Shown here piece after piece: positions 1 through 64,000 of a DNA stretch of 64,000 nucleotides. The stretch is from contig JAQTSY010000003.1 in NCBI GenBank assembly GCA_028711065.1, forward strand, positions 1,136 through 65,135. Reading direction: 5' to 3'. Positions within the stretch are counted from its first letter, which is position 1, and the number at the start of each line of letters is the position of its first letter. The notes beneath the pieces are model-generated. The model did not search any database, was not told the origin of the DNA, and saw only the letters and a list, made by a program, of their open reading frames with translations. The stretch is from Minisyncoccota bacterium (GTDB lineage: Bacteria > Patescibacteriota > Minisyncoccia > Phycocordibacterales > JAQTLZ01). The position numbers and the translations under genes were made by a program.

Positions 1-1321
1 CGAGAGTTCTTTTGCATTGACTCACGGCCTGAGGATGACCGAATACCTGCTTTATAGCTTCGACATCCTTTATTGATTTGTGCGCCAAAAGGCATTGCAT
101 GATTTCCATTCCGATCACTGCTTGTATCTTGAATGTGTATTTGGCCAAAGGTGCCATGCTGGAAACATACGCGCCGGAACCAGAATTAGCGATAGCAAAA
201 ATCCCCAGATCGGTCTTTCCAGAATCTACTGCTTTCAATACATTCTCCCCGGTCACCAAAAACTTTGGTTCGACTCGCGTCTCCGAAATTCCATTTTCCT
301 CGAGGAAACGCAAAAGTGCTTCATGAGTAAAGCAGCCGTCAATGCCGTGTATTCCTACGGTAAGAATTTTCTTTTTTGCCGGAAAAATATTTTTTATTGC
401 TTCCATCCACTGGATATTCAAATTCGGCTTTACTCGGGTCTCTTTTGCGGATTTGAAAAAAGTCTTGGTCGAATCTACAAACCACTGGTTGATCCATCTT
501 CGGATACGGTCTCTTTCTGCCGGAGCAATTTGAGTGATCTTTTTTGCTTGAGTGGCGATAGATTCCTCCACGCTTTCGAGAGAAATATTCTCTATTTCTT
601 TGCAGGCTTCTTTTACGGACTGAAGCAAGTCGTGCGGAGCTTCGCGGATAATTTCGTTTCGAAGCCACTCGGGAGTGCTGTTTATCGTATGCGCGTATGC
701 TCCAAAAATGGCGTTTGATGCTGGCACCGCCCATCGCATAAGTTCTTCTTGGGTTGGAGAAGATTTTCCAGCATCTTTTGCATAATTGCCAATAACTTTT
801 TCTAAAATAATAGTAAGAACTTCTGGGATGCTCAAAGTAATCCCCATCATAAAATCATGCTGATCTTCCGAACTGGCCGATAAAAACGCCACGCCTTGTT
901 TTTTAAAAAAATCTATAAGAACTTTCGCGTGAGGGTTTTTCTCTCCGTGAGAAGAAGTCTCAATAATCGCCCAACGCTGGCCGATGAGGGGCACCTTCGC
1001 CCCATGAAGCGGATGCAATGAAAGATGGATTGCGCCCGTTTTCTCTATCACCTTTCCCAATCCCCTTTTGAGAGAACAGAGATCTATGAGAAGTTGTTTT
1101 TTGGTAAATTTTTTGCCAGAAAGCATTTCATCCAAAGACGAACGAGGAACGGAAAGCCAGATCACATCCGCTTTCCAAGCCTTATTCCAATCTGCTTTGG
1201 AACTATCACGGTTCACTTTCATTATTTTAGAAACGGGAGAAAGGGTATCAACCAAAAACTGGCCCATACTTCCCCTGGCACCAATAATTGCTTGTGTAAA
1301 TTGTAATTTTTTTGAATCCAT
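1..1321 (-). CDS. Bifunctional prephenate dehydrogenase (TyrA-like N-terminus) / prephenate dehydratase (PDT domain). Truncated by the window start; the gene continues beyond position 1.
   Basis: Hand translation of the minus strand from the ATG at 1321 has no stop down to position 1. N-terminus shows GxGxxG (IIGARGSMGQ) and an HPLHG region like TyrA. C-terminal part shows PDT motifs (ILTVGIHGIDGCFTHEA, then GHPQAVSQCKRTL matching the conserved SHPQALxQC motif). Not listed in the ORF track, presumably because it runs off the edge. Confidence 0.55.
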   Translation of the reverse strand, partial: MDSKKLQFTQAIIGARGSMGQFLVDTLSPVSKIMKVNRDSSKADWNKAWKADVIWLSVPRSSLDEMLSGKKFTKKQLLIDLCSLKRGLGKVIEKTGAIHLSLHPLHGAKVPLIGQRWAIIETSSHGEKNPHAKVLIDFFKKQGVAFLSASSEDQHDFMMGITLSIPEVLTIILEKVIGNYAKDAGKSSPTQEELMRWAVPASNAIFGAYAHTINSTPEWLRNEIIREAPHDLLQSVKEACKEIENISLESVEESIATQAKKITQIAPAERDRIRRWINQWFVDSTKTFFKSAKETRVKPNLNIQWMEAIKNIFPAKKKILTVGIHGIDGCFTHEALLRFLEENGISETRVEPKFLVTGENVLKAVDSGKTDLGIFAIANSGSGAYVSSMAPLAKYTFKIQAVIGMEIMQCLLAHKSIKDVEAIKQVFGHPQAVSQCKRTL

Positions 1322-1413
1322 GAAAAGAAAAAATAAATTTGGGCTCTCGTCTGGATCTTCTAGAATCCGACGAGAGCCTCAAATTGGTTACGTTCGCACT
1401 TCCATGCAAAAGG

Positions 1414-2181
1414 TCACCGGGTGCTTTTGAGAAGGTTGAATCCCGATGCGGTGATCCCACCAAAGAAAAGCATCGGCGGGGAGCCGAACACGTGCACCAT
1501 GGTCAAACGGTGAAGCTTGCGAGCCGACTCGGTCGTCATGCAAGCTTCCACTTCGCCAACTGCGCACATCTCGGCCGCTTGTGCATTGCTCTTCGCATCA
1601 ATAAGTGTCGCCCCATTAGCGACAAGTGTATCGAGGAGCGGAGCTGGAGAGACATGGGTAGCAATCTTAACCCCCGAAAGTGCGCCTTGAGTACCCCCCT
1701 GCTCCACAATCAGGGAGAGATACTTCAGATTACGCACAGCAAGCTGCATTTCGTCGAGAACCATTTGCTGTACGAAGAAAAGTGGCAGCGTTGCGGGGTT
1801 CCCGAAAAAAACCTTGTGCAACCGAGCAAACACGGCGCACGTCCAGAACACTGCGAGAACTCCGTCCTCCTGCATTGCGATTGCCTTTTTGACCGCCGTT
1901 TCTGGCAAATCGCAAAGCTCGATAACCGCTTTGTGTTCGATACTCATGTGAGCATGCCAGAGCCGCGCGACCTGCTCCATGTTAGTGCCTGTTGGCCCAA
2001 GAGCGTAAGAGACAACGGCCTTAACTCTAGGAGACAACAGCGCTTGGCGTTTTGCCAGATCATTCCACCTCACAGCGTCGCACGCTGGAAATGTTGGTAA
2101 CTGGTGCATACAGCCTCCCTTCCCCAAAAGTATGAAGAACTCATTCTGCCCGAAGTGGGCATCCAAAACCCGCACGGGCAT
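1414..2181 (-). CDS. PDT-like / periplasmic-binding-fold protein; a divergent prephenate-dehydratase-family paralogue with no ACT domain. Locally GC-rich.
   Basis: YALGPTGTNMEQVA resembles the PDT N-terminal LGPxGTFSxxAA. KIATHVSPAPLL sits where the SHPQ motif would be. GC about 55% against about 40% in the flanks. Confidence 0.3.
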   Translation of the reverse strand: MPVRVLDAHFGQNEFFILLGKGGCMHQLPTFPACDAVRWNDLAKRQALLSPRVKAVVSYALGPTGTNMEQVARLWHAHMSIEHKAVIELCDLPETAVKKAIAMQEDGVLAVFWTCAVFARLHKVFFGNPATLPLFFVQQMVLDEMQLAVRNLKYLSLIVEQGGTQGALSGVKIATHVSPAPLLDTLVANGATLIDAKSNAQAAEMCAVGEVEACMTTESARKLHRLTMVHVFGSPPMLFFGGITASGFNLLKSTR

Positions 2182-2248
2182 GAATCCAAATCTTCTGACC
2201 TGGAAATTGAGAACTTGTTTTTTACGTAAACGCCCAATTTCCAGATGA

Positions 2249-2277
2249 GAAAAACTCCCGTTTTGCGGGAGTTTTTC
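2249..2277. terminator. Perfect hairpin aaaaactcccg-tttt-gcgggagttttt flanked by A/T runs. It lies in the leader of the minus-strand aromatic genes, about 70 nt upstream of the 2181 start.
   Basis: Inverted repeat plus T-tract seen directly in the sequence. Confidence 0.5.
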
Positions 2278-2425
2278 TTTGCTAGGTGTAAGTTTTAAAT
2301 AGCAACAAAATCTCCCGTTTAACGGCTAAAATAGAAGAAGTTAAAGAATTTGTCAGCTAACATATTCATAAATCCAGTTTATTCCTACCCATCATTTTTG
2401 TCAAACAAACTGTTATACTACCCAA

Positions 2426-3415
2426 ATGAGCTTCGTATTTAAGATGTTTGTGGCAGTTGTGGTTCTTGGCGGAATTTTTTTCCTCCTGGAAAAAAATTCC
2501 GCCTCCGTTACCCCCGTTATTGCACCCACACTATCTCCCACCGCTACTTATAGTTCTGGACCAAGCCCTGAATCTACTGATTCACCTTCTCCTGTTTCAA
2601 CTCCGACACCAACCCCGACTCCTGCCCCCGCTATTTCAATCACGCCAACCAAAATTATCCAAGGAGAACCAATCCTAGTGCAAATAAAAACTGCCGACTT
2701 GCCGGAAATTAAAAATATTTCTTTCGATGGAAAATCTTTAGGAATTTTTTCATACAAATCAGAACCGAGCGCCTTTATCGGAATTGACCTTGCAAAGAAA
2801 CCGGGAACTTACAAACTTCTTGCAACACTTGCCGACGGCGAAGAACTTGAAAAAAATATAACCATCGGCATGCGGCCGAAAGTTGAAGCGCCGCTTGGCA
2901 TTCCAGAAAAACTTGGTGGCAACACCGAAGAAGCGGTGACGAATGTTATCAGCACAATGGCGCAGGAAAGCAAGACGCTTCTCGGTATTAAAACGGCAAG
3001 CACAGCACTTTGGACAGCACCGTTTCGCTTTCCACTCGCAGGCAAGATAACTGTCACTGATCCTTATGGATATGTGAGACAAACAGTTGGCGAAGCGATC
3101 AATCACAAGGGCACGGATTTCCATGCAGACGAAGGCACTCCCGTCTTCGCAATGAATACAGGAATTGTGAGAATCGCAAGGTTATATCAAATTTACGGAA
3201 ACACCGTCGTCATTGATCACGGCCTTGGTCTTATGAGTATTTATATGCACCTCTCAAAAATAAATGTGAACGTGGGAGAAAAAGTAAACATCGGACAGAC
3301 AATCGCCCTCTCCGGCCAAACAGGCTACGCAGAAAGCCCGCATCTTCACATCACAATCCGTATCAACGACATCTCAATTGACCCGATGAAATTTATGGCG
3401 TTTTTTGCCAAATAG
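2426..3415 (+). CDS. Membrane-anchored M23 (LytM-type) metallopeptidase with a Pro/Thr-rich linker.
   Basis: N-terminal transmembrane helix, TPTPTPTPAP linker, C-terminal HKGTDFHADEGTPV...PHLHITI (HxxxD and HxH motifs). Confidence 0.85.
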   Translation: MSFVFKMFVAVVVLGGIFFLLEKNSASVTPVIAPTLSPTATYSSGPSPESTDSPSPVSTPTPTPTPAPAISITPTKIIQGEPILVQIKTADLPEIKNISFDGKSLGIFSYKSEPSAFIGIDLAKKPGTYKLLATLADGEELEKNITIGMRPKVEAPLGIPEKLGGNTEEAVTNVISTMAQESKTLLGIKTASTALWTAPFRFPLAGKITVTDPYGYVRQTVGEAINHKGTDFHADEGTPVFAMNTGIVRIARLYQIYGNTVVIDHGLGLMSIYMHLSKINVNVGEKVNIGQTIALSGQTGYAESPHLHITIRINDISIDPMKFMAFFAK

Positions 3416-3469
3416 GCGAAAAATGTTAGTATGCTACTCGTTCGCCTTTGGTTTTTATAGTAAAAAATT

Positions 3470-3541
3470 GGCCCTATCGTCTAATGGTTAGGACAGAGCC
3501 TTCTCAAGGCTTAAATCCGGGTTCGACTCCCGGTAGGGTCA
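3470..3541 (+). tRNA. tRNA-Glu (anticodon CTC).
   Basis: Cloverleaf folded by hand. Acceptor ggcccta/tagggtc, anticodon loop ttCTCaa, T-arm ccggg-ttcgact-cccgg. Confidence 0.8.
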
Positions 3542-3551
3542 CAGTTCAAAT

Positions 3552-5264
3552 CTATCTATCCGGCGGTATCTCATAATAATTTATCAAAAATTTTGTAATG
3601 TCGAAGAAAGAAGTTGTGAGGGTCTCTGACGCATAATTCGCTCCTTTCGGGTACACCATATACATAAAAACCAAAAACTTTGGATTATACGCCGGGAAAT
3701 AGCCGAAAAACGAGTGGAGATATCTGTCCGCGTAATATCCTTTTCCCGCAGGATTTGCCATCTGGGCCGTACCGGTTTTCGCCGCTACGCTCCAATTTTT
3801 GAGCTTCACCGTTCCATGACGAAGTGCTTTGTCTACCACTTCGACGAGCATTTTTGTAATTGTTTCAGACGTTTCTTTCTTTAAGACTTGTTTCTCCCCT
3901 CCGCCAGTGAAAAGATCTTTTGAAAGACCTACGTTATATTTCAAAGTTTTTACCACATGTGGATCGGGAAGTGTACCGCCATTCCCAAGAGACGAAAGCG
4001 CTCGGACAGTTGCGATAGGTGTGAGCGCAATTCCCTGCCCATACGCTGCCGTTGCATGCTCGATATCTCGAGGACTTTTTAAGTTCTCGACAAGCCCAGC
4101 AGCTTCATTGGGAAGATCAATTCCTGTCTCCTCGCCCAAACCGTAATTCAGCATATATTTCGAGAAGAGATCCTTTCCCATCCGAAGCGCGACAGTCGCC
4201 GCGCCGGTATTCAAAGATTGATTGAGTACCTCTTGCATAGGAACAACGCCTCGGCCTCGAAAATCGAAGTTCGAAATTTTTGAACCATTCAGTTCGAGAA
4301 ATCCTTTGTCATCATAGGTTGTTGTGGGGGTGACGGTACCCGAATCAATTCCCGCCGCCATAGTCAGTGGCTTAATAATCGAACCCATTTCATAGACGCT
4401 ATCAACAAGCGGGTTGGTAAAGACGCGCGGATTTTTTTCAAGATTAAAATTGTTTGGGTCAAATGTCGGGAGCGCGGCCATGGCATAAATCTCGCCTGTT
4501 TTCGGATCAATAATAATCGCACCAGAAGTATCCGGATTCCATTCAGCCTGAAGCGATTTTAACTGTTTTTCAAGAAAAAGCTGAACTGACGGTTCTATTG
4601 TGGAGACAATGTCCCCTTCTGCCTGTTTGTCGTCGACAAGCGTTTTGCTTACATCAGAAAATATTTCAGCGAAAAAATTGACATTTAACTTCGTGTCGTT
4701 TCGATTCAGCTCCGCTTCATAATATTTTTCGAGGCCATATTGACCGGCAACAGATTTCCCATCGGAACCGACGAAGCCGAGCACATTCGCGGCCATAGTC
4801 ATTCCAGGGTAGTACCTCCATTTTTCTTTGTACACAGAAACTCCCGGAAGTTTGAGACTCTCGATTTTAGTGGCATCTGCTTCAGAAACTTTTCTAGCCA
4901 CCTCCTCGTAAGGATCGGCTTTCTTGCCCGCTTTCTCAAGAAAAGATTCTTTTTCGAGCGGAATCACGCTGTCCATCTTTTCGAACGTGGTTTCGGGATC
5001 TGTCACCAATTTAGGACTCAACGAAACAAGATAGCCAGTCTTCAAGGTTGCCGCACTCACCAAATCTCCGCTTCGAGTTTGAAAAAAAATAGAACCTCTG
5101 TCAAAAAGGTTTTCGTTCGGTTTTACATACTGACGATCGGCTTTGTCAGTATAGAGATGGCCATCTACGACCTGGACAAGATACAATTTTGCAACAATGA
5201 GTACCGCGAACAGAAAGAGTGCGATAGAAATGATACGTATTCTAGATAAAGAGTGGATCTTCAT
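3552..5264 (-). CDS. ftsI: Penicillin-binding protein 2/3 family transpeptidase (FtsI-like).
   Basis: N-terminal membrane anchor, SIIKP (SxxK), SNF (SxN) and KTGTA motifs. Sits in a dcw cluster after ftsL. Confidence 0.9.
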   Translation of the reverse strand: MKIHSLSRIRIISIALFLFAVLIVAKLYLVQVVDGHLYTDKADRQYVKPNENLFDRGSIFFQTRSGDLVSAATLKTGYLVSLSPKLVTDPETTFEKMDSVIPLEKESFLEKAGKKADPYEEVARKVSEADATKIESLKLPGVSVYKEKWRYYPGMTMAANVLGFVGSDGKSVAGQYGLEKYYEAELNRNDTKLNVNFFAEIFSDVSKTLVDDKQAEGDIVSTIEPSVQLFLEKQLKSLQAEWNPDTSGAIIIDPKTGEIYAMAALPTFDPNNFNLEKNPRVFTNPLVDSVYEMGSIIKPLTMAAGIDSGTVTPTTTYDDKGFLELNGSKISNFDFRGRGVVPMQEVLNQSLNTGAATVALRMGKDLFSKYMLNYGLGEETGIDLPNEAAGLVENLKSPRDIEHATAAYGQGIALTPIATVRALSSLGNGGTLPDPHVVKTLKYNVGLSKDLFTGGGEKQVLKKETSETITKMLVEVVDKALRHGTVKLKNWSVAAKTGTAQMANPAGKGYYADRYLHSFFGYFPAYNPKFLVFMYMVYPKGANYASETLTTSFFDITKFLINYYEIPPDR

Positions 5265-5275
5265 GCTCTCTCGAA

Positions 5276-5596
5276 TTACTCAACCGAGTTGACGGAGAGT
5301 GCTTTCGAAAGCGCTGTACGAGAAATAAAGACAGGATTTTGAACCGTCTGAAACCCAAGCGATGATGCGAGATCGAGGGTAATTGAGTCCTTAAGGACGA
5401 TATAGCGAGATTCAAGCTCTCCCACTGCGCCTCGAATTGAAGCGATACGTGTCTCTGCCTTTTGTCTTTCTACCACATTATGAATAGTGTCATTGAGAAA
5501 ATATACATATGAACAGACAAAACCTACCAAAAGCAAAAGAGCGCTCGCAAAAAGGAGTTTTTGATAGTGGTTGAATTTTTCTGTTCTGCTTATCAT
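5276..5596 (-). CDS. ftsL: Small bitopic coiled-coil division protein (FtsL/DivIC-like).
   Basis: Single transmembrane helix followed by a predicted coiled coil. Position between rsmH and ftsI. Confidence 0.5.
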   Translation of the reverse strand: MISRTEKFNHYQKLLFASALLLLVGFVCSYVYFLNDTIHNVVERQKAETRIASIRGAVGELESRYIVLKDSITLDLASSLGFQTVQNPVFISRTALSKALSVNSVE

Positions 5597-6486
5597 CTTT
5601 TTTCTAAAATACGCAGTTTCGAACTTCTTGAACGCGGGTTTTTCACTACTTCTTCACGGCTCGGCACGATTGGTTTTTTCGTAATTAAAATTGCTTCTTC
5701 TGCCTTTTCTTTTGATTTAAAAAATTGTTTTACAATTCTGTCTTCGATACTGTGGAATGAAATGACTGCCATTCTGCCTTTCGGAGCAAGGATACTGTAG
5801 CCTTTTTCCAATCCTTCTTTGAGCGCTCGAATTTCATCGTTTGCAGTAATACGCAGTGCCTGAAATGTTTTTGTTGCGAAATGGATTTTTCTTCTGTGGT
5901 AGGGCGCCGGTGTTGCATTTTTGATTATCTCTACGAGTTCCCCCGTTGTTTCGATAGGCTTCACGGCTCTCGCTTCCACAATTCCCTTTGCGATCCGTCG
6001 TGAAAATGTTTCTCCTCCATATCCATAAATCACATCAGCAATATTTTCTTCATCCCAGTTGTTTAAAATTTCTTTTACCGTCAAATCGCTTTCAGTCGGC
6101 TTCTCTTTGAAAGTCATGAGAAGCGGCTCGTCTTTTTGAAAAGAAAATCCCCTTCCCGAATCTTCGAACTGATTGGAAGAAAGTCCCAAGTCGTACAAAA
6201 TCTTGTTCGCCTGTTGTATGCCGAATTTTTCAAGCACTTTGTCGGCATTTCGGAAGTTATCTTGCGCAAGGAGAAACTTTGCTTTCTGTACCAAAAGCCG
6301 TTTTTCAGCCCTTTGGAGCGCACTTTCGTCCATATCAATTCCGATGATTTGCACAGCTTGTCCGAATCGCTTAGCTACCTCTTCGCTGTGGCCACCGCCG
6401 TTTATGGTGCAATCAAGGAAAACATCACCCACTGTGATCGCCAATCCATCTATTGATTCCTGTAAAAGAACACTCGTGTGCGTCAT
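5593..6486 (-). CDS. rsmH: 16S rRNA (cytosine1402-N4)-methyltransferase RsmH/MraW.
   Basis: Family pattern and GGGHS motif. Located downstream of mraZ. Confidence 0.9.
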   Translation of the reverse strand: MTHTSVLLQESIDGLAITVGDVFLDCTINGGGHSEEVAKRFGQAVQIIGIDMDESALQRAEKRLLVQKAKFLLAQDNFRNADKVLEKFGIQQANKILYDLGLSSNQFEDSGRGFSFQKDEPLLMTFKEKPTESDLTVKEILNNWDEENIADVIYGYGGETFSRRIAKGIVEARAVKPIETTGELVEIIKNATPAPYHRRKIHFATKTFQALRITANDEIRALKEGLEKGYSILAPKGRMAVISFHSIEDRIVKQFFKSKEKAEEAILITKKPIVPSREEVVKNPRSRSSKLRILEKR

Positions 6487-6917
6487 AGGATTCCCACCTG
6501 TCCTAGCTTTTCTGCCAATGTGTCAGCCTGTTTTTCGACAACTTTTTTGTATTCACCCCACGCTTTCTCGTTCCAAATTTCCGCCCGATTCTCTACTCCG
6601 ATGATGACCACCTCGTCTTTCAAATGCGATCGCTCGCGAAGAAAATCTGGAACCAAAATACGTCCGATCGAATCAACTTCCGCTTCTGCCGCACCTGCGA
6701 ACATAAACCGGTTGAAGCTTCGGTTGTCGGCCGACAAGAGTGACGATTGCGAAAGCTTCCCCGAAATCTTTTCCCATTCCTTTTGGGCAAATACGAACAA
6801 ACAATTGTCGAGCCCCGGCGTGAGCACCACTTTCTTTCCCATTTCTTTTCGAAACTTTACCGGAAGCGAGAGCCGGTTTTTGTCGTCGATTGTGTGAGTG
6901 TATTCCCCGATGAGCAT
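6483..6917 (-). CDS. mraZ: Transcriptional regulator MraZ.
   Basis: MLIGEYTHTIDDKNRLSLP, the typical MraZ N-terminus with tandem DxxxR motifs. Confidence 0.9.
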   Translation of the reverse strand: MLIGEYTHTIDDKNRLSLPVKFRKEMGKKVVLTPGLDNCLFVFAQKEWEKISGKLSQSSLLSADNRSFNRFMFAGAAEAEVDSIGRILVPDFLRERSHLKDEVVIIGVENRAEIWNEKAWGEYKKVVEKQADTLAEKLGQVGIL

Positions 6918-6950
6918 AGTTCATAGTATAGAGTAAAAAATTATTATTTA

Positions 6951-6995
6951 CCACTCTTTCCCACCTAGGCTCTATTTTATACCACTCTCCCCCAC
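6951..6995 (-). promoter_or_regulatory. Putative MraZ operator / Pmra. Two direct repeats, GTGGGGGAGAGTGG and GTGGGAAAGAGTGG on the coding strand, give four GTGG units at roughly 10-nt spacing, overlapping a TATAAAAT -10 element.
   Basis: Repeats seen in the sequence immediately upstream of the mraZ start. Matches the known MraZ binding-site architecture (direct GTGGG repeats). Confidence 0.5.
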
Positions 6996-7029
6996 TTACC
7001 AACAGAGTTATCCACAACTTGGTCTGACG

Positions 7030-7060
7030 AAAAAATCGGCCTTTCGGGGCCGATTTTTTC
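7030..7060. terminator. Bidirectional intrinsic terminator aaaaaatcggcc-tttcgg-ggccgattttttc between alr and the mraZ promoter.
   Basis: Hairpin with A/T tracts on both sides. Confidence 0.6.
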
Positions 7061-7082
7061 GTCATTTTTCTTTTTTTCGCTT

Positions 7083-8225
7083 CTAAAAATAAATCCGTTT
7101 AATCAGAGGATTAATCCGGGTGATTATTTCGTTATGTCCCGTATCCGCATGCTCGGCGAGTTCATAAACATCAACAGTTTCATCTCCATCATATCCTATA
7201 AGCGTTACGACATCGCCGACTTTGACGTCGGGAATATCGGTGCAATCAAGAATGATCATATCCATCGAAACAAGTCCTATGATTTTCGCTCGCTTTCCAT
7301 TCAAAAGCACTTCAGCGTTATTAGACAAGGAACGCGGAAGTCCTTGCCAATATCCGACTGGACAAATTGCAATCTTCGCTCGCGAAGAAAGCTTGTATGT
7401 TCGTTCATAGCCCACAGACTCACCCGCTTCAATTTCTTTTACTTCTGAAATAAGCGTTCTCCAAGAAAGTATGGGGGTAAGATGTATTTTTTCTTCAAAA
7501 GCTTCTCGTAATTTGTGAGATGGCCAAAGTCCAAACAGCCCAGAGGCAACGCGAACCATATCAAAATCCGCTTCTGGGTAGAGAAGGGTACCCGCTGTGG
7601 CGCCCGCATGCGTAATGAGTGAAAAACCCTTACTTTCAAAGCTTTTCTTCCACTCCAAAAACTGGCTGATCTGGCTTTTCGTATATTCAAGCGAAGATGG
7701 ATTTTTCGCCTCTGCAAAATGCGTATACAACCCCTCCACTTTTACGAAATCTTTGTACTTCTCGATTGCTGAAAATAATGTCTCCTTATGTTCAGAAAGA
7801 AAACCTTGCCGATGCATTCCCGTATCGACTTCAATATGTATATTTATTTTTTGCGATGCTATTTCTTTCGGCAGGTTTTCAAAAAATGACAGATCTGAAA
7901 CGGTGAGAGAAATGTTTTTCTCCGATGCTTCATGAACAAGTTCTGGCAAAGTGTAGCCAAGAACTAAAATCGGAAGCGTAATTCCTTCTCTTCGCAAAGC
8001 AAATCCTTCAACGACAGAATCAACGCCGATCCAATCTGCGCCAAGTTTTGAAATCTCTTTTGAAAAATCGACGAGACTATGGCCATAGGCATTCGATTTC
8101 ACAACCGCCATCAACTTGCACGATTTTGGAATGATCTTTCTGAAAATTTCGTAATTATGCGCGATCGCGCGAGTATCCACCTCGATCCACGTTCGAAGCC
8201 CCATTCGTTCATTTTTAGCGATCAT
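7083..8225 (-). CDS. alr: Alanine racemase.
   Basis: AVVKSNAYGHS PLP-lysine motif and the overall family pattern. Confidence 0.9.
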   Translation of the reverse strand: MIAKNERMGLRTWIEVDTRAIAHNYEIFRKIIPKSCKLMAVVKSNAYGHSLVDFSKEISKLGADWIGVDSVVEGFALRREGITLPILVLGYTLPELVHEASEKNISLTVSDLSFFENLPKEIASQKINIHIEVDTGMHRQGFLSEHKETLFSAIEKYKDFVKVEGLYTHFAEAKNPSSLEYTKSQISQFLEWKKSFESKGFSLITHAGATAGTLLYPEADFDMVRVASGLFGLWPSHKLREAFEEKIHLTPILSWRTLISEVKEIEAGESVGYERTYKLSSRAKIAICPVGYWQGLPRSLSNNAEVLLNGKRAKIIGLVSMDMIILDCTDIPDVKVGDVVTLIGYDGDETVDVYELAEHADTGHNEIITRINPLIKRIYF

Positions 8226-8355
8226 AGCCTACAAAGTAGCAAGTTTTTCAGCTCTTCACAACAGGAGTGCCGCGCCTCCATGGGTGTGTAAAACTTTTAA
8301 AATAGAAAATATCTTTCGTTGTATACTATATTCATTAGCAAGTAATCGAGTATTC

Positions 8356-9525
8356 ATGAAAAAGATATTTCTCTTTGCAATAATTTTGAGTCTCTTTAGC
8401 GCAGTTTCTCTTGTGCACGCAGAAAGCACCAGCACTGACTCGATTGCTACAACAACTCCTCTTGCGACCATAACCGCAATTAGAGGGGGAAATAATTACG
8501 ACAGCGCAATTTCGATAGATCCCGGCTCGTATCATCTCGATCATAACCAGAAAAACGGCGACTATGATTATTTTAAGATCTCCGTTACACAAAGTCTTCC
8601 TGTTACAATCACGCTTATTACTTCAGACAAAGCAATCGGATACGATGAAAACACAAAGACATTTATTCCGAGCAAGCAGATAAACGCAGGACTTAAAATT
8701 CAAGATAAAGACAGAACTGACCTTGGCAAAACATACAGCGTTGAAGCTAATGCAAAAAATGTCATTTCTTATACCCCAACGAGCACCGGGTTCATTTATC
8801 TTTTGGTAGGACCGCTCCAAGACTACTATTCAAATGCTTATTATTCGATGGATAAAAGCACGGTCTTTCAGATCGAAGTGGTGGAACCTTCTCCAACAGT
8901 CGAAGCCGTAGTCGCAGTGACTCCAGTAAGCACCGCTGGAAATGGAGATCAAATAAACCCTTCCCCGCTTCCGCAAAATGGAGATTTCTTTTCATTGTTC
9001 AGCACCTCACTCCTCGACAACACTACGTTGCTGTATGTTTTGATAGGAATTGGACTCCTCATACTGCTTCTCCTGCTTATCCTTATTGCAAAAGTGTCGA
9101 GAAAAAAGAAACTTCCACAAACTCCTCCTCAGATGATGCCGCCCATGATGCTACGACCAAACTTCACACCCCCATCATCAATGCCGCCCCCTATGCCAGC
9201 GTCTCTGCAGACTCCTCCCACTCCTCCACGACCCACCTACACTGCGCCAATCGTCACACCTCCTGTGATAACCCGTCCACCCGTGCAGACCATGCCAGTA
9301 GCTCCTACACCGCCTCCCGCACCAAAACCAGCATACGCAGCACCCGTTCCGCCTCCGATTACCGTAATGCCTTCAGTTGCTCCCACCATTCCAAGACCCG
9401 CACCAGTAACACCCGTCATGCCGACCCCGCCAGCTCCAATACCAATGCCGACCCCTCCACCACCTCCGGTACCTCCGCAAATTCCACCTGATATTCCAAA
9501 AACAATGCCTCCAGTGGGACTCTAG
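8356..9525 (+). CDS. Single-pass membrane protein with an N-terminal extracellular domain (PPC-like, GDYDYFKISV) and a ~140-aa proline-rich cytoplasmic tail.
   Basis: Signal peptide MKKIFLFAIILSLFSAVSLVHA, a transmembrane segment LLYVLIGIGLLILLLLLILIA, then PPxP-rich sequence to the C-terminus. Confidence 0.55.
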   Translation: MKKIFLFAIILSLFSAVSLVHAESTSTDSIATTTPLATITAIRGGNNYDSAISIDPGSYHLDHNQKNGDYDYFKISVTQSLPVTITLITSDKAIGYDENTKTFIPSKQINAGLKIQDKDRTDLGKTYSVEANAKNVISYTPTSTGFIYLLVGPLQDYYSNAYYSMDKSTVFQIEVVEPSPTVEAVVAVTPVSTAGNGDQINPSPLPQNGDFFSLFSTSLLDNTTLLYVLIGIGLLILLLLLILIAKVSRKKKLPQTPPQMMPPMMLRPNFTPPSSMPPPMPASLQTPPTPPRPTYTAPIVTPPVITRPPVQTMPVAPTPPPAPKPAYAAPVPPPITVMPSVAPTIPRPAPVTPVMPTPPAPIPMPTPPPPPVPPQIPPDIPKTMPPVGL

Positions 9526-9529
9526 AAAC

Positions 9530-9560
9530 AAAAAACTTCCGCTCTTGCGGAAGTTTTTTG
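9530..9560 (+). terminator. Intrinsic terminator aaaaaacttccgc-tctt-gcggaagtttttt.
   Basis: Hairpin plus T-tract after the 8356..9525 gene. Confidence 0.6.
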
Positions 9561-9608
9561 TCATTGTTTTTTCAAGAATTTTCTGTTACCTTTGTAGAGT
9601 AATTATAT

Positions 9609-9691
9609 GCGCCGGTCGTATAGCGGCTATTACAGGAGACTGTAAATCTCCCGACCTTTGGTCATCGTTGGTTCGAGTCCAACCCGGCGCA
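9609..9691 (+). tRNA. tRNA-Tyr (anticodon GTA) with a long variable arm.
   Basis: Acceptor gcgccgg/ccggcgc, anticodon loop ctGTAaa, T-arm gttgg-ttcgagt-ccaac. Confidence 0.85.
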
Positions 9692-9696
9692 CATGA

Positions 9697-9727
9697 GAAA
9701 AAAATCTGGACTGCTCCAGATTTTTTC
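9697..9727. terminator. Hairpin aatctgga-ctgc-tccagatt flanked by A7 and T6 runs; bidirectional terminator between tRNA-Tyr and clpB.
   Basis: Seen in the sequence. Confidence 0.55.
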
Positions 9728-9891
9728 ATACATGAGCGAGACGGAGTCATATTTTTTCAGCAGAAAAAAGAGACGAGTCAGGGTCGTGAAAATTATTTCG
9801 TGACGACAAAATAATTATTCCTGACCACAAATAAAAAATCCAAACAGGATACTGAAGCTGTAAGCTTCGAGATTCCAACCCCCAATAGAAC

Positions 9892-12582
9892 CTACTTCAC
9901 CCCCTCACCCTTAGAAACCTGAATATCAGAGACAACGCTTTTCTTTTCGCGACGCCCAACTTTTTTCACTTCAAAAATAAATTCTTTTGCTTTCATTCCA
10001 ACATACACTTCTCCGCCTTTCATAACCCCTCGGGAAATCATAAGGTTCGCAACGGGTGTCATAAGCTTGTCCTGAATAAGCCTCTTCAAAGGCCTTGCAC
10101 CATATTGCGGATTGTAACCTTCTTTCGCCAAGTATTTGAGCACATCTTCTCCGACATCAAGCTTGATCTCCTTTGCAACAAGCCTGTCTTTCACAACTCC
10201 GATCTGAATATCCACGATTTCTTTGATAGCTTCTTCGCTCAAGATATCGAAGACAATAATATCATCGAGACGATTCAAAAATTCTGGTCGGAAATGATCT
10301 TTCAAAGCTCCCTGCACTTTTGATTTAATCTCCTGATAATCGCTCTTTGCGTTTCCAGAACTAAACCCGATCTTCTGCATTTTATCGATGTAATTTGCGC
10401 CGATATTCGAAGTTAATACGATAATCGTATTCTTGAAATTCACCACGCGGCCCTTTGCATCGGTAAGTCTTCCGTTATCAAGCACCTGAAGAAGAATATT
10501 GAACACTTCAGGGTGCGCTTTCTCAATTTCATCGAAAAGGAGTATCGAATACGGTCGGTGTCGAACCATTTCAGTAACACCACCCCCCTCTTCATGTCCT
10601 ACATATCCTGGAGGCGAACCAATGATCTTTGAGACAGAATGTTTCTCCATAAATTCAGACATATCAACGCGAATGAGCGCTTTCTCGTCATCAAACATAA
10701 ATTTCGCAAGCGATTTCGTAAGCTCTGTCTTTCCGACTCCAGTAGGACCGAGGAAAATAAATGAACCGATCGGACGATTCGGATCTGCAACTCCAACACG
10801 AGAACGCTTCACTGCGTCGGAAATCTTTCGCACCGCCTCATCTTGTCCCTTTATTCTAGATTTGAGCTCCTCCTCCATACGAGCGAGCTTGCCGGCTTCT
10901 TCTTCAAGCATTCGGGTCACAGGAATTCCCGTCCATTTCGAAACAATGCCGGCTATATCATTTTCGATAATTTCTTCTTTGAGAATACGGCGTGAACTTT
11001 GCAATTTCTTGAGCCTCTTCACTTTCACCTCAAGTTCTTTTTCAAATTCAGGAATTTTGCCATAACGGATTTCCGCTGCTTTTGAAAGATCAGAATGCGC
11101 TTCTGCACTCTCCCCTTCCATACGAAGGCTCTCAAGTTCTTTCTTAATTGTCTTGATCTCGGAGATAGTTTCTTTCTCGTTTTTCCATTTAAGTTCGATC
11201 TCCGCAGTCTTTTCTTTCAGATCAGCAATTTCTTTTTGAATTTTGGCGACGCGAGATTTTGCGATCTTCGATGTTTCTGCCTCTTTTTTCAGAGCTTCTT
11301 TTTCAATTTCAAGACGCATCACTTTTCGGTGAGTTTCCTCGAGAACTGGGGGCATATCTTCAAGAGAAATTTTGAGCGAAGATGCTGCCTCATCAATAAG
11401 GTCTACCGCTTTATCAGGCAAAAATCTGTCGCTAATATATCGGCTTGAAAGATTTACCGCAGCAATAATTGCGTCATCGGTAATTCGAACGCCGTGGAAA
11501 AGTTCGTATTTTTCTTTGAGTCCCCGAAGAATTGCAATGGCATCTTCAATTGAAGGTTCGCTTACGTGCACCGGCTGAAAGCGTCTTGTAAGTGCGGGAT
11601 CTTTTTCGATATGACGAGAATATTCTTTGAGCGTCGTTGCGCCGATTGCTCGAAGCTCTCCTCGAGCCAGCGCAGGTTTTAGCATATTCGATGCATCCAT
11701 CGAGCCTTCTGCCGCACCGGCACCGACAATAGTATGAATTTCATCAATGAACAGAATAATTCTGCCTTCAGAACGCTCCACTTCTTTAATAATATTTTTG
11801 AGACGCTCTTCGAATTCTCCGCGGTACTTTGTGCCGGCAATGAGAGAACCGAGGTCAAGCGAGACGAGCTCTTTATCTTTCAAAGACTCTGGAACATCTC
11901 CAAGCGCCATTCGACTCGCAAGTCCTTCCGCAATAGCCGTCTTTCCAACTCCGGCTTCACCGATAAGCATCGGGTTATTTTTGGTTCGGCGTGACAGAAT
12001 TTGGATAATACGGGAGATTTCTGCATCACGGCCAATCACAGGATCCAATTTATTTTCCCTCGCAAGTTTTGTCAGGCTCCTTGTATATTTTGAAAGTGAT
12101 TTGAATTTCTTCGGCTGATTGACATCGGTAATTTTTGCGCTTCGAAGTTCTTCGAGCACGCGTAGTACGCCTTCTTTGTCGATTCGAAAACGGGAAAGAA
12201 TTTCTCGAGCGCTTCCCGGAACTTCAAGGATAGCGATGAAGAGGTGTTCTGTAGAAACGAATTCATCTTTAAGTCCTGCTGCAATTTTTGAAGATTTTTC
12301 GATCGCTTCAGCAAGTTCGGGGGTCAAATAGATCTGGTACGACGGAGCAACAACAGCTCCAGATTCCGGGCCTTCGATCGCTTCAATAAGAGAGTCGGAA
12401 AGAAGAAGTGTGTCTACTTCAAGTTTGTCGAGAATAGACGCGACCATACTCTCTTCCTGGAGGAGAAGAGCGGTGAGAAGATGGAGAGGATTTACGTGGT
12501 TTTGACCGCGCTCAATAGCAAGCTCGTGAGCTCTCCTGATCGCCTCCTTTGCTTTGGTTGTGAAATGATTGAATGGGGGCAT
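9892..12582 (-). CDS. clpB: AAA+ disaggregase chaperone ClpB.
   Basis: 896 aa. Clp-N domain, two Walker A/B nucleotide-binding domains ([16 protein letters not shown]) and a middle coiled coil. Confidence 0.9.
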
Positions 12583-12586
12583 TTGT

Positions 12587-12603
12587 TTAGCTTAATTAGC
12601 TTA
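12587..12603 (-). promoter_or_regulatory. Direct repeat TAAGCTAAT-TAAGCTAAA (coding strand) abutting the clpB start codon. A TTGATT-17-TATAAT promoter lies about 90 nt upstream. Candidate heat-shock operator.
   Basis: Repeat and promoter hexamers seen in the sequence. There is no Shine-Dalgarno sequence between the repeat and the ATG. Confidence 0.3.
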
Positions 12604-12730
12604 TAGATCTTAGGAAGAACTGAATATTTACATACATTATGCCGTATATGCCATACCTATCTTACGTATTATAGTGTGCAAAGGGGTGCAAATCAAATTT
12701 AGCCGTTTTTCCTCAGCAAACTAAGAGAAA

Positions 12731-13546
12731 TTAGTTCGAGGAGGGAGGAATTTCCGACTTTATCAAATTTATCGGAGTGTAGCTGCTTCTCGAGGAGGTG
12801 CCGTCGCCCAAGAGGTGAATACCGATGATTTCTCCGGAGAGGTTCAAAAGATAGTAGCCAGAAGCAGAATCTGCTGCATTCAAATTTGTTTTTATAAGAG
12901 AAGGAATCTGGGGCACTGTTTTTGCTTTTTCTGCGTCAGGATTATTCATCATGGAAACGCCAGAAATCACTCCAACGCCGACAACATTTCCCGCCTCTCC
13001 CGCTCCTAAAGATATGACCGTTTGTCCAAGACGAATAGTGTCTGAATTAGAAAGTTTTGCCGGAGTGAAAACATATTTGTCTTTGACGTTATCTCCTGCG
13101 GTTTTAAATATTGATACGGACTTCCCTGTCGTCTGCATCGCAAGGATTGGATAGGATTTTCCATCAGAAAAAACCGCGCTTAATTTTCTGTTCGGATCAA
13201 AAGCTACGCTGTCGGAGAGAATAATGCCCTCTTTTGAAACGACAATTCCAAGCTGTGAAAAGCTCTGTATATCTGCATCCTTTATCTGTACAAGACTTTT
13301 TGAATTCCGGTTCACGGCTGAGACGATCAGATCTTCATCCGTAACGGGGACTTCTTTCGTTATAATTGTCGGTTCACCCGGCACGACTTTTTCAACTGTT
13401 GTCTGTATGACTTTGTTAATTGTCTGGGTGACACCGGGCGGAGCCTGGTCAAGAAGTGAAACTGTCACGATACCAGTCGCGATCGAGGTAATAAAACTCA
13501 CGAGAAGGGTGAGGAGAATAATTTGGGATTTGGTCAGTTCTTCCAT
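12731..13546 (-). CDS. Membrane-anchored trypsin-like (HtrA-type S1C) domain protein. Catalytic Ser motif present (DSASG); His and Asp not evident. Possibly an inactive protease.
   Basis: The C-terminal barrel aligns with HtrA (GQTVISLG..., NAADSASGYYLLNLSGEIIGI). N-terminal transmembrane helix. Confidence 0.4.
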   Translation of the reverse strand: MEELTKSQIILLTLLVSFITSIATGIVTVSLLDQAPPGVTQTINKVIQTTVEKVVPGEPTIITKEVPVTDEDLIVSAVNRNSKSLVQIKDADIQSFSQLGIVVSKEGIILSDSVAFDPNRKLSAVFSDGKSYPILAMQTTGKSVSIFKTAGDNVKDKYVFTPAKLSNSDTIRLGQTVISLGAGEAGNVVGVGVISGVSMMNNPDAEKAKTVPQIPSLIKTNLNAADSASGYYLLNLSGEIIGIHLLGDGTSSRSSYTPINLIKSEIPPSSN

Positions 13547-13578
13547 TTATCCTAATGATAGCAGTTTTCTTTGAAATT

Positions 13579-14736
13579 TCAATTTAAAGCTTTTGGAAGA
13601 ATTTTAAGAACTTTATCAAGTTCTGCTTTTGTTGTGCCTCTTCCTAGAGTAAATCGTAATGACGAGCTCTTGCATCGTTCTTTCTCCGGCAATGCGCCGA
13701 TAACATACGAAGAAGGATTTTCGGAGAGATTGTTGCAGGCACTTGCCGATGCGCAAGCAATTCCCGCCTCATCGAGTTTGATGACGGCAAATTCTGCATC
13801 AAGATTTTGAAAACAAATATTTACGTTGTTCGACAGACGTTTTTCCAGATCGCCATTAAGCGAGGCTTTGGGGAATTTCTTCAAAATCCCCGAAATTAAA
13901 TAATCTCGTAAACCCGTGAGGCGGGAAAATTCGCTTAGGCGAATTTTCCCGCAGATCTCCACCGCTTTCCCCATCCCTACAATTCCCGGAACATTTTCAG
14001 TTCCCGATCGAATCCCGCCTTCCTGCCCCCCGCCAAAAAGAATCGGTTCAATTGAAATTTCTTTTTTCTTATACAAAACCCCAACTCCTTTTGGCCCATA
14101 GATTTTTGAGCCATCGAGCGTCATCATTGAGATACCAAGAGAATCCACTTTAAGTGGTAAATAATTCGCCGCTTGTGATGCATCAGTGTGAAAAGCAATT
14201 TTTACTCCAGAATCTTTTGAAAACTGCCGGATGACCCGAGCAATTTCCGAAATCGGTTGAATTGTACCAATTTCATTATTCGCGTACATAATTGTTACAA
14301 GGACAGTATTTTTCTTCAGAGCTTTTTTTATTTCCTTCGCCTCGACAATTCCATTTTCTCTAACTGAAACATAAGTCACCTCTCCCCCTTCGCGCTCGAT
14401 TTGTTTACAGACTTCGAGAACCGAAGGATGCTCGATTACTGTCGTAATGACATGTGGTTTAGCAATTTTCTTTTTTGCGGAGCGGAAAACTCCGAGCAAT
14501 GCCGTATTATTTGCTTCAGTTCCAGAAGATGTGAAAATAATTTCTTCCGCCCGCACACCAAGCTCATTCCCAATAATTTTCCTTGCCCCCATCACAGCCT
14601 TTTTTGCAGAAACTCCTTCAACGTAGAGAGACGAAGGATTTTCAAAATTCTCGGAGAGAAACGGCTCCATAGCCCTCAAAACCTCCTTGTCTAAGGGAGT
14701 TGTTGAAGCGTAATCAAGATATATGCGCTTTTTAAC
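13579..14736 (-). CDS. Cysteine desulfurase (NifS/IscS family, class V aminotransferase).
   Basis: Strong family pattern (IYLDYASTTP..., PLP-lysine region). The start is probably MVKKRIY rather than the ORF-track start. Confidence 0.85.
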   Translation of the reverse strand, partial: VKKRIYLDYASTTPLDKEVLRAMEPFLSENFENPSSLYVEGVSAKKAVMGARKIIGNELGVRAEEIIFTSSGTEANNTALLGVFRSAKKKIAKPHVITTVIEHPSVLEVCKQIEREGGEVTYVSVRENGIVEAKEIKKALKKNTVLVTIMYANNEIGTIQPISEIARVIRQFSKDSGVKIAFHTDASQAANYLPLKVDSLGISMMTLDGSKIYGPKGVGVLYKKKEISIEPILFGGGQEGGIRSGTENVPGIVGMGKAVEICGKIRLSEFSRLTGLRDYLISGILKKFPKASLNGDLEKRLSNNVNICFQNLDAEFAVIKLDEAGIACASASACNNLSENPSSYVIGALPEKERCKSSSLRFTLGRGTTKAELDKVLKILPKALN

Positions 14737-14845
14737 CATTGCCGCACAATATAGCAAGAAGCTGTCAATTTTCCCAATTTTCTGTATAATTCCCTCCTAT
14801 ACGTGAACGCTATCGCGATGACGAAAAAACACTTAAATACCTGCC

Positions 14846-16348
14846 ATGAAGCCCGAAAAGAACAACACCATAGTTCGCCCGCCTGTTATTGCAATAATGG
14901 GTCATATTGACCACGGCAAATCAACTCTCCTCGATTACATTCGTAAATCAAATATCGTAGATAAAGAAGCTGGTGGAATCACCCAGCATGTCGGTGCGTA
15001 TGAAGTAGTCCATAAAACTGCCGACGGTAAAGAAAGTAAAATTACTTTCCTCGACACACCGGGACACGCGGCTTTCACCGGCATCCGTTCTCGCGGAGTG
15101 CGCGTGGCAGATATCGCTGTGCTTGTCGTCTCTGCAGAAGACGGAGTGAAAGCGCAAACTATTGAAGCGCTCAAAACAATTCAAGCTGAAGAAATTCCTT
15201 TTATTGTCGCGATTACAAAAATCGACAAGCCAAATGCAAATATAGAGATGGCAAAGCAGAGCATGGCTACGAATGAAATCTATGTCGAAGGTTACGGCGG
15301 TTCTATCCCCTGCGTTGCTATTTCCGCAAAGACTGGAGAAGGTGTTCCGGAGCTTTTGGACATGATGCTCCTCGTATCCGAAATGGAAGAATTGAAGACT
15401 GACACTTCAAAGCCAGCAGAAGGGGTTGTGCTCGAAAGCAATCTTGATCCGAAAAAAGGAATCTCTGCAACGCTCATCCTTACCGATGGCACATTAAAAT
15501 CCGGTTCGTTCGTCGTCTCTGGCAAAAGCACAGCGCCTGTGCGAATCATGGAAAATTTTGCCGGTGTGAAAATTACGGAAGCAATGGCTCCCTCCCCTGT
15601 AAAAATTATCGGCTGGAGTGAGATGCCTCAAATTGGAGAGCTTTTCAAAACCGTAGAAAATAAAAAAGAAGCGGAAAGTTTGGCTTTAACATTCAAAGAA
15701 AAAGCAGATGCGACTCCGGAGAAAAAAGAAGAAGCTACTGATAGATTAGAAATTCCCCTCGTCGTAAAAGCAGACGTGTCGGGAAGTCTTGAAGCTATTC
15801 AAAGTGAAATCGCCAAAATCCCACAAGAGAAAGTGAAATTAAAAATTATTCAATGCGGAATCGGTACCATTTCCGAGAGCGATGTGAAAGTTGCAAACGG
15901 AAGTGTGGGGTCAATTCTCATTGGCTTCAGCGTGAAGATTGATTCTCAAGCGGAGAGCCTTCGAGAGAGACTGGGAGTACAGATGCAGATGTTCGACATT
16001 ATTTACAAACTCGTCGAATATCTCGAAGAAACCGTAAAAACACGGACACCGAAAGTAATGACGGAAGAAGCGACTGGCCGAGCGAAAATTATGAAAACTT
16101 TCAGCCGAAACAAAGACCGACAAATCGTTGGAGGAAAAGTAGAAACGGGTGAAATTAAAACTGGAAAAGAGGTAAAAATTCTTCGCCGAGATGTTGAGAT
16201 CGGCCGAGGGCGAATCAAAGAACTTCAGCAACAGAAAGCCAAGGCGACAGAAATCCGAGAAGGATATGAATTCGGCGCTGATATTGAGGCGAAAATTGAG
16301 ATCGCTCCGGGAGATCGAGTTGAATGTTTTGACGTGGTAGAAAAATAA
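14846..16348 (+). CDS. infB: Translation initiation factor IF-2, short form.
   Basis: G domain [20 protein letters not shown], and the C-terminal IF2 domains. Confidence 0.9.
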
Positions 16349-16354
16349 GCAAAT

Positions 16355-16681
16355 ATGGCTGAATTTCGAGACGAAAAAATCATAGCAATTATCAAAGAAG
16401 CGGCAGCACAATTTCTTGCGCAAGAGTCCACTCGTGCTTCCCTTCTCACTGTCACAAAGGTAGTGCTCTCAATAGATGGAAAACAAGCGACTATCTTCTT
16501 CACCGCCTTCCCAACAGAAAAAGAAGAAACGGCGCTCCTTTTTGCAAAGCGAAAACGAAAAGAGTTTCAAGAATATATGCGGGAAAAAACTTCCCTCGGC
16601 CGAATGCCCTTATTCGACTTTGCAATCGATGAAGGTGAAAAGAATCGCCAAAAAATAGATTCTCTGTCGCAAAAAATCTAA
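16355..16681 (+). CDS. rbfA: Ribosome-binding factor A.
   Basis: Size, KH-like pattern (SLLTVTKVVLSIDGKQATIFFT), and position immediately after infB. Confidence 0.7.
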   Translation: MAEFRDEKIIAIIKEAAAQFLAQESTRASLLTVTKVVLSIDGKQATIFFTAFPTEKEETALLFAKRKRKEFQEYMREKTSLGRMPLFDFAIDEGEKNRQKIDSLSQKI

Positions 16682-16722
16682 AAAATGCTACACTAAACGG
16701 GTCATTATTTGAAGAAAGTAAT

Positions 16723-16794
16723 GGCCACGTAGCCAAGTGGTAAGGCAGAGATCTGCAAAATCTCTATGCGGCGGTTCAATTCCGCCCGTGGCCT
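16723..16794 (+). tRNA. tRNA-Cys (anticodon GCA).
   Basis: Acceptor ggccacg/cgtggcc, anticodon loop ctGCAaa. Confidence 0.85.
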
Positions 16795-16936
16795 CCGGAC
16801 ACGAACTCGCGCCTGCGCGCGAGTGTGGCGGAATTGAAAGGGTTTTCGATGTTTTCGAAAAGCTTTGCTTTAAGAAAACCGAAAACCACCTGGCGACGTG
16901 GTCGCCAATTCCCAGCCTCGTGGCCCTTGTATAATT

Positions 16937-17025
16937 GCCCGGGTGGCGAAATTGGTAGACGCAGAGGACTTAAAATCCTCGGCCCCTTAAAAGGCATGCC
17001 GGTTCGAGTCCGGCCCTGGGCACCA
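16937..17025 (+). tRNA. tRNA-Leu (anticodon TAA), class II with a long variable arm and an encoded CCA end.
   Basis: Acceptor gcccggg/cctgggc, loop ctTAAaa, T-arm ccgg-ttcgagt-ccgg, 3' ...gcacca. Confidence 0.85.
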
Positions 17026-17217
17026 CAATTGTCAGAACGCTTTTTTTCTGTTATTGTTTTTGAGTTTCCAGGATTGTGTATGGTCACGGATATTTTGTCT
17101 GCCGTCGCAAACAAAATTCCTCGACCCCGCCTCACCTATTTTTCTTCTTAGAAAAATATGGTTCCGGCTTGCACAAGTCCACAAAAACTTAAAGCAGTTT
17201 AAGTTTTTAGGCATTAT

Positions 17218-17290
17218 GCACCCATAGCTCAGCTGGTAGAGCAGATCCCTCTTAAGGATAAGGTCGAAGGTTCGATCCCTTCTGGGTGCA
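17218..17290 (+). tRNA. tRNA-Lys (anticodon CTT).
   Basis: Acceptor gcaccca/tgggtgc, anticodon loop ctCTTaa, T-arm gaagg-ttcgatc-ccttc. Confidence 0.8.
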
Positions 17291-17344
17291 CAGAAAATTT
17301 TGAAGAAATTTTCAGGCACCCAAGCAAAGCGCGGGGCGCTTTGC

Positions 17345-17445
17345 GGGAAGGGATCGAAGCCCCGATGAGCAGATTTTTAAGTTCGTAATCGAACGTAAAA
17401 AATCTCCATCGGGGATACTGGTCGTGTAACGACCGATACCCCAGG
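17345..17445 (+). ncRNA. Structured RNA-like element A (three-way junction): long hairpin ccccgatg...catcgggg, hairpin ggtcg-UGUAA-cgacc, and an outer stem. Unknown family.
   Basis: Stems identified by hand. It is paralogous to element B (17614..17716), and the two show compensatory stem changes. Confidence 0.35.
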
Positions 17446-17461
17446 TGCCTCAATAAACAAT

Positions 17462-17543
17462 GCCGGGGTGGCGAAATTGGCAGACGCACTTGCCTTAGGA
17501 GCAAGCGGAGTAATCCATGGAGGTTCAAGTCCTCTCCCCGGCA
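17462..17543 (+). tRNA. tRNA-Leu (anticodon TAG), class II.
   Basis: Acceptor gccgggg/ccccggc, loop ctTAGga, long variable arm. Confidence 0.85.
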
Positions 17544-17550
17544 CAAAATG

Positions 17551-17579
17551 AAAAAACCAGCTTGTGCTGGTTTTTTCAT
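17551..17579 (+). terminator. Intrinsic terminator aaaaaaccagc-ttgt-gctggtttttt ending the tRNA array.
   Basis: Hairpin plus T-tract. Confidence 0.65.
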
Positions 17580-17613
17580 TTTGGCACAGGAGTAAGTGCC
17601 AAAGGGCACTTAC

Positions 17614-17716
17614 GGGAGAGGACTTGAAGCCCGATTGAGCATTTTTTCTAGCTTTACTAAGCGAAGAAAAAATCCAATCGGGGTACTGCTCCTGTAAGGA
17701 GAAAGATTCTCTCCCC
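17614..17716 (+). ncRNA. Structured RNA-like element B: outer stem gggagag/ctctccc, hairpin cccgattg...caatcggg, hairpin ctcc-UGUA-aggag. Paralogue of element A.
   Basis: Shares the core GAAGCCCCGAUGAGCA...AUCGGGGUACUG with A, and stems differ by compensatory pairs (agattttt/aaaaatct versus attttttct/agaaaaaat). Confidence 0.35.
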
Positions 17717-17893
17717 CGGCTTCAACAAAATCGAAAAGTACCGGGCGTAGCCGACAAGTCCTCAATTTATTTATCATTGACTTTCCCCATCAAATATGGT
17801 AATGTCCGGCCAGGGATTGTTCCCTGACATTGTTTTAGTAAGCTTTCCTTCGAACTTCACATTGGCCACAGAGCCAGAAAGACGAGGTGTAAG

Positions 17894-19183
17894 ATGGTTT
17901 TCATCCTTTGGATTGTTTCGCTCGCAGCGAACGCTGGGCTCTTGTGGCTCAACTGGCACTATCTCCATCCGCTTGGAGAATGGTACGAAAAGTCGGCACT
18001 CATCGCACAGGCCTGCTTCATTTTTGTAAGCCTCGGTGATGTAGACATCACAGAGCGAGCAGGAGTACTTTTGTTCGGCTGGCCATTCTTTGAGATCGGC
18101 CCTGGAAAATATCTCGGACTCTGGGGAATCCTTTCTTTTCGGAAGGTCCCCAAGTCAATCGTGTCCCTGATTTTTCCCGATCCAGCCAAGGTCTCCTTCG
18201 ATCATAAGAAGGCAAATGTGGTCGCCGCTGGCAAAGAAATGCCGATTCGGACAACACACTTGGGGATACTGGATACAAGAGACCCGCTTGAAGTATCCAT
18301 GACCACAGAACCAGAAGTCCAAATGCGCTTTATCATTAAAGAGGGAGAAGTGCTCGCATTTCTCTCTGCATTTGGAAGTATCAAAAAATTCTACACGCAG
18401 ATGAGGGGTGTCATTGAGACGAGACTCAACATTGAGTGTCCGCTTAAGACCCTGCGGGCAATCATGATGAATCAACTGCTACTCAACTTACGTCTCAAGG
18501 AAGAGGTTCAGAAAACGATCGACAACACCTCGGGTGGCATTGTCAAAGCGATGCGTATCCTGACACTTCTCGACGTGTCCGTCACGAGCTTCGACAAAGG
18601 ACACGCCCTCAACCTTAGTCTCCGCAAGATGGGAGAAGGAGTGGGAGCCGCAAACGTTATCCACTCCGAAGGCAAGGCGAAAAATGAAGTCGAGCTTGAA
18701 CGTCTGGAATACATTGCGAAAGGAAACAGGGCCCAGCTTATGGCTGAAGTCGATGCGGAAGAGGCATCGGCAAAACGGGTCATGAACACCAAGGGTGGTC
18801 GGCGAGCAGCAGAGTTAGGAACCATCACCAAGATTGCTGGAGAAATCTATAAAAATGCGCAAGTTGCGGTGGTCTCCAACGATCTAGGTTCAAGCCTCAC
18901 TGGGGCATCTGCAGCGCTCGGTATCCTCGGCAAGCTCGAGGGTAAATTAACTCCACCTGACAAAGTCCATAAGGAAGGTGGAGATGGTCATGGACATGAC
19001 AAGACGAAAGATGGGAAGGGCGACGGGAAGCACAAGAAGAAAACTGACAAGGACAAAAAGGGTGGCGGTGGTGGTCCGGGTGAACACGCTGCCCCAAAGC
19101 CCGGCGACGCGACTGCTAAGCCTGACGAGAAAGCGCACGGCGCAGCAGATCCAGGCCACGGAACCCCGCCGACAGGTCACTAA
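17894..19183 (+). CDS. SPFH/band-7 (flotillin-like) membrane protein with a flotillin-type Ala/Glu repeat region and a Lys/His/Gly-rich C-terminal tail. GC-rich.
   Basis: N-terminal transmembrane helix. SPFH-like block (PGKYLGLWGILSFRKVP...), AE-repeat (AQLMAEVDAEEASAKRV), and tail GHGHDKTKDGKGDGKHKKK. Own TTGACT-17-TAATGT promoter and GAGGTG Shine-Dalgarno sequence. Confidence 0.65.
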   Translation: MVFILWIVSLAANAGLLWLNWHYLHPLGEWYEKSALIAQACFIFVSLGDVDITERAGVLLFGWPFFEIGPGKYLGLWGILSFRKVPKSIVSLIFPDPAKVSFDHKKANVVAAGKEMPIRTTHLGILDTRDPLEVSMTTEPEVQMRFIIKEGEVLAFLSAFGSIKKFYTQMRGVIETRLNIECPLKTLRAIMMNQLLLNLRLKEEVQKTIDNTSGGIVKAMRILTLLDVSVTSFDKGHALNLSLRKMGEGVGAANVIHSEGKAKNEVELERLEYIAKGNRAQLMAEVDAEEASAKRVMNTKGGRRAAELGTITKIAGEIYKNAQVAVVSNDLGSSLTGASAALGILGKLEGKLTPPDKVHKEGGDGHGHDKTKDGKGDGKHKKKTDKDKKGGGGGPGEHAAPKPGDATAKPDEKAHGAADPGHGTPPTGH

Positions 19184-19397
19184 ACTAAAACAAGACAGAA
19201 ACTCTATAGTACGCGAGCCATCAGTGAAATTATCTGGTGGCTCATTTTTTATGCTAAAAATCCCTTTTTTACGTTGAAAAATAAAGCTTTTTTTGAACAA
19301 GTCTTCCTTGACTTATACTTATTAATATGTTATCATAGGAACTAGTCAAAGAGTAAATTGTCAGTTTCACATTCGAAACCAACGGAGGATTGGACAC

Positions 19398-19736
19398 ATG
19401 GGTACAAACGTCGTTTGGATCGTGATCATCATCGTGGTGATCGCAGTAATCGTGAAGGTCATCCCTCGCGCAGGTGCGGGAGTAAGCTGGTGGAGCAGTT
19501 TCAAGGATCCCATCTGGAAGTTCCTCGTGAGCGACTGGAAAAAGCCTTCAATCGCACGCAGAACATTCTTAGGATTGGTATTCCTCTGCGCCGCAGTGTG
19601 GCTGGCTGACCCAGAAGATGTCCGGGCCATGCCGCCGAGCACCAAGCTACGAGCTGTTCTGTTTCTCTTTTCCCTTTTGTTTTGTAGCATTCTCGTGAAT
19701 GCGGCATTAGGGAAAAATGAGACAAAGGATCACTAA
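19398..19736 (+). CDS. Small multi-transmembrane membrane protein, island gene 2.
   Basis: ORF with a TTGACT-17-TATCAT promoter and GGAGG ribosome-binding site. Hydrophobic segments. Confidence 0.45.
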   Translation: MGTNVVWIVIIIVVIAVIVKVIPRAGAGVSWWSSFKDPIWKFLVSDWKKPSIARRTFLGLVFLCAAVWLADPEDVRAMPPSTKLRAVLFLFSLLFCSILVNAALGKNETKDH

Positions 19737-19751
19737 CGAAAGGAGTCGGGC

Positions 19752-20330
19752 ATGAGTAGCGCGAGCACAGGAGGAAGCAAGATACAGCCGGGCGGGCTTC
19801 TCCTCATCGTTGTTGCAATTCTGATACCGTCCATTTTGCTAGTGAGCGTCGTCCACGACGCGGAAGAGAAGGGATACAAGCCGAAGGAGCTGGAGTCGTA
19901 TTCTGGCTCCGGCAAGGCCGAAGAACCGACCAAGGCCCCGGCCGTTACGCCGAAAGGTACGGGGACTCCCATCGCGCCAGCGGAAGCGCCACCCGCAGTT
20001 ATAGTTCGAAGAGAGCTCAAGCCGACCGGCCCGAAAGGTCCGGAAGAGATGGAGCCGATTCCGGTAGAAGCGGGTAGCGAAAGTGAAATACTTCCTATCT
20101 CTACAAACGCAACCCTATTTCGAATCCACCTCGACCGGCGCTCGGACGAACACCATTTCTTCATCGTGTCATACGACGCGAAATTGAAGAATGGAAAATG
20201 GGTCCCAAATCTCGACACTCGCGCGGAGCACGATGCTACGAATGAGTGTGTCGGCACTTTCCCCTTCGTGCAGTTTGTAAACAGGGGGAATGGGGGCGCC
20301 ATGGCTGGTTGGAGAAAGCGAATGGACTGA
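19752..20330 (+). CDS. Membrane-anchored protein with a Pro/Ala-rich linker and a C-terminal globular domain, island gene 3.
   Basis: AAGGAG ribosome-binding site 7 nt upstream of the start. Transmembrane helix LLLIVVAILIPSILLVSVV. Confidence 0.45.
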   Translation: MSSASTGGSKIQPGGLLLIVVAILIPSILLVSVVHDAEEKGYKPKELESYSGSGKAEEPTKAPAVTPKGTGTPIAPAEAPPAVIVRRELKPTGPKGPEEMEPIPVEAGSESEILPISTNATLFRIHLDRRSDEHHFFIVSYDAKLKNGKWVPNLDTRAEHDATNECVGTFPFVQFVNRGNGGAMAGWRKRMD

Positions 20331-20349
20331 TAGAATAGCGGGTTATAAT

Positions 20350-20379
20350 GGCTGAAAGAACAAATGGTTTCTTTCAGCC
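20350..20379 (+). terminator. Hairpin ggctgaaagaa-caaatggt-ttctttcagcc (alternative pairing gaacaaatgg/ccatttgttc) ending the island operon.
   Basis: Seen in the sequence. Confidence 0.5.
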
Positions 20380-20413
20380 ATTTGTTCTGTCAATTTTCTA
20401 AAAAAACACTGCC

Positions 20414-20650
20414 TTATGATCCTAAAAGGGTACGAGCGATGAAATTTTTAATAACAATTGCAGCAGTCATAATAAAAAGTCCGATAAGTCCCCACATTAT
20501 ATGCTGGGCACCGGCTTTTCGAGCCTCTTCATCATCAGATTTCCAGATAAATTGAATAACACCGTATACAAAAATAACCACCGCCACGCCAAAAAGAAGT
20601 GTGATGAGAGGATTCAAGACGACCGTTTCCAATTTGCCGATTAAATTCAT
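20414..20650 (-). CDS. VirB2/TrbC-like (type IV secretion, T4SS) pilin-like small protein, paralogue 1.
   Basis: Two hydrophobic helices separated by GVIQFIWKSDDEEARKAGAQHIMWGLIG, the family-typical loop. The ORF-track start is TTG; the internal ATG was chosen as the start. Confidence 0.5.
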   Translation of the reverse strand: MNLIGKLETVVLNPLITLLFGVAVVIFVYGVIQFIWKSDDEEARKAGAQHIMWGLIGLFIMTAAIVIKNFIARTLLGS

Positions 20651-20701
20651 AGGAGAAAAACGGAGAAAAGAGCTCGTTGGCGAGCTCTTTCTTTTCAATT
20701 A

Positions 20702-21034
20702 TTAGCGAGGAAGAAGATTCGGAACGTTATTTGCCTGATTCAACTGAAGAGAATCTCGGAGAAGGTTTACTAAGCCCCAAACAGAAACCATAACGAAAAT
20801 AGCAATAATACCGTAAATCATTGTGTTTCGTCCCGCTGATCGCTTCTCTTCGTCTCCTCCAGCCAGAATGTATGTAAGGACTCCGTAAAGAAAGAGTACA
20901 ACCGCTGCAGAAATAAAGAGCGGTACAAGTTTGGTAAGGATATTTTGGGCAAAGTTAATGAGACCATCAATGCCAGCTGCAAATGCAAGCATTGGAAGTG
21001 CCCAGGCTGATGCAATAATAAGAGTTTTTTTCAT
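20702..21034 (-). CDS. VirB2/TrbC-like pilin-like protein, paralogue 2, with a cleavable signal peptide.
   Basis: Signal peptide MKKTLIIASAWALPMLAFAAG, then LYGVLTYILAGGDEEKRSAGRNTMIYGIIAIFVMV. Confidence 0.6.
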   Translation of the reverse strand: MKKTLIIASAWALPMLAFAAGIDGLINFAQNILTKLVPLFISAAVVLFLYGVLTYILAGGDEEKRSAGRNTMIYGIIAIFVMVSVWGLVNLLRDSLQLNQANNVPNLLPR

Positions 21035-21138
21035 TGCTTAAAAAATAACTTAATAAATTGATAATAATACGTACTCTAATCGTAACAAACCAAGAAAAAT
21101 GAGCAAGAAAGACGTGTGGATACCAAAAAGCCTTTCTC

Positions 21139-21456
21139 TTAGCGACCTGGAGGGGTTAATTGGGGAACAATTGGATTGCTTCCTACCACACTGGTGCTAA
21201 TAATACCGACAAGCGCCCACAATGTTGTAATCACAGCCAGCCCTACAATTCCATAAGTAATGAAACGTATCCCCTCTTTTCGCTTCTCTTCGTCTCCGCC
21301 TGAATAAATATAGCGAAGCACGCCGTAGAGAAAACCTATGACCGCAAGGCCAACAAGAAGAGGGATCACGCTGCCCAAATAGCTATTCAAACATCGGACG
21401 AGAGCGCTAAAGTCAGGGGTGCATACGGCGGCGGCAAGATTTTGTGAAGGAATCAT
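21139..21456 (-). CDS. VirB2/TrbC-like pilin-like protein, paralogue 3.
   Basis: CTPDFSALVRC cysteine pair, then LYGVLRYIYSGGDEEKRKEGIRFITYGIVGLAVI. Confidence 0.6.
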   Translation of the reverse strand: MIPSQNLAAAVCTPDFSALVRCLNSYLGSVIPLLVGLAVIGFLYGVLRYIYSGGDEEKRKEGIRFITYGIVGLAVITTLWALVGIISTSVVGSNPIVPQLTPPGR

Positions 21457-21483
21457 AGAGATAGATAAATTATATTATTAAAA

Positions 21484-22650
21484 TTATTTTAATTGATTAA
21501 TAGTATTGGTAATAATACTGGAAAGCACTGTTGCCCCGAGAAGCACTCCCGCCCCAATCACAGTCCAGAGAAATGCTCTTTTGGCAGTCTCAAGTTCCTC
21601 GCTATTGCCTTGAGCTTTCACGAAGAGAAACCCGGTATATATGATGGCAAGTACAACAAGTATTCCTCCAAGCTGTTCAACTACCTTCAGAACTTTGGTA
21701 AAAAATGTATAAAGGTCGCACGTGCTACCGAGAGGATTCGGGAGTCCCCCGCCACCATTACAACTGCCCCCGCCACCTTTAGGAGTCAGATCAATACCAT
21801 CCCCAGCCTTGGGAAACAGATCAGCGCCGGGATCCGCGGGTGGGTTTGGATTGGTGGCAGGTGTCGGAGATGTTTGGCTACAATCCTTAGCTTGCAACTC
21901 TGACATTTTGGACTGAACAAGGTTGCGGGAATCTTGAAGTTGCGCGACTTCTACAAGAGCGATTTCATTAGCCTTATTTATATTATCTGGGTCGCTCGTA
22001 TCTGCTGCAAGAGCTTTTGCTTGTGCTGTTTTTGCGCTAATTTGAGAATCGATCGCCGAAAGAGCGTTTTGAATTTGCTGAATACTGTAAGCTTTATTTT
22101 CTTCGCAGGAACTACCCGCCCCCGTGCCAGCGCCAGCAGGAATTTGATCCAATATTGAAAGGGGTAAATCGATACCAGTATCGCCGTAACTACCCGAAAC
22201 ACCCCCGATTCCTAAATTAAACAAAGACCCTGATGGAAAATCTGCTGAAGGTGTCTTCGAAGTATACGGAAGAAGCTTTCTATTTATTGTAGTGATATCG
22301 GTAGCGGTGCATTGACGACACAGGCCTCCAGATACTCCTGAATTATTGATATAGCCCGTACATGCAGCATTTGATGGGAAAGCATTCACCGCTTTTTTAT
22401 CTTTACCCACAGCACACCACACAGTACACGTACCGCAAATATTCCAGGAGGATTGTCTGCCTTGGGTACAAGCCGGACCCGAAGAAAAAACATGGACTAC
22501 ATTATTGGAATCTTTTGAACACCATGTCGCTGCGGAGGCGGAAGAAGGAACAGCTCCCAAGATCAAAAGCAAGGCTACGACAGAGAGAAAACCGAAAACA
22601 AAAAATGATGTATGCGCGTAGGCGTCTTTTCCTTTTTTAATAATAGACAT
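21484..22650 (-). CDS. Pilin-like protein, paralogue 4. Large Cys/Gly-rich extracellular N-terminal region fused to a C-terminal VirB2-like pilin module.
   Basis: C-terminus IYTGFLFVKAQGNSEELETAKRAFLWTVIGAGVLL matches the paralogue motif. N-terminal signal or transmembrane segment. Confidence 0.55.
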   Translation of the reverse strand: MSIIKKGKDAYAHTSFFVFGFLSVVALLLILGAVPSSASAATWCSKDSNNVVHVFSSGPACTQGRQSSWNICGTCTVWCAVGKDKKAVNAFPSNAACTGYINNSGVSGGLCRQCTATDITTINRKLLPYTSKTPSADFPSGSLFNLGIGGVSGSYGDTGIDLPLSILDQIPAGAGTGAGSSCEENKAYSIQQIQNALSAIDSQISAKTAQAKALAADTSDPDNINKANEIALVEVAQLQDSRNLVQSKMSELQAKDCSQTSPTPATNPNPPADPGADLFPKAGDGIDLTPKGGGGSCNGGGGLPNPLGSTCDLYTFFTKVLKVVEQLGGILVVLAIIYTGFLFVKAQGNSEELETAKRAFLWTVIGAGVLLGATVLSSIITNTINQLK

Positions 22651-22661
22651 TTTAAAAAAAA

Positions 22662-23540
22662 TTATCCCAGCAAGTTAAAACTTTTATCAACAAGAGAAGT
22701 AAGTATCGTATTCACCAGAAGCCACGCACAAAGCATGATGATAATTCCTACCAGTACACTCCAAAATATATGATGCGCCTCTTCTATTTTCCCAGGATTC
22801 CCTCCTGCGGTCAAATAGAGAAATCCGGCAAAAAAGAGAGAAATGGCCGCAATTGGAACCGCAACCCAAAGAAGAAACTTGATAATACTGGATACAAGAT
22901 CGATAAATTTCTTGTACCCGCAGCTATTAGCACTACCATCTGTAACTGAACCATCACATTCAGGAACAATGCCTTTGTGAGAAGTAAGTACAGCTGTCGG
23001 AGGAGTTGCCGCTGGATTTACTTTTTTCACGTTTTTGACAGGGGTTGCGACAGGGAGACCCTTTTTACAACTTTGACCAACCGGAAGATTATCAGCACAA
23101 GATATCACATTTGCATAAGGACCGCTCACAGGCTTATCTGTACTGTCATATCTGTACCAATCATAGGTACTGGAAGAGTTAGAACCCGGAAGGCCTTTAT
23201 TGCAAGTTTGGCCGGCTTGAAGATCTCGCTGACACTGAATCTGATTATTATAGGGACCCGCAAAAGAATTACCGAGACTATCGTAAATATACCAATCTTC
23301 ACTTGGCGGAGGAGTTCCGGGTTTGCAACTTTCGCCATCTGAAAGTGCGTCACTACAAGAGATAACATCGCTGTAGGGCCCTGCAATGGCAGATCCCGTA
23401 TCGTCGTAGATATACCATTCATCAGCAAATACTTTCTGTATCTGAAAAAAGAAAAGACCATAGAGCAGGAAAATAAATGCGCATACGGAAAAAAGTTGGC
23501 TTGTTTTTTTCGTAAAGGCAATTTTTTTGTCCTTCATCAT
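22662..23540 (-). CDS. Pilin-like protein, paralogue 5. Three tandem ~40-aa DWYxYD...GPY...C...C repeats fused to a C-terminal VirB2-like pilin module.
   Basis: Repeats DEWYIYDDTGSAIAGPY..., DWYIYDSLGNSFAGPY..., DWYRYDSTDKPVSGPY.... C-terminus FFAGFLYLTAGGNPGKIEEAHHIFWSVLVGIIIML. Confidence 0.55.
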   Translation of the reverse strand: MMKDKKIAFTKKTSQLFSVCAFIFLLYGLFFFQIQKVFADEWYIYDDTGSAIAGPYSDVISCSDALSDGESCKPGTPPPSEDWYIYDSLGNSFAGPYNNQIQCQRDLQAGQTCNKGLPGSNSSSTYDWYRYDSTDKPVSGPYANVISCADNLPVGQSCKKGLPVATPVKNVKKVNPAATPPTAVLTSHKGIVPECDGSVTDGSANSCGYKKFIDLVSSIIKFLLWVAVPIAAISLFFAGFLYLTAGGNPGKIEEAHHIFWSVLVGIIIMLCAWLLVNTILTSLVDKSFNLLG

Positions 23541-23549
23541 TGCTGAAAA

Positions 23550-24824
23550 TTATTGATTGAATAAGAGTCCTATTTCCTGACTGGACTGGCCGATTGCATC
23601 AGAATATTTTTCCTGTCCCGAAGAAACTGTCTCAATCATACGCTGGAAGATACTCTTTGTCTCTGTGGGGTTTGGATCAAACCAGGCTTTTGAGCGCAGT
23701 GCTGAGGTGTAAAGAACTGGACTCAAAGGATCCTGCGGAGGGGTCGCGAGAAGATCAAGCCGCACAGGAGGAAGACCGCTCACGTCCGTGAAATTTTTGA
23801 TCACATCTCCCGACGTAAGATAGGTCACCATCGAAAGAGCGCTTGCATAATTCGGCGATGTCTTCAAAATCGCGAGCCCCAACATTTTCCCAAATGTGAG
23901 AGTGACTTTCGTGTCTTTTGGTTGCGGCATAAGAGCAATATCGAGATTCAAATTCGGATTTTCTTGACGGAGTTTGGGAAGTTCTGATGCAAAACCGAAA
24001 TAGACCGCGAGCTTCCCCGAGGAAAAAGAGTGGAAAGAAAGGGGCAACGAGCGGTTCCATGTATAAGCTTCATTCGTCGGATTGCCAAATTGAGCATAGA
24101 AACGAAGGCCATCTTCTGCAGAATTCCCTTCTGAATCCAGAACGGCATTCCAGCCAATTTCGTCTTTTTGCGTGATTGGATTTCCAGACTGAAGAAGAAG
24201 TGTCGCGAGAATTTCTTTTGCATTTGAGACATTTCTAAACTCGCCCATCGCTGTCGCGCTTTGAAGTATGACGGATGCATCATTTTTCTTAGTGAGCGTT
24301 TTTACAAACTTCACAAAATCAGTCCAATTTTTCGGCGGAGCAACGACCGAAGCATTTGTTAAAAGATCCCGATTCCAATACATAACGAGCGGATCAATAA
24401 CAAAAGGCAGGGCCAAAATTCCGTCTGGAGTTATATACATATTCCCCTCTTGTATAAATGTGTCCTGAAACTGCCTTTGACTAAGCGCGGTGAACGGAAT
24501 TTGAGCGATTTTTTCGGAATGTCGAAAGATTTTATCTTGGGCCAAAAGAAAAACATCGGGTCCGTGACCTGTAGCGATCGCTTCAGCAAGTTGAGTATCG
24601 AATGTCGCTTCATCTTTCTCAACGTACGTAAGCTTCAACTCGTCCTGTTTGCCTGCATTCAAGTTGGTAAGAAGAGCATTGAATGTCGCTTGAGGAACTG
24701 TGCCCCAGATGGTAATGGGAGCAGTTGCGCTTCCGTCCGGTGCTTTCACAATCGCAAACGTAATGACGCCAACGATGGCAAAGAAAATCAGAATTCCAAT
24801 AAAGACAATTTGAAAATTCGACAT
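23550..24824 (-). CDS. Extracellular solute-binding protein, family 1 (MalE-like), membrane-anchored; no adjacent permease.
   Basis: ITIWGT...KLTYVEKDEATF...GHGPDVFLLAQD pattern typical of SBP_bac_1. Confidence 0.65.
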   Translation of the reverse strand: MSNFQIVFIGILIFFAIVGVITFAIVKAPDGSATAPITIWGTVPQATFNALLTNLNAGKQDELKLTYVEKDEATFDTQLAEAIATGHGPDVFLLAQDKIFRHSEKIAQIPFTALSQRQFQDTFIQEGNMYITPDGILALPFVIDPLVMYWNRDLLTNASVVAPPKNWTDFVKFVKTLTKKNDASVILQSATAMGEFRNVSNAKEILATLLLQSGNPITQKDEIGWNAVLDSEGNSAEDGLRFYAQFGNPTNEAYTWNRSLPLSFHSFSSGKLAVYFGFASELPKLRQENPNLNLDIALMPQPKDTKVTLTFGKMLGLAILKTSPNYASALSMVTYLTSGDVIKNFTDVSGLPPVRLDLLATPPQDPLSPVLYTSALRSKAWFDPNPTETKSIFQRMIETVSSGQEKYSDAIGQSSQEIGLLFNQ

Positions 24825-24826
24825 AA

Positions 24827-25357
24827 TTATGGCTTTTTAAAAATGAACCCGTAGTGATGATCCCCTGCCCTGATCTGAGTCTGAAATACAAACCCGGCCT
24901 TCTCAAAAAGTGCTCTGGCTTTCACTGCAGGGAAAATAGTGTCGAACGAAGGACCCATGCCCCCAAATGAATCTGTCCAATCAATCACCAGCGCTCGGCC
25001 GCCCGATTTTAAAATTCTTTTTGCCTCCGAAAGGACAGCTTCTTTTGCGGCAGTCTGGAAGAGAATATTTGAAATCACAACACCATCAACAGAATCTGCT
25101 CTCAAATGCGTACCCCCTGGTTTTTCCACGTCCGCCCAAACGATCTCTATGTTTGTGAGATTTCGCTTTCCTCCTTCAGTTTTAATTTTCGAAAGCAGAT
25201 CTTTCTGGACATCAATCGCGTAGACTTTCCCCGCACCGCCGACAGCTTTTGCAATTTCAAAAGCATAAAAGCCGGTACCCGCACCAAAATCCGCGACTCT
25301 TGCTCCAGATTGAAGTCCGAATTGTTGTATATTGTGTTCTGGGTCTGTAAAGGCCAT
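24827..25357 (-). CDS. Class I SAM-dependent methyltransferase.
   Basis: VADFGAGTGFYAFEIA (motif I) and KVYAIDVQKDLL. Confidence 0.75.
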   Translation of the reverse strand: MAFTDPEHNIQQFGLQSGARVADFGAGTGFYAFEIAKAVGGAGKVYAIDVQKDLLSKIKTEGGKRNLTNIEIVWADVEKPGGTHLRADSVDGVVISNILFQTAAKEAVLSEAKRILKSGGRALVIDWTDSFGGMGPSFDTIFPAVKARALFEKAGFVFQTQIRAGDHHYGFIFKKP

Positions 25358-25501
25358 AGAAATGAATCCTTTACAGTATACAACAAAACAAAAGTGAAAG
25401 ACTGGTGGGGCTGGGGAAAAAGAAATGAGTTCGGAGCAACAAAAAACCGCTCGACCGAGCGGTTTTTTGTTGCTAATAATTCTAAGAGATTTGTCCTTTA
25501 A

Positions 25502-27931
25502 CTAGTGAAGAGGACAATTCTCTGGAGCAGTGAATCGAGCCGCGAGATCGCTGTATGCGCTGTCTGTGCCCGGAACCGCTGCGTTAAACGCGTCGATAAT
25601 CTGTTGAGTAGTGAAGCCTGTCGTGAGTCCAGCTGAAGTGTTGAGGAGAGCGTTGACTGTTGCTCGAGCGAGTTGATTGATTCCCCCGCCGTTTGCCTCA
25701 AGCGCTTGCTGGAGCGTAGGGTTTGCTACTGGAGCAGGCTTGCCTTTTGCACTCCACATAATTGAGATCTGTTCGAAGACACTACTAAACAACTGACTTG
25801 GAGTGTATCCGACCCAACTTGCTGGATGATTCTTCCAATATCCTGGAGAACAATACTGCAAGACTGGTGCTTTCGTGTTGGTGATTGTACAAGTCTTTGT
25901 CTCTCCTGGTCCTACTGCAACATCCGTACAAGTATTTCCAGTCTGATTCCATCCTGATGGAACAGTTTCAGTTACTGAATAGGTGCCTGGAGTTACTTCA
26001 TAGTCTTTGTTATTTGCGTCAGTTACCGTACCCGCTCCACCGCCAGTGATCGTTCCACTTCCTGTCGCGTTGATCGAGAAAGAAGTTGTATCACCGCTTG
26101 GGTCAGTTACTTTGTCTACAATAAGGTGGCCATTCTTTGTGTTCGTGAATGTACAGGTTACTGTCTGACCTGCGGCGAGAGTGATACTTGCTGGGGTATT
26201 TCCTTGACCATCACATGTTGCACTTGTTTGAACCCATCCTGATGGAAGAGTTTCAGAAACAGAATAAGTACCAGCGTTTAGAGTCTGGTCATTTGGTGCC
26301 GCAGCGTCAGTGAGAGAAAAGTTTGTGTATCCTGCACCTCCTGCGGTGAAATCAAAGCTTTGTGAGTCGCCAGAAGGATTAGTTACTTTGTCCACAATGA
26401 TGTGGCCCTGCGAAACTACCGTGAATGGCTCACACTGACCGTCTGCTGCCGAGTAGGTAGCATCACCATTATAGTGTGCTTTGAATCCATAACTACCTGC
26501 TGAAAGTGGTCCTTGGCTCGATGATGGATGAGCAACTCCGGAAACAAGCGGAATGCCTGAACCAGAGGCTGTCGCCTGACTATCGCAAGTGCTTGATGTG
26601 TAGAATGAGAAATCTACGGTTCCTGTTGGAGTCGGACCTGAACCTGAAACAGTTGCTTTATCATGAACTGTCACTGGACTCGTTACTGAACCACTCACTA
26701 CTGCCTCAGAAGCATTATGAACTTCAGTGGCTACTGATGGAGTGAGTTTGTTTACCGTAAGAAGTTCGCATGCTCCTTCGCTTGCATTGTACGTATCGCT
26801 TCCTGCATAGCTAGCTTTGTAAGACATCGCGGGAGCAGCTGCTGCAACTCCAGTTGTCTCTGCATGTCCTGTGCCATCGAGCGCTACTACTTGAGGAGCG
26901 CCATTTGTTGCTGTACATGCGCCGTCGCTGTAAAGCTGGAAGGAAACATTGCCAGTTGGAGTTCCTCCTGTACCAGTGACAGTTGCATTGTCATGCACCA
27001 TATCCCCGACTGTTGCGGAGGTGATGACTGCATGAGTAGCACTGTGAATATCAGTAGAAGTCTGGGAATCAAGTTTTGTTGCCGCTAATGGCTCGCATGC
27101 GCCATCTGCTGCTACATAATTGCCATCGCCATTATAGTGAGCTTTGTAAGAGAGACCTGTTGTTGGAACAGTTGTTGCGCTTGATTCTGCTACCCCCGCG
27201 ACGAGTGCTACGCCCGACTGTGTTGTTGGAGTCGCCTCACAAGTGGTATTTGGATAGAGATTAAAATTGACAGTGCCTGTAGGAACAGGGCCGCCAGTTT
27301 CGCCAGTAACCGTTGCTTGATCGTGTACAGAAGAACCGATTGGAGCTGAAGTGATAACACCATGATTTGCATCATGAACATTCGTAGTTACCGTCGGAGT
27401 GTGAACAACCTTCAGAATCTTTGATGCACCGAGTGTTGGGCCTGCTGTCTCATCAAGAGCGTCAGCATGAGATTTTCCTCCGCTGTAGCTTGTGATTGCA
27501 TCAATATGTCGCGTGGAATTCACAATTTCATTTGCATGATTGACTGTATAGGGAATGAGAGCTGAGCTAAGACTTGCAACTCCCGTACCGCCGATTCTTG
27601 GGACTGCGCCCAATGCATGAGAGACACCATCCGGTGTAGTGAGCGTCCACGTTCCGCCTTCAAATGCACAGTTCGGAGTAGGAAGTGCCGAAAGTGTTGC
27701 TTTATACTTAATAGCTTCACCATCAGACACTGTTCCTGATCCGATGTTTGTTGTTCCGTCAGAACGGAACGCGGCAACAGAAATTCCTCCGCCGTTATCG
27801 GTACAACCTGCTGGGTCAACATCTGCTCTTGCCGGAGTACCTGCAAAGGCGACTGCAAGCAAGAGACTCAAAACTGAAGCAGAAAGGATCTTGCCGAAAA
27901 TCGATCTTTTTTGCGTTGTTATTTTTTTCAT
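25502..27931 (-). CDS. Large secreted surface protein (809 aa) with four or more Ig-like repeats (VHDxATVxG...PTGTVxFxLY...C...Y.GD..Y), two prealbumin/SdrD-B-like GxYxVxET...C...TCTxTNT domains, and a C-terminal CSPGYWKNH region. Putative adhesin.
   Basis: Signal peptide. Internal repeat periodicity about 85-90 aa visible in the translation. Confidence 0.65.
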   Translation of the reverse strand: MKKITTQKRSIFGKILSASVLSLLLAVAFAGTPARADVDPAGCTDNGGGISVAAFRSDGTTNIGSGTVSDGEAIKYKATLSALPTPNCAFEGGTWTLTTPDGVSHALGAVPRIGGTGVASLSSALIPYTVNHANEIVNSTRHIDAITSYSGGKSHADALDETAGPTLGASKILKVVHTPTVTTNVHDANHGVITSAPIGSSVHDQATVTGETGGPVPTGTVNFNLYPNTTCEATPTTQSGVALVAGVAESSATTVPTTGLSYKAHYNGDGNYVAADGACEPLAATKLDSQTSTDIHSATHAVITSATVGDMVHDNATVTGTGGTPTGNVSFQLYSDGACTATNGAPQVVALDGTGHAETTGVAAAAPAMSYKASYAGSDTYNASEGACELLTVNKLTPSVATEVHNASEAVVSGSVTSPVTVHDKATVSGSGPTPTGTVDFSFYTSSTCDSQATASGSGIPLVSGVAHPSSSQGPLSAGSYGFKAHYNGDATYSAADGQCEPFTVVSQGHIIVDKVTNPSGDSQSFDFTAGGAGYTNFSLTDAAAPNDQTLNAGTYSVSETLPSGWVQTSATCDGQGNTPASITLAAGQTVTCTFTNTKNGHLIVDKVTDPSGDTTSFSINATGSGTITGGGAGTVTDANNKDYEVTPGTYSVTETVPSGWNQTGNTCTDVAVGPGETKTCTITNTKAPVLQYCSPGYWKNHPASWVGYTPSQLFSSVFEQISIMWSAKGKPAPVANPTLQQALEANGGGINQLARATVNALLNTSAGLTTGFTTQQIIDAFNAAVPGTDSAYSDLAARFTAPENCPLH

Positions 27932-28060
27932 ATTTTTGTTTTTATTCTTATAATTTAATTGTTAAAGAAAACCACTCTGCGTAAGTTTTCGACCTTGTCA
28001 TTGCTCTTTATTCTACCTTGCACTCTTTTTGATTGCACCGTTGATTTTTTAAAATATATA

Positions 28061-28077
28061 TTGTACAAGCTGTACAA
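28061..28077. promoter_or_regulatory. Near-perfect palindrome TTGTACA-agc-TGTACAA in the promoter region of the adhesin gene. Candidate operator.
   Basis: Seen in the sequence, about 130 bp upstream of the start at 27931. Confidence 0.3.
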
Positions 28078-28168
28078 TATGTATATAACCTGTGCATTTT
28101 GTGTGGATAAAAAAGCAATCATTCGACCTCTATAGTGACGCCACAGATTAATTCTTCTTACAAACGAA

Positions 28169-28199
28169 AGCCCCGCGAAGCCGAAGGCTTCGCGGGGCT
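28169..28199. terminator. Strong GC hairpin agccccgcgaagcc-gaa-ggcttcgcggggct ending the type IV pilus operon; possibly bidirectional.
   Basis: 14-bp perfect stem followed by an A/T tract. Confidence 0.7.
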
Positions 28200-28215
28200 T
28201 CAAAACTTCAAAAAT

Positions 28216-28707
28216 TTAGCGAGTAACAGTTATAACCTCGTTTAATTCTGCAAAGGGAGCGGAAACGGTAATTCTTGTCGTTGTAGCATCTTTTTGAACA
28301 GTATACCCGCTGTTATAGTCCGAAGCGGTCTTAAAATAAGCCTTGCTTGCATCGGGATCGATAGGCAACGAAGGAAAATAGGTCGGAACAAGACAAGCAT
28401 TGAGATCAATCGCATTCGATATCGCGGTGCTTGATGCGATTTTCCAAATAGTCGTGGTCGCGATGTCCTGGCCACAAGTAGAATCAGTTGCCAATCGAAA
28501 TACTCCTTTATTATCAGCGATCCTCTGGCCGATGGCATTTAAAATTTCATTTACATTGCTCTGACGCTGTAAATTTCTCGCTTGAGCAAATTGCCGAGAA
28601 GGATTAATAGCAATGAGAACAATACCCGCCAATATGGCGATTATTCCGATCACAACAAGCACTTCAACCAAAGTGAAGCCGCCTTTCCTTGCAATTTGAG
28701 TTTTCAT
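28216..28707 (-). CDS. Type IV pilin (major pilin candidate).
   Basis: Prepilin motif KGGFTLVEVLVVIGIIAILAGIV (G^FTLVE); size about 160 aa; C-terminal Cys pair. Confidence 0.8.
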   Translation of the reverse strand: MKTQIARKGGFTLVEVLVVIGIIAILAGIVLIAINPSRQFAQARNLQRQSNVNEILNAIGQRIADNKGVFRLATDSTCGQDIATTTIWKIASSTAISNAIDLNACLVPTYFPSLPIDPDASKAYFKTASDYNSGYTVQKDATTTRITVSAPFAELNEVITVTR

Positions 28708-28733
28708 AACAACTCCCCTATTCTGCCACATTT

Positions 28734-29165
28734 TTACGGCAATGAACAGTTCTCGGCACTCGAAGTCGCTGTTTCTTCAAATGAGAGAATAGATAAGTTA
28801 CCGCTATTCAAAAGCGCTTTCAAATTGGTATGAGCGGAATGTACCAGAGCCCTTGTTTGAATTTCAATACCTCCAGGCGAAGCCTGAAGAGGACAAATTC
28901 TGCAAGAATCTTCTCCTTCCATGATTTTCTCATTTCCCGCGTATAAACTATCTTCTGAAAGGTTCATACGAGCTGTTTCAAAACAGGCCAGCGCCAAAAG
29001 AGCACTGCGTTTTTTATTTTCCGAATCCAAAATATTGAAGCGGGTGAAAAAAGAACCTAAATTTAAAGAAAGAAGAATTGCAAGCAAAACCGCAGAGATA
29101 ATAATCGCCGAGACAAGCGCGATGAATCCTTTCTTTTTTTCTTTTTTCTGTTTTCTACCTGACAT
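28734..29165 (-). CDS. Minor pilin-like / pseudopilin. Pilin-type N-terminal helix but no Glu at position +5.
   Basis: KKGFIALVSAIIISAVLLAILL N-terminal helix; location inside the pilin operon. Confidence 0.4.
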   Translation of the reverse strand: MSGRKQKKEKKKGFIALVSAIIISAVLLAILLSLNLGSFFTRFNILDSENKKRSALLALACFETARMNLSEDSLYAGNEKIMEGEDSCRICPLQASPGGIEIQTRALVHSAHTNLKALLNSGNLSILSFEETATSSAENCSLP

Positions 29166-29622
29166 AATACGTGCTTGTTGCGAATCGACTTCCTATTTGT
29201 ATGACAACCTGAATCCCGGGAGGACTGTCAGAAGATGTGGGAGAAATGTAAGAAAAAGAAACAGAATCAACTTTTACAGACTCACTATTCAATGGAATGG
29301 CTTCTTTATTGGATCTCGAGAGTGTGAGTAAACCATCCTTTGCCACAAGTGTCAGAGGATTTGTTGAAAAATTATATTTGCGAACAATAAGTTTAGTCGA
29401 AACTCCCGGTCCAAGCGGAGCGTCTATCGAAGAAACGCTCGAAAGGACCCAGTCTATTTTTTTGAAAAGAAAATTCAACTCTTCATCCACAAGAATGCTC
29501 TGACTTTGTCTTCCGGATGATTCAATTAAATAATAGGACGCGGAAAGAATGCCTCCAAGAATAAGTGAAAGCAGGCCTATATAGAGTATTGTTTCGATTA
29601 AAGTGAAGCCGCCCTTTTTCAT
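29155..29622 (-). CDS. Type IV pilin-like protein.
   Basis: MKKGGFTLIETILYIGLLSLILGG prepilin signal. Confidence 0.7.
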   Translation of the reverse strand: MKKGGFTLIETILYIGLLSLILGGILSASYYLIESSGRQSQSILVDEELNFLFKKIDWVLSSVSSIDAPLGPGVSTKLIVRKYNFSTNPLTLVAKDGLLTLSRSNKEAIPLNSESVKVDSVSFSYISPTSSDSPPGIQVVIQIGSRFATSTYYVR

Positions 29623-31055
29623 TGTGGTGAAATTGCTACAACCGCGCCATTTTGGAGCGACGCATACACGCGATTATTTTCGTAATCAAGACCGGAAATG
29701 CGAAAAGAAAAAGATACTTTTCCTATCGCAACGGCTTTGCTTGGATCAGAAACATCCCAAATCTCCATCTCATTCGCTTCTTTTTGGGTACCGCATTTTA
29801 CGCACACGCCAAGATACACTAGATTCCCGCTCGCCAAAATCTCCGTGACATCGCCATCAACAAAATATCCAAAAGCCGGTGGAATATTTTTGGGATCTCT
29901 TATATCAAAAATGAGAAATTCCGGTTCGCTTCCGTCACTTTTTCCTCGCTCCCGCCCAAGATACAATTTTTGCCCCAAAACGGCCAAAGAAAGGCCGGAT
30001 TTTTCTCCTGGAGCACTTCCCGAAGAGAGGAGCGTAGGGAAATAAGGATCTGAAATGTCGACAATTTTAAGCGGTGTGAAAGGTGCAGTAGAACCAGGGC
30101 CCGTAGCGAGATATGCAATATTTCCCTGCACAACAATATGATTTACATTGCGATTTATTTTGAGACTCCCCTGCCAAATCGGATTCCCCGGATCTGACAC
30201 ATCAAAAATATGAAATTCATTTTGCGCGCTCGGGAGAAGTCTTTGTGTTCCAAGATACGCTTTTGTATCGTAATAAAAAACACTTCTTCCCAAACCATTC
30301 GTGACTCCTGGAATTGTGAGAGAAGCTAGAAGAATGGGCACGTTTGTATCTATTATTTCAAACTGTTCAGTGGATGAAGCGTTGGCCACGTAAGCATAAT
30401 TTCCCGCAACATCTACCTCTTGGGGCATTCCGGTATTGAGAGAAGAAGCACTGCCGTTTTTAATATCGTAGGTAAAAAAATTCGAAACATCGGGAGTTGT
30501 AGATGCGGTTGCATAGATGATGCCATTTTTCACATCCATCCCAGTAATTTCTGGTGCGGGCAGTGAAAAAGATTCTTGTTTAGTAAGATCCCAAAGAGAA
30601 CCTGGAAGCATACTCCCTCCGCAATCATTCCCCAATTTTGAAAGTATTGATTTGCTTCCAAAAAAACTTGCAAGGGTTATGCTTTGCGGCCTCTTCCCGC
30701 TTTGCCAAGAGAGAATTTGCGAAACCTGTTTTCTGCAGGGGGTGACATCGGAAACCAAAAGCGTTTTCGTATAGAGGCCGCTATAGAGCCCTTCGTCTGT
30801 ATTCGTAATGACAGATGAGGTGGCGATAATCCCATTGAAATCGGTAAATGATTTCCCGCGAAGGGCTTCGAATTCGCGCGACGCAAGAGAGAGGCCGTGA
30901 TTATTGAGATCGGTATCGAGCGTCAGAGTTTGGTTAGAAAAACTAAGAAGAATAAGCGCGGTAAAGGTAATAGACAAAACCGCAAGCGCGATAATAATTT
31001 CGAGCGTACTTATTCCGCGAGTGTAATTCTTTTTAATAATTAATCCTCCCTTCAT
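29619..31055 (-). CDS. Pilin-like N-terminus fused to a beta-propeller (LVIVD-like repeats). Putative PilY1-like tip or minor pilin.
   Basis: RGISTLEIIIALAVL prepilin-type N-terminus. Repeated GNxAYVA/GNIAYLA/GNLVYLG blocks. Confidence 0.5.
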   Translation of the reverse strand: MKGGLIIKKNYTRGISTLEIIIALAVLSITFTALILLSFSNQTLTLDTDLNNHGLSLASREFEALRGKSFTDFNGIIATSSVITNTDEGLYSGLYTKTLLVSDVTPCRKQVSQILSWQSGKRPQSITLASFFGSKSILSKLGNDCGGSMLPGSLWDLTKQESFSLPAPEITGMDVKNGIIYATASTTPDVSNFFTYDIKNGSASSLNTGMPQEVDVAGNYAYVANASSTEQFEIIDTNVPILLASLTIPGVTNGLGRSVFYYDTKAYLGTQRLLPSAQNEFHIFDVSDPGNPIWQGSLKINRNVNHIVVQGNIAYLATGPGSTAPFTPLKIVDISDPYFPTLLSSGSAPGEKSGLSLAVLGQKLYLGRERGKSDGSEPEFLIFDIRDPKNIPPAFGYFVDGDVTEILASGNLVYLGVCVKCGTQKEANEMEIWDVSDPSKAVAIGKVSFSFRISGLDYENNRVYASLQNGAVVAISPQ

Positions 31056-31521
31056 TGTTGATGGTAATAAAATCAGTATGAACCCCGTCAGTTATTGTTG
31101 TCGTTCCAACTCCTTTTTGAAATGATGGTAAAAAGGCCGGAACAGAATCCCCGGACAGTGCTTCAAAAACGATATCTTCTTCTAAAGAAACGCTAACAGC
31201 AGTATTTCTCGGAATAAATTCATTTCTCTCATCGTCTGGATCAAATTCTGTACCCTGAAATATGGAGTAGCCGTTTTCATCGATGTGCACTCCGTGCGGA
31301 GCTTCATCGATATTGTTCATTGCCTGATTTCGGGCTTTTTGAAGTGTGCTCACTAAAAGCGCTTTCTCGCTTCGAAAAAGATATGATCGATAAAAATCCA
31401 TTCCCACGGGCAAAGAAAGTCCGAGAACAATGCCGAATAACCCGATCACAACGAGAATTTCGACTAAAGTGAACCCACGGGAAAAATTGCCCTTACCGGC
31501 GAAGATGCGCAGTGATTTCAT
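31033..31521 (-). CDS. Pseudopilin (GspH/FimT-like).
   Basis: RGFTLVEILVVIGLFGIVLG prepilin signal. The start is probably MKSLRIF. Confidence 0.65.
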   Translation of the reverse strand: MKSLRIFAGKGNFSRGFTLVEILVVIGLFGIVLGLSLPVGMDFYRSYLFRSEKALLVSTLQKARNQAMNNIDEAPHGVHIDENGYSIFQGTEFDPDDERNEFIPRNTAVSVSLEEDIVFEALSGDSVPAFLPSFQKGVGTTTITDGVHTDFITINNEGRINY

Positions 31522-32776
31522 AGATAGGAGTAATAACCGATACAGCAACAAGGCCGACCAAAAGGCCCATGATAATCATAAGCACCGGCTCGACAGAACT
31601 CGCAAGATTTCTTGTGATGTCATCAACTTCCCGTTCGAACATATCGGCTATATACAGAAAGGTATTTGAGAGATTCCCCGTCGTTTCTCCGACCGCAACC
31701 ATGTGAGAAAGCGTATCCGGAAAAAGTTTTTCATTTTTATTGAAATACGTCGAAATACGCTCGCCCTTCATAACACTCTCCGTCAAATTCGAAAGTTCCT
31801 TTTGAAAAACTAAATTATTAGTACTTTCCCCAGTAAGTAAAATTGCCTCACTGACTGTCACTCCGCCTTTCAAAAGAAGTCCAAGCGTTCGGGACATATT
31901 CGCCATGTTGTAGCTTTGCACGATCTTTTTTACAAAAGGAATTTTCAAAAGAAATACATCGAGCCAAAATCGAATTCTCTCAAATCGTTTCACCAAAAAA
32001 ATGACAGTAGCCGAAAGAAGAAATATGAAGAGAAGAAATGACCAACCATAAAGATGCAAAAATGAGCTTACCGAGATGAGAATCCGGGTAGTGAGAGGAA
32101 TTGCGATATGAAGGCTCGTAAAAATCGGAAGAATTTTAGGAAAAATAAAAGCAGTAAGGAGAAGGGTGAGGCCCAGCGTTGCTATCGTAACGAAGATCGG
32201 ATAGATCAAAGCACCGACAATTCTTTGTTTCAGGGCATGCTTTTTTTCCAGTTCATGTGAAAGGTATTCGAGATTTTGATCCAAAATTCCGCTCGTTTCC
32301 CCCACCCGAATCATGTTCACCGCAAATGCGCCGAAAAGATTTTTAAATCGCTCAAGACTTGTTGAAAGATACTGGCCCGAAGAAACATCCGCGATGATCG
32401 TCTCGAAAAATATCGCCCGGCCTTTTGAACGATTTTGTTTTTGAATGATAAGAAGGCTTTCAACAATCGGCACTCCGCCATGAATAAGAAAACTAAGTCG
32501 TTTCGAAAAATGAATCTTGTCTTTCATGCTGAAATGTCCGAAGCGCACCCTTTCCGATACGCGCTTGAAAATACTTTTTTGTTCTTCTTTCGAAGGAGCT
32601 TTTTTTTCTCCCACCACGCTTCGAGCGGGTTTCGAACGATGAACAGAATCGAGATGTTTGGGAGACTTCATCTCCTTTTTCTTTCTGAACACGCGAGAAA
32701 TCGAACGACCAACACTGCCTATGTGCTGTTTCAAAGCATCCTCAACATGAGAAATTTCTTTATTCATGACCGACAC
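31493..32776 (-). CDS. pilC: Type IV pilus / type II secretion (T2SS) platform protein PilC/GspF.
   Basis: Two T2SSF repeats and three transmembrane segments; matches the family over the whole length. Confidence 0.85.
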   Translation of the reverse strand: MSVMNKEISHVEDALKQHIGSVGRSISRVFRKKKEMKSPKHLDSVHRSKPARSVVGEKKAPSKEEQKSIFKRVSERVRFGHFSMKDKIHFSKRLSFLIHGGVPIVESLLIIQKQNRSKGRAIFFETIIADVSSGQYLSTSLERFKNLFGAFAVNMIRVGETSGILDQNLEYLSHELEKKHALKQRIVGALIYPIFVTIATLGLTLLLTAFIFPKILPIFTSLHIAIPLTTRILISVSSFLHLYGWSFLLFIFLLSATVIFLVKRFERIRFWLDVFLLKIPFVKKIVQSYNMANMSRTLGLLLKGGVTVSEAILLTGESTNNLVFQKELSNLTESVMKGERISTYFNKNEKLFPDTLSHMVAVGETTGNLSNTFLYIADMFEREVDDITRNLASSVEPVLMIIMGLLVGLVAVSVITPIYEITAHLRR

Positions 32777-33974
32777 GCAATACTTCCTCGAGAGTAGTTA
32801 TGCCAGCTTTTGCTTTTGAGAGGCCATCTTCCACCATGGTTTTCATTCCGGCTTTCACGGCAATCTCCCGAATCGTCGAGGCGGAAGCATGATCAATAAT
32901 TGCCTCCCGAATGTCGTGATCCACTTCAAGTACTTCGTAAATACCGACTCTCCCACGATATCCAGTACCGTTGCACTCATCACAACCCGCTCCGTAGTAG
33001 TAAACTGTTTTTTCATCAAAACCTTTTCCAGCAAGGGTTTGAGTAAAACTTTTTAATTCGTGTTCGGATAATTTTTTCTCTTTCTTGCAAGATGCACAAA
33101 TTTTCCGCACGAGACGCTGTCCAATCGCCACATTCACCGTCGAGGCAACGAGAAATGGCTCGATCTTCATATCCAAAAGACGAGGCAGAGTTGTCGCGGC
33201 ATCGCTCGTGTGAAGAGTCGAAAGAAGAAGGTGTCCCGTAAGGGCGGTGTTGACGGCAATTCCAGCCGTTTCGGTGTCGCGAATTTCCCCCACCATGATG
33301 ATGTTCGGATCTTGGCGCAAAATCGAGCGCAGGCCGTTTGCAAAAGTGAGCGAACTTCGCGGATTTACTTGAATCTGCTCGATTCCGTCGAGCGCATACT
33401 CGATCGGGTCTTCAATCGTAATGATTGAAACTTCTTTGGTATTGAGCATCTTCAAAATGGTGTAGAGCGTCGTCGTTTTCCCAGAGCCAGTTGGGCCTGT
33501 GGCAAGAATCATTCCTGAAGATTTTTCCGCCGCTTTTTTCAACTTTGCATAATCAGTTTCCGAGAGTCCGAGCATTTCAAGCGAAAGATTTTCCGCCTTG
33601 TCAGAAAGAAGACGAAGCACTGCGTTCTCGCCAAAAAATGTCGGAACAATGGAAACTCGGACATCAACTGGCAAAGTGTCTTTCAAAGAAATGCGAAAAC
33701 GTCCATCTTGCGGAGCCTGATGTTCATCGGTTCGCAAAGAGGCGAGAATTTTTATTCGAGAAATAATTTCAGGGTGGATGTCTTTGGGAAATACGCAAAG
33801 CTCCTCCAAAACACCGTCAATACGGAGCCGGACCCGCACCTTTTTCTCCGACGGATCGATGTGAATGTCTGACGCGTGATTTCCATGCGCGTATTCAACA
33901 AGCGAATCGATAAGATTCACGATGGAAATATCCTTCCACTCACCGAGCTCTTTTCTAGTTCTCTGTTCTGCCAT
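32760..33974 (-). CDS. pilB: Type IV pilus assembly ATPase (GspE/PilB family, short form with tetra-Cys motif).
   Basis: Walker A GPTGSGKTT, Asp box, His box, and CASCKK...CDECNGTGYRGR. Confidence 0.85.
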   Translation of the reverse strand: MAEQRTRKELGEWKDISIVNLIDSLVEYAHGNHASDIHIDPSEKKVRVRLRIDGVLEELCVFPKDIHPEIISRIKILASLRTDEHQAPQDGRFRISLKDTLPVDVRVSIVPTFFGENAVLRLLSDKAENLSLEMLGLSETDYAKLKKAAEKSSGMILATGPTGSGKTTTLYTILKMLNTKEVSIITIEDPIEYALDGIEQIQVNPRSSLTFANGLRSILRQDPNIIMVGEIRDTETAGIAVNTALTGHLLLSTLHTSDAATTLPRLLDMKIEPFLVASTVNVAIGQRLVRKICASCKKEKKLSEHELKSFTQTLAGKGFDEKTVYYYGAGCDECNGTGYRGRVGIYEVLEVDHDIREAIIDHASASTIREIAVKAGMKTMVEDGLSKAKAGITTLEEVLRVGHE

Positions 33975-33980
33975 GTATGT

Positions 33981-34985
33981 TTAGATTACAATCACCTGCG
34001 GGAAGAGAATTGCCCGAGAGAGGTAGAGTAGCACAAGGACTAATGCTAAAACAAGAAATCCATACAGGATGTGTTTTGGATGCTGTTTTTTAACTTCAAT
34101 GAAAATAAGAAGCACGAGTGAAAGAATAACAACACCCGCGAGAACAAGATATGCGTCAGTGACAAGTGTTGGATACCCGAGCACAAATTCCTGATACCAC
34201 GAAAGTTTTGGCAAGGACTTTCCGTCAATAACAGTCTGTGCCGGTGCGGAAGAAACGGCCGCTTCATTTTTCACAGCAACAAAAGTTTCGAGCGGTGCCA
34301 CTTCCTGCACAGGGACTTTTTTCACACTCTCGCCGGCAACTTTAGGAGAGATTCCCACCGCTGAAATTGGAGCGATACTTTTCACCTCTTTCAAAACCGG
34401 CCTCACATTTCCCTCTGTAGACGCGAGGGATGGAGTTCCAAAATCTTGGACAACAAAAATCGTATCTCTTCCTTTATATACTCCGTGAGAAGTGGCGATG
34501 CCAATCTCCGTAAAATGAGTATTGAGAATATTTTCCCGATGCGTCGGAGAATTCATCCACGCGTTCATCACAGTATCCGTGTCATTGAAGTTCACCGCAA
34601 GATTTTCTCCAGCATAGAGATACGAATAACCAGCGATATCGAACCAATGCCACGGAGTGAGTCCTTCCGGAGAAGTGTGGGCAAAATATCCCTTCTTTGC
34701 CATATCATCCGCTTTAAATCCGGCCGATTTTTCTAAGAGCGGATTTACTCGGAGAGGAAGATCGCCTTCTGCAACGCGATTTTCATTTGTAAGATTAACA
34801 ACAAGCGACGGATAAATTGAAGCAAGGAGGTCGGTTTTCGTCGCAATAATTCCATACGAAAGTGAACCGAGAAAAAGAATGAGAGAAAGTGAGATGAGTG
34901 AAGCAATAGAAGCTTCTCTTAAAAAGTGCGGCTTGTACTCATTCCCTTCATGAGGAATAAAGTGGTGCTTTAGAAAATTACTCAT
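33981..34985 (-). CDS. Membrane protein with a CAP/SCP/PR-1-like domain (YkwD-like) and C-terminal transmembrane helices.
   Basis: GYFAHTSPEG...GENLA...W.NSPTHRENIL pattern. Confidence 0.6.
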   Translation of the reverse strand: MSNFLKHHFIPHEGNEYKPHFLREASIASLISLSLILFLGSLSYGIIATKTDLLASIYPSLVVNLTNENRVAEGDLPLRVNPLLEKSAGFKADDMAKKGYFAHTSPEGLTPWHWFDIAGYSYLYAGENLAVNFNDTDTVMNAWMNSPTHRENILNTHFTEIGIATSHGVYKGRDTIFVVQDFGTPSLASTEGNVRPVLKEVKSIAPISAVGISPKVAGESVKKVPVQEVAPLETFVAVKNEAAVSSAPAQTVIDGKSLPKLSWYQEFVLGYPTLVTDAYLVLAGVVILSLVLLIFIEVKKQHPKHILYGFLVLALVLVLLYLSRAILFPQVIVI

Positions 34986-35045
34986 GAACTATTAGAGCAC
35001 AAAAGGCAAGTGAAAAACAAGCCGGATTTCCTCTCTTAGATGATT

Positions 35046-36293
35046 TTAAGGAAGTTGTGGAATCGGCAGATTGAGAGCCGGACAAACATAATTATTTATG
35101 AAGCGTTGTGTCGTCTTATAGACATAACCAGTTGGAGTGTGCGCTGTCGGCAAGCCAAATGGTACCCATGGTGCTAGAACTTGCTCCCAATTCATAACCT
35201 GGAGTCTGTTTACGGCGTCTCTCGTCATCGGACCATAAAAACCATTTACCGGAAGACTCATTTTAAGATAACTATTGAGCAACGTCTGAAGTCTTTTTAC
35301 ATCTTCTGGATCATTTTTCCATCCATAATGAATATATGTTTTCAGATAGACACTGCAAGCTTCGGCTCCAAGTACTTCACCCTGGGTAGGACCGGTAGAT
35401 GCACCGAGCACTTCCCCGTTTCCCCCTCCTATTCCTCCATTTCCTCCACCTGCTCGTCCTCCACCTGAAGACCCTGAATTATGATGAGGAGTTGGCGTTG
35501 GCTCACTGGCGCCGTTCGGAGTCGGAGTTGGAGAAGGAGTCACCTTAGGAGTAGGAGTCGGTGTTGGTTCTGGCGTAGGAGTGAGAGTTGGTTCTGGAAT
35601 TGGCGTCGGCGAAAGAGTTGGCGACGGCGTAACGGTCGGAGTTGGAGTCGCCGTTGGAGTGGGTGTAAGAGTTGGTGTCGGTGAAGGAGTTACGGAAGGA
35701 GTCGGGGTTACGCTTGGTGTTGGTGTCACTGTCGGGGTTGGAGTGGCTGTCGGTGTTGGGGTTGGAGTAGCTGTGGGAGACGGAGTCGGTGTAGATGTTG
35801 GCGTCGGAGTTATTGAAGGAGTTGGGGTTGGTGTGGTCGTGGGTGTCGGAGACGGAGTAGGCGAAGAGGAGGGGGTGGGTGTGGGAGTTCCAGTTGGAGT
35901 CGGGGTCGGAGAAGGAGTTGCAACTGGAGTGGGAGTTGAAGTGGGCGAGGGGGTTGTGGACGGAGTTGGGGTTACGCTTGGTGTGGGTGTTACCGTTGGA
36001 GTAGGGGTTACACCCGGAGTTGGTGTTGGCGTTATGTCGGGTGTTGGCGAAGGAGTGGGCACGGGGGTCGGAGTTGCGGTCGGGCACTCACCAATACTAT
36101 CGCCATGATCGAGATGGGTTTGTAACGAACTTTCTCCGACCTGTATCGTTTGCGGATTTTCGGAATTACCAGGCGGATAATGACAGATTGTTATTTGGTT
36201 CTCACTCGGCTCTGCCTTCGTCGTATATGCAAAAACCCCAGCTGATGCTACGATGATTCCTATCAAAAAAAGGCCCAATAATTTATTTTTCAT
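35046..36293 (-). CDS. Secreted protein: N-terminal Cys-containing domain, long Pro/Thr/Ser linker, Gly-rich segment, and a C-terminal peptidoglycan-binding (PG_binding_1-like) domain.
   Basis: Signal peptide. About 200 aa of (T/S)PTP repeats. [16 protein letters not shown] motif. Confidence 0.5.
35500..36060. repeat. Coding low-complexity tandem repeat (PT/PS-rich linker) inside the 35046..36293 gene.
   Basis: Repetitive ggagttgg / ggtgtcgg units visible in the DNA. The antisense ORF 35581..36108 is an artefact of this repeat. Confidence 0.6.
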
Positions 36294-36479
36294 ACTTATT
36301 TATTAAAACTTTAAATCTCAACTTGAGGACGTTTAGTAAAACAACATATTACAATGGACTCCATTGCAGTTTAAAACAGAGCTAAAAGCCTTTCTTCTAG
36401 CTCTAATTTAGAGGTCAAATCGAATGAAAGTCAATTGAGATAAACACTTGACTTTTTTAATTAGATATGGTATTATAGT

Positions 36480-36722
36480 GGCGGTAGCATAGTTCATGTT
36501 TTACAAAGGTTGAGGAGGGGGAATTCGTTCCCGCCAACAGTATTCTGATTTTACCTAAACGTAAAATCCAATACATCTTCGTAATTCGCCCACCCATTAG
36601 CCAGCGAATTACCCTCTCCCGACCTTTTTGCCCCGAGTCTCATTTGAGCCTCGGGTTTTGCGTTTTCTGGCTTGCCCGCGGAAACTTTTTAAAAAGTTTG
36701 CGCGGGCGTATACTTATTTTCT
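36480..36722 (+). promoter_or_regulatory. Roughly 240-nt structured leader of the EamA transporter gene: promoter TTGACT-17-TATTAT at ~36443-36472, long-range pairing ggagggggaattcg/cgaattaccctctcc, an intrinsic terminator (gccccgag...ctcgggttttgcgtttt), then a 17-bp hairpin (cccgcggaaacttttta/taaaaagtttgcgcggg) next to the start codon. Candidate riboswitch or attenuator.
   Basis: Hairpins and promoter hexamers seen in the sequence; no known aptamer consensus recognised. Confidence 0.3.
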
Positions 36723-37652
36723 ATGAACTGGCTTATCTTCGCGCTTGTACCTCCCCTTCTCTATTCAATCAACAATCACGTTGACAAATACCTTGTCGAA
36801 CGTTTTTTTAAGAACCGCACCTCTGAAAAAGGTGGAATTGGCTCTCTCGTCATTTTCACAGGACTCATAAGTATTTTGTTTTGCCTTATAATTGGAATTG
36901 CAATTCCTTCCCAAATTAGCATCTCTTTCCCGCACGCACTTGTCATCATTCTAAGCGGAATACTTTTGGTCGGTTCTTACGTTCCCTATTTTTCCGCACT
37001 TGAATACGAAGAAGCCTCTGTCATCACACCACTATGGCAATTCATTCCTATTTTCGGCTATATTCTCGGATTTTTCTTTCTCGGAGAAACCTTGCGAAAT
37101 ATACAAATTATCGGCGGATTTCTTATCATCTTAGGAGCTATCAGTATCTCGATTTCCTTCGATAAAAAATCGGCACGGATTAAAAAAGGAATTCTCTTGA
37201 AAATGATGGGTGCAGCATTCTTGGTCTCCCTTTCAATTCTTCTATTTAAAATCATCGCGCTCCAAGAGAATTTCTGGGCTAGTGTGTTTTGGGAATATGC
37301 CGGCATTGTGGTTTTCTCTCTCTTTTTATTTATTTGCATCAAATCTTATCGACAGCAATTTTTAAGCCTCATGAGACAAAATACGGCAGGATTTGTTCTC
37401 GTAAATGTCCTGGGGGAAGTCTTAAGTTTTATAGCAAAACTCGCTTCGAACTATGTAAGTCTTTTGGTACCAATCGCACTCCTTCTTCTTGTAAATAGTC
37501 TCCAGCCATTCTTCGTATTTATAATCGGCATCGTACTTACTGTTTTCCTCCCCCAATTGGGGAGAGAGAAACTCTCTGGACGAGATATTCTGCAGAAATT
37601 TTTCGCAATCGGTGTAATGATTGCCGGAACACTGCTCCTTATTTTCTTCTAA
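36723..37652 (+). CDS. EamA/DMT-family transporter (10 transmembrane segments).
   Basis: Hydrophobicity pattern and duplicated EamA-like halves. Confidence 0.65.
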   Translation: MNWLIFALVPPLLYSINNHVDKYLVERFFKNRTSEKGGIGSLVIFTGLISILFCLIIGIAIPSQISISFPHALVIILSGILLVGSYVPYFSALEYEEASVITPLWQFIPIFGYILGFFFLGETLRNIQIIGGFLIILGAISISISFDKKSARIKKGILLKMMGAAFLVSLSILLFKIIALQENFWASVFWEYAGIVVFSLFLFICIKSYRQQFLSLMRQNTAGFVLVNVLGEVLSFIAKLASNYVSLLVPIALLLLVNSLQPFFVFIIGIVLTVFLPQLGREKLSGRDILQKFFAIGVMIAGTLLLIFF

Positions 37653-37653
37653 T

Positions 37654-38067
37654 ATGAGAAACAGTAAAAAAGTTTTGGTTTTTGGGACATTCGACGGAGT
37701 ACATGAGGGTCACCGACATTTTTTGCGAGAAGCGAAAAAGCTCGGCACTTCCCTCTTCGCCGTAATAGCTCCTGACGCACAAGTTGAAACATTGAAGAAA
37801 CATTCTCCGAAATTCCTTCTTCAAAAAAGAATTGCGGATCTAGAGGCAGAAAAAATTGCGGACTGTGTGATCGCAGGCGATGAAACACTTGGAACATGGA
37901 ATGTCATTCTCAAAAACAAGCCGGACGTAATCGCCCTCGGATACGATCAAGATGCTTTGGGGAAAGCGCTTCAAGAAGCTTCAACACAATTTCCCTTTAA
38001 AATTGAAATCGAAAAAATCACCTCGCATAGACCAGATGTTTTCCGCTCTGGGCTCTTGAACAAATAA
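37654..38067 (+). CDS. Small nucleotidyltransferase with a (H/T)xGH motif (FAD synthetase / cytidylyltransferase-like).
   Basis: VLVFGTFDGVHEGHRHFL. Confidence 0.6.
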   Translation: MRNSKKVLVFGTFDGVHEGHRHFLREAKKLGTSLFAVIAPDAQVETLKKHSPKFLLQKRIADLEAEKIADCVIAGDETLGTWNVILKNKPDVIALGYDQDALGKALQEASTQFPFKIEIEKITSHRPDVFRSGLLNK

Positions 38068-38136
38068 AAAGCGGGCAGCAAAATTTTCTAGAAAATTTTG
38101 CTGCAAAGTGCTATACTAAGAAATTCAAGTATTTTT

Positions 38137-38682
38137 ATGCCAAAACCTCGCGCAAAAGTGGGCAAATACAAGACCGTTTTCAAAGGACACACCTTTGAAG
38201 TGAAGCGCGCTATCGCGGTAATGCCCTCTGGCAAAAAAGAGATCTTTGAGACAATGCATCGTCCGCCAAGCGTTATGATTCTTCCTATCGACGCGAAGAA
38301 ACGCCTTCTCCTCATCCGCGAATACCGTTCGCGAATCAAAAAATATATCTGGGCCCTCCCAGCAGGAAAAGTAAAGAAGGGAGAAACCCCTGCTCGGGCC
38401 GCACAAAGAGAGCTCCGCGAAGAAGCAGGAGTACGCGCAAAAAATCTGAAACTTTTTCGCCTTGCAGAAGGCGGACAATCCTGGGTATGGAGACGCTTCG
38501 CCTATGTTGCAACAAAACTCATCCCCGACCGTCTTCAAAGTGATGAGGACGAGGATATTAAGGTCGTACCCGTCTCAATCGACAAGGCATTTCAAATGAT
38601 AAAAAAAGATCAGATCTATAACGAAAATATGGCATGCATGATATTCCGTCTCTGGTCACTGCGAAAAAAATTCGGAATCTAA
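38137..38682 (+). CDS. NUDIX hydrolase.
   Basis: Nudix box LPAGKVKKGETPARAAQRELREEAGV. Confidence 0.8.
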   Translation: MPKPRAKVGKYKTVFKGHTFEVKRAIAVMPSGKKEIFETMHRPPSVMILPIDAKKRLLLIREYRSRIKKYIWALPAGKVKKGETPARAAQRELREEAGVRAKNLKLFRLAEGGQSWVWRRFAYVATKLIPDRLQSDEDEDIKVVPVSIDKAFQMIKKDQIYNENMACMIFRLWSLRKKFGI

Positions 38683-38762
38683 AATAAAGTTTTAGCAAGA
38701 GGTGAAAGTGCTATACTAAATGAAGAAAGAGTTCTCGTTTTTATTCATTAATATTTAATTAA

Positions 38763-39263
38763 ATGGAACCAACAACAAATTCAAGTTCGAGAAATATGAT
38801 CATCGGCATCGTAGTCGTTATTGTCGTCCTCGCGCTTGGAACATATCTTTTTACTAGAAATTCTACTCCAGCTACCCCAGAGGCTTCACCCACTCCAACT
38901 GACGCAATGGTTTCAGCTGGGGGGGATAAGCTTGCGGTGGGAGCGCAATTCCCAGGCAGTACTCTCTATCTTGATTCAGTAACATTCGCAAAAGGAGGGT
39001 GGGTGGCTGTACATGAAGATAACGCGGGAGTTCCCGGAAAAGTTATCGGCTCAAAATATTTTCCTGCCGGAACAAATCCTGGAAGTATCGATCTTGGCAA
39101 CAACAAAATGGTTGAAGGAAAAGATTATATCGTAATGCTCCACTCTGATGATGGAGATGGAAAATTTGACGAGGTCAAAGATGCTCCAATTCGAGACACC
39201 TCTGGGAATATCATAATGCTCACGGTTCGCGCTTCGAAGACGCCGGAGGAGGTGAAGGGGTAA
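38763..39263 (+). CDS. Membrane-anchored hypothetical protein with an extracellular domain.
   Basis: N-terminal transmembrane segment IIGIVVVIVVLALGTYLF. Terminator hairpin aaaccgctcttgggcggtttttt follows. Confidence 0.4.
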   Translation: MEPTTNSSSRNMIIGIVVVIVVLALGTYLFTRNSTPATPEASPTPTDAMVSAGGDKLAVGAQFPGSTLYLDSVTFAKGGWVAVHEDNAGVPGKVIGSKYFPAGTNPGSIDLGNNKMVEGKDYIVMLHSDDGDGKFDEVKDAPIRDTSGNIIMLTVRASKTPEEVKG

Positions 39264-39439
39264 AAGAAAAACGACGAGAAAGCAAGAAACCGCTCTTGGG
39301 CGGTTTTTTGCTATACACATTGACTTTTTGGCGGAATTTTGTTTAAATAGATAGGTTAACAAACGCCCCCAGCGGGCTTTTTTTAGTAGAAAGCGGCCTA
39401 AAACTTTTTAATCTGAGGAAAGTGAGAGGTGAACATTGG

Positions 39440-39525
39440 GACGGGACCCAATGTGCAAGACCTTGAGTGTTCTGTACTCAGAATGCGAAAGGTGTACCGC
39501 TCCTGTAAGGAGAGGAGAAGGAAAA
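39440..39525 (+). ncRNA. Element C: a degenerate third copy of the A/B structured repeat family in the typA leader (shares GGGACGGGACCCAATGTGCA and GUACCGCUCC-UGUA-AGGAGA).
   Basis: About 20-nt identity with B over the UGUA hairpin, plus similarity to A's 5' core. Confidence 0.25.
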
Positions 39526-39556
39526 TAGAAATTCACCAAATTTACAATTCATTACA

Positions 39557-41326
<1,770 letters not shown>

Positions 41327-41335
41327 AAACTCAAA

Positions 41336-41364
41336 CAGCCCCCGCCCTCATAGGGCGGGGGCTG
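41336..41364. terminator. Bidirectional terminator cagcccccgccc-tcata-gggcgggggctg.
   Basis: 12-bp GC stem with flanking T/A runs. Confidence 0.7.
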
Positions 41365-41368
41365 TTTC

Positions 41369-44300
41369 TTAAACCCTTTCTGCTTCAGAAATCTCCCGAG
41401 CAATTCCTCCTCGAGATAAAACAGAGCCGGCAATCGAAGCTAAATATGCATCTTCAGAAATCTGGCTTTTCACTAATGAAAGAAAACGCTTGAAAATCGC
41501 TTCGGCTTCTTCTCGATCCCCAGTAGACCGAGTAATTTTCGCAAGAGACGCATCAATAACTTCGGCCAATGAAAGTTCAAAATCCTTTTCCTCCTCTCCA
41601 TGCTTCAGTTCATTTTCAATATGGCGCAAAAAGGCCGTTCTCTCATCCAAATCAGCGGGAGCGGGATTTGTAAGATATTTTTGATACGGTGTATACCATA
41701 ATGCATCAAATAAGCGTTCAATCTTTTCCGGTTCATCTTTAGGAATCTCAAGAGAAAGGAGGGAGAAATCAACTGGAGTGATTTGTTTTTTCTTCTTTTT
41801 TGGTTCTGGTCCTTGCGTGGCCTCTTCAGATTTCACTTTTTCTCTGCTCTCTATTATTTTTTCTCTCTTTCGCTCCACATTTTCTCGACGATACCTTTTT
41901 ACAGACCGGATGGGTTTTTGCGACTCATATTGATTCTCTGCAGTAGCGTCAACAAGAAGCGGATAAGGTTTCCCTGAAATATCTGGCATAAGCGCAAAAG
42001 CGACACTATGTGAGCTCCGTTCTTTAATAGCAAGCGCCTCCGCTTTTACACCAGTACATACTCCGGCAGGAATACCCACCCTTCTCATCATAAGAGCCGC
42101 CAGCAAAGCAAAATCCGCGCACACCCCAGCAAAAAAGACTTCGTGTGAAAGCTTTGGTGTCTCTATTTTTATATCTTCTGCGTGCATTTCTATATAATAG
42201 AGCCGATCTTGTATACCGCTTGTTTTCTTGTCCTCGGCGTAAGGATTGGTCAGATCATACGCGCTATTTGTTCGTATAAAATCTTCGATTGCCTCAATTC
42301 GATCAAAAGGTTTCAGTGCTTTTATGCTTTTCAGAAAAATTTCTACCTCGGGTGAAAACCGAGCGTCCGTCTCAAGAAGAGGATCAACGAGTTCATCTCC
42401 AAACTCACTTATTCGTTCTATAAATTTCTTCTGGGAAATTTCTGTGTCGAGAAGCGTTTCATTCCCTTTGAAAATATCGTACTTTGGATGATCTAATCTC
42501 CTCACCTCATCGGGCAATAAAGCGGGAATATTGGGAGAAATAGGGGTATCGATATTTTGAATAGGCCTTTCAATTTGGCCCATTTTCCTTCTGCGGATTC
42601 GCTCTCGTACTGAAAGTTGTTCCTCCTCTTTTTGTCCCTGCACATTCTTCCCGTATCGCCAGTCAAGAGGAATCGGCAAAACACTTTTTCTTGAAGAGGC
42701 AAGAGATACAGTTATTTTTTCTTTGCCTTCAGTTTCTCCTTCGCCCGAAAAAATCTCCCCTTTCTCTGGAAGTTCAAACTTGTACCAAGTTGCATCATCT
42801 TCTGTAAGCTCTCCGAAGAAACCGGTAACAAGGAGCTCTTGGGTTGGAGCGGAAAGTGTCGCGACAGTTTCGGTTTGTTTTTCAAATGATTCTGCATCAC
42901 TTCCATCCAGAGTAGTATATTCTGTCGGAAATAATGGGTTCTCTGAAGGATGAGAAGCGCCGACACCAAACATATATTCCAAGAGTCTCTCTTCAGAGCT
43001 CTTTTTCTTTCTTTCGGCGTTCATTGCCATAATGCGCTTTTGCGCAAGATATGTTCGAAATTCTTTAGGGAAAAGCTGAAGAAAAATCTGTTCAGAAGTC
43101 CTCTCTGGTGAACGATCTCTTTTCGGAAGAATTGCCTCAAGCATAAGTGTCGGGTCCTCTTTCACTGCTTTTGTGGCAAAATCCGCCTCTAGCGCCGTGG
43201 CATAAAATTCACCTCTTCTACGACGTCCGACATAACTCTGCTCCATATACCTTTGTTGCTCTTTTGGGAGCGGTGTTTTGTCCTGCAATAAATCAAGAGA
43301 AGAAGAAAGAAGTTGCTCCCAAGAAGTAACTTTCTTACGTTGAAAAATGTACTTGCCAGATTTTTCATCATACTCCACCTTTCCTTCTTTCACTTTTCGT
43401 AGTCGCTCAACAACCTGTTCTGTGAGCATTTTCCGAAATAATCCCGGGAGCCCCATAAATGGATGGACTCGAGTACGGCGCAAAGCACGCTCATTAAAAT
43501 CAAACGGTGCCTTTTTATTATAATATTTATTATATTCATCCTTAGCTCCTTCTTCAGTAATAAGTCCACGTACAGATGAATGCCTCAATTGAACACCAAC
43601 CATTGTTTTATAGGGACCAAGAAGATTAAGCCTGTCGAGTGCCTTTATAAGCTCATCCACATCATACAAATTCGAAACTTCAACAACATATCGAGATAGA
43701 AGATATAAAAATTGTTCATCTTTTTTGGACAGAATAGTTTCAAATTTTCTATCTTTCAAAAACTCTGAATAGTGTTCGTCTGCTTTTGCCACTCCAGATT
43801 TCTTTCTCGGAGAGAGAAATTCTTCTTCCTTTTCTAAGGAATGATCGGTGTACATATCGTCTTCATAGACTTGATGTAAAAAATCTACAAACTTTTTATG
43901 CAATGCTCCTACCGGAACTAAATCTTTTCCTTTTCTCTCCAGAAAATCTTCATCATCGTCCTCCTCAACCTGCCTGCCAACATCCCTTATCACATCATCG
44001 AGATGATCATACACATCTGAATGTCTATGGCGAAGATCTGAATCCTCCAAAAGTTTCCACCCCCGCTTTCCGCGAATGTCCAGACGGCGCATAAGAACAA
44101 GTCCATCATCAAGCGAAAGCTCGCAGATACGAGAAAGTGCTCCGCGCGCAACTTTTTTATCACCCTCGGTATATTCATGAGTTACAAGATCAAACAACTC
44201 CTTTTTGCTTTGAAGTATCGACTCTCTTTTTGCTTGAAAATCCGGCTCTATTGTCTCTTCTTCCATGCACGAAATAATATCACATTTCATTGACTTGAGG

Positions 44301-44422
44301 CTTCGAAATAAGTACTCTGGACGAAGAATCAGAACATCGATTTTAGGCGAAAATTCGCTGAAGCTCGTAGGGCTTTCCCTACCAAGTGCAAATACGGAAG
44401 GAGGGTACGAAATTGGATTCAC
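41369..44422 (-). CDS. Large (about 1000 aa) cytoplasmic, highly charged protein with a C-terminal transglutaminase-like Cys-protease core. Start uncertain.
   Basis: GVCADFALLAALMMRRVGIPAGVCTG (Cys), HSVAFAL (His), DAT (Asp). No transmembrane segment or signal peptide. Confidence 0.55.
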   Translation of the reverse strand: MNPISYPPSVFALGRESPTSFSEFSPKIDVLILRPEYLFRSLKSMKCDIISCMEEETIEPDFQAKRESILQSKKELFDLVTHEYTEGDKKVARGALSRICELSLDDGLVLMRRLDIRGKRGWKLLEDSDLRHRHSDVYDHLDDVIRDVGRQVEEDDDEDFLERKGKDLVPVGALHKKFVDFLHQVYEDDMYTDHSLEKEEEFLSPRKKSGVAKADEHYSEFLKDRKFETILSKKDEQFLYLLSRYVVEVSNLYDVDELIKALDRLNLLGPYKTMVGVQLRHSSVRGLITEEGAKDEYNKYYNKKAPFDFNERALRRTRVHPFMGLPGLFRKMLTEQVVERLRKVKEGKVEYDEKSGKYIFQRKKVTSWEQLLSSSLDLLQDKTPLPKEQQRYMEQSYVGRRRRGEFYATALEADFATKAVKEDPTLMLEAILPKRDRSPERTSEQIFLQLFPKEFRTYLAQKRIMAMNAERKKKSSEERLLEYMFGVGASHPSENPLFPTEYTTLDGSDAESFEKQTETVATLSAPTQELLVTGFFGELTEDDATWYKFELPEKGEIFSGEGETEGKEKITVSLASSRKSVLPIPLDWRYGKNVQGQKEEEQLSVRERIRRRKMGQIERPIQNIDTPISPNIPALLPDEVRRLDHPKYDIFKGNETLLDTEISQKKFIERISEFGDELVDPLLETDARFSPEVEIFLKSIKALKPFDRIEAIEDFIRTNSAYDLTNPYAEDKKTSGIQDRLYYIEMHAEDIKIETPKLSHEVFFAGVCADFALLAALMMRRVGIPAGVCTGVKAEALAIKERSSHSVAFALMPDISGKPYPLLVDATAENQYESQKPIRSVKRYRRENVERKREKIIESREKVKSEEATQGPEPKKKKKQITPVDFSLLSLEIPKDEPEKIERLFDALWYTPYQKYLTNPAPADLDERTAFLRHIENELKHGEEEKDFELSLAEVIDASLAKITRSTGDREEAEAIFKRFLSLVKSQISEDAYLASIAGSVLSRGGIAREISEAERV

Positions 44423-45327
44423 GCACTGATTTCCGCGGAATCACCGGCGTCCTCGTAGAAAAGGATCCTGTGATCGAGGGAAAGACAAAGGCGGTCTACC
44501 AGGTCGTCGACGAACCGCATGTCGTGCTGGCGTCGAAAGATTCCATCACGGCGGGCAATGGTGCTCGCTGTGAAGATGCCAGTGGGAAGGCCGAAATCTC
44601 CAACGAGATGACCTGTCTCATCTTCAGCTACTTGAAGGAGCAGGGGTTGCCGGTCGCATTCCTAAGGCGCGTTGACAACAAATGTCTCATGGCACTCGCG
44701 CTCAATATGTACAAGCTGGAAGTCGTCGAACGGCACGAAGCGTTCGGTTCGATCTGCAAGCGGGAAGGATTGGAAAAGGGCACCAAGCTTTCGCCACCGC
44801 GTTTCGAACTCTATCTCAAGACGACGGGGCGCGTCTGGGAGATGAACGACAAGAAGTGGGATCTCATCTGCGACGATCCGAGGATGGAAATTGACAGCAA
44901 GATCGTCAAGCTCTACGACCCCGGCGCTGCCCTTAGTGATGCAAAGCCGTTTCTGGAACTGTGCATCAAGGACGTGTTCGAGAACCCCGAACAGGCGCTT
45001 GCCCACATCAAGGAGATGGCGCACATCAATCTGCGGGCAACGCAAGCTATCAGGGATCTCTGCGCGAAGGTGGGAATCAACTGTCCCGACTTCAAGCTTG
45101 AATACGGCATCCACGGTCCGGACGGCCAACTCTATATCGGCGACGTCGCTGATTTCGAGTCCGGCCGCGCGGTGTACAACGGCGCTCCTTCAGGTGAAGA
45201 GCTGTATCCCAATCTCATTGGGCAGCACATCTGCAAGGAATTCTTCCGCAAGGGTGGCGACAAGGACGAGACTGTCTACAGGTACGGAGTCGGTCTCGAT
45301 CTGTTACGGAAAGCCATCGCGGCGTAA
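44386..45327 (+). CDS. SAICAR synthetase (PurC)-family protein. GC-rich, with a GTG start and a 5' overlap with the divergent transglutaminase-like gene.
   Basis: EGKTKAVY...SKDSITAGNG...ISNEMTCLIFSYLKEQGLP follows the PurC N-terminal pattern. GC about 57%. Confidence 0.55.
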   Translation: MQIRKEGTKLDSRTDFRGITGVLVEKDPVIEGKTKAVYQVVDEPHVVLASKDSITAGNGARCEDASGKAEISNEMTCLIFSYLKEQGLPVAFLRRVDNKCLMALALNMYKLEVVERHEAFGSICKREGLEKGTKLSPPRFELYLKTTGRVWEMNDKKWDLICDDPRMEIDSKIVKLYDPGAALSDAKPFLELCIKDVFENPEQALAHIKEMAHINLRATQAIRDLCAKVGINCPDFKLEYGIHGPDGQLYIGDVADFESGRAVYNGAPSGEELYPNLIGQHICKEFFRKGGDKDETVYRYGVGLDLLRKAIAA

Positions 45328-45386
45328 CAAATCGCCAAGACAATAATGGGTTACAAAGGGAGTCAGCCAAGTGGCCGGCTCCGCTT

Positions 45387-46145
45387 TTATTTTATTTCAT
45401 ACTTCCCTACTTTGGTGCGGATAATATTGAGCGCTAATGCTCCAGTGCCAACTTTCTTTCCAATTTCATACGCAAGTGAACGCATATAGGTTCCACTACT
45501 GCAGGACACTAGGATTTTAATAACTTGGAACGGCTCAACGGACTTTTCTCGTTGAGCCGTTAGTGTTTTCTGCCATAATTCAAAGATTTCTTTTTGGCGA
45601 AAGTCGCCTTTTACACGGGAAATGTCGTCGGAAATTTTCGCCAGAAAATTTCCGACCGAAATCTCGTATTTTTCTAAAAGTTTGATTGAATAAATCTCAA
45701 TTTCTTTTGTGGGAATCTCGACTTCATCAAGCTCGCCACTTTTTGCCAAAGCAAAAAGCGGCTTGCCTCCCACAGTCTTTGAAGAAAACGGCGGATAGGA
45801 CTGCACAAGCTTCCCGACGAAAATTTTGAGAAGCTCCTCAAAATTTTCGTCGGTTTCCCCCTTTTTTATCTTCGTAACCTTCCCCAAAATGTCATAAGTA
45901 TCCGTCTCAATCCCCATCAGGACATCCACCTCATATTCTTTATCGAGTCCGAGATATTTTTCCTTTTCTTTGCATTCCTCCCCCACCAAAGCAATCATCA
46001 CCCCTTCTGCGAGCGGGTCCAACCGCCCAGCATAAGTCATTTTCTCACTAGCAAGCTCCGGCTTGGAAGAGCGAAACCGCTCCAAACATTCAAGCGGAGT
46101 CTCGCCTTTTTCCTTGTATAGATTTATCGGCATTACGCTATACAT
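45387..46145 (-). CDS. truB: tRNA pseudouridine-55 synthase TruB.
   Basis: AGRLDPLAEGVM (the GTLDP-type catalytic Asp motif) and the PUA-less short form. Confidence 0.8.
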   Translation of the reverse strand: MYSVMPINLYKEKGETPLECLERFRSSKPELASEKMTYAGRLDPLAEGVMIALVGEECKEKEKYLGLDKEYEVDVLMGIETDTYDILGKVTKIKKGETDENFEELLKIFVGKLVQSYPPFSSKTVGGKPLFALAKSGELDEVEIPTKEIEIYSIKLLEKYEISVGNFLAKISDDISRVKGDFRQKEIFELWQKTLTAQREKSVEPFQVIKILVSCSSGTYMRSLAYEIGKKVGTGALALNIIRTKVGKYEIK

Positions 46146-46177
46146 TACTCTTTTCTTACGCTAAAATACACAACATT

Positions 46178-47155
46178 ATGGCTGACAAAAATCTTTCAAC
46201 TGACCCATACAAAGGCGTGCGGGATTTCTATCCCGAGGATATGGCTATCCAAAATTATATTTTTTCAGTGTGGAAAAAGGTTGCGGAAGAATTTAAATAC
46301 CAAGAATACAGCGCATCTCTCCTCGAATATGCCGAACTCTACCGAAGCAAAGGAAGCGATGAAATTGTAAATGAACAGATGTATATTTTCACCGACAAAG
46401 GTGACCGCGAAGTTGCACTTCGTCCTGAAATGACTCCGACCCTCGCTCGAATGGTGGCGGCAAAACGAAAGTCTTGGAAATTCCCTCTCCGTTGGTTCTC
46501 GATTCCAAATTGTTTTCGTTACGAACGCCCACAACGAGGCCGGAAGCGTGAACACTGGCAGTTAAATTGCGACATCATGGGCATTGCGGGAATTGAAGCT
46601 GAAGTAGAAATCATCTCGCTCGCGCACAAAATTATGAAAGAATTTGGCGCGAAAGATGAGGATTTTGAGATTCGATTAGGAAGTCGAGTTTGGCTTAATT
46701 TCCTCACTTTAGAGCTAGGAGACGCCATCAGCTCAGAAGAAAAGAAAAAAAAGTTGTATAGATTAATTGATATAAAAGAAAAAGACAAAGAAAAATACCT
46801 AGCCGGATTAAAGGAATTAGACATACCCCCTTCTGAACTAGAGTTCGATACAGTTTCTGATGAGTTTTTGGAAAAAATTGGTGTTAAAAATCTTTTAGAT
46901 GAATTAGCAAAAAAAGGCATAAAAAATATTCACTTCGATAAAAGTATAGTTCGCGGTTTTGATTACTACACAGGAATGGTCTTCGAAGTCTTCGATACCA
47001 ATCCAGAAAATCGCCGCGCTCTTTTCGGTGGTGGACGCTACGACAATCTACTCGAAATGTTTGGAGTTGACCCAGTCCCAACCGTCGGGTTTGGAATGGG
47101 AGATGTCACTATGCGGGATTTTCTGGAAACTCACAAGCTTCCTTTAACCCGTTAA
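46178..47155 (+). CDS. hisS: Histidyl-tRNA synthetase catalytic domain only (HisRS/HisZ-like). The anticodon-binding domain is absent.
   Basis: Motif 1, motif 2 FRYERPQRGRKREHWQLNCDIMG, HisA/B region RGFDYYTGMVFEV, and motif 3 GGGRYDNL. The ORF ends about 12 aa after GFGMG. Confidence 0.7.
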   Translation: MADKNLSTDPYKGVRDFYPEDMAIQNYIFSVWKKVAEEFKYQEYSASLLEYAELYRSKGSDEIVNEQMYIFTDKGDREVALRPEMTPTLARMVAAKRKSWKFPLRWFSIPNCFRYERPQRGRKREHWQLNCDIMGIAGIEAEVEIISLAHKIMKEFGAKDEDFEIRLGSRVWLNFLTLELGDAISSEEKKKKLYRLIDIKEKDKEKYLAGLKELDIPPSELEFDTVSDEFLEKIGVKNLLDELAKKGIKNIHFDKSIVRGFDYYTGMVFEVFDTNPENRRALFGGGRYDNLLEMFGVDPVPTVGFGMGDVTMRDFLETHKLPLTR

Positions 47156-47173
47156 AGTTTTAGCTATCGCATT

Positions 47174-47428
47174 ATGCAATATGTTTATGTTTTGCAAAGC
47201 AAAAAAGACGGAGATTTATACACAGGATGTACAAAAGATTTAAAACGGAGGTTTGAATTGCATAATGCAAAAAAAGTCCCAGCTACAGCTCGTAGGACAC
47301 CACTTCGCCTGATATACTACGAAGCGTATCTAAATATGTATGATGCATATAAGCGCGAGAGTTATCTCAAAACGCAGTGGGGAAGAAATTATTTAAAGAA
47401 AACATTGAAGAACTTTTTTAATAGCTAA
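47174..47428 (+). CDS. GIY-YIG nuclease domain protein (84 aa, URI-like).
   Basis: YVYVLQSKKDGDLYTGCTKDLKRRFELHN. Confidence 0.75.
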   Translation: MQYVYVLQSKKDGDLYTGCTKDLKRRFELHNAKKVPATARRTPLRLIYYEAYLNMYDAYKRESYLKTQWGRNYLKKTLKNFFNS

Positions 47429-47443
47429 AATTTTCTCGGGTAA

Positions 47444-48019
47444 ATGCGTAAAATTGTTTTCGACATAGAAACAAGAAATATTTTCAGTGAAGTCGGCTCG
47501 AATGACCCAGCAAAACTCGACATCTCTATCGTGTGTGCTTACGATTCCGAGACCGGAGAATATTCTTCATACCTCATGGAAGAATTGCCAAAACTTTGGC
47601 CCCTCATCGAAAAAGCAGATATGCTCGTGGGCTACAATAGTAACCATTTCGATATTCCCCTGTTGAATAAGTACTACCACGGCGACCTTTCAAAAATAAA
47701 AAGTCTCGATATTCTCGAAGAAATACGCAAAGTCCTCGGGCGAAGAGTAAAGCTCGACCAAGTTGCCGAAGCGACGCTTGGCACCAAAAAGTCCGGCCAC
47801 GGCCTCGATGCCATCGTCTGGTGGAAAAAGGGAGAGATAGATAAAGTTCGCAAATACTGTCTTGATGATGTGAAAATTACAAAAGACGTGTATGAATACG
47901 CCCTCAAAAATGGAAAACTTCTCTTCAAGGAAGGCGGAAAAGCAAATGAAATAAAGCTCGACACATCAGGCTGGGAAAAGAAAAATGAAAGCGCGATGAC
48001 ATTTAGCTTGCCCTTCTGA
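47444..48019 (+). CDS. DEDD-type 3'-5' exonuclease (DnaQ/RNase T-like fold).
   Basis: Exo I VFDIETRN, Exo II YNSNHFDIPLL, Exo III YCLDDVKITKDVY. Confidence 0.7.
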   Translation: MRKIVFDIETRNIFSEVGSNDPAKLDISIVCAYDSETGEYSSYLMEELPKLWPLIEKADMLVGYNSNHFDIPLLNKYYHGDLSKIKSLDILEEIRKVLGRRVKLDQVAEATLGTKKSGHGLDAIVWWKKGEIDKVRKYCLDDVKITKDVYEYALKNGKLLFKEGGKANEIKLDTSGWEKKNESAMTFSLPF

Positions 48020-48059
48020 TATAATAGCCAAACATTACCCACACATTAACTCATTCTTC

Positions 48060-48947
48060 ATGAAATTAAGCACCCCAGTCGCAATCATCGTCGCAGGAGT
48101 CATCATTGCCGGAGCAATTCTTTTGGTACAAACCGGAAAGGTGGGAAATAATAATTCTGCAAACGGAGGAGTCGTAGCACAAGATCACAGCGAAAATGTC
48201 GCTCCTGTGAGCGCAGACGAGCATATCCAAGGAAGCGCAGATGCTCCGATCGTAATGGTGGAATATTCCGACCTCGAATGTCCATTTTGCAAAAACTTCC
48301 ACGTAACACTGGAAGGACTTATGAGTACTTACGGAAAGGACAATAAGCTCGCGTGGGTCTACCGACACTTCCCTCTCGACCGACATCCAAAAGCACCGGC
48401 CGAGGCGCAAGCAAGTGAATGTGCGGCGGAACTTGGGGGCAATGATGGATTCTGGAAATTTGTAACGGGTGTCTACGCAGTCACTCCTTCGAACAACGGA
48501 ATGGATGACGGAGTATACAACACACCGGAACCGGTACCAAAAGACGACGCAGGAGTGCCGTATTACAAAGAAGCAAAGCCAACGAGCGCAAAAGATGCTG
48601 GAATGCTTTCAAAAATCGCTGTGCAAATCGGACTTGAGAAAGCAAAGTTTGAAGATTGCCTCGCAAGCGGAAAGTACAAGCAGAAAGTAACAGACCAGTT
48701 GAATGACGGAGTGCAAGCTGGCGGAAACGGAACTCCTTACACGATAATGGTTCTTAAGAATAAGATTCCCGACGCAGCAAAGAAATATGTTACAGATACA
48801 AACACTGGATTTCTAAAACAAATTAACACTCCCGGCACGCCAGACCTCCTCTTCGTCACAAATGATGGAATGAGAATCGGAGTGAGCGGTGCACAGGACC
48901 CTGCTGTGATGAAGAAGATTATTGATTTGGTACTTGCAGGAAAATAG
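48060..48947 (+). CDS. Membrane-anchored DsbA-family thiol:disulfide oxidoreductase.
   Basis: CPFC active site within a thioredoxin-like context; N-terminal transmembrane segment. Confidence 0.75.
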   Translation: MKLSTPVAIIVAGVIIAGAILLVQTGKVGNNNSANGGVVAQDHSENVAPVSADEHIQGSADAPIVMVEYSDLECPFCKNFHVTLEGLMSTYGKDNKLAWVYRHFPLDRHPKAPAEAQASECAAELGGNDGFWKFVTGVYAVTPSNNGMDDGVYNTPEPVPKDDAGVPYYKEAKPTSAKDAGMLSKIAVQIGLEKAKFEDCLASGKYKQKVTDQLNDGVQAGGNGTPYTIMVLKNKIPDAAKKYVTDTNTGFLKQINTPGTPDLLFVTNDGMRIGVSGAQDPAVMKKIIDLVLAGK

Positions 48948-48950
48948 GAT

Positions 48951-49112
48951 GCTCGAAATAGTTTTTGGAAACCCAGAAAACTGCCCCAGCGGGCAGTTTT
49001 CTTTGTGCTGGGCGCCGGCTGCTTTGTGGTATAGTTTTTGCCCGAAGCAAAAATTACACCACAAAGACCCTGCCAGCCTAGCGTGCGCGGGTTTCCAAAA
49101 ACTATTTCGAGC
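48951..49112. repeat. 162-bp palindromic element. A perfect 24-bp inverted repeat (gctcgaaatagtttttggaaaccc / gggtttccaaaaactatttcgagc) encloses two internal hairpins. Fills the convergent gap between the dsbA-like gene and the helicase.
   Basis: Inverted repeat verified base by base. Internal hairpins gaaaactgccc-cagc-gggcagttttc and ctttgtggt...accacaaag. The motif ATAGTTTTTG occurs three times. Confidence 0.5.
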
Positions 49113-49122
49113 TTGCGTGGTA

Positions 49123-50877
49123 CTAGAGAGTTTCTTTCTTCATCGGACACCATTCGCAATCTTTGTCGTCGCACGTATCTGTCAGAAATTTTCCGGACCA
49201 GACACTTTCGATGAGTGATTGGATTTCGTCTTTGACTCGTTTTTCATCTGCCGAGGTGATCGGGAGTGTTATCGTTGGACACCTACCCTTTGAGTCGGGT
49301 TTTATAAAAACAAGAGCCGGCTCTATACTTTTATTTTTATATTTTGTATTCCCCCCGAGCAAAATTTTGTAGAAAATGAGTTGGCGGAAATATCCCCCGT
49401 CGTCGCTTTTTGTTTCTCCTTTTATAGCATTCACACTCATTCCTTCCTTCGTTTTATAGTCATATACGAGCGTCTTATCCTGCCCATCCACTACGACGTC
49501 CAATTTGCCATGGAGCTTCAAAATGACCTCATTTCCGCCATATTTGCCCTCGTATGAGGCCTCTACCCACGTCTCGGTCAATACCTTACCTTCTGAATTA
49601 AGCAGCGAAATAAGGGCTTTTGCCACTTTAGGAGCATCTGCGAGAAGTGTCTCAACAGCGCCCTCTTTTTCAAACATCGGAAGAAGTGAGCGGTCAAAAT
49701 AGGCCTTCACGGTACTCTCAATCGTCGCCACAATACCCTCTTCGCTCTTATTGTCTTGGTGCCACACATACGAAAGCGCTTCATGCATAGCGTTTCCTTT
49801 TTCCGATGCCACACTTGGCGCTTCCGGCACTTTCAAAATACTTTTATATAAAAATTGGCTCGGGCAAGTCAGAAAATGATTGAGTGCGGTCACCGAAAGC
49901 CCCGATTCGGTCAAAACATTTTTTGCATACTCAATAATCTCCATTTTCTGCTTTTCTTCCCCCCCACTAGCAAGAACGGTTCTTGCTAGTGGGTTTCCAA
50001 ACAGAGCCGGTAGATCGGTCTGCGAAATAGATTTGGCGTCGAGCTCGGAAATAAATCGAAGCGGAGTAAATTCTTTTTTCAAAGCGTCTTGGAGCGGAGC
50101 AATTATCGAAGCGTGTTTTTTCGCCCGTGTGAGTGCTACATAGAAAAGTCGGCGGGCATCTCGCACTTCGTCTTCATCTCCTTTTTCTCGGGGCAAGATA
50201 AACGAGCTTCCGTGTCCGCGGGAGAGCCACGCTTCGTCTGTGGCATACGGCAAAAAGACATAATCAAACTCGAGCCCTTTGGAGCCGTGAGCCGTCATCA
50301 CCCGCACCTGCGAATCCGGCCGGCCCACTGTTATCTTTACGCTTTTCGTCTCCGCTGATTGCCGGTATGCCAGAAGTTCTTCGATTAAAACGCTCGGTGA
50401 TTGAATACTTTTTTCTTCCGCAATATCACTCGCGAGTGCAACAATCGTTCGCCAGACTTCCGCAGAAAGAGGATTTCTTTCCGCGAGCGTTTCAAATCCA
50501 GAAAGTTTCGCCGCGAGAACTAGGAAGTTTATCGCTCCGTCTTTGGTTATTTCTTTTTGGAGCTTCGCAATGGCGGGAATTTCGCTCCGCGAAATTCCCG
50601 CAAAGTCCCCTGCTCGTATCAAACGAATAAGTGCAGTCTTGCGAGCAAAATCAAGATTCCACAACCCCCCAGCAACAGTCCGAGCCAGTGCCTCCACATT
50701 CCCCGGATTCGCCAGGTATTCAATCAAATCAAAATAGAGCGCCCCGACAGGATGCGAAAAAATATCCGCTCCGCGTTCCGCCGAAGCCGGTATTCCATTT
50801 TGCTCGAGCAAAGCAAGTACCCGCTCCACATCCCGATTCCGTCGGACAATTATTGCGATAGTTGGTTTCTCTTTCAC
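49123..50877 (-). CDS. UvrD/PcrA-like helicase C-terminal half (motifs IV-VI) fused to a PD-(D/E)XK / Cas4-AddB-like nuclease with a Cys cluster. Fragment of a split gene, GTG start.
   Basis: VMTAHGSKGLEFDYVFLP (motif V/VI), C-terminal CEWCPMK. Begins exactly where the N-terminal fragment ends. Confidence 0.7.
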   Translation of the reverse strand: MKEKPTIAIIVRRNRDVERVLALLEQNGIPASAERGADIFSHPVGALYFDLIEYLANPGNVEALARTVAGGLWNLDFARKTALIRLIRAGDFAGISRSEIPAIAKLQKEITKDGAINFLVLAAKLSGFETLAERNPLSAEVWRTIVALASDIAEEKSIQSPSVLIEELLAYRQSAETKSVKITVGRPDSQVRVMTAHGSKGLEFDYVFLPYATDEAWLSRGHGSSFILPREKGDEDEVRDARRLFYVALTRAKKHASIIAPLQDALKKEFTPLRFISELDAKSISQTDLPALFGNPLARTVLASGGEEKQKMEIIEYAKNVLTESGLSVTALNHFLTCPSQFLYKSILKVPEAPSVASEKGNAMHEALSYVWHQDNKSEEGIVATIESTVKAYFDRSLLPMFEKEGAVETLLADAPKVAKALISLLNSEGKVLTETWVEASYEGKYGGNEVILKLHGKLDVVVDGQDKTLVYDYKTKEGMSVNAIKGETKSDDGGYFRQLIFYKILLGGNTKYKNKSIEPALVFIKPDSKGRCPTITLPITSADEKRVKDEIQSLIESVWSGKFLTDTCDDKDCEWCPMKKETL

Positions 50878-50881
50878 ACCT

Positions 50882-51772
50882 TCATTCTAGCAAATTTCCA
50901 CACAAGGAAACCAATCGTTCAAAATAAGTTTTAGCTAGTTCTTTTTTATCTTCCGGCAGTTTATCAATAGCTGCAGAAAGTTTTTCTTTGTCAAAATAAA
51001 TACTTGGATAAAATTCGTGATTTCTTTTAAGCCACGCGGGATTGAGTTCAAGATATTTGACAACTCCGTCTTTCAAAGAAAAATTCTGTCCGGCAGAATC
51101 TATGTTTAATCCACTTGCCTTTGCCAGACTTACAAACGTTTTCACCTCTGGTTTTTTTGATATTTCTTCTTGTAACAATCTTTCACTCTCGTCCCCCTCG
51201 GCAGTAAGCTCCTCTTGAAAATACTTCTTGTGTAAAGTTTGGAGCTTATCATGCGTTTCATCTGTTGAGACCCTGTCTGCTTTTAAGTAACCAGTGCGGT
51301 CATGCCAAGTTGCAAATGGATCATCTCCCCTTTCATTTGCGGCTAGATGTATTTCTGGAATATTTTCAGGGAATAAAAGGTGTGCAATTTTGTTGAGATA
51401 AAAAGCACTCTTTATTTGTTCATTTGTAAGCGGCATCTTGAATTCAGCATGAATTCTTTTCTCAGGATTTTCTGAATCAGCATATACTTTTTTGAAGTAT
51501 CCTTCGCCAATTGGTTCGCCGTGTTCCATAATAAGAAAAGTATACACCAACATAATCACTTGTTCACCCCCCTCCCCCAACCTGCTATAATCAGGATATA
51601 TGGGAAACTCGAGCGGAAAAAACATTGCCGGTGGTGTGGTGCATAGCATGCCGGCGGATTTGCGAAAGGCCATTGCCTCTGACAAAGCGGCACTTTCACT
51701 CTGGCAGGATATTACGCCGCTTGTGAGAAGTGGGTGAGTTGATGGGTAGGGACCCATCGACGCAAGACTCAT
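50882..51772 (-). CDS. Hypothetical protein inside the helicase insertion. Glycine-rich loop IGEGYFKKVY (kinase-like?). The start is probably an internal Met.
   Basis: ORF only. AT-rich like the host. Stop codon 4 nt before the helicase C-fragment start. Confidence 0.35.
   Translation of the reverse strand: MSLASMGPYPSTHPLLTSGVISCQSESAALSEAMAFRKSAGMLCTTPPAMFFPLEFPIYPDYSRLGEGGEQVIMLVYTFLIMEHGEPIGEGYFKKVYADSENPEKRIHAEFKMPLTNEQIKSAFYLNKIAHLLFPENIPEIHLAANERGDDPFATWHDRTGYLKADRVSTDETHDKLQTLHKKYFQEELTAEGDESERLLQEEISKKPEVKTFVSLAKASGLNIDSAGQNFSLKDGVVKYLELNPAWLKRNHEFYPSIYFDKEKLSAAIDKLPEDKKELAKTYFERLVSLCGNLLE
51733..51769. repeat. Hairpin-repeat copy 1 (ggtgagttGATGGGTagggACCCATCgacgcaagac). It is the inverted partner of 53781..53816, and a partial direct copy lies at 51814..51830.
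   Basis: 36 of 38 nt match the reverse complement of copy 2. Confidence 0.45.
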
Positions 51773-52152
51773 TGAGGGCTTTTATGAGCGAAGCAAAATA
51801 AAAGACCCAATGAGTGGATAGTGTCTGTAAGACAGGGACCCACTTCGCAAGGCCGGAGCCTGACGAGGCGAGGCAGGGCTGAAAGATTTTTCAGCAGAAA
51901 AATACTTTTGGCCGCAATGAGTGGATTTGCTGGGTCATCTCCGGCAAAAAGACGGAGACGCGAGACATCCGCAGGAAGAATGCCCTCTCAAAAATGAGAG
52001 GCGGAATGCGCCGCCCGTGTTGTTGGGTGGGCTGTACTCATCGGACGGATAAATCAATGAGTCGTTCCCAAAAATTCGTAGTTGGTAGAGGCAAATAAAA
52101 AACTGGGACAACGTTCGCACGTCATCCCAGAATGTTCTCCGTCAGAATAAAT

Positions 52153-52506
52153 TCACCCAGTAGTCTCTGAGTGGAAGCAATAGATGTGCCTCCCAGAATC
52201 AATCCGCCGCCTTTCAGCCTGCCATTCTTCGAAACGTGCCTTGTCGAGGCTAGCTCTTATCGCGAACAGGCACCGGAGCCGTGATTCTAACTCGGCCCGC
52301 ACAATGTCATCGGGGCGACGTACGAACTCGCCACGTGTATCCCCGGGTTGTGGGTCGTAGACCTTATCTTCAGGAAGAAGAGGCATTTTCACCGCACCCG
52401 CATCCGCCTCCGCCATCAACGCTGCAATCTCCTCTTTCGAGAGGTTTCTCTGGAATCTTTGAGGCATTGTCTTGCTCCTTTCTAAAATGACCTCGTCAGA
52501 CCACAC
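52153..52506 (-). CDS. Small GC-rich hypothetical protein (about 104 aa from the ATG with an AAAGGAG ribosome-binding site) inside the helicase insertion.
   Basis: ORF with a good Shine-Dalgarno sequence. GC about 58%. Confidence 0.35.
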   Translation of the reverse strand: MWSDEVILERSKTMPQRFQRNLSKEEIAALMAEADAGAVKMPLLPEDKVYDPQPGDTRGEFVRRPDDIVRAELESRLRCLFAIRASLDKARFEEWQAERRRIDSGRHIYCFHSETTG

Positions 52507-52513
52507 ACTAGCT

Positions 52514-53734
52514 CTAATTTTTCAAAATGTCTACTATTTCCTCCACCAAATACTTGTCGGCGGCTTCAGTATTCCCCGCCATGACCACCTCAACAGGCTT
52601 CGGCTTGTCTCCGTTTTCGGCAGAGAGTTTGATACGCAAATTTTTATGCTCCCCTTCGGCATAGTTATTCTCAATCATCGCAAAACTGGCGTCTAAAATG
52701 CTCTGATGCGAGCGGTAGTTGCCGGTGAGCGAAATGACCTTCATCCCCTTCCAGAGATTTTGAAAACGCAAAAAGTTCTCGACGGACGCGCCCTGGAAAC
52801 GGAAAATAGCCTGCTTCTCATCCCCCACCACGAAGAGATTGGGATTGTCGAAAAAGTCGGCGATAGCACGAATGAGCATATTTTGCGAATCATTGGTGTC
52901 CTGATGCTCGTCAACGAGAATGTAGAGAAATTTCTCCTGGAGCATTTGCAGAAGAAGCTTGTCGGTGCGCAGTGCTGTGAGAAGCTCGATGATGAGGTCG
53001 TCAAAATCCATTTTTCGGTCGGCGCGTTTCTTTTCTTCGTAGGCGAGATAGGCATCGGCAAAGATAATCGTGCGCTCGCATTTTTCAATTCGCTTCAATG
53101 CATCGCCTTTGAGCTGCCCTTTTGTCGGCCCGCGAGTGGAGAGAGATGCTTCATCCTGCTTCACCCGCTCGATTTCTTCAGTGGCAAAAGTCCGCACGAT
53201 TTCCGGCGTCCAAGCTTCTTTTTTGGAATCGCGGATTGCGCCGAGAATTTTGCCAACATAGAAATCCGGCTCGCCGGCAGGGCGGAGCTTCCCAAATTTC
53301 TTATCGCGCAAAATGGTGCGGACGAGGGTTTCCGATTCAATATCAGTGATTTGTTTGGTGCGGGAGAGATGCGGAAAATGATCCGGGAATTCGGCAATTA
53401 CAGAGCCAGCAAAGCCGTGATAGGTATGTACTCGCACCTCCTCTGCGCGCGCTCCGATGAGCGCGCGCAGTCTCCGCTTCATCTCTTTGGCCCCAGCTTC
53501 AGTGAAAGTCAAACACAAAATCCCGCTCGCAGGCGTGTCAGTCTTAAGCAAAATATTCCCAATCCGCAAAGCCAAAATCTGAGTCTTCCCCGTCCCCGGC
53601 CCCGCAATGACCATAACCGGGCCATCGATCGAGTCGACCGCGAGTTTCTGTTGTTTATTTAATTTTTTGTACTCTGCTTCGAATGTCGTCATTTTATTAT
53701 CAATGGTATCCACTTCCTTACAGGAACTGTACAC
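52514..53734 (-). CDS. UvrD/PcrA-like helicase N-terminal half (motifs I-III), fragment.
   Basis: AGPGTGKTQ (Walker A), DEHQDTN (motif II). Confidence 0.7.
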   Translation of the reverse strand: MYSSCKEVDTIDNKMTTFEAEYKKLNKQQKLAVDSIDGPVMVIAGPGTGKTQILALRIGNILLKTDTPASGILCLTFTEAGAKEMKRRLRALIGARAEEVRVHTYHGFAGSVIAEFPDHFPHLSRTKQITDIESETLVRTILRDKKFGKLRPAGEPDFYVGKILGAIRDSKKEAWTPEIVRTFATEEIERVKQDEASLSTRGPTKGQLKGDALKRIEKCERTIIFADAYLAYEEKKRADRKMDFDDLIIELLTALRTDKLLLQMLQEKFLYILVDEHQDTNDSQNMLIRAIADFFDNPNLFVVGDEKQAIFRFQGASVENFLRFQNLWKGMKVISLTGNYRSHQSILDASFAMIENNYAEGEHKNLRIKLSAENGDKPKPVEVVMAGNTEAADKYLVEEIVDILKN

Positions 53735-53780
53735 CTTTTGGACATTTTCTTTGTGATTACACTCGAAACTGTCTCAAAAG

Positions 53781-53816
53781 GTCTTGCGCCGATGGGTCCC
53801 TACCCATCAGCTCACC
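53781..53816. repeat. Hairpin-repeat copy 2 (inverted orientation), immediately upstream of the helicase N-fragment start.
   Basis: Reverse-complement match to 51733..51769. Confidence 0.45.
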
Positions 53817-53900
53817 TCCCCTGCTTTGGATTGAGTTTCTTATATTCCTCCTCGAATTTCATGCCCCAATTGTAGCATTGAAATCACGCTGAAGAAAAAA

Positions 53901-54704
53901 TTATCGGAAATTTGAAAAAGGGTCAACATCATCTCGCCGAGAGTGTTGCATCCTACCTTCTTCAAATATAATCTGCGCCAACTTACTTTTTAAGATCGAT
54001 AGATCGCCATTCTCAATGTCCTTTAGAAACGCTTCAATCTTGTCATAGCTGACAAAATCCACCAAAAAAGTTTTAGACACGTTTTCTTTCGGAGCTAATG
54101 TGTACGTGTAATCAAATTCCAGCTGGAAATTGTTTCGGATCTCTGAAAATTTCCTATCATCTCCCTCCTTCTTGAAAAAATTATCAAAACTCTTTGTAAC
54201 CACCACGGGAAGGTTATAGATGTAGTGAGTTTTTTCACGATAATTTTTCTCATAATAGATCAAAGAATGCACGCTCTGTGTCAAAGCATCATATATGTCA
54301 TCCCGTGTTGCACCCTTCCATGTTTTGGCGACATCCAAGCCTTTTAAATAATGGTTAGCGCGTAAATCAACATAGTCATCGTGCTTTAATATGGAATTAT
54401 CTTTCGCGAGAGTCTTTGCTTTTTCGGAGTTCTTTGTCACAAAATAAAACAAAGTCTCATTTTTTATATACTTACACTCTATAAAAAGTCTTATTAGTAT
54501 AGTTTTGCTTCCTCCCCAAAAGTCATCTTTTACGATAAATTCTTTTCTGGCAATGATATCTATTTCTCTAGATTTACCTGTTAGAACATCCATATAGTAT
54601 GAGGAGATTTGACATGCCCAACCAATGGATGTCAATAATCCAGCAGTATCATGCAAAAGCTCGTCTCCTCCTTCTTCGATGATTTTCAATATTTTTTCTG
54701 ACAT
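53901..54704 (-). CDS. Hypothetical protein with a PD-(D/E)XK-like motif (EIDII...IECKY). Candidate nuclease or defence gene divergent from the MTase.
   Basis: Weak motif only; no family recognised. Confidence 0.3.
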   Translation of the reverse strand: MSEKILKIIEEGGDELLHDTAGLLTSIGWACQISSYYMDVLTGKSREIDIIARKEFIVKDDFWGGSKTILIRLFIECKYIKNETLFYFVTKNSEKAKTLAKDNSILKHDDYVDLRANHYLKGLDVAKTWKGATRDDIYDALTQSVHSLIYYEKNYREKTHYIYNLPVVVTKSFDNFFKKEGDDRKFSEIRNNFQLEFDYTYTLAPKENVSKTFLVDFVSYDKIEAFLKDIENGDLSILKSKLAQIIFEEGRMQHSRRDDVDPFSNFR

Positions 54705-54808
54705 AAAGTGTTTGAATTCTACCCTTTTAAACTATCTTTTGCTAGAAAAAGAGTTAGCTGTGGATAAAACCTATAGAATCCAAAAAGGTATCATACTATA
54801 ATATATAC

Positions 54809-55897
54809 ATGCCTAGTGAACAGATCTTCAAAGCTGTATATTTTCCTGACTACAAAGAAGTAAACCCCAAAGCAAAAGGTTTTATTCTTGCTTTTGGCGA
54901 AAGAAATAAAGATCTCTATAAAAATATCTCAAGTTTTGGAAGCAATGAACTGCGGGAACTTCTGGGAACAAATTCTTATCTTGAATTGGAGCAACGGGCA
55001 CAACAGGAAGGATTACCTGTGAATACATATTGTCTTTGGTATTTGCGTAAAAATCTGGAGACGGTAGATAAAAGAAGCTGGCGAAATAAAACCAAAAAAA
55101 CGTTCGTTGATTTCGAAAACAAGGTTATCAAGGGTGATTGCCTTGATGTGATGGCGGATATACCCTCAAAATCGATCGACATGGTCTTGTGCGATCTTCC
55201 TTATGGAACAACACAAAACCACTGGGATAGTGTTATCCCTCTGGATAAATTATGGGGGCATTACAATCGAATCGTGAAAGATGATGGTGTCGTCGCGCTA
55301 ACAGGACAAGGGCTTTTTACAGCAAACTTGATGTTATCGAATCCTCAATCGTTCAAGTATAAAATAACCTGGGTAAAGTCAAAACCGACTAATTTCTTAA
55401 ACGCGAAAAAGCAACCACTCCGTAAACACGAAGACATTTGCATTTTTTATCGTGCTCAACCGAGATATACTCCGCAAATGACTTACGGAGAGCCTTATAA
55501 TAAAGGTTTCAGAAAAGATCAACTCACAGGAAGCTACGGCGATTTCAAAACTGTTGAAGTTAAAAGCAATGGTGAACGATACCCAACTGATGTCGTATAC
55601 TTCAAAACGGCAGAAAGTGAGGGCGAGGTATTCCATCCTACACAGAAACCAGTCGAGCTAGGACGCTATCTTATTCGCACTTACACAAACAAAGGAGACG
55701 TTGTTTTAGATAATACATGTGGAAGTGGAAGTTTTCTCGTATCAGCAGTTCTAGAGGGAAGAAAATTCATCGGTATCGAAAAAAATGAAGACATCTACCT
55801 CCACAGAAAAGAACAGACTGATTACATTGAAGTTTGCAAAAAGAGAATTAGACAAGCTCAAATGGAGTATAAAGCAAAAGCAGGTAAACTTCTTTAG
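54809..55897 (+). CDS. Type II DNA methyltransferase, beta-class amino-MTase (N6-adenine or N4-cytosine), with an about 100-aa N-terminal extension.
   Basis: Motif IV DLPYG precedes motif I VLDNTCGSGSF. Confidence 0.8.
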   Translation: MPSEQIFKAVYFPDYKEVNPKAKGFILAFGERNKDLYKNISSFGSNELRELLGTNSYLELEQRAQQEGLPVNTYCLWYLRKNLETVDKRSWRNKTKKTFVDFENKVIKGDCLDVMADIPSKSIDMVLCDLPYGTTQNHWDSVIPLDKLWGHYNRIVKDDGVVALTGQGLFTANLMLSNPQSFKYKITWVKSKPTNFLNAKKQPLRKHEDICIFYRAQPRYTPQMTYGEPYNKGFRKDQLTGSYGDFKTVEVKSNGERYPTDVVYFKTAESEGEVFHPTQKPVELGRYLIRTYTNKGDVVLDNTCGSGSFLVSAVLEGRKFIGIEKNEDIYLHRKEQTDYIEVCKKRIRQAQMEYKAKAGKLL

Positions 55898-56811
55898 ATT
55901 CCTGTGTATGGTTCTTCTTGGAGAACATTCCGCGCTTTTTCGATTTCAGCTTCAGTAACAATTCCCTTTTCTTTCAAATATTTAAGAAGGTGAAAATATT
56001 GATTTGCGTGTAAAATAGGTTTTACAATTTTTTGCAAATTTAATTCTTTTTGAACCAGAGAAAGATGTTTTTCAGAAAGAACACCGCGCCCTATTAGATC
56101 GTAAGTGATTCGTAAAGCATCAACTGCTGTCAAATTCAAATCACCGCTGTGTGTTTTGTCCTGTTCAATATCCGAAGGTTCAATGCTTAAAAGATCGTTT
56201 ATTTCATTAAATCCATTCAGATTTCGATTGTAATATTCTATTTCTTGTCCTCGATAAGTGAACCATGTTCTTCCTTGTTCAGTGAGAGAGCCTCGCGGTA
56301 AATAAACACCTTCGTGTATTACTCGTTCTTTTGATGCCCAACCGCAGATATAAAGTATCCATTTCCTTTGTCTTGTTGTACCAGGAAGATCCCTCTTGCT
56401 CGGAGTTTCCAGATGAGTCATCACATAAATATCAGCGTCCAGCCTTTCATCATACATCTGCCGGGCAAAGAAATTATGCTTTGCTTCCCTTACAATACCA
56501 TCACTGCTTTCGTATTCCTCTTTGAATGGTAAAGCCCCGCCGCGACACTTTACATCAACCTTTATCCCAGAGGGAAGTAAAATGTCATACCCGAGAGGAT
56601 GATCCTCAGGTTTGATTTCTGGCATACCCAACTTATTTCGTATAACTATCTCCGCAAGCGCGCCAAACCCCTGCTCTTCTGAACTACCCCGTTCTGCACC
56701 GGTACTATTTTTATTTGCTGCTAAGTAATCGGCAGCTTTTTGTCTTAGTTGGAAACCTAACTCGTCTGCGAGTTTCAAGACTATGGGTTTGGGGTGAAAA
56801 TATTTATACAT
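55894..56811 (-). CDS. Candidate type II restriction endonuclease (PD-(D/E)XK). Convergent with the MTase, with a 4-nt overlap.
   Basis: E...GYDILLPSGIKVDVKCRG (D...DVK signature). Confidence 0.45.
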   Translation of the reverse strand: MYKYFHPKPIVLKLADELGFQLRQKAADYLAANKNSTGAERGSSEEQGFGALAEIVIRNKLGMPEIKPEDHPLGYDILLPSGIKVDVKCRGGALPFKEEYESSDGIVREAKHNFFARQMYDERLDADIYVMTHLETPSKRDLPGTTRQRKWILYICGWASKERVIHEGVYLPRGSLTEQGRTWFTYRGQEIEYYNRNLNGFNEINDLLSIEPSDIEQDKTHSGDLNLTAVDALRITYDLIGRGVLSEKHLSLVQKELNLQKIVKPILHANQYFHLLKYLKEKGIVTEAEIEKARNVLQEEPYTGI

Positions 56812-56905
56812 AACGGAAAATATGTACTCAAAGCATAGCTCAAATCAACACTATTCACAATAATGCGAAAAAACTAAACTCTTGAGATTCTTTTTACAAA
56901 AAATA

Positions 56906-58210
56906 TTAATGCACCAAACCTAAATAAGGAATGTCGATGTGTTTTCTATCCGTCTCACCCCAGAAAAGGGTGAGGCGGCGCGCGGGCTTACTAGCCCGCG
57001 CGCCTTGATGCTGATTTTCATTCATTGCTCGCGCGGAGGAGCCGAGGTAGACGGTGTGTTTGCCAAACTTGTGGTTGAGGTTGTCGATTGCTTGAAAAAT
57101 TTTTACCGAGGCTTCGATGCCAGCACTCTTGCCGAAAAGGTCGAGGGTGGCGGCCTGCGGGTCGATGAGAGAAAAAAGGGTGATGCCGGAGGCCCGGTAG
57201 CGCTCGCGGGGATTAAACACTTGGTCGAAATACTGGCCGACAGCGTCGATGATTTCAAGTGGCGAGGAGGTGGCGAGCGGGAGCTTCAACTCGAGGCCAG
57301 CGTAGCGGAAGTCGTGAGTTTTGAGGAAGAAGGAGATTTGGCGCGCCGCCACGGAGTGGCGGCGCGCCTTGATACACGCATTCTCGATATTTTTAGAAAG
57401 CTGGGAGAAAACAAAACTTTTGTCCGACGTCGCTGGCGTAAACGTCCTCGACCTTATAATCGAGCCGATTTCGTCGACAGGCGTCGTCACGAGCTTCTTC
57501 ACATACTCGCCGTGAAGCTCGTACCAAATCTCTTTGTAGGGTTTCGAAATGCGGTAGCGCTCCAGCCACTCCAAGGGCTTGCGTGCAAAATCGAGCGCGC
57601 TCACAATCCCCAATTTTTGCAAATACAGCGAGGTTTGTCCGCCAATCCCCCAAATTTTCCCCACAGGCAAATCTTTCAAAAAGAGATGAATGTTTCTCGC
57701 CGGAATGACGGTAAAGCCGGCGGGCTTTTTGTGCTTGGAGCCGATTTTCGCCACTACCTTGTTGGGACCGAGCCCCACGCCAAAGGTCACCCCCAGCCTC
57801 TTTTCCAGATCATTTTTTATCATGAGGGCGATAGCATCATAGGGCATTTTGTAATGCATGCGGAGCCCCGTAATATCGGCAAAACATTCATCAATGCTGT
57901 ATTCCTCCACATCCGGCGTATATTCCCGCACAATGTTGTACATCCTGCGGGCAAAGATAGAATAGCTTTCATAGTCGGATGGCAAGATGATTGCCTCCGG
58001 ACAGACTTTCTTTATCTCCTGTATGGTCATGCCCCGCGTCACCCCGCGAGCTTTGGCTTCATAGCTAAGCGAGGCGGCAATATTGCGCTCGCCACCGGTA
58101 ATGACGGGCTTGCCACGGAGCTTGTAGTTGAGCATCTGCTCGACAGAAGCGAAAAAAGCATCACCATCGAAGTGGACGATCGCACGAGGGAACGAGCGGA
58201 GGGAGAGCAT
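56906..58210 (-). CDS. dinB: Y-family DNA polymerase (DinB/UmuC-like). GC-rich.
   Basis: IVHFDGDAFFASVEQ N-terminal motif; 434 aa. Confidence 0.8.
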   Translation of the reverse strand: MLSLRSFPRAIVHFDGDAFFASVEQMLNYKLRGKPVITGGERNIAASLSYEAKARGVTRGMTIQEIKKVCPEAIILPSDYESYSIFARRMYNIVREYTPDVEEYSIDECFADITGLRMHYKMPYDAIALMIKNDLEKRLGVTFGVGLGPNKVVAKIGSKHKKPAGFTVIPARNIHLFLKDLPVGKIWGIGGQTSLYLQKLGIVSALDFARKPLEWLERYRISKPYKEIWYELHGEYVKKLVTTPVDEIGSIIRSRTFTPATSDKSFVFSQLSKNIENACIKARRHSVAARQISFFLKTHDFRYAGLELKLPLATSSPLEIIDAVGQYFDQVFNPRERYRASGITLFSLIDPQAATLDLFGKSAGIEASVKIFQAIDNLNHKFGKHTVYLGSSARAMNENQHQGARASKPARRLTLFWGETDRKHIDIPYLGLVH

Positions 58211-58290
58211 GATAGATATTTATAAGGTTGACAACTGCGAACAATTTGCTAGTATAAGGGTACAAATGGCCTTCGGGCTCGGTCTACCGC

Positions 58291-58325
58291 AAGGTAGATC
58301 AGAAAATGCAAAACCGCGATTAAAG
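58291..58325 (-). terminator. Hairpin aaaaccgcgattaaagg-a-aacctttaatcgcggtttt overlapping the stop codon of the pemK-like gene.
   Basis: 17-bp stem plus T-tract on the minus strand. Confidence 0.6.
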
Positions 58326-58715
58326 GAAACCTTTAATCGCGGTTTTGATTTCTGTAAATGATTTATCGTCTGCTACACCAAGCTTGTCTATAAAACGCTT
58401 CGTATCGATGAGGCGGACTTGGGAAATAATCGCCATGCGCATAGTTTCATCACCGACAGAACACGGCACATAATACTTATTATTCTTTTTGATTTTGGTC
58501 GTAAGCGGGACAACCAACACGACAAATTTGTTGAATTTCTTCAGTATCAAAACCGGGCGGCGAAATTCTTCGCCCTTGCCATCTTGTTCAAATCCAATGT
58601 TCACCCCAAGTGCCGCCCACCAGACCTCCTTTTCACGAAAAAAGATCGAGTCAATGTCCTCTCGTTCATTTAACACTTCTTTCTTCTTATGCCACTTGCC
58701 GTACTCTTTTTTCAT
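58320..58715 (-). CDS. PemK/MazF-family endoribonuclease toxin-like protein. No adjacent antitoxin gene.
   Basis: KEVWWAALGVNIGFEQDGKGEEFRRPVLILKKFNKFVVLVVPLTT aligns with Kid/PemK (GEIWLVSLDPTAGHEQQGTRPVLIV...VVVPVTS), and the C-terminal Q.R.ID.KR also aligns. Confidence 0.6.
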   Translation of the reverse strand: MKKEYGKWHKKKEVLNEREDIDSIFFREKEVWWAALGVNIGFEQDGKGEEFRRPVLILKKFNKFVVLVVPLTTKIKKNNKYYVPCSVGDETMRMAIISQVRLIDTKRFIDKLGVADDKSFTEIKTAIKGFL

Positions 58716-58740
58716 ATAGTTATTTAATAAATAGTAATTT

Positions 58741-59310
58741 TTACTTTTTATACTTACGGAAGGTAGAGACGACAACTCCGAGGATCTGTCCTTCCCGCGG
58801 ATAAATCGGAGCGTATTTCTCATTCGCCGCTTCGAGGTAGAATTTGCCGGCCTTTTTGCGCAGGTATTTTATGGTGTAGCCGTCTTCGGTCAGGGCCACG
58901 ACAATATCGCCCGGCTTGTAGTCGGATGTTTTTTCGAGGATGACCATGTCGCCCGGCTGGAGCCCCGCGTCAATCATCGAATCACCTTCCACTTGGAGGA
59001 GAAAGCTGGCGTCCTTGTCGCGGATGAGATATTCGCCCACGGTGATGGTGTCGGCGAGCTCGTCCTCAGCAGGAGAAGCAAAGCCGGCGCGCACGTGACC
59101 CAAGAGCCGGAGCTCGTGGAGCTTGCCGGTGGGGACGAGCTTGCCGAGACTGTCCTTCTCAACACTTCCCTCTTTGACGAGTGCTTGGATAACATAAAAG
59201 GCGGAACTGCGTGAGCGGAATTTGAAAAGCGCCATGACCTCGGTGATGGTCGGCATGCGTTTATGGTCGCGATAGAATTTAAAAACTTTTTTGGAGTAGC
59301 TTTTCCTCAT
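58741..59310 (-). CDS. lexA: LexA-type repressor (HTH plus S24 peptidase).
   Basis: C-terminal GDSMIDAGL...Lys dyad, N-terminal winged HTH. The start was chosen at MRKSYSKK, which has a GGAGGG Shine-Dalgarno sequence. Confidence 0.8.
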   Translation of the reverse strand: MRKSYSKKVFKFYRDHKRMPTITEVMALFKFRSRSSAFYVIQALVKEGSVEKDSLGKLVPTGKLHELRLLGHVRAGFASPAEDELADTITVGEYLIRDKDASFLLQVEGDSMIDAGLQPGDMVILEKTSDYKPGDIVVALTEDGYTIKYLRKKAGKFYLEAANEKYAPIYPREGQILGVVVSTFRKYKK

Positions 59311-59321
59311 CCCTCCATTAT

Positions 59322-59339
59322 ATCGAACATTTGTTCGAT
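59322..59339. promoter_or_regulatory. LexA box of the Gram-positive/Cheo type: ATCGAACATTTGTTCGAT (GAAC-N4-GTTC). A perfect palindrome about 12 nt upstream of the lexA Shine-Dalgarno sequence.
   Basis: Palindrome seen in the sequence; matches the CGAACRNRYGTTCG consensus. Confidence 0.6.
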
Positions 59340-59365
59340 AGCAAGGATTTGAGGGGAAAAGTCTT

Positions 59366-59794
59366 TTATGCGTTGCGTTTGAGACTTCGCAAAAAGTAGA
59401 CAGCGACAATGATAGCCGCAACAATGAGGGTGATGTGAAATCCGATATCGATCTTGATGAGGCCGGAGAGATTCATGCCGTTGACGCGATGAAGATTGTC
59501 ATGCGGCCACCAGTTCATGAGAAGCCATGCGATGGAGATGTAGGTTGCAAGGGTAAAGTTTTTCGCTTCAGGCATTACATTTTTTACCGACTTGTAGCCG
59601 AAAATTAAGAACGAGACACCAAGACCAAAAGCGATATCTTCCACAATTGCGATGACAATAAAAAATGGCAGCTGGAAGCTTGTCGGCACAGGTGCTCCCA
59701 TCATGTCCGGCCAGATGACTCGAGTAAGGAGAAACGTAGCGATAGCACACACTAGCGTGACGATAACAACTTTTGTTTTTGTTTTCATATCCAA
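59366..59794 (-). CDS. Hypothetical membrane protein with four transmembrane segments.
   Basis: ORF with hydrophobic segments. A GC-rich hairpin gcggcgcggccc-aga-gggccgcgccgc lies in its upstream region. Confidence 0.45.
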   Translation of the reverse strand: MDMKTKTKVVIVTLVCAIATFLLTRVIWPDMMGAPVPTSFQLPFFIVIAIVEDIAFGLGVSFLIFGYKSVKNVMPEAKNFTLATYISIAWLLMNWWPHDNLHRVNGMNLSGLIKIDIGFHITLIVAAIIVAVYFLRSLKRNA

Positions 59795-59914
59795 ATATTC
59801 TACCTTTTTCTAGCTACGTTGACTAGAAAGCGGCGCGGCCCAGAGGGCCGCGCCGCATTTAGGTGATATACTACAAGGGAACCTGTCTCTTTTTTTATTC
59901 ATCTTAAAAAATAT

Positions 59915-60307
59915 ATGAAAAAACTTATCATCGTCGTTGTGATCGGCGTCATCGCCTGTGGCGCATATTATTTTGTTTCTAAACGTAATACTGCCTACTC
60001 TCCCAGCCCAACTCCTACCCCAGAAGCGATAAACCCTGCGCCATCTTCAGGCACAGCAAACATAGACATTCAAAATTCCGCTTTTAGCCCAATGACTATC
60101 ACCGTCAAAGCCGGAACAAAAGTCGTCTGGACGAACAAAGATAGCATCACCCACACAGTCACATCCGACGCGGGTGCACCTCAATACTTCACCTCACGCT
60201 TCCCTGCCGGCGGAACATTCGGCGCGATTTTGACTGCACCAGGCACTTACCACTATCACTGCGACGTGCACCCTGAAATTACAGGCACCGTCATAGTAAC
60301 ACAATAA
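59915..60307 (+). CDS. Cupredoxin (plastocyanin/azurin-like blue copper protein), membrane-anchored.
   Basis: YHYHCDVHPEITGTVIV copper-ligand pattern (His...Cys-x2-His-x4-Met) plus an upstream His. Confidence 0.75.
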   Translation: MKKLIIVVVIGVIACGAYYFVSKRNTAYSPSPTPTPEAINPAPSSGTANIDIQNSAFSPMTITVKAGTKVVWTNKDSITHTVTSDAGAPQYFTSRFPAGGTFGAILTAPGTYHYHCDVHPEITGTVIVTQ

Positions 60308-60431
60308 AAACGCCTCCTAGTGGCAAAGACAGTCCTTTGCTAGGGGCAAAATTGACAAAGTTTGGGAAAAGGCACAGTATTGAAACAGATTCGGCTTAAG
60401 AAACCCTTTTTGAGAAGAAAGAGAGGCACGC

Positions 60432-60659
60432 GTGTCGAAATTTCGCCTAAAGAGAAGTATGAAAGGACAATTCGGAGGGTATGGTTGTCTGATACCCCTG
60501 CTGCCTTTCACGATGGCCATGGTTTTTATCCTACCAGTAATCGGTAGGATGCTACACAGACAAGAGATTAGTACTGGGGGCTGGCTTTCGCTTGCGATTG
60601 GGGCCATAATGCTGGGCCTCAGCGTCTGGACCTTTCTCACAACCCCTCAACGCTTTTAA
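60432..60659 (+). CDS. Small two-transmembrane membrane protein (75 aa) with its own downstream terminator (caaaacgg...ctcgtttttt).
   Basis: ORF plus a terminator at about 60695-60725. Confidence 0.3.
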   Translation: MSKFRLKRSMKGQFGGYGCLIPLLPFTMAMVFILPVIGRMLHRQEISTGGWLSLAIGAIMLGLSVWTFLTTPQRF

Positions 60660-60718
60660 AGCCGAACAGGCTTCCAACGAGACTTGCCGACAAAACGGTA
60701 AAGCCTCGTTTTTTATTC

Positions 60719-61153
60719 CTACATATTTTTTGGCTGGAGCATGCTGACACGGTTGCCTTCGCTGTCCTCGAAAGAGATCCAGAGACCAACGCCGGGGATA
60801 TCTTGGGGTTCCATTGTCTGCTTGCCAGAGCCATCCATCGCTCCCAAAATTTTTCCGCCTCCTTTCTCGACTTCCTTCATGGAAGCGTGAATGTCTTTGA
60901 CTGCGATCACAACTGACGGAGCATGAGATTTGGGGCTATCACTTTTTTTGTAAAAGCCCCCGTTAATGGTGCCGGGCGTTTTCACCATTCCTTTGTCATC
61001 CGTCTCTGCCGTTTGTGCTACGACATAATTTCCCATCTCCGCTCCCATCTGTTGCATTTTCCAATTGAAAACAGTTTCATAAAACTTCTTCATCCTCTCG
61101 CGGTCGTTATAGCCCATTTCGAAATGCACTACGGGATTCATTTTGTTTTTCAT
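60719..61153 (-). CDS. VOC / glyoxalase-bleomycin resistance-dioxygenase superfamily protein.
   Basis: MNPVVHFEM start motif and a beta-alpha-beta-beta-beta pattern. Confidence 0.65.
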   Translation of the reverse strand: MKNKMNPVVHFEMGYNDRERMKKFYETVFNWKMQQMGAEMGNYVVAQTAETDDKGMVKTPGTINGGFYKKSDSPKSHAPSVVIAVKDIHASMKEVEKGGGKILGAMDGSGKQTMEPQDIPGVGLWISFEDSEGNRVSMLQPKNM

Positions 61154-61395
61154 AAGTTTAAAACCTTCATATTTGAAGAATTTCTTCGTTCCAAGTTCCG
61201 TCTGCTCCCGCGCAGTAGGTTTACTACAGCTTAGTCGCAATACTCACTTGCGCCTCGAACTTCATTCAAATCTTAAGGTTTAAAATTAGTTAATAATTAA
61301 CCTAAATTTTCTGACTTATTTTACTACGCCGTATAAAAAACCAAAACATTACAAATTTTATTTTAGCTCTTAACAAAACATGCTATGATACAAAA

Positions 61396-62829
61396 ATGTC
61401 ATCACCTGATACCGAAAAAAGTACTCGAAAACCTGCGGTTGCCGGAACATTTTATCCTGCTGACCAGAAAGAACTCCAACAAAAAATTCAGGTCAGTCTA
61501 GACAACGCTCCTGATTCTCCGAAGAAAAAAGTGGCGATGATACTTGTCCCGCACGCGGGATATGATTTTAGCGCGGATATCGCGGCTCTCGCTTACAAAA
61601 CTCTTATCGGGCAAAAAATCAAACGAGTATACCTCCTAGGAAATTCACATTTCGACCGCTTTCCCGGAGTGGTAGTAGACGACAACGAATTCTGGGAGAC
61701 GCCTCTCGGAAAGGCAGAAGTAGACAGAGAAAAAATCCAGGAATTGTTTGCATTCAGCCCGCTTGTGAGAACGCACTCTCCCACCCATGGAAAAGATCAT
61801 GCTCTCGAAGTGCAGTTGCCATTTTTACAAACTGTTTTAGATTCGCCTTTTACGATTATTCCTCTTTTATTTGGCAATAATACGCTTTACGAGTATGAAT
61901 CAATGGCGAATATTCTCTCGTCGATGTACGAAGATGGCGATCTTTTTGTGATAAGTACCGATCTGTCGCACTACCCTCCCTTCGAAATTGCAAAAAAGAT
62001 TGACCAAGAAACGTTAAAATTAATTAGCCGTAAAGATGGAGAGGGACTGAAAGAGCACGCAAAAAGCGCCTTAACCACAAAAGAAAATATGCTCACAATT
62101 TTATGCGGCCTTCCTGCTGTCGAATGCGCAATTGTAATCGCCCGGGAGTTGAATTTAGAGCCTAAAGTTTTAGGATATAAAAATAGCGGAGATGTAGAAA
62201 CAGAAAATAAAAATAGGGTGGTCGGATATGGCGCGATTTCATTTATTCTAGGCAAAAGCAGGCAAAAGAAACAAGATGAGAAAGAGCTATTAAATGCTGA
62301 AGAACAAGCAATGCTTCTCCAGATCGCCAAAACGAGTGTGGAAAATTTTATTCAAAATAACACTATCTCGGACTTTGGCGATATCATGCCGAAACTCAAG
62401 AAACCGTCTGGCGCCTTTGTCACTATAAAACGGGGCGGTCAGCTTCGTGGCTGTGTAGGGCTTATTCTCCCCGATGACCGCCCTCTGTGGAAGGTGGTAC
62501 GCGATATGGCAATTGCTTCGGCAACAAAAGACGGCCGATTCCGTTCCGTCATGGCAAATGAGCTTCCAGAGTTAAGTTATGAAGTCAGTGTCCTCTCTTC
62601 TCCCACAAAAATAGATGACTGGCAGAAAATAAAACTTGGAATAGACGGAGTGGTGCTCACCAAAGGAGAAAGAGTGGGAATTTTTCTTCCGCAAGTAGCT
62701 AGAGAAACACTTTGGAGCAAGGAGAGATTTTTGAGCGAACTTTGTTTTCAAAAAGCTGGACTAGCCCCAGATGCCTTCAAAACAGATCCTGAAATCACAC
62801 TGAGTGTTTTCCAAGCCCAAGTATTTTGA
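61396..62829 (+). CDS. Fusion of AmmeMemoRadiSam system protein B (MEMO1-like) with AMMECR1 (protein A).
   Basis: N-terminal AGTFYPAD...VPHAGY (Memo) and C-terminal GAFVTIKRGGQLRGCVGLI (AMMECR1). Confidence 0.8.
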   Translation: MSSPDTEKSTRKPAVAGTFYPADQKELQQKIQVSLDNAPDSPKKKVAMILVPHAGYDFSADIAALAYKTLIGQKIKRVYLLGNSHFDRFPGVVVDDNEFWETPLGKAEVDREKIQELFAFSPLVRTHSPTHGKDHALEVQLPFLQTVLDSPFTIIPLLFGNNTLYEYESMANILSSMYEDGDLFVISTDLSHYPPFEIAKKIDQETLKLISRKDGEGLKEHAKSALTTKENMLTILCGLPAVECAIVIARELNLEPKVLGYKNSGDVETENKNRVVGYGAISFILGKSRQKKQDEKELLNAEEQAMLLQIAKTSVENFIQNNTISDFGDIMPKLKKPSGAFVTIKRGGQLRGCVGLILPDDRPLWKVVRDMAIASATKDGRFRSVMANELPELSYEVSVLSSPTKIDDWQKIKLGIDGVVLTKGERVGIFLPQVARETLWSKERFLSELCFQKAGLAPDAFKTDPEITLSVFQAQVF

Positions 62830-62859
62830 CAATCGGAATATAAAGCGTAACTTTTTCCG

Positions 62860-63453
62860 ATGAGCCACGTCTACAAGGGTATGAACCAAGCATGGCAAAA
62901 ACAAGCGCAGAGTGTCCTTTCTCTTGATTATGCTGAGGTATGCTTTGCAGCCTTTCTTAATTTCCTTCTTATGGCGATTATCTTGATTGGAAGAAACAAT
63001 ATTTTCTACGGAGCTTCAGTACCAATATGCCTTGCGATGACGATCACGCTTCTTCTTACTATCCTTATCGAGCGACTTTCATCCCATACAGGAACTTCTC
63101 AAGAGATGAAAGACATTTTAAAAGCAGTTTTCTTTGAGGTATTTCTACTCTTCAGCATTAGCCTTCTGCCCCCGACAGCAAATGTGTTGTTTCTCCTTCT
63201 CGAAACTCTCTTTGTCTTTGCAGTACAATCCGGAGCGACATTATTCTTCGGAAAAGCATTTCGGATTGAGCTCGCAGAATTCTTCATATTTGTCGCTCTT
63301 ACAATTGAGCTTCTTCCCGAGGAGATCTTGCGCTCTCTCGTTTATATCGAGCCAAAAATAAAAATGCTTCAATCCAGACTTGGTCGCATTCATGTTCCGC
63401 ATCTATTAGGAGTTAAGAAAGCGAAAGTCACCGAGAACATCGCGGGAACGTAA
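62860..63453 (+). CDS. Hypothetical multi-transmembrane membrane protein.
   Basis: ORF with hydrophobic segments. Confidence 0.4.
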   Translation: MSHVYKGMNQAWQKQAQSVLSLDYAEVCFAAFLNFLLMAIILIGRNNIFYGASVPICLAMTITLLLTILIERLSSHTGTSQEMKDILKAVFFEVFLLFSISLLPPTANVLFLLLETLFVFAVQSGATLFFGKAFRIELAEFFIFVALTIELLPEEILRSLVYIEPKIKMLQSRLGRIHVPHLLGVKKAKVTENIAGT

Positions 63454-63539
63454 AGATGATTTTATCTCTCATTCAATAAATATGTACTACAAAGGCCCCT
63501 TTCATTGGGGCCTCTTGAGTACAGGAGTTTCAGCATATT

Positions 63540-63734
63540 TCATTTTTTCTTCTCCTCTTCATCATCCTTACTGCTAGCATCATCATCGTCTCCATCCATA
63601 TCCAACATAAAAGCGTTTCTTGAATAAGCGAACATTCGCGACTCCGGTGGATTCAAAGTAAAACCTTTTCCAAGAGGTTTGTTTCCCATATCCATTACAT
63701 ACTTCTGAAGTCTCAATACGCTTTGGTTTAACAT
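63540..63734 (-). CDS. Small acidic-tailed hypothetical protein (64 aa).
   Basis: ORF only. Confidence 0.25.
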   Translation of the reverse strand: MLNQSVLRLQKYVMDMGNKPLGKGFTLNPPESRMFAYSRNAFMLDMDGDDDDASSKDDEEEKKK

Positions 63735-64000
63735 TTTAGTTTTGGTTAGTTATTAAAGGGTCTCGGAGCCCTAAGCATTGATTTTAGAAACCATTACTTA
63801 GGGACAATCAACCCCTATCTTGCCTTCGCTCGGGAGGGGTGCAATGTACATTGCAGCGGACTCCTGAAACTCGGCAAGGAAATACGACTATTTCCTTCTA
63901 GTATTAGTGACGAGATGTATTTTCTTTTGTTACAGAAAGAGTAACTGAAAAAATAACTGCGCGATAAACATTGACGCAGTGTCAAAGATTATTTTATTGA

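Follow-up and report, generated by a model that had tools for sequence, protein, structure and literature searches.

A family of structured RNA elements associated with tRNA 3′ ends in Patescibacteria

Patescibacteria (CPR) account for a large share of bacterial diversity and have tiny genomes and ultra-small cells. To our knowledge, almost nothing is known of their non-coding RNAs. In the 64-kb stretch of DNA analyzed here (the window), a sequence-only reading had picked out two elements, A and B, around tRNA-Leu(TAG), with a third copy in the typA leader. The question raised by this locus is whether A and B are RNAs of one family, and what they are doing beside tRNA genes.

A and B are strongly structured RNAs, far from chance expectation, and they belong to a large family found across the Patescibacteria. 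The family has hundreds of instances, strong covariation and two permuted topologies, and it follows an unusual rule by which the 3′ end of a tRNA gene is repeated in the unit behind it. In these genomes the family accounts for tRNA fragments and local rearrangements, and its recognition would improve genome annotation.

Fold of the elements and copies in the window

The sequence blocks common to A and B were found where the sequence-only reading had placed them. Its outer stem with two hairpins was borne out by folding. The 121-nt stretches around A and B gave z = -4.5, while full-unit folding gave -67.2 kcal/mol and z = -6.9 for A, z = -6.1 for B and z = -5.1 for a further copy, G. The compensatory stem changes between A and B are also present (agattttt/aaaaatct versus attttttct/agaaaaaat; ggtcg/cgacc versus ctcc/ggag). 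Other details had to be revised. In A, CCCCGAU had been read as part of a single-stranded core; it pairs with AUCGGGG to form helix P2, and CCGAUGAG from the same reading lies inside that helix. The conserved strands that are truly unpaired are AAG and (A/G)UACUG. The units are larger than the ~100 nt assigned to them (Table 1) and are not free-standing: sequence copied from the neighboring tRNA's 3′ end surrounds each of them, a feature that had been missed.

The family core is a three-way junction of a closing helix and two hairpins, the long P2 and the short P3, the latter with a U-GUA-A cap. The strand YG(C)AAG follows the closing helix and RUACNG (or ACCUG) separates P2 from P3. Only ~12 nucleotides are conserved, in the junction and loop, and all stems covary. 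Variants such as the ACCUG strand and a GUG loop in P3 are tolerated.

Two topologies of this junction were seen in alignments of the copies, covariance-model alignments among them. A, B, G and E are T-type units. The downstream part of their closing helix, P1, duplicates the final ~20 nt of the upstream tRNA (nt ~56-76), comprising the last 5 T-loop nucleotides, the 3′ strand of the T-stem and the 3′ strand of the acceptor stem, and sometimes taking in the tRNA trailer and terminator as well. The upstream part of P1 is complementary to this copy. Together with a small hairpin, H2, these strands make the unit a cloverleaf-like 'shadow' of a tRNA gene that precedes it by 30-110 nt in the same orientation; only acceptor- and T-stem-like helices are kept and not the full cloverleaf. 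C, D and F are circularly permuted, C-type copies. Here a local hairpin, P0, takes over the closing of this junction, and the chain is open between P3 and P0. The C-type 5′ end reads GUGAG, which is exactly where conservation begins; the sequence upstream of it is arbitrary. C-type copies are found behind tRNAs, inside tRNA pseudo-copies, in mRNA leaders and within other copies. Because some columns were fixed by the search patterns, ascertainment explains part of the conservation seen in the P0 core and in GCAAGAC.

Table 1. Positions of the elements, their parts and the associated tRNA genes in the window
Feature	Position	Strand	Sequence or description
tRNA-Tyr(GTA)	9609-9692	+	followed by a terminator hairpin, then unit E
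Unit E, elaborated T-type variant	9740-9884	+	behind tRNA-Tyr; ..AAAAAAUCCAAACAGG-AUACUG-GAAGC-UGUAA-GCUUC-GAGAUUCCAACCCCC; covariance model 12.9 bits
tRNA-Cys(GCA)	16723-16796	+	template of G stems
Unit G, T-type	16797-16930	+	behind tRNA-Cys; covariance model 14.7 bits
G acceptor-like strand		+	GGACACG
G hairpin H2	16806-16823	+	
G helix P1	16827-16836 / 16906-16917	+	GGCGGAAUUG / CAAUUCC(CA)GCC
G junction strand		+	AAAG
G helix P2	16841-16848 / 16880-16887	+	
G junction strand	16888-16892	+	ACCUG
G hairpin P3	16893-16905	+	GCGAC-GUG-GUCGC
G acceptor-3′ copy	16919-16925	+	CGUGGCC
tRNA-Lys(CTT)	17218-17291	+	template of A stems; T-stem GAAGG, T-loop CGAUC
Unit A, T-type	17315-17449	+	behind tRNA-Lys(CTT)
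A acceptor-like stem	17315-17321 / 17444-17449	+	GGCACCC / GGUGCC
A hairpin H2	17324-17344	+	
A helix P1	17347-17356 / 17434-17442	+	GAAGGGAUCG / CGAUACCCC
A strand J1/2	17357-17359	+	AAG
A helix P2	17360-17366 / 17408-17414	+	CCCCGAU / AUCGGGG, with apical extension
A strand J2/3	17415-17420	+	AUACUG
A hairpin P3	17421-17424 / 17430-17433	+	GUCG / CGAC, loop UGUAA
tRNA-Leu(TAG)	17462-17544	+	template of B stems; terminator hairpin 17546-17577
Unit B, T-type	17592-17722	+	behind tRNA-Leu(TAG) and its terminator
B hairpin H2	17592-17613	+	
B helix P1	17614-17626 / 17702-17715	+	GGGAGAGGACUUG / AAAGAUUCUCUCCC
B junction strand	17627-17629	+	AAG
B helix P2	17630-17636 / 17676-17682	+	CCCGAUU / AAUCGGG
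B junction strand	17683-17688	+	GUACUG
B hairpin P3	17689-17692 / 17698-17701	+	CUCC / GGAG
Copy C, C-type	about 39429-39515	+	typA leader; GUGAAC-P0(UUGGG-ACGGGA-CCCAA)-UGUGCAAG-P2-GUGUACCG-P3(CUCC-UGUAA-GGAG); covariance model 75.6 bits
Disrupted outer copy, C-type	51725-51860	+	GUGAG-AAG-UGGG, then F, then GGGA-CCCA-CUUC-GCAAG
Copy F, C-type	51734-51837	+	nested in the P0 loop of the outer copy; covariance model 79.3 bits
Copy D, C-type	53711-53815	-	covariance model 76 bits

The window holds at least seven copies, one of them nested. The copy in the typA leader, C, is real by its covariance-model score. It is not a more diverged relative of A and B, as had been thought, but a circularly permuted form of the same junction, and its P3 ends 45 nt, not ~30 nt, before the typA ATG at 39557. 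It is enclosed by GGUGAA / UUCACC. Four copies (G, E, D and F) had been missed. D lies directly 5′ of the gene for the N-terminal half of a UvrD-like helicase, ~20 nt before the start codon. A covariance model built from 74 C-type sequences, without A or B, identified both, with 39.6 bits (E = 1e-8) for B and 39.2 bits (E = 1.3e-8) for A. The tRNA end CUCUCCCCGGCA and its trailer recur in the 3′ part of B as CUCUCCCCCGGC plus CAACAAAAUCGAAAAG, and the 3′ end of E is a copy of GAGUCCAACCC from tRNA-Tyr.

Covariation, known families and the link to tRNA genes

Covariation was examined in 74 distinct copies. Paired cells made up 84.9%, compared with 69.7% in shuffles, and there were 346 double-change cells compared with 121. 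The covariation score was 0.446 against 0.166 in shuffles and was reached by 0/500 of them; when the structures were slid by 1-3 columns it was at most 0.19. In the well-aligned helices (the P0 extension and P3) G.U and A.C pairs stood at 38:0, which points to selection on RNA and to one transcribed strand. By both covariation and strand-specific G.U pairs the family is a structured RNA under selection, as had been proposed for A and B.

The proposal that A and B belong to no named family also stood. The family is absent from Rfam 15 and from the searched literature. A gathering-threshold scan of the window with the 4227 models of Rfam 15 returned only the 6 tRNAs, and a scan of 17 loci returned only tRNAs, two group I introns and one LOOT. 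E-value scans over A/B, C, L017 and L002 gave nothing relevant. No riboswitch, tmRNA or 6S model in Rfam 15 matched, and the family was not described in the literature searched with sequence strings and keywords. Twister, pistol, hatchet, HDV-like, T-box, SRP and RNase P RNAs were rejected for lack of Rfam support and different core strands. ARAGORN and RF00005 called just the six true tRNAs in the window, so the units were rejected as tRNA genes or pseudogenes. A group I intron was rejected because RF00028 matched no copy, and an intron of any kind because all copies are intergenic or in pseudo-copies, with none inserted into a functional tRNA or ORF.

The link to tRNA genes was strongest for T-type units. 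Among 95 B-like metagenome units with enough upstream sequence, 73 had a tRNA within 300 nt upstream, at 28-288 nt and mostly at 28-109 nt. All 73 were co-oriented with that tRNA, and 34 tRNA species were followed. The 14 nt after P3 matched the tRNA tail at 12 or more positions in 46/73 of these units and at all 14 in 28/73. At least 7/10 P1 pairs were formed in 100/113 metagenome units. At genome-derived loci a direct copy of the tRNA's own tail was found downstream for 23/69 tRNAs and upstream for only 1; a control with other tRNAs gave 5. C-type copies were within 400 nt behind a co-oriented tRNA in 20/111 cases (~2 expected).

The tail duplications are 20 to >46 nt long. The 5′ strands of A and B had been considered as antisense to the T-arm, which was corrected, the T-arm being nearly palindromic. 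The strand complements the downstream tail copy and equals the 5′ strand of the T-stem plus the complement of the last 5 T-loop nucleotides. Perfect palindromes with complement arms as long as 27 nt span the tRNA end. The upstream complement in P1 fits the gene or precursor, trailer included, and not the CCA-bearing mature tRNA. Together with the palindromes, this fit could reflect a DNA-level duplication mechanism rather than an RNA function. A primer-binding site of retroviral type is disfavoured for the antisense arm, which complements the trailer and not added CCA. Two further ideas were dropped. P3 had been considered as a mimic of the tRNA-Tyr anticodon arm (CU-GUA-AG), but its loop behaves as a U-GUA-A/GUAA cap and is present behind all kinds of tRNA. 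A pseudoknot between GGGA of the P0 loop and UCC before the 3′ strand of P2 found no support, as both vary and P0 is without GGGA in L076 and L016.

Distribution and turnover

A genome scan identified at least 115 loci, nearly all in Patescibacteria and often more than one to a genome, and a metagenome scan with a B-like pattern identified at least 120 loci. Pattern matches outside the Patescibacteria (L013, L015, L023, L063, L081, L090, L092 and L117) were without P2/P3 and were discarded as chance. A phage-borne element was rejected on 0 matches in the viral contigs of IMG/VR.

Related genomes differ in the copies they carry. In L119, G is missing from the syntenic site, which is a clean empty site with the whole unit absent, A is replaced by a different variant and B is conserved (ortholog at 8860-8950). 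L119 also has a ~195-nt unit after tRNA-Leu(TAA) that is not present in the window, and relatives of the E variant at 8035-8228 and 8492-8700. C is missing from the typA leader of L001 and L003 (TypA identity 90% and 78%), and 60 kb of the relatives L001-L003 contained no copy by an nhmmer profile and the covariance model. Gain, loss, replacement and nesting were seen between genomes with 90-94% protein identity. Nesting, as in F, was also seen in L043, and arrays in L165 and L180 contain identical modules but differing tRNA tails. Same-genome copies are 90-95% alike, with unrelated flanks and sharp boundaries, and some units are degenerate (E; L040). Copies are thus gained, lost, replaced, nested and arrayed among close relatives, and the family behaves as a duplicative repeat. 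Fragments of a known mobile repeat had been named as the outcome that would speak against the sequence-only reading. The copies are a dispersed repeat, but not a known one, and the structure is phylum-wide.

Possible roles of the family

The best inference for the family, to which we give about an even chance, is an RNA module on a tRNA scaffold that tRNA-processing enzymes bring to maturity. Units would be transcribed with or behind a tRNA, then cut out and end-matured by RNase P, RNase Z and the CCA-adding enzyme. The product would be a stable tRNA-scaffolded RNA with the junction 'head' as its active part, and spread would occur through duplication of the tRNA 3′ end (S-unit-S) and recombination between modules. 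Excision and maturation by these enzymes are suggested by the stems, which copy the tRNA acceptor/T minihelix. The earlier idea of processed tRNA-array spacers would, judging by position, fit A and G, which are inside a tRNA operon. P1 has 10 bp compared with 5 bp in the T-stem, so the distance from elbow to acceptor end is unlike that of a true tRNA and recognition by RNase P and RNase Z is putative. C-type copies in leaders have no acceptor-like stem and are therefore outside the reach of the scaffold idea. B and many other units are located behind an intrinsic terminator without a recognisable promoter, which sits uneasily with RNA-level selection.

tRNA-like handles serve processing or stability in plant mitochondrial t-elements, MALAT1 mascRNA, the tRNA-like domain of tmRNA and bacterial YrlA Y RNAs, and an engineered 'tRNA scaffold' is reportedly the work of Ponchon and Dardel. 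Like these, the units have an acceptor-like stem stacked on a T-stem-like helix, adjoin or are within tRNA transcription units, and carry a foreign RNA domain on a tRNA frame. Unlike in these, it is the 3′ end of the cognate neighbor tRNA that is copied to make the frame, a three-way junction on a 10-bp helix takes the place of the T-loop, D and anticodon arms are lacking, processing is putative, and dozens of units in a genome follow many different tRNAs. Should the product be a processed tRNA-scaffolded RNA, the engineered scaffold would have a counterpart in nature, and a new RNP would be indicated.

We consider it unlikely that the junction acts as a small self-cleaving (or self-ligating) ribozyme of a new class. 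Cleavage would be on the open side of the junction, 5′ of GUGAG in C-type copies and at the border of P3 and tail copy in T-type units, and would separate tRNAs or mRNAs from flanking RNA. Several features recall hammerhead I-III and twister P1/P3/P5: a three-helix junction with few conserved nucleotides and covarying stems, one core in two circularly permuted topologies, and a multi-copy, sporadic distribution with unrelated gene neighborhoods. The boundary fixed at GUGAG after arbitrary sequence would suit a cut site as well. However, ribozyme families in Rfam do not match the elements even at E ≤ 10, T-type units have no conserved candidate nucleotide at the proposed cut, and the ACCUG and GUG-loop variants are tolerated. 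The hammerhead itself was rejected, in agreement with the sequence-only reading; the strands here are AAG/GCAAG (YG(C)AAG in the family core) and RUACNG, not CUGANGA, GAAA and UH. A catalytic junction would constitute a new ribozyme class.

It is likewise improbable that the units are DNA-level scars or sites, either attL/attR remnants at the tRNA T-loop or REP/MITE-like palindromes, with incidental RNA structure. Each unit lies between direct repeats of the tRNA 3′ end, in some cases with trailer and terminator, and the T-loop is a classical crossover site of integrases. The perfect palindromes across the tRNA end, the presence/absence polymorphism with clean empty sites and the recombination of modules between tRNA loci also point this way. 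Against it are the 38:0 ratio, which indicates selection on one transcribed strand, and a junction sequence and fold kept across the phylum. In addition, the repeats bound only 100-200 nt without an ORF, no integrase or transposase is adjacent in the window or at inspected loci (no transposase domain was found in ORFs scanned near the elements), and viral contigs gave no match. A MITE or IS-derived repeat is disfavoured because aligned same-genome copies and their flanks have no TIR or short TSD, the sole duplication being the tRNA tail. Williams is said to have described in 2002 a T-loop class of tRNA-gene integration sites with partial direct repeats of the tRNA 3′ end. As at the tRNA-gene sites of genomic islands and phages, a tRNA 3′ segment from the T-loop is duplicated downstream of an intact tRNA, but here the 'island' is only ~100-200 nt without integrase, and the unit always includes the complement of the repeat and the conserved RNA junction. 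REP/BIME, pneumococcal BOX/RUP, Neisseria Correia elements and MITEs are also short non-coding intergenic repeats with stable folds that are co-transcribed, vary in presence between strains, and nest and cluster. They are near-identical within species, whereas this family has a phylum-wide fold with covariation, no TIRs or short target duplications, and coupling to tRNA 3′ ends. If the family is selfish, tRNA genes would serve as safe havens for a non-coding element in streamlined genomes, a strategy that would be new.

We think it quite unlikely that tRNA 3′ ends are the substrate of a new module, catalytic or RNA-guided, wired to each tRNA gene. The 10-25-nt antisense arm would pair with nt 56-76 of the cognate (pre-)tRNA, and the junction would cleave, ligate or exchange the 3′ part of the tRNA at the T-loop. 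The outcome might be repair or replacement of tRNA 3′ ends, or tRNA-templated self-duplication of the element. If true, Patescibacteria would have a ribozyme-based or RNA-guided system not previously known.

A cis-regulatory leader (riboswitch or protein-binding site) for a downstream gene such as typA seems very doubtful. C and D are 45 nt and ~20 nt before start codons, and C-type copies recur 5′ of orthologous genes in divergent genomes (ksgA, msrA and a GT4 glycosyltransferase, two each) and are also upstream of alaS and fmt. Yet the typA copy is absent in relatives at 90% and 78% TypA identity, most copies are outside leaders, T-type units behind tRNAs have no downstream ORF, orientation relative to neighboring ORFs is ~50:50 (by a crude ORF call), and copies are nested and in tandem. 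The genes share no common theme, and there is no fixed expression platform, that is, no terminator or SD-sequestering helix at a fixed distance.

Decaying, functionless tandem duplicates of tRNAs with coincidental hairpins, already disfavoured, are hardly credible: stems are copied from the neighboring tRNA and some units are degenerate, but the junction, which is not of tRNA type, has the same conserved strands behind 34 tRNA species and far from tRNAs, covariation is far above controls, and neither ARAGORN nor the Rfam tRNA model calls a tRNA on the units.

Structured RNAs tied to tRNA genes have been described in the same phylum, namely group I introns found within tRNA genes from Patescibacteria (Nakagawa et al. 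2026, PMC13011429), a study with no mention of this tRNA-shadow element. The elements differ from those introns in being 85-135 nt long, without an RF00028 match and outside functional tRNAs. The two can be neighbors: in L094 and L026 a separately detected group I intron in tRNA-Asn is located next to a C-type copy.

Elements in the window and their two architectures

The sequence-only reading had placed two paralogous elements beside tRNA-Leu(TAG), A at 17345-17445 and B at 17614-17716. The sequence matches that description, each element folds as an outer stem with two hairpins (z about -4.5 versus dinucleotide shuffles), and the stem changes between them are compensatory. The cores described as single-stranded are not so; CCCCGAU pairs with AUCGGGG, and together they make up the basal part of P2, the long hairpin. 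For the complete units z is -6.9 (A) and -6.1 (B). That reading had matched them to no family it could name. ARAGORN and Rfam at gathering thresholds identified six tRNAs and nothing else in the window, and permissive Rfam scans of A, B and the typA leader gave no relevant match.

A loose pattern covering the 3' part common to the elements, GTACYG-N4-TGTAA with at most one mismatch, has 7 matches in the window versus 0.85 expected. Inspection of the pattern sites and a later covariance-model search gave at least seven copies. TypA and IF-2 homologues place the host lineage in the Patescibacteria, class Paceibacteria.

Copies of the element in the window
Copy	Position	Strand	Context
A	17315-17449		downstream of tRNA-Lys
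B	17592-17722		downstream of tRNA-Leu(TAG)
G	16797-16930		downstream of tRNA-Cys
E	9740-9884		downstream of tRNA-Tyr
C	39429-39512		typA leader
D	53711-53815	-	5' of UvrD-like helicase gene
F	51734-51837		within another copy, itself disrupted

Each T-type unit shadows its cognate upstream tRNA. A 10-bp helix, P1, closes the three-way junction in A, B and G. The 3' strand of P1, immediately 3' of the short hairpin P3, copies upstream tRNA sequence starting at T-loop position ~56, comprising the last 5 T-loop nucleotides and the 3' strands of the T-stem and acceptor; in B the copy extends into trailer sequence. The 5' strand of P1, immediately 5' of AAG, is complementary to the copy's first 10 nt. 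5' of P1 come H2, a small GC hairpin, and sequence that pairs with the acceptor-3' copy. The T-type unit therefore folds like a cloverleaf in which P2 and P3 replace the T-loop.

C-type copies contain the same junction circularly permuted. A loop-capped hairpin, P0, takes the place of P1, and the open side of the chain lies between P3 and P0. The counterpart of (G)AAG is GCAAG, and that of RUACUG is GUACAG. Common to C, D and F are, in order, GUGAG, hairpin P0 (UGGG-NN-GGGACCCA), GCAAGAC, P2, GUG(U/G)ACAG and P3 with the loop UGUAA.

A structured RNA family across the phylum

The family is large, phylum-wide, structured at the RNA level and present in two permuted topologies. One genome per species was scanned with an exact pattern, which produced at least 115 stretches; among the matches listed, nearly all were from Patescibacteria and several copies per genome were frequent. 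The few matches from other phyla were without P2 and P3 and were discarded as chance.

Covariation in homologues, a check proposed in the sequence-only reading, was scored on a MAFFT alignment of 74 distinct C-type copies against a hand-drawn structure. Paired cells made up 84.9% versus 69.7% in shuffles, and double changes occurred in 346 cells versus 121. The covariation score was 0.446 versus 0.166, with 0/500 shuffles reaching the observed score, and sliding the structure 1-3 columns lowered it to 0.19 or less. Columns set by the search pattern are uninformative; the P0 extension, P2 and P3, each unconstrained by the pattern, all covary. In the well-aligned helices G.U outnumbered A.C 38:0; selection therefore acts on the RNA of the given strand rather than on the DNA as a palindrome. 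A covariance model based on this alignment, with A and B left out, recovered both at E 1e-8 in full-length alignments in which P0 is collapsed. It found ~139 matches in ~790 kb of fetched loci, clusters and tandems included.

At the P2 apex of many C-type copies (alignment columns 46-72) an A/U-rich stem carries a recurrent UGAG-N4-6-CGAA(A), which could form tandem sheared G.A pairs. In Paceibacteria the C-type core is embedded in a larger RNA, conserved over ~300 nt (L017 1384-1500; L027; L031; L101; L102; L076 1000-1800). Its 5' part reads AGCCGCAGCGAUG, a U/A hairpin, then CGAGGCGG-GUGAG into the core, and its 3' part continues from P3 with GAGNACUUAG, a hairpin and CUUAGUNACUCGUGACC. The hairpin GAAAGCAAACUGCUUUGCUUUC often precedes this larger RNA, and in L076 the larger RNA forms tandem repeats downstream of the EF-G gene.

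Linkage to tRNAs and turnover

A second, independent scan of metagenome contigs with a B-like pattern (GAAGCCCGRTTGAG-N25-55-GGRTACTG) produced at least 120 stretches, of which fewer than 10 are chance matches by rough estimate. Among 95 units preceded by 320 nt or more of sequence, 73 had a tRNA within 300 nt upstream, usually at 28-109 nt and in the same orientation in 73/73. Metagenome units follow 34 different tRNA species. The 14 nt 3' of P3 matched the tRNA tail at 12 or more positions in 46/73 units and at all 14 in 28/73, and P1 had at least 7/10 pairs in 100/113. The copied tail extends through the encoded CCA in one locus (L127) and through trailer and terminator, at least 46 nt, in another (L132). 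In genome-derived loci 23/69 tRNAs had a direct downstream tail copy and 1/69 an upstream one; the control with another tRNA's tail gave 5.

C-type copies lay within 400 nt downstream of a co-oriented tRNA in 20/111 cases versus ~2 expected. They are also harboured by tRNA pseudo-copies, 3' of the D arm (L032, L094, L026), 3' of the anticodon arm (L009, L036) or in the T-loop (L084, L100, L016). Rfam group I introns split tRNA-Asn at 35/36 in two loci (L094 971-1217, L026 7531-7784), directly 3' of a unit comprising a copy of tRNA-Asn nt 1-23, a C-type element and a hairpin. LOOT RNA occurs at L095 6008-6133.

The family acts as a duplicative, recombining repeat. In L119, a syntenic relative at 94% IF-2 identity, only 4 nt separate tRNA-Cys from tRNA-Leu(TAA), so G is absent and its site cleanly empty. 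L119 retains B, has a different variant in place of A in the tRNA-Lys/tRNA-Leu(TAG) spacer, and carries after tRNA-Leu(TAA) a ~195-nt unit missing from the window. The typA leaders of L001 and L003 keep the promoter and terminator-like hairpin and lack C; L002 has an unrelated structured insert (z -3.4) at that spot. Copies are nested: F sits in another copy's P0 loop, and L043 has a C-type inside P2 of a T-type. Arrays contain identical modules attached to the tails of different tRNAs (L165) or duplicated in tandem (L180). Copies from one genome are 90-95% alike across ~260 nt with unrelated flanks, and their alignment with flanks revealed neither terminal inverted repeats nor short target duplications. 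Viral contigs had no matches to the family.

The L002 insert (9868-9990, ~110 nt) reads CAAG-GCGU-GAGCGAGG..ACGUAC-UUACUG-GUACGU..ACGC, enclosed by GGAAAUU/AAUUUCC, and had no Rfam match at E <= 5. The typA promoter is sigma-70-like (TTGACT..TTTAAAT; window 39321-39386, L001 9915-9985, L003 9760-9785) and directly followed by the terminator-like hairpin, which carries a U7 run (GCCCCCAGCGGGCUUUUUUU). This layout, conserved in relatives without C, may be a typA attenuator. tRNA-Tyr (9609-9692) is convergent with clpB in the window, co-oriented in two relatives (L120 69-152, L121 11-94) and missing beside clpB in L119; the tRNA neighbourhood has been rearranged among close relatives.

Possible function and other window features

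A and G would be transcribed as part of the tRNA operon, because no terminator lies between them and the tRNAs. Because their stems reproduce the acceptor/T minihelix, the units are probably excised and matured by tRNA-processing enzymes, and the product would be a tRNA-scaffolded RNA whose head is the junction. We give this mechanism as a whole about an even chance, and the processing step rather less. Against it, many units sit 3' of terminators with no visible promoters, P1 is twice the T-stem length, and leader copies are without the scaffold.

Alternatively, the junction is a candidate new self-cleaving ribozyme; permuted topologies, few conserved junction nucleotides and sporadic contexts fit, but the family matches no ribozyme in Rfam. 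A cis-regulatory leader is a further candidate, as C-type copies recur 5' of ksgA, msrA and GT4 genes; presence/absence variation, nested copies and the linkage to tRNAs speak against it. The tRNA-tail repeats and perfect palindromes would suit att or REP-like sites acting as DNA, but the 38:0 excess of G.U and the lack of an adjacent recombinase gene in the window or the loci inspected speak against them. Dead tRNA duplicates were rejected.

The nearest analogues of the family are tRNA-like processing handles, permuted small ribozymes, dispersed structured repeats, tRNA att-site repeats and the recently described group I introns in Patescibacteria tRNA genes (PMC13011429), a report with no mention of these elements. 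The defining combination of features is found in none of these, and literature searches by sequence string and keyword returned no description of the family. We rate it as resembling known kinds, tRNA-like and dispersed structured RNA; a catalytic or RNA-guided junction, should it prove so, would put the family in a new category altogether.

In the window (49123-53734, minus strand) the gene for a UvrD/AddA-like helicase-nuclease is divided into an N-terminal half (52514-53692) and a C-terminal half (49123-50877). The ~1.6-kb insert holds two ORFs without Pfam matches (50882-51772 and 52153-52506, GC-rich) and, on the opposite strand, nested C-type copies. L002 (16013-21296) has the gene split at a similar place by other cargo, namely DUF6996/6997 and an N6_N4 methyltransferase; L001 (16248-19157) has it intact at 969 aa. 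Just 3' of the C-terminal half is a perfect 24-nt inverted repeat (GCTCGAAATAGTTTTTGGAAACCC; 48951-48974 / 49089-49112, arms 114 nt apart). Inside the minus-strand ORF 35046-36293, positions 35515-36050 form a repetitive coding region of low complexity, a long and imperfect tandem repeat of 21 overlapping GGTGTTGG-like copies with a periodicity of 6/12/18 nt; short repeats related to it occur at 21841 and 2589.

Follow-up and report, generated by a model that had tools for sequence, protein, structure and literature searches.

The window, by which we mean the whole 64-kb stretch of DNA that was analysed, comes from a Candidatus Paceibacterota MAG, the organism being an ultra-small Patescibacterium. 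Eight genes of the initial annotation were confirmed at their coordinates, all on the minus strand, and five of them are consecutive pilin genes at 20414-23540, here numbered slots 1 to 5. The features are as follows.

28216..33974, minus strand: type IV pilus operon with PilB, PilC, four prepilin-like genes and an LVIVD protein (T2SSE, T2SSF, N_methyl)
25502..27931, minus strand: stalk protein (adhesin), 809 aa, secreted, Ig-like/SpaA-like; a neighbour outside the conserved cluster
24827..25357, minus strand: SAM methyltransferase, 176 aa, class I, cytoplasmic; first gene of the conserved cluster
23550..24824, minus strand: solute-binding protein (SBP), 424 aa, family 1/8, MalE-like, extracytoplasmic
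22662..23540, minus strand: slot 1 pilin, 292 aa; PF18895 30.6 bits
21484..22650, minus strand: slot 2 pilin, 388 aa; PF18895 32.0 bits
21139..21456, minus strand: slot 3 pilin, 105 aa; PF18895 35.3 bits
21035..21138, minus strand: internal intergenic gap, 104 nt, with a promoter-like site and the DnaA-box-like motif GTATCCACA at 21115-21123
20702..21034, minus strand: slot 4 pilin, 110 aa; PF18895 41.2 bits, the top score
20666..20691, minus strand: GC-rich hairpin with U tract between slots 4 and 5, terminator- or attenuator-like
20414..20650, minus strand: slot 5 pilin, 78 aa; PF18895 29.5 bits, scored on a 94-aa ORF
20347..20382, unstranded: bidirectional terminator-like hairpin, which closes the operon

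The initial annotation had called the five proteins VirB2/TrbC-like pilin paralogues and named a Pfam HMM search as the check. On the whole, the results agree with this: all five exceed the gathering score of PF18895 (T4SS_pilin), 26.6 bits, and TrbC/VirB2 recurs as the second-best Pfam family, with scores under its cut-off (for example PF04956 at 21.5 bits in slot 2). Among 28 modules from six loci, all match PF18895 and five also match TrbC/VirB2 (best E 1.2e-5), and an HMM built from related modules picks exactly these five ORFs in the window. Alignment and a hydropathy scan show that the shared module consists of an amphipathic lead-in, TM helix 1, a charged loop (GGDEEKR, GGNPGKIEE or QGNSEELE) and TM helix 2; together with the signal peptides on slots 1, 2 and 4, this bears out the predicted topology. 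In the same Pfam scans weak matches to many unrelated TM families are also seen, and two-helix hydrophobic hairpins are easily matched through composition alone. Such matches, and the short hydrophobic module itself, would fit the view that the PF18895 hits are compositional artefacts of unrelated small hydrophobic membrane proteins. This is hardly credible, however, with five of five proteins over a curated cut-off, a helix-loop-helix register and charged loop that hold across the 28 sequences, and orthologues in fixed gene order in 80 or more loci. As for solved structures, a profile search of PDB sequences finds no solved T4SS pilin, hhalign against A. tumefaciens VirB2 gives a probability of 7%, and Foldseek gives no informative match; the link from the five proteins to the solved conjugative pilins is weak.

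The five slots are built differently around this module. In slot 1, a Sec signal (..KVFA-DE) is followed by three Cys-containing repeats of ~40 aa, a Cys-x11-Cys loop and the module. The repeats, already described as DWYxYD..GPY..C..C, can be read at residues 40-167 of the 292-aa translation, and no DNA-level tandem repeat lies under them. The slot 1 module is 70-73% identical to its orthologues, while its head is unrelated in every homologue found and is swapped between close relatives. Slot 2 has a Sec signal (..ASA-A), an 8-Cys head (about residues 42-145), a variable coiled-coil/low-complexity middle and then the module; its homologues number only 6 in 5.8 billion proteins, and the 8 Cys are invariant in the alignment of these 6 orthologues. 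The large N-terminal heads claimed for two paralogues are thus present, Sec-exported and Cys-rich; in 39 other arrays no pilin is longer than 229 aa. AlphaFold gives both heads a pLDDT below 50 (46.7 for slot 2) and models in slot 1 only the helical hairpin 209-283, at pLDDT 70-77. Slot 3, without a signal peptide, has an N-terminal tail with two Cys before the module; its orthologue in the related locus L003 is 173 aa long and does have a signal peptide, which implies that slot 3 would be N-out. Slot 4 is a Sec signal (AFA-AG) plus the bare module, and is the most conserved slot (92-94% identity). Slot 5 is a minimal module without a signal peptide. Its length had been taken as 94 aa; the correct one is that of the public gene call, 78 aa with ATG at 20650, the TTG extension to 94 aa containing a terminator-like hairpin. 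In related arrays as well, the last gene is the shortest and mostly has two hydrophobic segments.

Intergenic gaps in the cluster are 2-27 nt, save the single 104-nt promoter gap upstream of slot 4, the penultimate pilin, with the promoter-like match at 21088-21061. This gap measures 104-128 nt in the window and in the loci L003, L004, L008 and L009, with the motif ATCCACA..CTTG. Of 41 arrays, 31 have their largest gap just ahead of the penultimate pilin, and TTATCCACA, with at most one mismatch, is found in 18 of 39 gaps at this place against 0.55 expected. Downstream of slot 4, the hairpin keeps its stem with a different loop in L003 and L004, while L008 and L009 lack it. In each of the five loci that were folded, strong hairpins are predicted beyond the last pilin.

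Identity is 62-94% within a slot, between orthologues, and 15-45% between slots, and the slot signatures recur even where the SBP shares only 44-47% identity. Judged from these alignments, the five pilins are old, positionally conserved paralogues, not recent duplicates. Alternatively, the array could be a stock of interchangeable major pilins that lets antigens or host range vary. This has been proposed for the VirB2 paralogues of Bartonella and Anaplasma and suggested, in general terms, for the arrays of Patescibacteria; the divergence between paralogues fits the 25% average reported for arrays (PMC12102498), and the swapping of the slot 1 head also points this way. We regard this reading as quite unlikely, in that each slot is orthologous across such distant genomes, signal peptide, Cys loop and length vary systematically from slot to slot, the array size is stable (5-7 pilins in 31 of 39 complete arrays) and a separate promoter gap is found for a single slot. 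This slot pattern of orthology, stable size and a single promoter gap indicates division of labour rather than redundancy.

The array belongs to a larger conserved unit with the recurrent order methyltransferase, membrane-anchored SBP, pilin array, in which orthologues are conserved and gene order is fixed in 80 or more loci. The methyltransferase matches Methyltransf_31/25/11 and has no TM segment, its closest solved structures being the uncharacterised methyltransferases 3dh0 and 3i9f. Only 2 nt separate its stop from the SBP start, and it immediately precedes the SBP gene in 58 of 67 metagenomic loci and in all six loci inspected one gene at a time. The SBP (SBP_bac_8 76 bits, SBP_bac_1 61 bits) has an N-terminal signal anchor, TM residues 6-24, with a conserved x-F-Q motif and no G/A at position -1, and is only distantly similar to solved sugar SBPs. 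It has more than 1758 homologues, the best 120 being mostly 42-49% identical with a few close relatives at 54-100%. In 70 of 71 metagenomic loci, the very next gene after that of the SBP encodes a pilin. Motifs of an ABC ATPase or a CUT1 permease are found near the SBP neither in the window nor in 80 loci, and the window ORFs of at least 150 aa that were scanned include no ABC permease/ATPase, so that the SBP is an orphan within its neighbourhood, as first described. The roles that we propose below for these two proteins are drawn from gene linkage only, and the methyltransferase could alternatively be a housekeeping gene that keeps its synteny with gyrA.

The five-pilin array is therefore real, yet it is of a known kind. 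Tandem VirB2-like pilin arrays in Patescibacteria have been published (Wang 2023, PMC10633639; Quinonero-Coronel 2025, PMC12102498; also PMC12857230), and the two decorated genes already carry the NCBI name "pilin", so the novelty first claimed for the array was overestimated. What is new is the conserved operon in which an SBP and a methyltransferase accompany the array, an arrangement unreported in the literature searched; neither the Southlakia paper (PMC10633639) nor that on the 441 catalogued arrays (PMC12102498) mentions such an association.

The neighbours further upstream tell another story. The 809-aa protein has three Big_3_5 and two SpaA-like domains (SpaA_2/4), and CSPGYWKNH, which had been placed at its end, opens a 122-aa C-terminal domain with 1688 cluster representatives and no Pfam model. 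None of the six related loci that were inspected one gene at a time (L003, L004 and L007-L009 among them) has the adhesin. The type IV pilus operon adjoins the cluster only in the window and in L003 and is missing from four of the six; the usual upstream neighbour is gyrA, with 57 gyrA-like ORFs across 80 metagenomic loci. Type IV pilus machinery requires a class III signal/N_methyl motif, and the Pfam scan finds none in the five pilins. The initial annotation had joined pilins, SBP, methyltransferase and adhesin into one island acting together, with PilB/PilC as the sole available assembly system. All the genes are indeed co-oriented and contiguous in the window, and the adjacency to the type IV pilus operon in L003 also speaks for it. 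Nevertheless, the recurrence of gyrA and the missing adhesin and pilus operon stand against this view, as do a 284-nt gap with its own promoter-like elements between the adhesin gene and the pilus operon, and pilins that PilD and PilB/PilC could not handle by any known mechanism. The island is very unlikely as a whole and largely refuted by synteny: the linkage of SBP and methyltransferase to the pilins stands, while the adhesin is found in the window only, and it and the pilus operon are incidental neighbours. The absence of VirB4/VirB6/VirB11 genes nearby holds, with no T4SS ATPase or channel gene among the window ORFs of at least 150 aa scanned; VirB4, VirB6 and VirD4 are found neither in the window nor within 8-10 kb in 86 related loci. 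VirB4-type T4SS occur in most Patescibacteria, often near dnaA.

Taken together, our best reading, to which we give a probability of about 0.55, is a vertically inherited chromosomal operon of the class Paceibacteria that encodes a methyltransferase, an SBP and five different VirB2-like pilins, the latter building, as non-redundant subunits, a single heteromeric surface structure of the conjugative-pilus type. The major subunit would be slot 4, whose module is bare apart from a Sec signal, which is the most conserved slot, and which has a promoter gap to itself and a hairpin after it; slots 1-3 and 5 would be minor or initiating subunits. Slots 1 and 2 in this clade may expose disulfide-rich heads; a DsbA-like oxidoreductase is present in the window, and CPR show enrichment of an MdbA-like family of thiol-disulfide oxidoreductases (PMC6744442). 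The wholesale replacement of the slot 1 head between close relatives may be what is expected of a host-contacting part. Assembly would proceed through a VirB4-type T4SS encoded elsewhere, not through the adjacent type IV pilus genes. The SBP would be a dedicated partner that probably binds a host-derived glycan, either to sense it or to capture it where contact is made, and the methyltransferase, being cytoplasmic, could target only the charged loop of the pilins or the short N-terminal tail of the SBP. As background, the VirB2-like pilin array of Southlakia is essential (PMC10633639), ~40% of assemblies have their pilin genes apart from virB4 (PMC12102498), and in Patescibacteria enrichment cultures the unknown genes with the highest expression include those for PF18895 proteins (PMC10936435). 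A filament of such proteins has never been seen in any Patescibacterium, and PMC12857230 says only 'potential'.

It is unlikely, though less so than the other alternatives, that the pilin-like proteins never polymerise outside the cell and instead remain in the membrane as a hetero-oligomer of two-helix hairpins, bindosome- or channel-like, which with the anchored SBP would be a novel type of receptor or uptake complex for host-derived sugars; 'pilin' would then be no more than the name of the family. The nearly absolute SBP-pilin linkage, the lack of ABC permease/ATPase and T4SS ATPase genes nearby, and the lack of detectable likeness to solved T4SS pilins fit this, with precedents in the Sulfolobus bindosome, where small pilin-like proteins organise SBPs (PMC3047682), and in the suggestion that the Patescibacteria T4SS is an import route (PMC11665869). 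But no energising component is linked, the PF18895 and sub-threshold TrbC matches favour conjugative pilins, big exported heads and a strongly expressed 'major' gene suit a fibre better than a channel, and the type IV pilin-like proteins of the bindosome have class III signals, absent here.

Among known systems, the closest are the T4SS array of Southlakia epibionticum (Saccharimonadia) and the 441 catalogued arrays, which likewise consist of tandem divergent PF18895/VirB2-like pilins in a monoderm Patescibacterium, are chromosomal without relaxase context and have a paralogue identity of ~25%. They differ in that the Southlakia array lies inside a virB4 cluster, while the array here has no nearby T4SS gene and is beside gyrA in related genomes, and in that two members here carry large heads. 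The highest abundance of such arrays has been reported for Microgenomatia and Saccharimonadia, and not for Paceibacteria, the class of this locus. VirB2/TrbC (PF04956; the A. tumefaciens T-pilus, PDB 8cue/8exh) shares the signal peptide, two hydrophobic helices, short polar loop and small mature protein; here, however, the loop is strongly charged (DEEKR), VirB machinery is not adjacent, no cyclase or acetylase gene was seen and the envelope is monoderm. The T2SS and type IV pili, with one major and four minor subunits, offer a working analogy only: five distinct conserved subunits in one operon, one apparently abundant and the larger ones suited to the tip, although protein family and assembly machinery are unrelated and class III signal peptides are absent here. 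The SBP can be likened to PrgZ of pCF10 and ChvE of Agrobacterium, SBPs without a transporter operon of their own that link an external signal to a T4SS-related process; both belong to other SBP families (PrgZ is OppA-like), and to our knowledge neither shares an operon with pilin genes, whereas the SBP here does. In Bartonella and Anaplasma (cited in PMC12102498) several virB2-like genes also stand in tandem, but those paralogues are thought to be interchangeable variants, whereas the slots here are orthologous and structurally differentiated. Finally, the locus resembles the Sulfolobus bindosome (Bas), in which sugar-binding proteins have genetic and functional ties to small pilin-like proteins on the surface of a cell that lacks an outer membrane; in Bas these are type IV pilin-like proteins with a PilB/PilC-type motor and class III signal peptides on the SBPs, while the small proteins of this locus are VirB2-like and its SBP carries an ordinary signal anchor.

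Seven genes are tightly packed on the minus strand between 20414 and 25357, where a methyltransferase and a solute-binding protein (SBP) are followed by five pilin genes, numbered here as slots 1-5 in operon order, the first two being decorated with large Cys-rich N-terminal heads. The upstream neighbours are an adhesin with an Ig-like/SpaA-like stalk and a type IV pilus operon (PilB/PilC).

Genes of the cluster and its upstream neighbours
24827-25357, minus strand: SAM methyltransferase, 176 aa
23550-24824, minus strand: solute-binding protein (SBP), 424 aa
22662-23540, minus strand: slot 1 pilin, 292 aa
21484-22650, minus strand: slot 2 pilin, 388 aa
21139-21456, minus strand: slot 3 pilin, 105 aa
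20702-21034, minus strand: slot 4 pilin, 110 aa
20414-20650, minus strand: slot 5 pilin, 78 aa
25502-27931, minus strand: secreted stalk protein (adhesin), 809 aa, upstream of the cluster
28216-33974, minus strand: type IV pilus operon, upstream of the cluster

A 94-aa ORF for slot 5 is over-extended, with a hairpin inside the extension, and the public gene call begins at the ATG at 20650. Both decorated proteins are already named 'pilin' at NCBI and the SBP 'extracellular solute-binding protein', all as exact matches in a Candidatus Pacebacteria/Paceibacterota MAG.

The initial annotation had taken the five genes for pilins of the type IV secretion (T4SS) type, and this is upheld. All five proteins exceed the gathering score of PF18895 T4SS_pilin (26.6 bits), with 29.5, 41.2, 35.3, 32.0 and 30.6 bits for slots 5 to 1 in that order, which shows that they are members of this family; it is also matched by 28 of 28 modules from six loci, the module being the helix, charged loop, helix part common to the five pilins. 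An HMM from the related modules finds exactly these five ORFs in the window. By hydropathy scan and alignments, the module of about 70 residues has two hydrophobic TM helices, the first with a lead-in helix ahead of it, joined by a short polar and charged loop (GGDEEKR, GGNPGKIEE, QGNSEELE, SDDEEAR), and AlphaFold places helices at residues 209-244 and 249-283 of the 292-aa protein with pLDDT of 70-77. Sec signal peptides are found in slots 1, 2 and 4 and none in slots 3 and 5, while a Cys-x(9-12)-Cys loop stands immediately ahead of the module in slots 1-3. For the other family invoked at the outset, TrbC/VirB2 (PF04956, gathering score 27.9 bits), the result is sub-threshold: it ranks second-best, reaching at most 21.5 bits (E 2.8e-4) in the window, and that in the 388-aa protein alone, and 5 of the 28 related modules match it at E <= 0.01, the best at 1.2e-5. 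A profile of the 28 modules finds no pilin among all PDB sequences, the best hit (E 0.044) being an unrelated TM protein; Foldseek of the 292-aa model against the PDB gives no match with E below 0.29 and only generic helical hairpins; and hhalign against A. tumefaciens VirB2 (8cue) sets the two helices in register at a probability of 7%, a weak test with a single sequence as template. A tblastn search of the plasmid collection for a wider set of VirB2/TrbC sequences gave only close Rhizobiaceae VirB2. On the whole, homology of the five proteins to conjugative pilins is plausible, and the 'VirB2' label is weaker than the name of the PF18895 family suggests. The slot 4 pilin has no tblastn match in 72,556 plasmids, and so nothing points to an origin in a mobile element.

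The five genes fall within the published definition of a Patescibacteria array, that is 2-11 PF18895/PF04956 genes in tandem or one gene apart (PMC12102498), and they belong to a Candidatus Paceibacterota genome. In that work, Quinonero-Coronel et al. used PF18895 and PF04956 to screen 3,035 Patescibacteria genomes and counted 441 arrays, each of 2-11 pilin genes, whose members share 25% identity on average and 54% at most; the divergence between our slots, with modules 15-45% identical, is like that of these arrays. Within slots the picture is different: two related loci, L003 and L004 (SBP 80-81% identical), have the same five slots in the same order, with C-terminal module identities for slots 1-5 of 70-73%, 75-83%, 68-85%, 92-94% and 62-78% respectively, and the slot signatures are still seen in loci with SBPs 44-47% identical. 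Slot orthology, together with the lack of DNA repeats, rules out recent tandem duplication, and the five genes are old and differentiated paralogues. The same orthology counts against reading such arrays as variation by amplification, and a set of interchangeable variants fits it poorly. The arrays of two more distant relatives each include one ORF that contains two complete modules in tandem.

Double-module ORFs
12652-13455 of L008: 267 aa
12122-12835 of L009: 237 aa

The SBP and the methyltransferase belong with the pilins, as was first proposed from their co-orientation. The order methyltransferase, SBP, pilins is seen in all six loci examined gene by gene; one more locus, L006, has no pilin genes. 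A scan of metagenomes that started from 29 aligned SBPs yields 80 loci with SBPs 40-47% identical, and among them a pilin-module gene directly follows the SBP in 70 of the 71 with at least 600 nt downstream, while the methyltransferase precedes it in 58 of the 67 whose upstream sequence is long enough, often so closely that the stop and start codons overlap. There are 39 complete arrays, with five pilins in 13, six in 12 and seven in 6. Upstream, gyrA is the recurrent gene (57 gyrA-like ORFs across the 80 loci). The SBP matches its fold family at 76.2 bits (SBP_bac_8) and 61.3 bits (SBP_bac_1), with cut-offs of 27 and 26, and solved sugar SBPs distantly. Its signal anchor starts M-x-x-S/T-x-F-(Q/R/K)-hydrophobic, with the F invariant in 29 of 29 aligned homologues, a degree of conservation not usual in a simple membrane anchor; the motif does not match a class III (prepilin) cleavage site. 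As for a cognate permease or ATPase, there is no BPD_transp or ABC_tran gene among the scanned ORFs of the window, and the motif test finds no CUT1 EAA motif in the 80 loci, nor does the window in six-frame translation have any LSGGQ/EAA motif; the ABC ATPase-like ORFs that come out of it number just two, a UvrA-like protein and a fused ABC protein of 602 aa, neither of importer type.

No VirB4, VirB6 or other mating-pair-formation gene is found in the 64-kb window, in agreement with the initial annotation, or within 8-10 kb in 86 related loci; for VirB4/VirD4 in the 80 metagenomic loci this covers ORFs of at least 450 aa, ten ambiguous ones being judged by Pfam and the others by similarity clustering and by eye. 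The annotation went further and joined the array, the SBP, the methyltransferase and the adhesin into one surface island, with the adjacent type IV pilus operon as the only assembly machinery nearby. These genes do lie side by side in the window. However, only in the window and in L003 do the type IV pilus genes border on the cluster, and the 809-aa adhesin is present only in the window. The pilin N-termini are of Sec type or without signal, and a search for the G|F-x-x-x-E prepilin motif gives no N_methyl (PF07963) match in the five pilins, while the neighbouring prepilin-like genes do match. An island assembled by the type IV pilus is contradicted by this synteny and by the missing class III signals, and its machinery is ruled out as assembler on the same grounds. 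The observation is confirmed and its interpretation partly supported: the array of T4SS-type pilins stands, the single island does not, and in annotation the array should be kept apart from the adhesin and the type IV pilus genes.

The adhesin deserves a description in its own right for its C-terminal domain, which begins with CSPGYWKNH and has a second Cys at its end.

Adhesin domain
25505-25870, minus strand: 122-aa C-terminal domain, residues 688-809 of the 809-aa protein

This domain is without a model in Pfam or NCBIfam, yet it matches 1688 cluster representatives, 246 of them at E <= 1e-10, nearly always C-terminal on stalk proteins of Big_3_5, SpaA or SdrD_B type; one protein, P0137, has six copies. 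It is an uncharacterised, widespread terminal domain of surface proteins. Three other proteins of the window are of note. The 415-aa protein at 35046-36293 (-) carries a peptidoglycan-binding domain at its C-terminus and a very long linker of about 250 residues, rich in Thr and Pro (TPTPSP repeats), and the repeat gives rise to spurious long ORFs on both strands (35545-36087, 35581-36108). The largest ORF, 1017 aa at 41369-44422 (-), has a transglutaminase-core domain, is otherwise unannotated and may be another envelope or host-interaction protein. A DsbA/thioredoxin-like exported oxidoreductase at 48060-48947 (+) is consistent with the nearby disulfide-rich exported proteins (pilin heads, adhesin), and fits the MdbA-like oxidoreductase family enriched in CPR (PMC6744442).

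Convergent to the end of the pilin operon lies a 429-aa protein (17894-19183, +), which has no Pfam match of its own, is tied by iterative search to SPFH/Band 7-like proteins and has a Lys/Gly/His-rich low-complexity tail as its C-terminal third. In 10 related loci, SPFH/Band 7-like genes lie downstream of the array at a distance of 0.8-3.3 kb, on the other strand. Between rbfA and this gene are four tRNA genes (Cys, Leu-taa, Lys-ctt, Leu-tag) at 16723-17544 (+), and the long ORFs over them on both strands are artefacts.

Within the operon, a single long gap precedes slot 4, of 104 nt here and 104-128 nt in relatives, with a promoter-like site inside, and the largest internal gap precedes the penultimate pilin in 31 of 41 metagenomic arrays. 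The DnaA-box consensus, TTATCCACA, is present on the coding strand of 18 of 39 such gaps with at most one mismatch, against 0.55 expected (shuffle mean); the window version, GTATCCACA at 21115-21123 (-), is just upstream of the slot 4 promoter-like site. Slot 4 itself scores best against the profile, is the most conserved of the five and has a plain Sec signal; in the three close genomes a conserved hairpin with a U tract comes after it, and strong terminators follow the last gene in 5 of 5 loci folded. Over the window, TATCCACA occurs 4 times against 1.06 expected, and perfect boxes are also seen upstream of the adhesin gene and of the ORF at 53901-54704.

Further DnaA-box-like sites
7008-7016, plus strand
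28102-28110, minus strand
54759-54767, minus strand

In none of the homologues found (162-404 aa) is the head related to that of slot 1, while the slot 2 head keeps eight invariant Cys and slot 2 varies in its middle region. The pilins of 39 other complete arrays are 229 aa long at most, so the large heads are a speciality of this clade. AlphaFold models of the two decorated pilins, from small alignments, have mean pLDDT of 46.7 (slot 2) and 50.2 (slot 1), with only the helical hairpin at moderate confidence and the heads not modelled, and therefore no fold is assigned to the heads. Relaxed Pfam scans of the heads and of the N- and C-terminal parts of the adhesin give no credible match, and a resemblance of the DWYxYD..GP repeat to GYF-like domains finds no support in them.

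The pilin family, its arrays and their occurrence in Patescibacteria are already published, as is their expression, with PF18895 proteins among the most highly expressed unknown genes in enrichment cultures (PMC10936435); the central idea of the initial annotation is therefore correct but not new, and a new-system claim ranks only moderately. In Southlakia, the only species put to the test, the pilin series within the T4SS cluster is essential (Wang et al., PMC10633639), as is the T4SS itself, although its role in Patescibacteria is called "completely unknown" (PMC11665869). Pilin genes are near virB4 in only 1135 of 1948 assemblies (PMC12102498). The array is of a known kind; what is new is the surrounding operon, with SBP, methyltransferase, fixed slots and internal promoter. 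The literature searched has no mention of a methyltransferase or SBP linked to pilin arrays, and no SBP stands beside PF18895 genes among the rows listed in the expression tables of PMC10936435. The Paceibacteria array is a stable set of 5-7 subunits, locked to a sugar-type SBP and a methyltransferase, away from virB4.

Most likely, the five products would be subunits of one heteromeric T4SS-type surface structure, with slot 4 as the bulk subunit, the others as minor subunits and disulfide-rich heads on slots 1 and 2, assembled by the VirB4 system that is encoded elsewhere in most Patescibacteria. The membrane-tethered, MalE-like SBP, with no transporter genes nearby, would most likely bind a glycan from the host, to sense or capture it at the site of contact. 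The methyltransferase, being cytoplasmic, could reach only the charged loop of the pilins or the conserved N-terminal tail of the SBP, and may modify one of them. To the full proposal, an unrecognised Paceibacteria organelle made of a heteromeric VirB2-type fibre or membrane assembly and a transporter-less SBP for host glycans, with a methyltransferase-modified loop or SBP tail and major-subunit expression tied to the cell cycle by DnaA boxes, we give about one chance in five. If true, an SBP-coupled, conjugation-independent use of T4SS pilins would underlie host dependence in the largest class of Patescibacteria. The operon offers a soluble ectodomain for a ligand screen, along with candidates for the modifying enzyme and the major subunit.

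The main rival to such a surface structure keeps the hairpins inside the membrane, where they and the SBP would make up a receptor or uptake device resembling a bindosome (compare PMC3047682); extracellular pilus polymerisation is not yet shown for any Patescibacterium (PMC12857230). The Sulfolobus bindosome (Bas) differs in several respects. Its SBP has a class III signal, whereas ours is without G/A at position -1; its locus includes a PilB/PilC-like motor, whereas PilB/PilC adjacency is not conserved here; and its Bas proteins are type IV pilin-like, whereas the small proteins of the present operon belong to PF18895.

Follow-up and report, generated by a model that had tools for sequence, protein, structure and literature searches.

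The hisS locus and its gene products

The window, by which we mean the whole 64-kb stretch of DNA analysed, contains three closely spaced open reading frames on the + strand, at 46178-47155 (325 aa), 47174-47428 (84 aa) and 47444-48019 (191 aa), as described in the initial annotation. The spacing of less than 20 nt reported there is likewise accurate, with 18 nt separating hisS from the GIY-YIG gene and 15 nt separating the latter from the exonuclease gene. The cluster is bordered by truB and a dsbA-like gene, which help to define the syntenic position of hisS. The genes are as follows.

45387..46145, - strand: truB, encoding tRNA pseudouridine synthase; conserved upstream of hisS in divergent orientation (PF01509; synteny)
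46178..47155, + strand: short form of hisS, encoding a 325-aa histidyl-tRNA synthetase (HisRS) catalytic core with insertion domain (Pfam, NCBIfam and PDB alignments; GenBank MDD5050467.1)
47174..47428, + strand: gene for an 84-aa single-domain GIY-YIG nuclease, UPF0213/Ssn-like (PF01541 and PDB matches; GenBank MDD5050468.1)
47444..48019, + strand: gene for a 191-aa stand-alone DEDDy 3'-5' exonuclease of the family-B polymerase type (PF13482, PF10108; Foldseek; PHROG 403; GenBank MDD5050469.1)
48060..48947, + strand: gene for a DsbA-like protein with a thioredoxin fold, conserved on the downstream side (PF13462, PF01323; synteny)

A textbook HisRS, like most class IIa synthetases, includes a C-terminal anticodon-binding domain (ABD). 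The 325-aa protein covers positions 1-302 of the 308 in the Pfam profile tRNA-synt_His (PF13393, E 1e-39). Its match to the NCBIfam hisS profile TIGR00442 spans positions 3-314 of 406, and therefore all but the C-terminal ABD is present. The score of 265.3 bits does not reach the TIGR00442 cut-off of 286.75 bits; the ABD part of the profile contributes no score because the match stops at position 314. The insertion domain occupies approximately residues 166-250, and alignments with PDB entries place the C-terminus, which reads GFGMGDVTMRDFLETHKLPLTR before the stop codon, at the linker between catalytic domain and ABD, in agreement with the domain boundary proposed earlier. Class II motifs 1-3 and the histidine motifs (RGxDYYTG, GGGRYD) are all retained, including the GGGRYDNL and GFGMG segments that had been pointed out at the outset. 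The Pfam profile HGTP_anticodon (PF03129) has no match in the protein, and a tblastn search (E<=1e-3) that took ABDs from the closest full-length relatives as queries returned no ABD downstream or elsewhere in the window. The initial observation that this domain is neither fused nor encoded downstream is thus upheld. An ABD was also not found within 10 kb of any of 14 short-form hisS loci, and a tRNA-His gene is absent from the window and from the 80 hisS loci searched.

The 84-aa protein matches PF01541 over residues 2-71 (E 9e-15), confirming its assignment as GIY-YIG, and its best matches in the PDB (1ZG2 and 1YWL) are both UPF0213 proteins. It belongs to an abundant family of 84/89-aa proteins and consists of one domain of fewer than 150 aa, with no DNA-binding domain. 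Residues Y3, Y5, Y16, G18, R26, H30, N31 and E50 are invariant. No match was found for this protein in the PHROGs collection.

The third gene product has an RNase H fold and carries the ExoI DxE, ExoII NxxxFD and ExoIII YxxxD motifs, with D7, E9, D70, Y138 and D142 invariant. A PDB search by sequence gave nothing meaningful for this protein. For the AlphaFold2 model (pLDDT 92), the top 50 Foldseek hits are exonuclease domains of family-B and T7 polymerases, and the sequence matches PHROG 403 ('DNA polymerase exonuclease subunit'). The earlier description as a DnaQ-like 3'-5' exonuclease is therefore correct as to the 3'-5' DEDD exonuclease class and incorrect as to DnaQ, the Foldseek and PHROG 403 matches being of the family-B type. 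In its DEDDy residues and proofreading-domain fold the protein resembles other stand-alone PolB-type exonucleases (PF10108/PF13482; PHROG 403). Unlike the proofreading domains of family-B polymerases, however, it has no polymerase domain, has a fixed length of 191 aa and is encoded beside hisS. In Paceibacteria its sequence identity is 67-94% and its length almost always 191 aa, and in 76 of 80 loci its gene comes after hisS. Judged from this conservation and gene order, the exonuclease is evidently an old, conserved operon partner of hisS. The initial annotation pointed out that GIY-YIG and DEDD exonuclease domains occur fused in other bacteria and are separate genes here. The pair is not such a fused protein taken apart: 78 of the 80 hisS-exonuclease loci lack a GIY-YIG gene, and GIY-YIG cassettes of the same family precede many unrelated genes.

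Distribution and conservation of the short form

Related genomes carry the same short HisRS, which corresponds to the first half of a refuting outcome named in the initial annotation (the same short HisRS as the only copy): the form recurs in a further 14 GTDB species and in no fewer than 118 protein clusters. Among the 120 best database relatives (62-78% identity), 118 are 295-386 aa long and lack PF03129, the only full-length entries being P0088 and P0119. Full-length HisRS from sister Paceibacteria are 50-62% identical to the short protein. In an alignment with 19 other short and two full-length relatives, the short forms all terminate in ETHxLP(L)xx, at the point where the full-length relatives run on into the ABD.

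The genomic setting was compared over 80 GTDB species loci, these being the best Paceibacteria-type hisS loci from a scan that used Paceibacteria-type enzyme motifs only; 14 carry the short and 66 the full-length gene. Both forms occupy the same slot, in the order truB (- strand), hisS, exonuclease gene and, further on, dsbA. At the short-form loci the exonuclease gene starts at most about 110 nt past the hisS stop, or overlaps hisS. In a neighbour-joining tree of the catalytic cores, the 15 short forms constitute one clade nested within the full-length HisRS. The short form arose once, in the common ancestor of a subclade of Paceibacteria. Several independent losses of the ABD were considered and rejected, as L031 and L079, short forms with 55-59% identity, group within the one short clade. 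Locus L055, which appeared ABD-less by tblastn, was also rejected, its translation being a divergent full-length enzyme.

Within the short clade E84, T86, R114, Q128, R259, Y263, Y264 and R287-Y288-D289 are invariant, as are the segments GGGRYD (284-289) and GFGMGD (304-309). Contacts to the acceptor end were mapped by alignment with 1ADJ and 4RDX onto those described for Thermus thermophilus HisRS, where Arg7, Arg74', Glu114, Gln117, Lys118, Arg120 and Arg122 contact the acceptor and G-1 (PMC4357726). The invariant residues K12, R77, E116 and Q119 align with Arg7, Arg74', Glu114 and Gln117, and the invariant R120, R122 and R124 with Lys118, Arg120 and Arg122. The positions of Arg71' and Arg115 are always basic (K/R74 and R/K117). 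The predicted contacts to G-1, C74 and A76 of tRNA-His, so mapped, are all retained. The absence of the motif-3 arginine was considered as a sign of inactivity and rejected, since GFGxGD is also found in the active Thermoplasma and trypanosomal HisRS and in the full-length sisters.

Mean pairwise identity is 68% in the short clade versus 58% among the full-length forms. Two positions distinguish the two groups: at residue 123 all 15 short forms have K/R, against L/V/T in each of the 65 full-length forms, and K101, likewise present in all 15 short forms, is replaced by A/G/S/P in the full-length forms. Position 123 belongs to the motif-2 loop, where it is flanked on one side by the arginine reading C74 and on the other by the arginine holding the phosphate of G-1.

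Proposed function of the short HisRS

The 325-aa ORF is probably the orthologous, functional HisRS of a subclade of Paceibacteria (CPR/Patescibacteria), the ancestor of which would have cleanly deleted the C-terminal ABD of approximately 95 residues. Of the readings offered initially, a minimal HisRS is the one favoured by the clade-wide occurrence, the positional orthology with full-length hisS, the single origin and the strong constraint. We infer from the sequence comparisons that the short protein serves as the working (housekeeping) HisRS of the cell. By analogy with the systems discussed below, it would select tRNA-His by the acceptor end alone, through G-1:C73 and its neighbours, with the anticodon not being read, and the clade-specific positive charges Lys/Arg123 and Lys101 may offset the lost binding energy. 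A natural HisRS without an ABD may also depend on some further factor.

An engineered N-terminal fragment of Escherichia coli HisRS comprises the same domains as the short HisRS (catalytic and insertion domains, no ABD); it is reportedly monomeric, with much lower efficiency and specificity than the full enzyme. This fragment is reported to be capable of adenylation and of acceptor-end aminoacylation in vitro without the ABD (Augustine & Francklyn 1997, cited in PMC4357726), and E. coli HisRS to charge histidine microhelices in vitro (Francklyn & Schimmel 1990). The fragment and the microhelix are, however, laboratory constructs or substrates, whereas the short HisRS is natural, ancient, fixed in its clade and apparently housekeeping. 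Amongst natural synthetases, the CysRS* of Desulfobacterales has also lost its ABD and recognises its tRNA via the acceptor stem (PMC5389517). That enzyme differs in being a class I second copy for a special tRNA beside a normal CysRS, while the short HisRS apparently replaces the normal enzyme. The closest structures, those of the archaeal/eukaryote-like HisRS of Thermoplasma acidophilum (1WU7) and of Trypanosoma brucei and T. cruzi (3HRI, 3HRK), share with it 37-39% identity (approximately 220 bits), the catalytic core, the insertion domain, motifs 1-3, the HisA and HisB motifs and a GFGxGD motif 3. In comparison to these, the short form is without the HGTP_anticodon domain and has Lys/Arg123 and Lys101, both peculiar to the short clade.

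The ABD of T. thermophilus HisRS makes most of the specific tRNA contacts beyond the acceptor end (PMC4357726), and one could envisage a split or assisted enzyme in which the short HisRS provides catalysis while a separate ABD or tRNA-binding protein acts in trans. The sequence covered comprises 64 kb of the genome itself and at most 21 kb per related genome, which leaves room for such a partner elsewhere. We regard this arrangement as unlikely, since neither the window nor the sequence up to 10 kb from each of the 14 short-form loci yielded anything ABD-like, and those loci gain no new conserved neighbour. The deletion is clean and is followed by the same exonuclease gene as in the genomes with a full-length enzyme, and therefore nothing has been split off locally.

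It is also improbable that housekeeping is performed by a second, complete HisRS, possibly of horizontal origin, with the short protein being a redundant copy that has taken on a different task, for instance sensing histidine or charging some other acceptor. CPR bacteria have minimal genomes, in which duplicates are seldom kept. Synthetase paralogues that lack an ABD and have other roles do exist, among them HisZ and YadB/Glu-Q-RS (PMC9437257) and CysRS* (PMC5389517), and a second hisS of bacterial type would escape the Paceibacteria-motif scan. Against such a copy, none of the 80 assemblies has two hisS loci among the best Paceibacteria-type loci, and the catalytic and acceptor-end residues are unrelaxed, with conservation above that of the full-length forms. 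As the short gene sits in the ancestral hisS position, any second copy would be a newcomer.

The proposal that the ORF is a HisZ-like paralogue, the regulatory subunit of ATP phosphoribosyltransferase, fares considerably worse and is very improbable. The short proteins are of HisZ-like length, lack the ABD and are deposited at NCBI as 'ATP phosphoribosyltransferase regulatory subunit'; the HisZ structures 1Z7M and 3OD1 share the HisRS-family fold. The hisZ profile TIGR00443 gives 175.6 bits, but this is under its cut-off of 271.65 and well under the 265.3 bits of the hisS profile. In a phmmer search of the PDB, HisRS of T. brucei, T. cruzi and Thermoplasma score approximately 220 bits and bacterial HisRS approximately 100, while the HisZ structures score only 70-77 bits, threefold lower than the best HisRS, at 22-25% identity. 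Foldseek comparison of the AlphaFold2 model likewise returned HisRS with TM-scores of 0.76-0.81 and HisZ at rank 32 or lower. The short form nests in HisRS and takes the hisS syntenic slot. HisZ has no adenylation activity and acts with its partner HisG (PMC9437257), whereas the adenylation and tRNA-end residues of the short form are invariant, and neither hisG nor other his genes are present among the approximately 45 window ORFs scanned or in the listed neighbourhoods of relatives, which represent a fraction of each genome. The NCBI label is probably wrong, and could mislead metabolic reconstructions of CPR genomes into treating HisRS as missing and a histidine pathway as present.

Our literature search returned no description of a HisRS that naturally lacks the ABD throughout a lineage, nor of an ABD-less HisRS in CPR, and the HisRS-derived variants treated in a 2022 review are limited to HisZ (PMC9437257). 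Were the short protein the only HisRS of these cells, it would be a naturally occurring class IIa synthetase to which the anticodon makes no difference at all, with histidine identity residing in the acceptor end only; the fast-evolving, and even swapped, insertion domain could have taken over the clamping of the tRNA. The 'minimal synthetase' experiment would then have been run by nature over hundreds of millions of generations, specificity carried by G-1:C73 alone would become testable, and a ready-made anticodon-blind HisRS would be at hand for genetic-code engineering.

The GIY-YIG cassette

The GIY-YIG gene is contained in a unit with inverted-repeat arms, the elements of which are as follows.

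47147..47441, + strand: GIY-YIG cassette of 295 bp (left arm, ORF, right arm), lying in the spacer between hisS and the exonuclease gene and absent in the nearest relatives
47144..47167, + strand: left inverted-repeat arm TTAACCCGTTAAAGTTTTAGCTAT (24-nt inverted-repeat pair I1, 83% complementary)
47169..47180, + strand: 5' strand of the start-codon helix GCATTATGCAAT, covering the GIY-YIG start and pairing with 47257-47268
47257..47268, + strand: 3' strand of the start-codon helix ATTGCATAATGC, encoding L-H-N-A
47421..47444, + strand: right inverted-repeat arm ATAGCTAAAATTTTCTCGGGTAAA, overlapping the GIY-YIG stop and ending at the A of the exonuclease ATG

That a normal hisS was truncated here by the GIY-YIG element, by assembly error or by pseudogenisation is scarcely credible, for although the left arm overlaps the last two hisS codons and the TAA stop (47153-47155), this explanation is refuted by the end point shared with 14 further species and over 100 protein clusters, by the single short clade, by the nearest relatives L081 and L169, which end in LPLTK and LPLKK, one codon different, without a cassette, and by cassettes that adjoin full-length hisS in L023, L133 and L149. 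The ABD was not lost through the GIY-YIG gene, which is a separate, later insertion, because 13 short-hisS loci lack it and three full-length loci have the cassette. The earlier suggestion that such an element remodelled the 3' end of hisS consequently applies to the last two codons and stop, which derive from the left arm, and does not extend to the loss of the ABD.

In the nearest relatives without the cassette (L081, L082 and L169), 18-20 nt separate the hisS stop from the exonuclease ATG. The 295-bp mobile cassette probably entered this spacer recently; its left arm now supplies the hisS stop and its right arm ends at the exonuclease ATG. Members of the same family occur between many co-directional gene pairs, and of the 66 cassettes followed by an ORF in the same direction, 62 have something other than the exonuclease gene there. 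The corresponding hisS/exonuclease spacer is occupied in the three lineages with full-length hisS named above. For two copies within one 733-kb contig, identity is confined to the interval between the arm ends. A target-site duplication was looked for around the cassette and none was seen.

The arms are present in approximately 70 of 75 cassette copies, and the 20-nt arm core occurs at these two sites only in the 64 kb (0 expected by chance). Over 70 copies the arms covary, with 198 double-change cells versus 64±6 in shuffles. The start-codon helix (pair I3 of the inverted-repeat search, 12 nt, 100% complementary) appears in both the MFE and centroid folds and is 94% paired across 70 copies. 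Double changes are seen at 5 of 11 pairs and include synonymous covariation between the Gln2 and Leu codons. Mismatches of G·U type versus A·C type number 83 versus 91 in the terminal helix and 9 versus 18 in the start-codon helix; in this comparison, made for RNA- versus DNA-level pairing of the arms, there is no preference for G·U over A·C.

The closest described relative of the cassette is the Ssn/NTS system, a family of single-domain GIY-YIG nucleases specific for ssDNA with an NTS-ssnA-NTS architecture (Chenal et al. 2025, PMC11893778). Common to both are a GIY-YIG protein of approximately 85-100 aa without a DNA-binding domain, inverted-repeat sequence on both sides of the gene that co-evolves with it, an IS-like layout and a C/G-rich arm core (CCCG...CGGG) resembling the NTS stem. 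The flanks of Ssn genes, however, are two self-contained hairpins, whereas the cassette arms pair together across the whole gene. By eye, the flanks fall outside the published degenerate SRM pattern, HGTCWYN(0-2)YYVSBRHN(0-5)WNVSBRGN(0-2)RNCYNB (PMC11893778): the left arm resembles the SRM 5' half (ATTCAC-CCGCGAA in some copies), and the 3' half, approximately 270 nt away, does not fit. Further differences from Ssn are that there are no solo arm copies of the NTS-like dispersed kind in the 64-kb window, that the cassettes lie exactly between co-directional genes and that the best structural matches are to UPF0213.

Similarities are also apparent to the Seg/Mob homing endonuclease genes of phage T4, in that a small nuclease gene lies between host genes, is patchily distributed in close relatives and has its start codon buried in a hairpin. 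Seg proteins possess a DNA-binding domain and their genes lack terminal inverted repeats; the cassette protein, unlike Seg, is the catalytic domain alone, in a unit with covarying arms of approximately 20 nt.

The Ssn-like nuclease could move the cassette by acting on its own two-arm stem in single-stranded DNA, and the same stem in the transcript could loop the selfish ORF out, bringing the upstream stop beside the downstream start codon while the start codon of the nuclease stays buried. The joint proposition, that a large CPR clade has no HisRS other than the short enzyme and that the cassette is a previously undescribed 'operon-neutral' mobile element, is put forward tentatively and with considerable doubt. 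The cassette is also of interest in that a family related to the recently described Ssn nucleases behaves as a small mobile unit, with terminal arms that covary and with insertion sites placed to the nucleotide between the genes of minimal genomes. As a minor observation at the left junction, the native hisS 3' end of the relatives and the left arm of the cassette share a CCGTTAA microhomology.

Short histidyl-tRNA synthetase and its distribution

The locus comprises three ORFs, for which the positions in the initial annotation agreed exactly with those found on reinspection.

46178-47155, forward strand: hisS, short form, 325 aa, with Pfam and NCBIfam matches (MDD5050467.1)
47174-47428, forward strand: GIY-YIG ORF, 84 aa, a bare GIY-YIG domain, PF01541 (MDD5050468.1)
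47444-48019, forward strand: exo, 191 aa, an RNase H-fold exonuclease, PF13482 and PF10108 (MDD5050469.1)

The spacers are 18 nt (hisS/GIY-YIG) and 15 nt (GIY-YIG/exo). In gene content the window is typical of Paceibacteria (CPR), with genes for PBP2, MraW, alanine racemase, ClpB, IF-2, type IV pilus, BipA, TruB and PurC.

The hisS ORF covers positions 1-302 of 308 in Pfam tRNA-synt_His (E 1e-39) and 3-314 of 406 in NCBIfam hisS TIGR00442, so that the missing part is the C-terminal anticodon-binding domain (ABD; PF03129) only. The earlier description of a HisRS without an ABD is thereby borne out, as profile coverage ends before that domain. The alignment to the Thermus thermophilus enzyme spans its chain residues 6-311, with 14 query residues extending beyond; with the linker of that enzyme at Glu325-Gly328 and its C-terminal domain at Leu331-Gly421 (PMC4357726), the window hisS stop codon corresponds approximately to the interdomain linker.

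The 120 best relatives in the databases (62-78% identity) comprise 118 proteins of 295-386 aa without PF03129; just P0088 (416 aa) and P0119 (427 aa) have the ABD. When 20 short proteins were aligned with two full-length ones, all short forms terminated with ...GFGMGDVTxRDFLETHxLP(L)xx, at which point the full-length ones run on into the ABD. A survey with one genome per GTDB species, taking the 80 best loci from 80 different assemblies, returned short hisS in 14 and full-length hisS in 66; locus L055, a candidate short form, was rejected as its translation is a divergent full-length enzyme. The gene block truB (reverse strand)/hisS/exo/...dsbA-like is common to short and full-length loci, and in short-form loci exo either overlaps the hisS stop or starts at most ~110 nt from it. 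In a neighbour-joining tree of the catalytic cores, all 15 short sequences, the window's included, form one clade nested among full-length Paceibacteria sequences. Judged from these comparisons, ABD loss is a lineage trait and not a local accident; a single clean deletion of ~280 nt in the ancestor of the short clade would be the simplest history.

Identity and proposed working of the short HisRS

The initial annotation had offered a HisZ-like paralogue as one alternative. Among PDB structures, ~220 bits were obtained for the active HisRS enzymes from Trypanosoma brucei, T. cruzi and Thermoplasma acidophilum, ~100 bits for bacterial HisRS and 70-77 bits for HisZ. An AlphaFold2 model (pLDDT 78, with low values confined to loops that become ordered when the enzyme dimerises or binds substrate) was used for a Foldseek search, the ranking of which agrees with the bit scores: trypanosomal and Thermoplasma HisRS match with TM 0.76-0.81, and HisZ first appears at rank 32. 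On these scores, together with the HisRS clade and the position of hisS, a HisZ identity is very unlikely. Motif 3 (GFGMGD) lacks the arginine normally found three residues past its final glycine. The same variant is found in the active trypanosomal and Thermoplasma enzymes and in full-length sisters, on which ground it was rejected as evidence that the enzyme has decayed.

Contacts between T. thermophilus HisRS and tRNA (PMC4357726) were transferred through a 1ADJ/4RDX alignment. Arg7, Arg74', Glu114, Gln117, Lys118, Arg120 and Arg122 correspond to K12, R77, E116, Q119, R120, R122 and R124, all invariant throughout the short clade, and the counterparts of Arg71' and Arg115, K/R74 and R/K117, are basic there. 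The histidine- and ATP-site residues are likewise invariant, in a clade with a mean pairwise identity of 68% (58% for the full-length set). Orthology, a single origin and the retention of catalytic and acceptor-binding residues under purifying selection are thus shown at the sequence level. Two positions have gained positive charge in the short clade. Position 123, between two invariant arginines of the motif-2 loop that clamps the acceptor end, is Lys/Arg in 15/15 short forms and Leu/Val/Thr in 65/65 full-length forms; position 101 is Lys in 15/15 short forms and Ala/Gly/Ser/Pro in full-length ones. These gains may compensate for binding energy lost with the ABD.

The insertion domain (46673-46927, residues ~166-250), which in the HisRS-tRNA complex of T. 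thermophilus holds the acceptor stem like a clamp (PMC4357726), is swapped or hypervariable. Against the nearest relative, P0002, the N-terminal core is 99% identical, the C-terminal core 92% and the insertion domain 36%; over the aligned short forms, identity to the window HisRS is 76-99% with the insertion domain excluded and 25-38% within it.

The other alternative of the initial annotation, a minimal HisRS, is favoured by the clade-wide occurrence of the short form, the position of hisS, the single origin and the invariant catalytic residues. The short protein is a real, conserved minimal HisRS and probably a functional one. It would serve as the housekeeping HisRS of these cells and recognise tRNA-His by the acceptor end alone. 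This suggestion draws on three precedents: G-1:C73 is the major identity element for HisRS (PMC4357726), histidine microhelices are charged (Francklyn & Schimmel 1990, as cited in PMC4357726), and an engineered N-terminal fragment of Escherichia coli HisRS performed both reaction steps (Augustine & Francklyn 1997, as cited in PMC4357726). A sole, anticodon-blind HisRS appears to be the best-supported reading. A tRNA-His gene is absent among the six tRNA genes of the 64-kb window and from the related hisS loci (up to ~21 kb per related genome).

Literature searches turned up no earlier account of an ABD-less HisRS in nature, in CPR or elsewhere, and a 2022 review gives only HisZ as a HisRS derivative (PMC9437257). 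In GenBank the window protein is named 'ATP phosphoribosyltransferase regulatory subunit'. NCBI has used this name from 2018 onward for the short HisRS among the best 120 relatives, the exceptions being two submitter-named 'histidyl-tRNA synthetase' entries; JGI-named entries also read 'histidyl-tRNA synthetase'. The NCBI label is a probable systematic mis-annotation, which would carry over into HisRS and His-pathway calls when CPR metabolism is reconstructed.

The GIY-YIG cassette

The GIY-YIG ORF lies within a 295-bp unit, a mobile and largely undescribed GIY-YIG element.

47147-47441, forward strand: cassette, with left arm ACCCGTTAAAGTTTTAGCTA; the right arm is an imperfect reverse complement of the left

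Over 24 nt, the extended arms show 83% complementarity, and the 20-nt arm core has no other occurrence in the 64 kb (0 expected by chance). The left arm supplies the last two codons and the stop of the window hisS (...LPLTR*, versus ...LPLTK* or ...LPLKK* in relatives), and the right arm ends at the exo ATG. In cassette-free relatives (L081:10900-10945, L169:3900-3950) the native hisS 3' end is CCGTTAA(C/A)AAAATAA, which has 7-8 nt in common with left arm CCCGTTAAAG (CCGTTAA; window 47140-47160) and may represent microhomology or a preferred target. Around the window cassette, a target-site duplication was looked for and not found.

The GIY-YIG gene, as read from these alignments, is a separate, recent insertion. 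In the cassette-free nearest relatives, L081/L082 (GCA_028714635.1) and L169 (GCA_028710915.1), hisS and exo are 18-20 nt apart, and the hisS catalytic core of L081/L082 has 92-99% identity to that of the window. In the 80-species set, a GIY-YIG homologue occurs at hisS only in L023, directly before exo and with hisS of full length; metagenome contigs L133 and L149 also have full-length hisS followed by GIY-YIG and exo. The cassette, present beside full-length hisS and absent from short-hisS relatives, thus neither causes nor depends on ABD loss, which refutes the proposal that a GIY-YIG homing element had clipped hisS. The hisS/exo spacer is a recurrent landing site, with four of the 72 cassettes analysed. 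L087 and L088, a pair of copies on the same 733-kb contig, differ at two positions in ~300 nt and are unrelated outside; that contig also has a third copy, frameshifted and degenerate, with left arm and start region intact.

A second helix, 47169-47180 with 47257-47268, buries the nuclease start codon. Across 70 copies, the arms and this helix covary strongly: 85.7% of cells are paired, versus 34-46% with the partner slid by 1-3 columns, and both sides have changed in 198 cells, versus 64±6 in shuffles (0/500 reach the observed value). Covariation extends to synonymous changes, the Gln2 codon (CAA/CAG) varying with a Leu codon (UUG/CUG). When the single strand is folded, both helices are found, stacked, in its minimum-energy and centroid structures (RNA z -2.8; DNA z -3.6). 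G·U-type mismatches are no commoner than A·C-type ones, and pairing may act in RNA, ssDNA or both.

Placement relative to genes is regular. A co-directional gene starts from 11 nt before to 39 nt after the nuclease stop in 66/72 copies, modally 0-4 nt after the right arm, and 47/72 have a co-directional gene whose end lies 2-63 nt ahead of the nuclease ATG, in many cases within the left arm or immediately upstream of it. A wide variety of genes follows the cassettes (smpB, tpiA and pilus genes among others), with some putatively gatA-like and holA-like from their N-termini. The right arm ends in a G-rich, Shine-Dalgarno-like stretch, CGGG or AGGG (window 47440-47446 and the sites of other copies) or a full GGAGG (L141, L144, L154, L156, L160), 3-5 nt upstream of the downstream ATG and partnered by CCCG or CCTCC in the left arm; by this means the arms could hide or expose the ribosome-binding site of the gene that follows.

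The nearest relatives of the GIY-YIG protein with solved structures are UPF0213 proteins. Of the systems described so far, the Ssn family comes closest: its members are single-domain GIY-YIG nucleases with cleavage restricted to ssDNA, beside hairpin repeats that bracket their own genes, an arrangement termed IS-like by the authors (PMC11893778). In comparison to Ssn, in which each flank forms a hairpin, the cassette has flanks that pair across the gene; the SRM pattern as published does not fit them, and no dispersed solo copies of the arms were seen in the 64 kb. At L083:4001-4994, smpB has a GIY-YIG gene on either side, the two being distinct (84 and 89 aa; 45% identity to the window's). 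A divergent branch of the family is devoid of terminal arms (L159:1501-1789, L165:1501-1789), and there the gene end falls inside the apparent 5' end of a tRNA gene (...GGACCCGTAG/TTCAGTTGGTTAGAACG...).

The exonuclease and neighbouring genes

The exo gene follows hisS in 76/80 loci, with the ABD present or absent, and across Paceibacteria its product has 67-94% identity, with a length of exactly 191 aa in nearly all cases. The DEDDy residues are retained. A Foldseek search with the AlphaFold2 model (pLDDT 92) gave family-B and T7 DNA polymerase proofreading domains, and PHROG 403 'DNA polymerase exonuclease subunit' matches with E 1e-18. The exonuclease is not DnaQ-like, contrary to the initial assignment. 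The suggested parallel with a GIY-YIG-DEDD exonuclease fusion, here as separate genes, also did not hold, and exo as half of such a split fusion was rejected.

Between bipA and truB, the window has a gene for a 1017-aa protein (41369-44422, reverse strand), the sole match of which is a transglutaminase-core domain, adjoining a lone SAICAR synthetase gene, purC (44386-45327, forward strand). Neither is at the corresponding position in the nearest relative, L081; in L169, purC is immediately upstream of hisS. Downstream of exo, a UvrD-like helicase/PD-(D/E)XK nuclease gene is split.

49123-50877, reverse strand: C-terminal half, 584 aa
52514-53734, reverse strand: N-terminal half, 406 aa

The ~1.6 kb separating the halves (50878-52513) holds unrelated ORFs of 296 and 117 aa with no Pfam match. 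The same gene is split in L081, with other small ORFs inside, and is intact as a single 969-aa ORF in L169.
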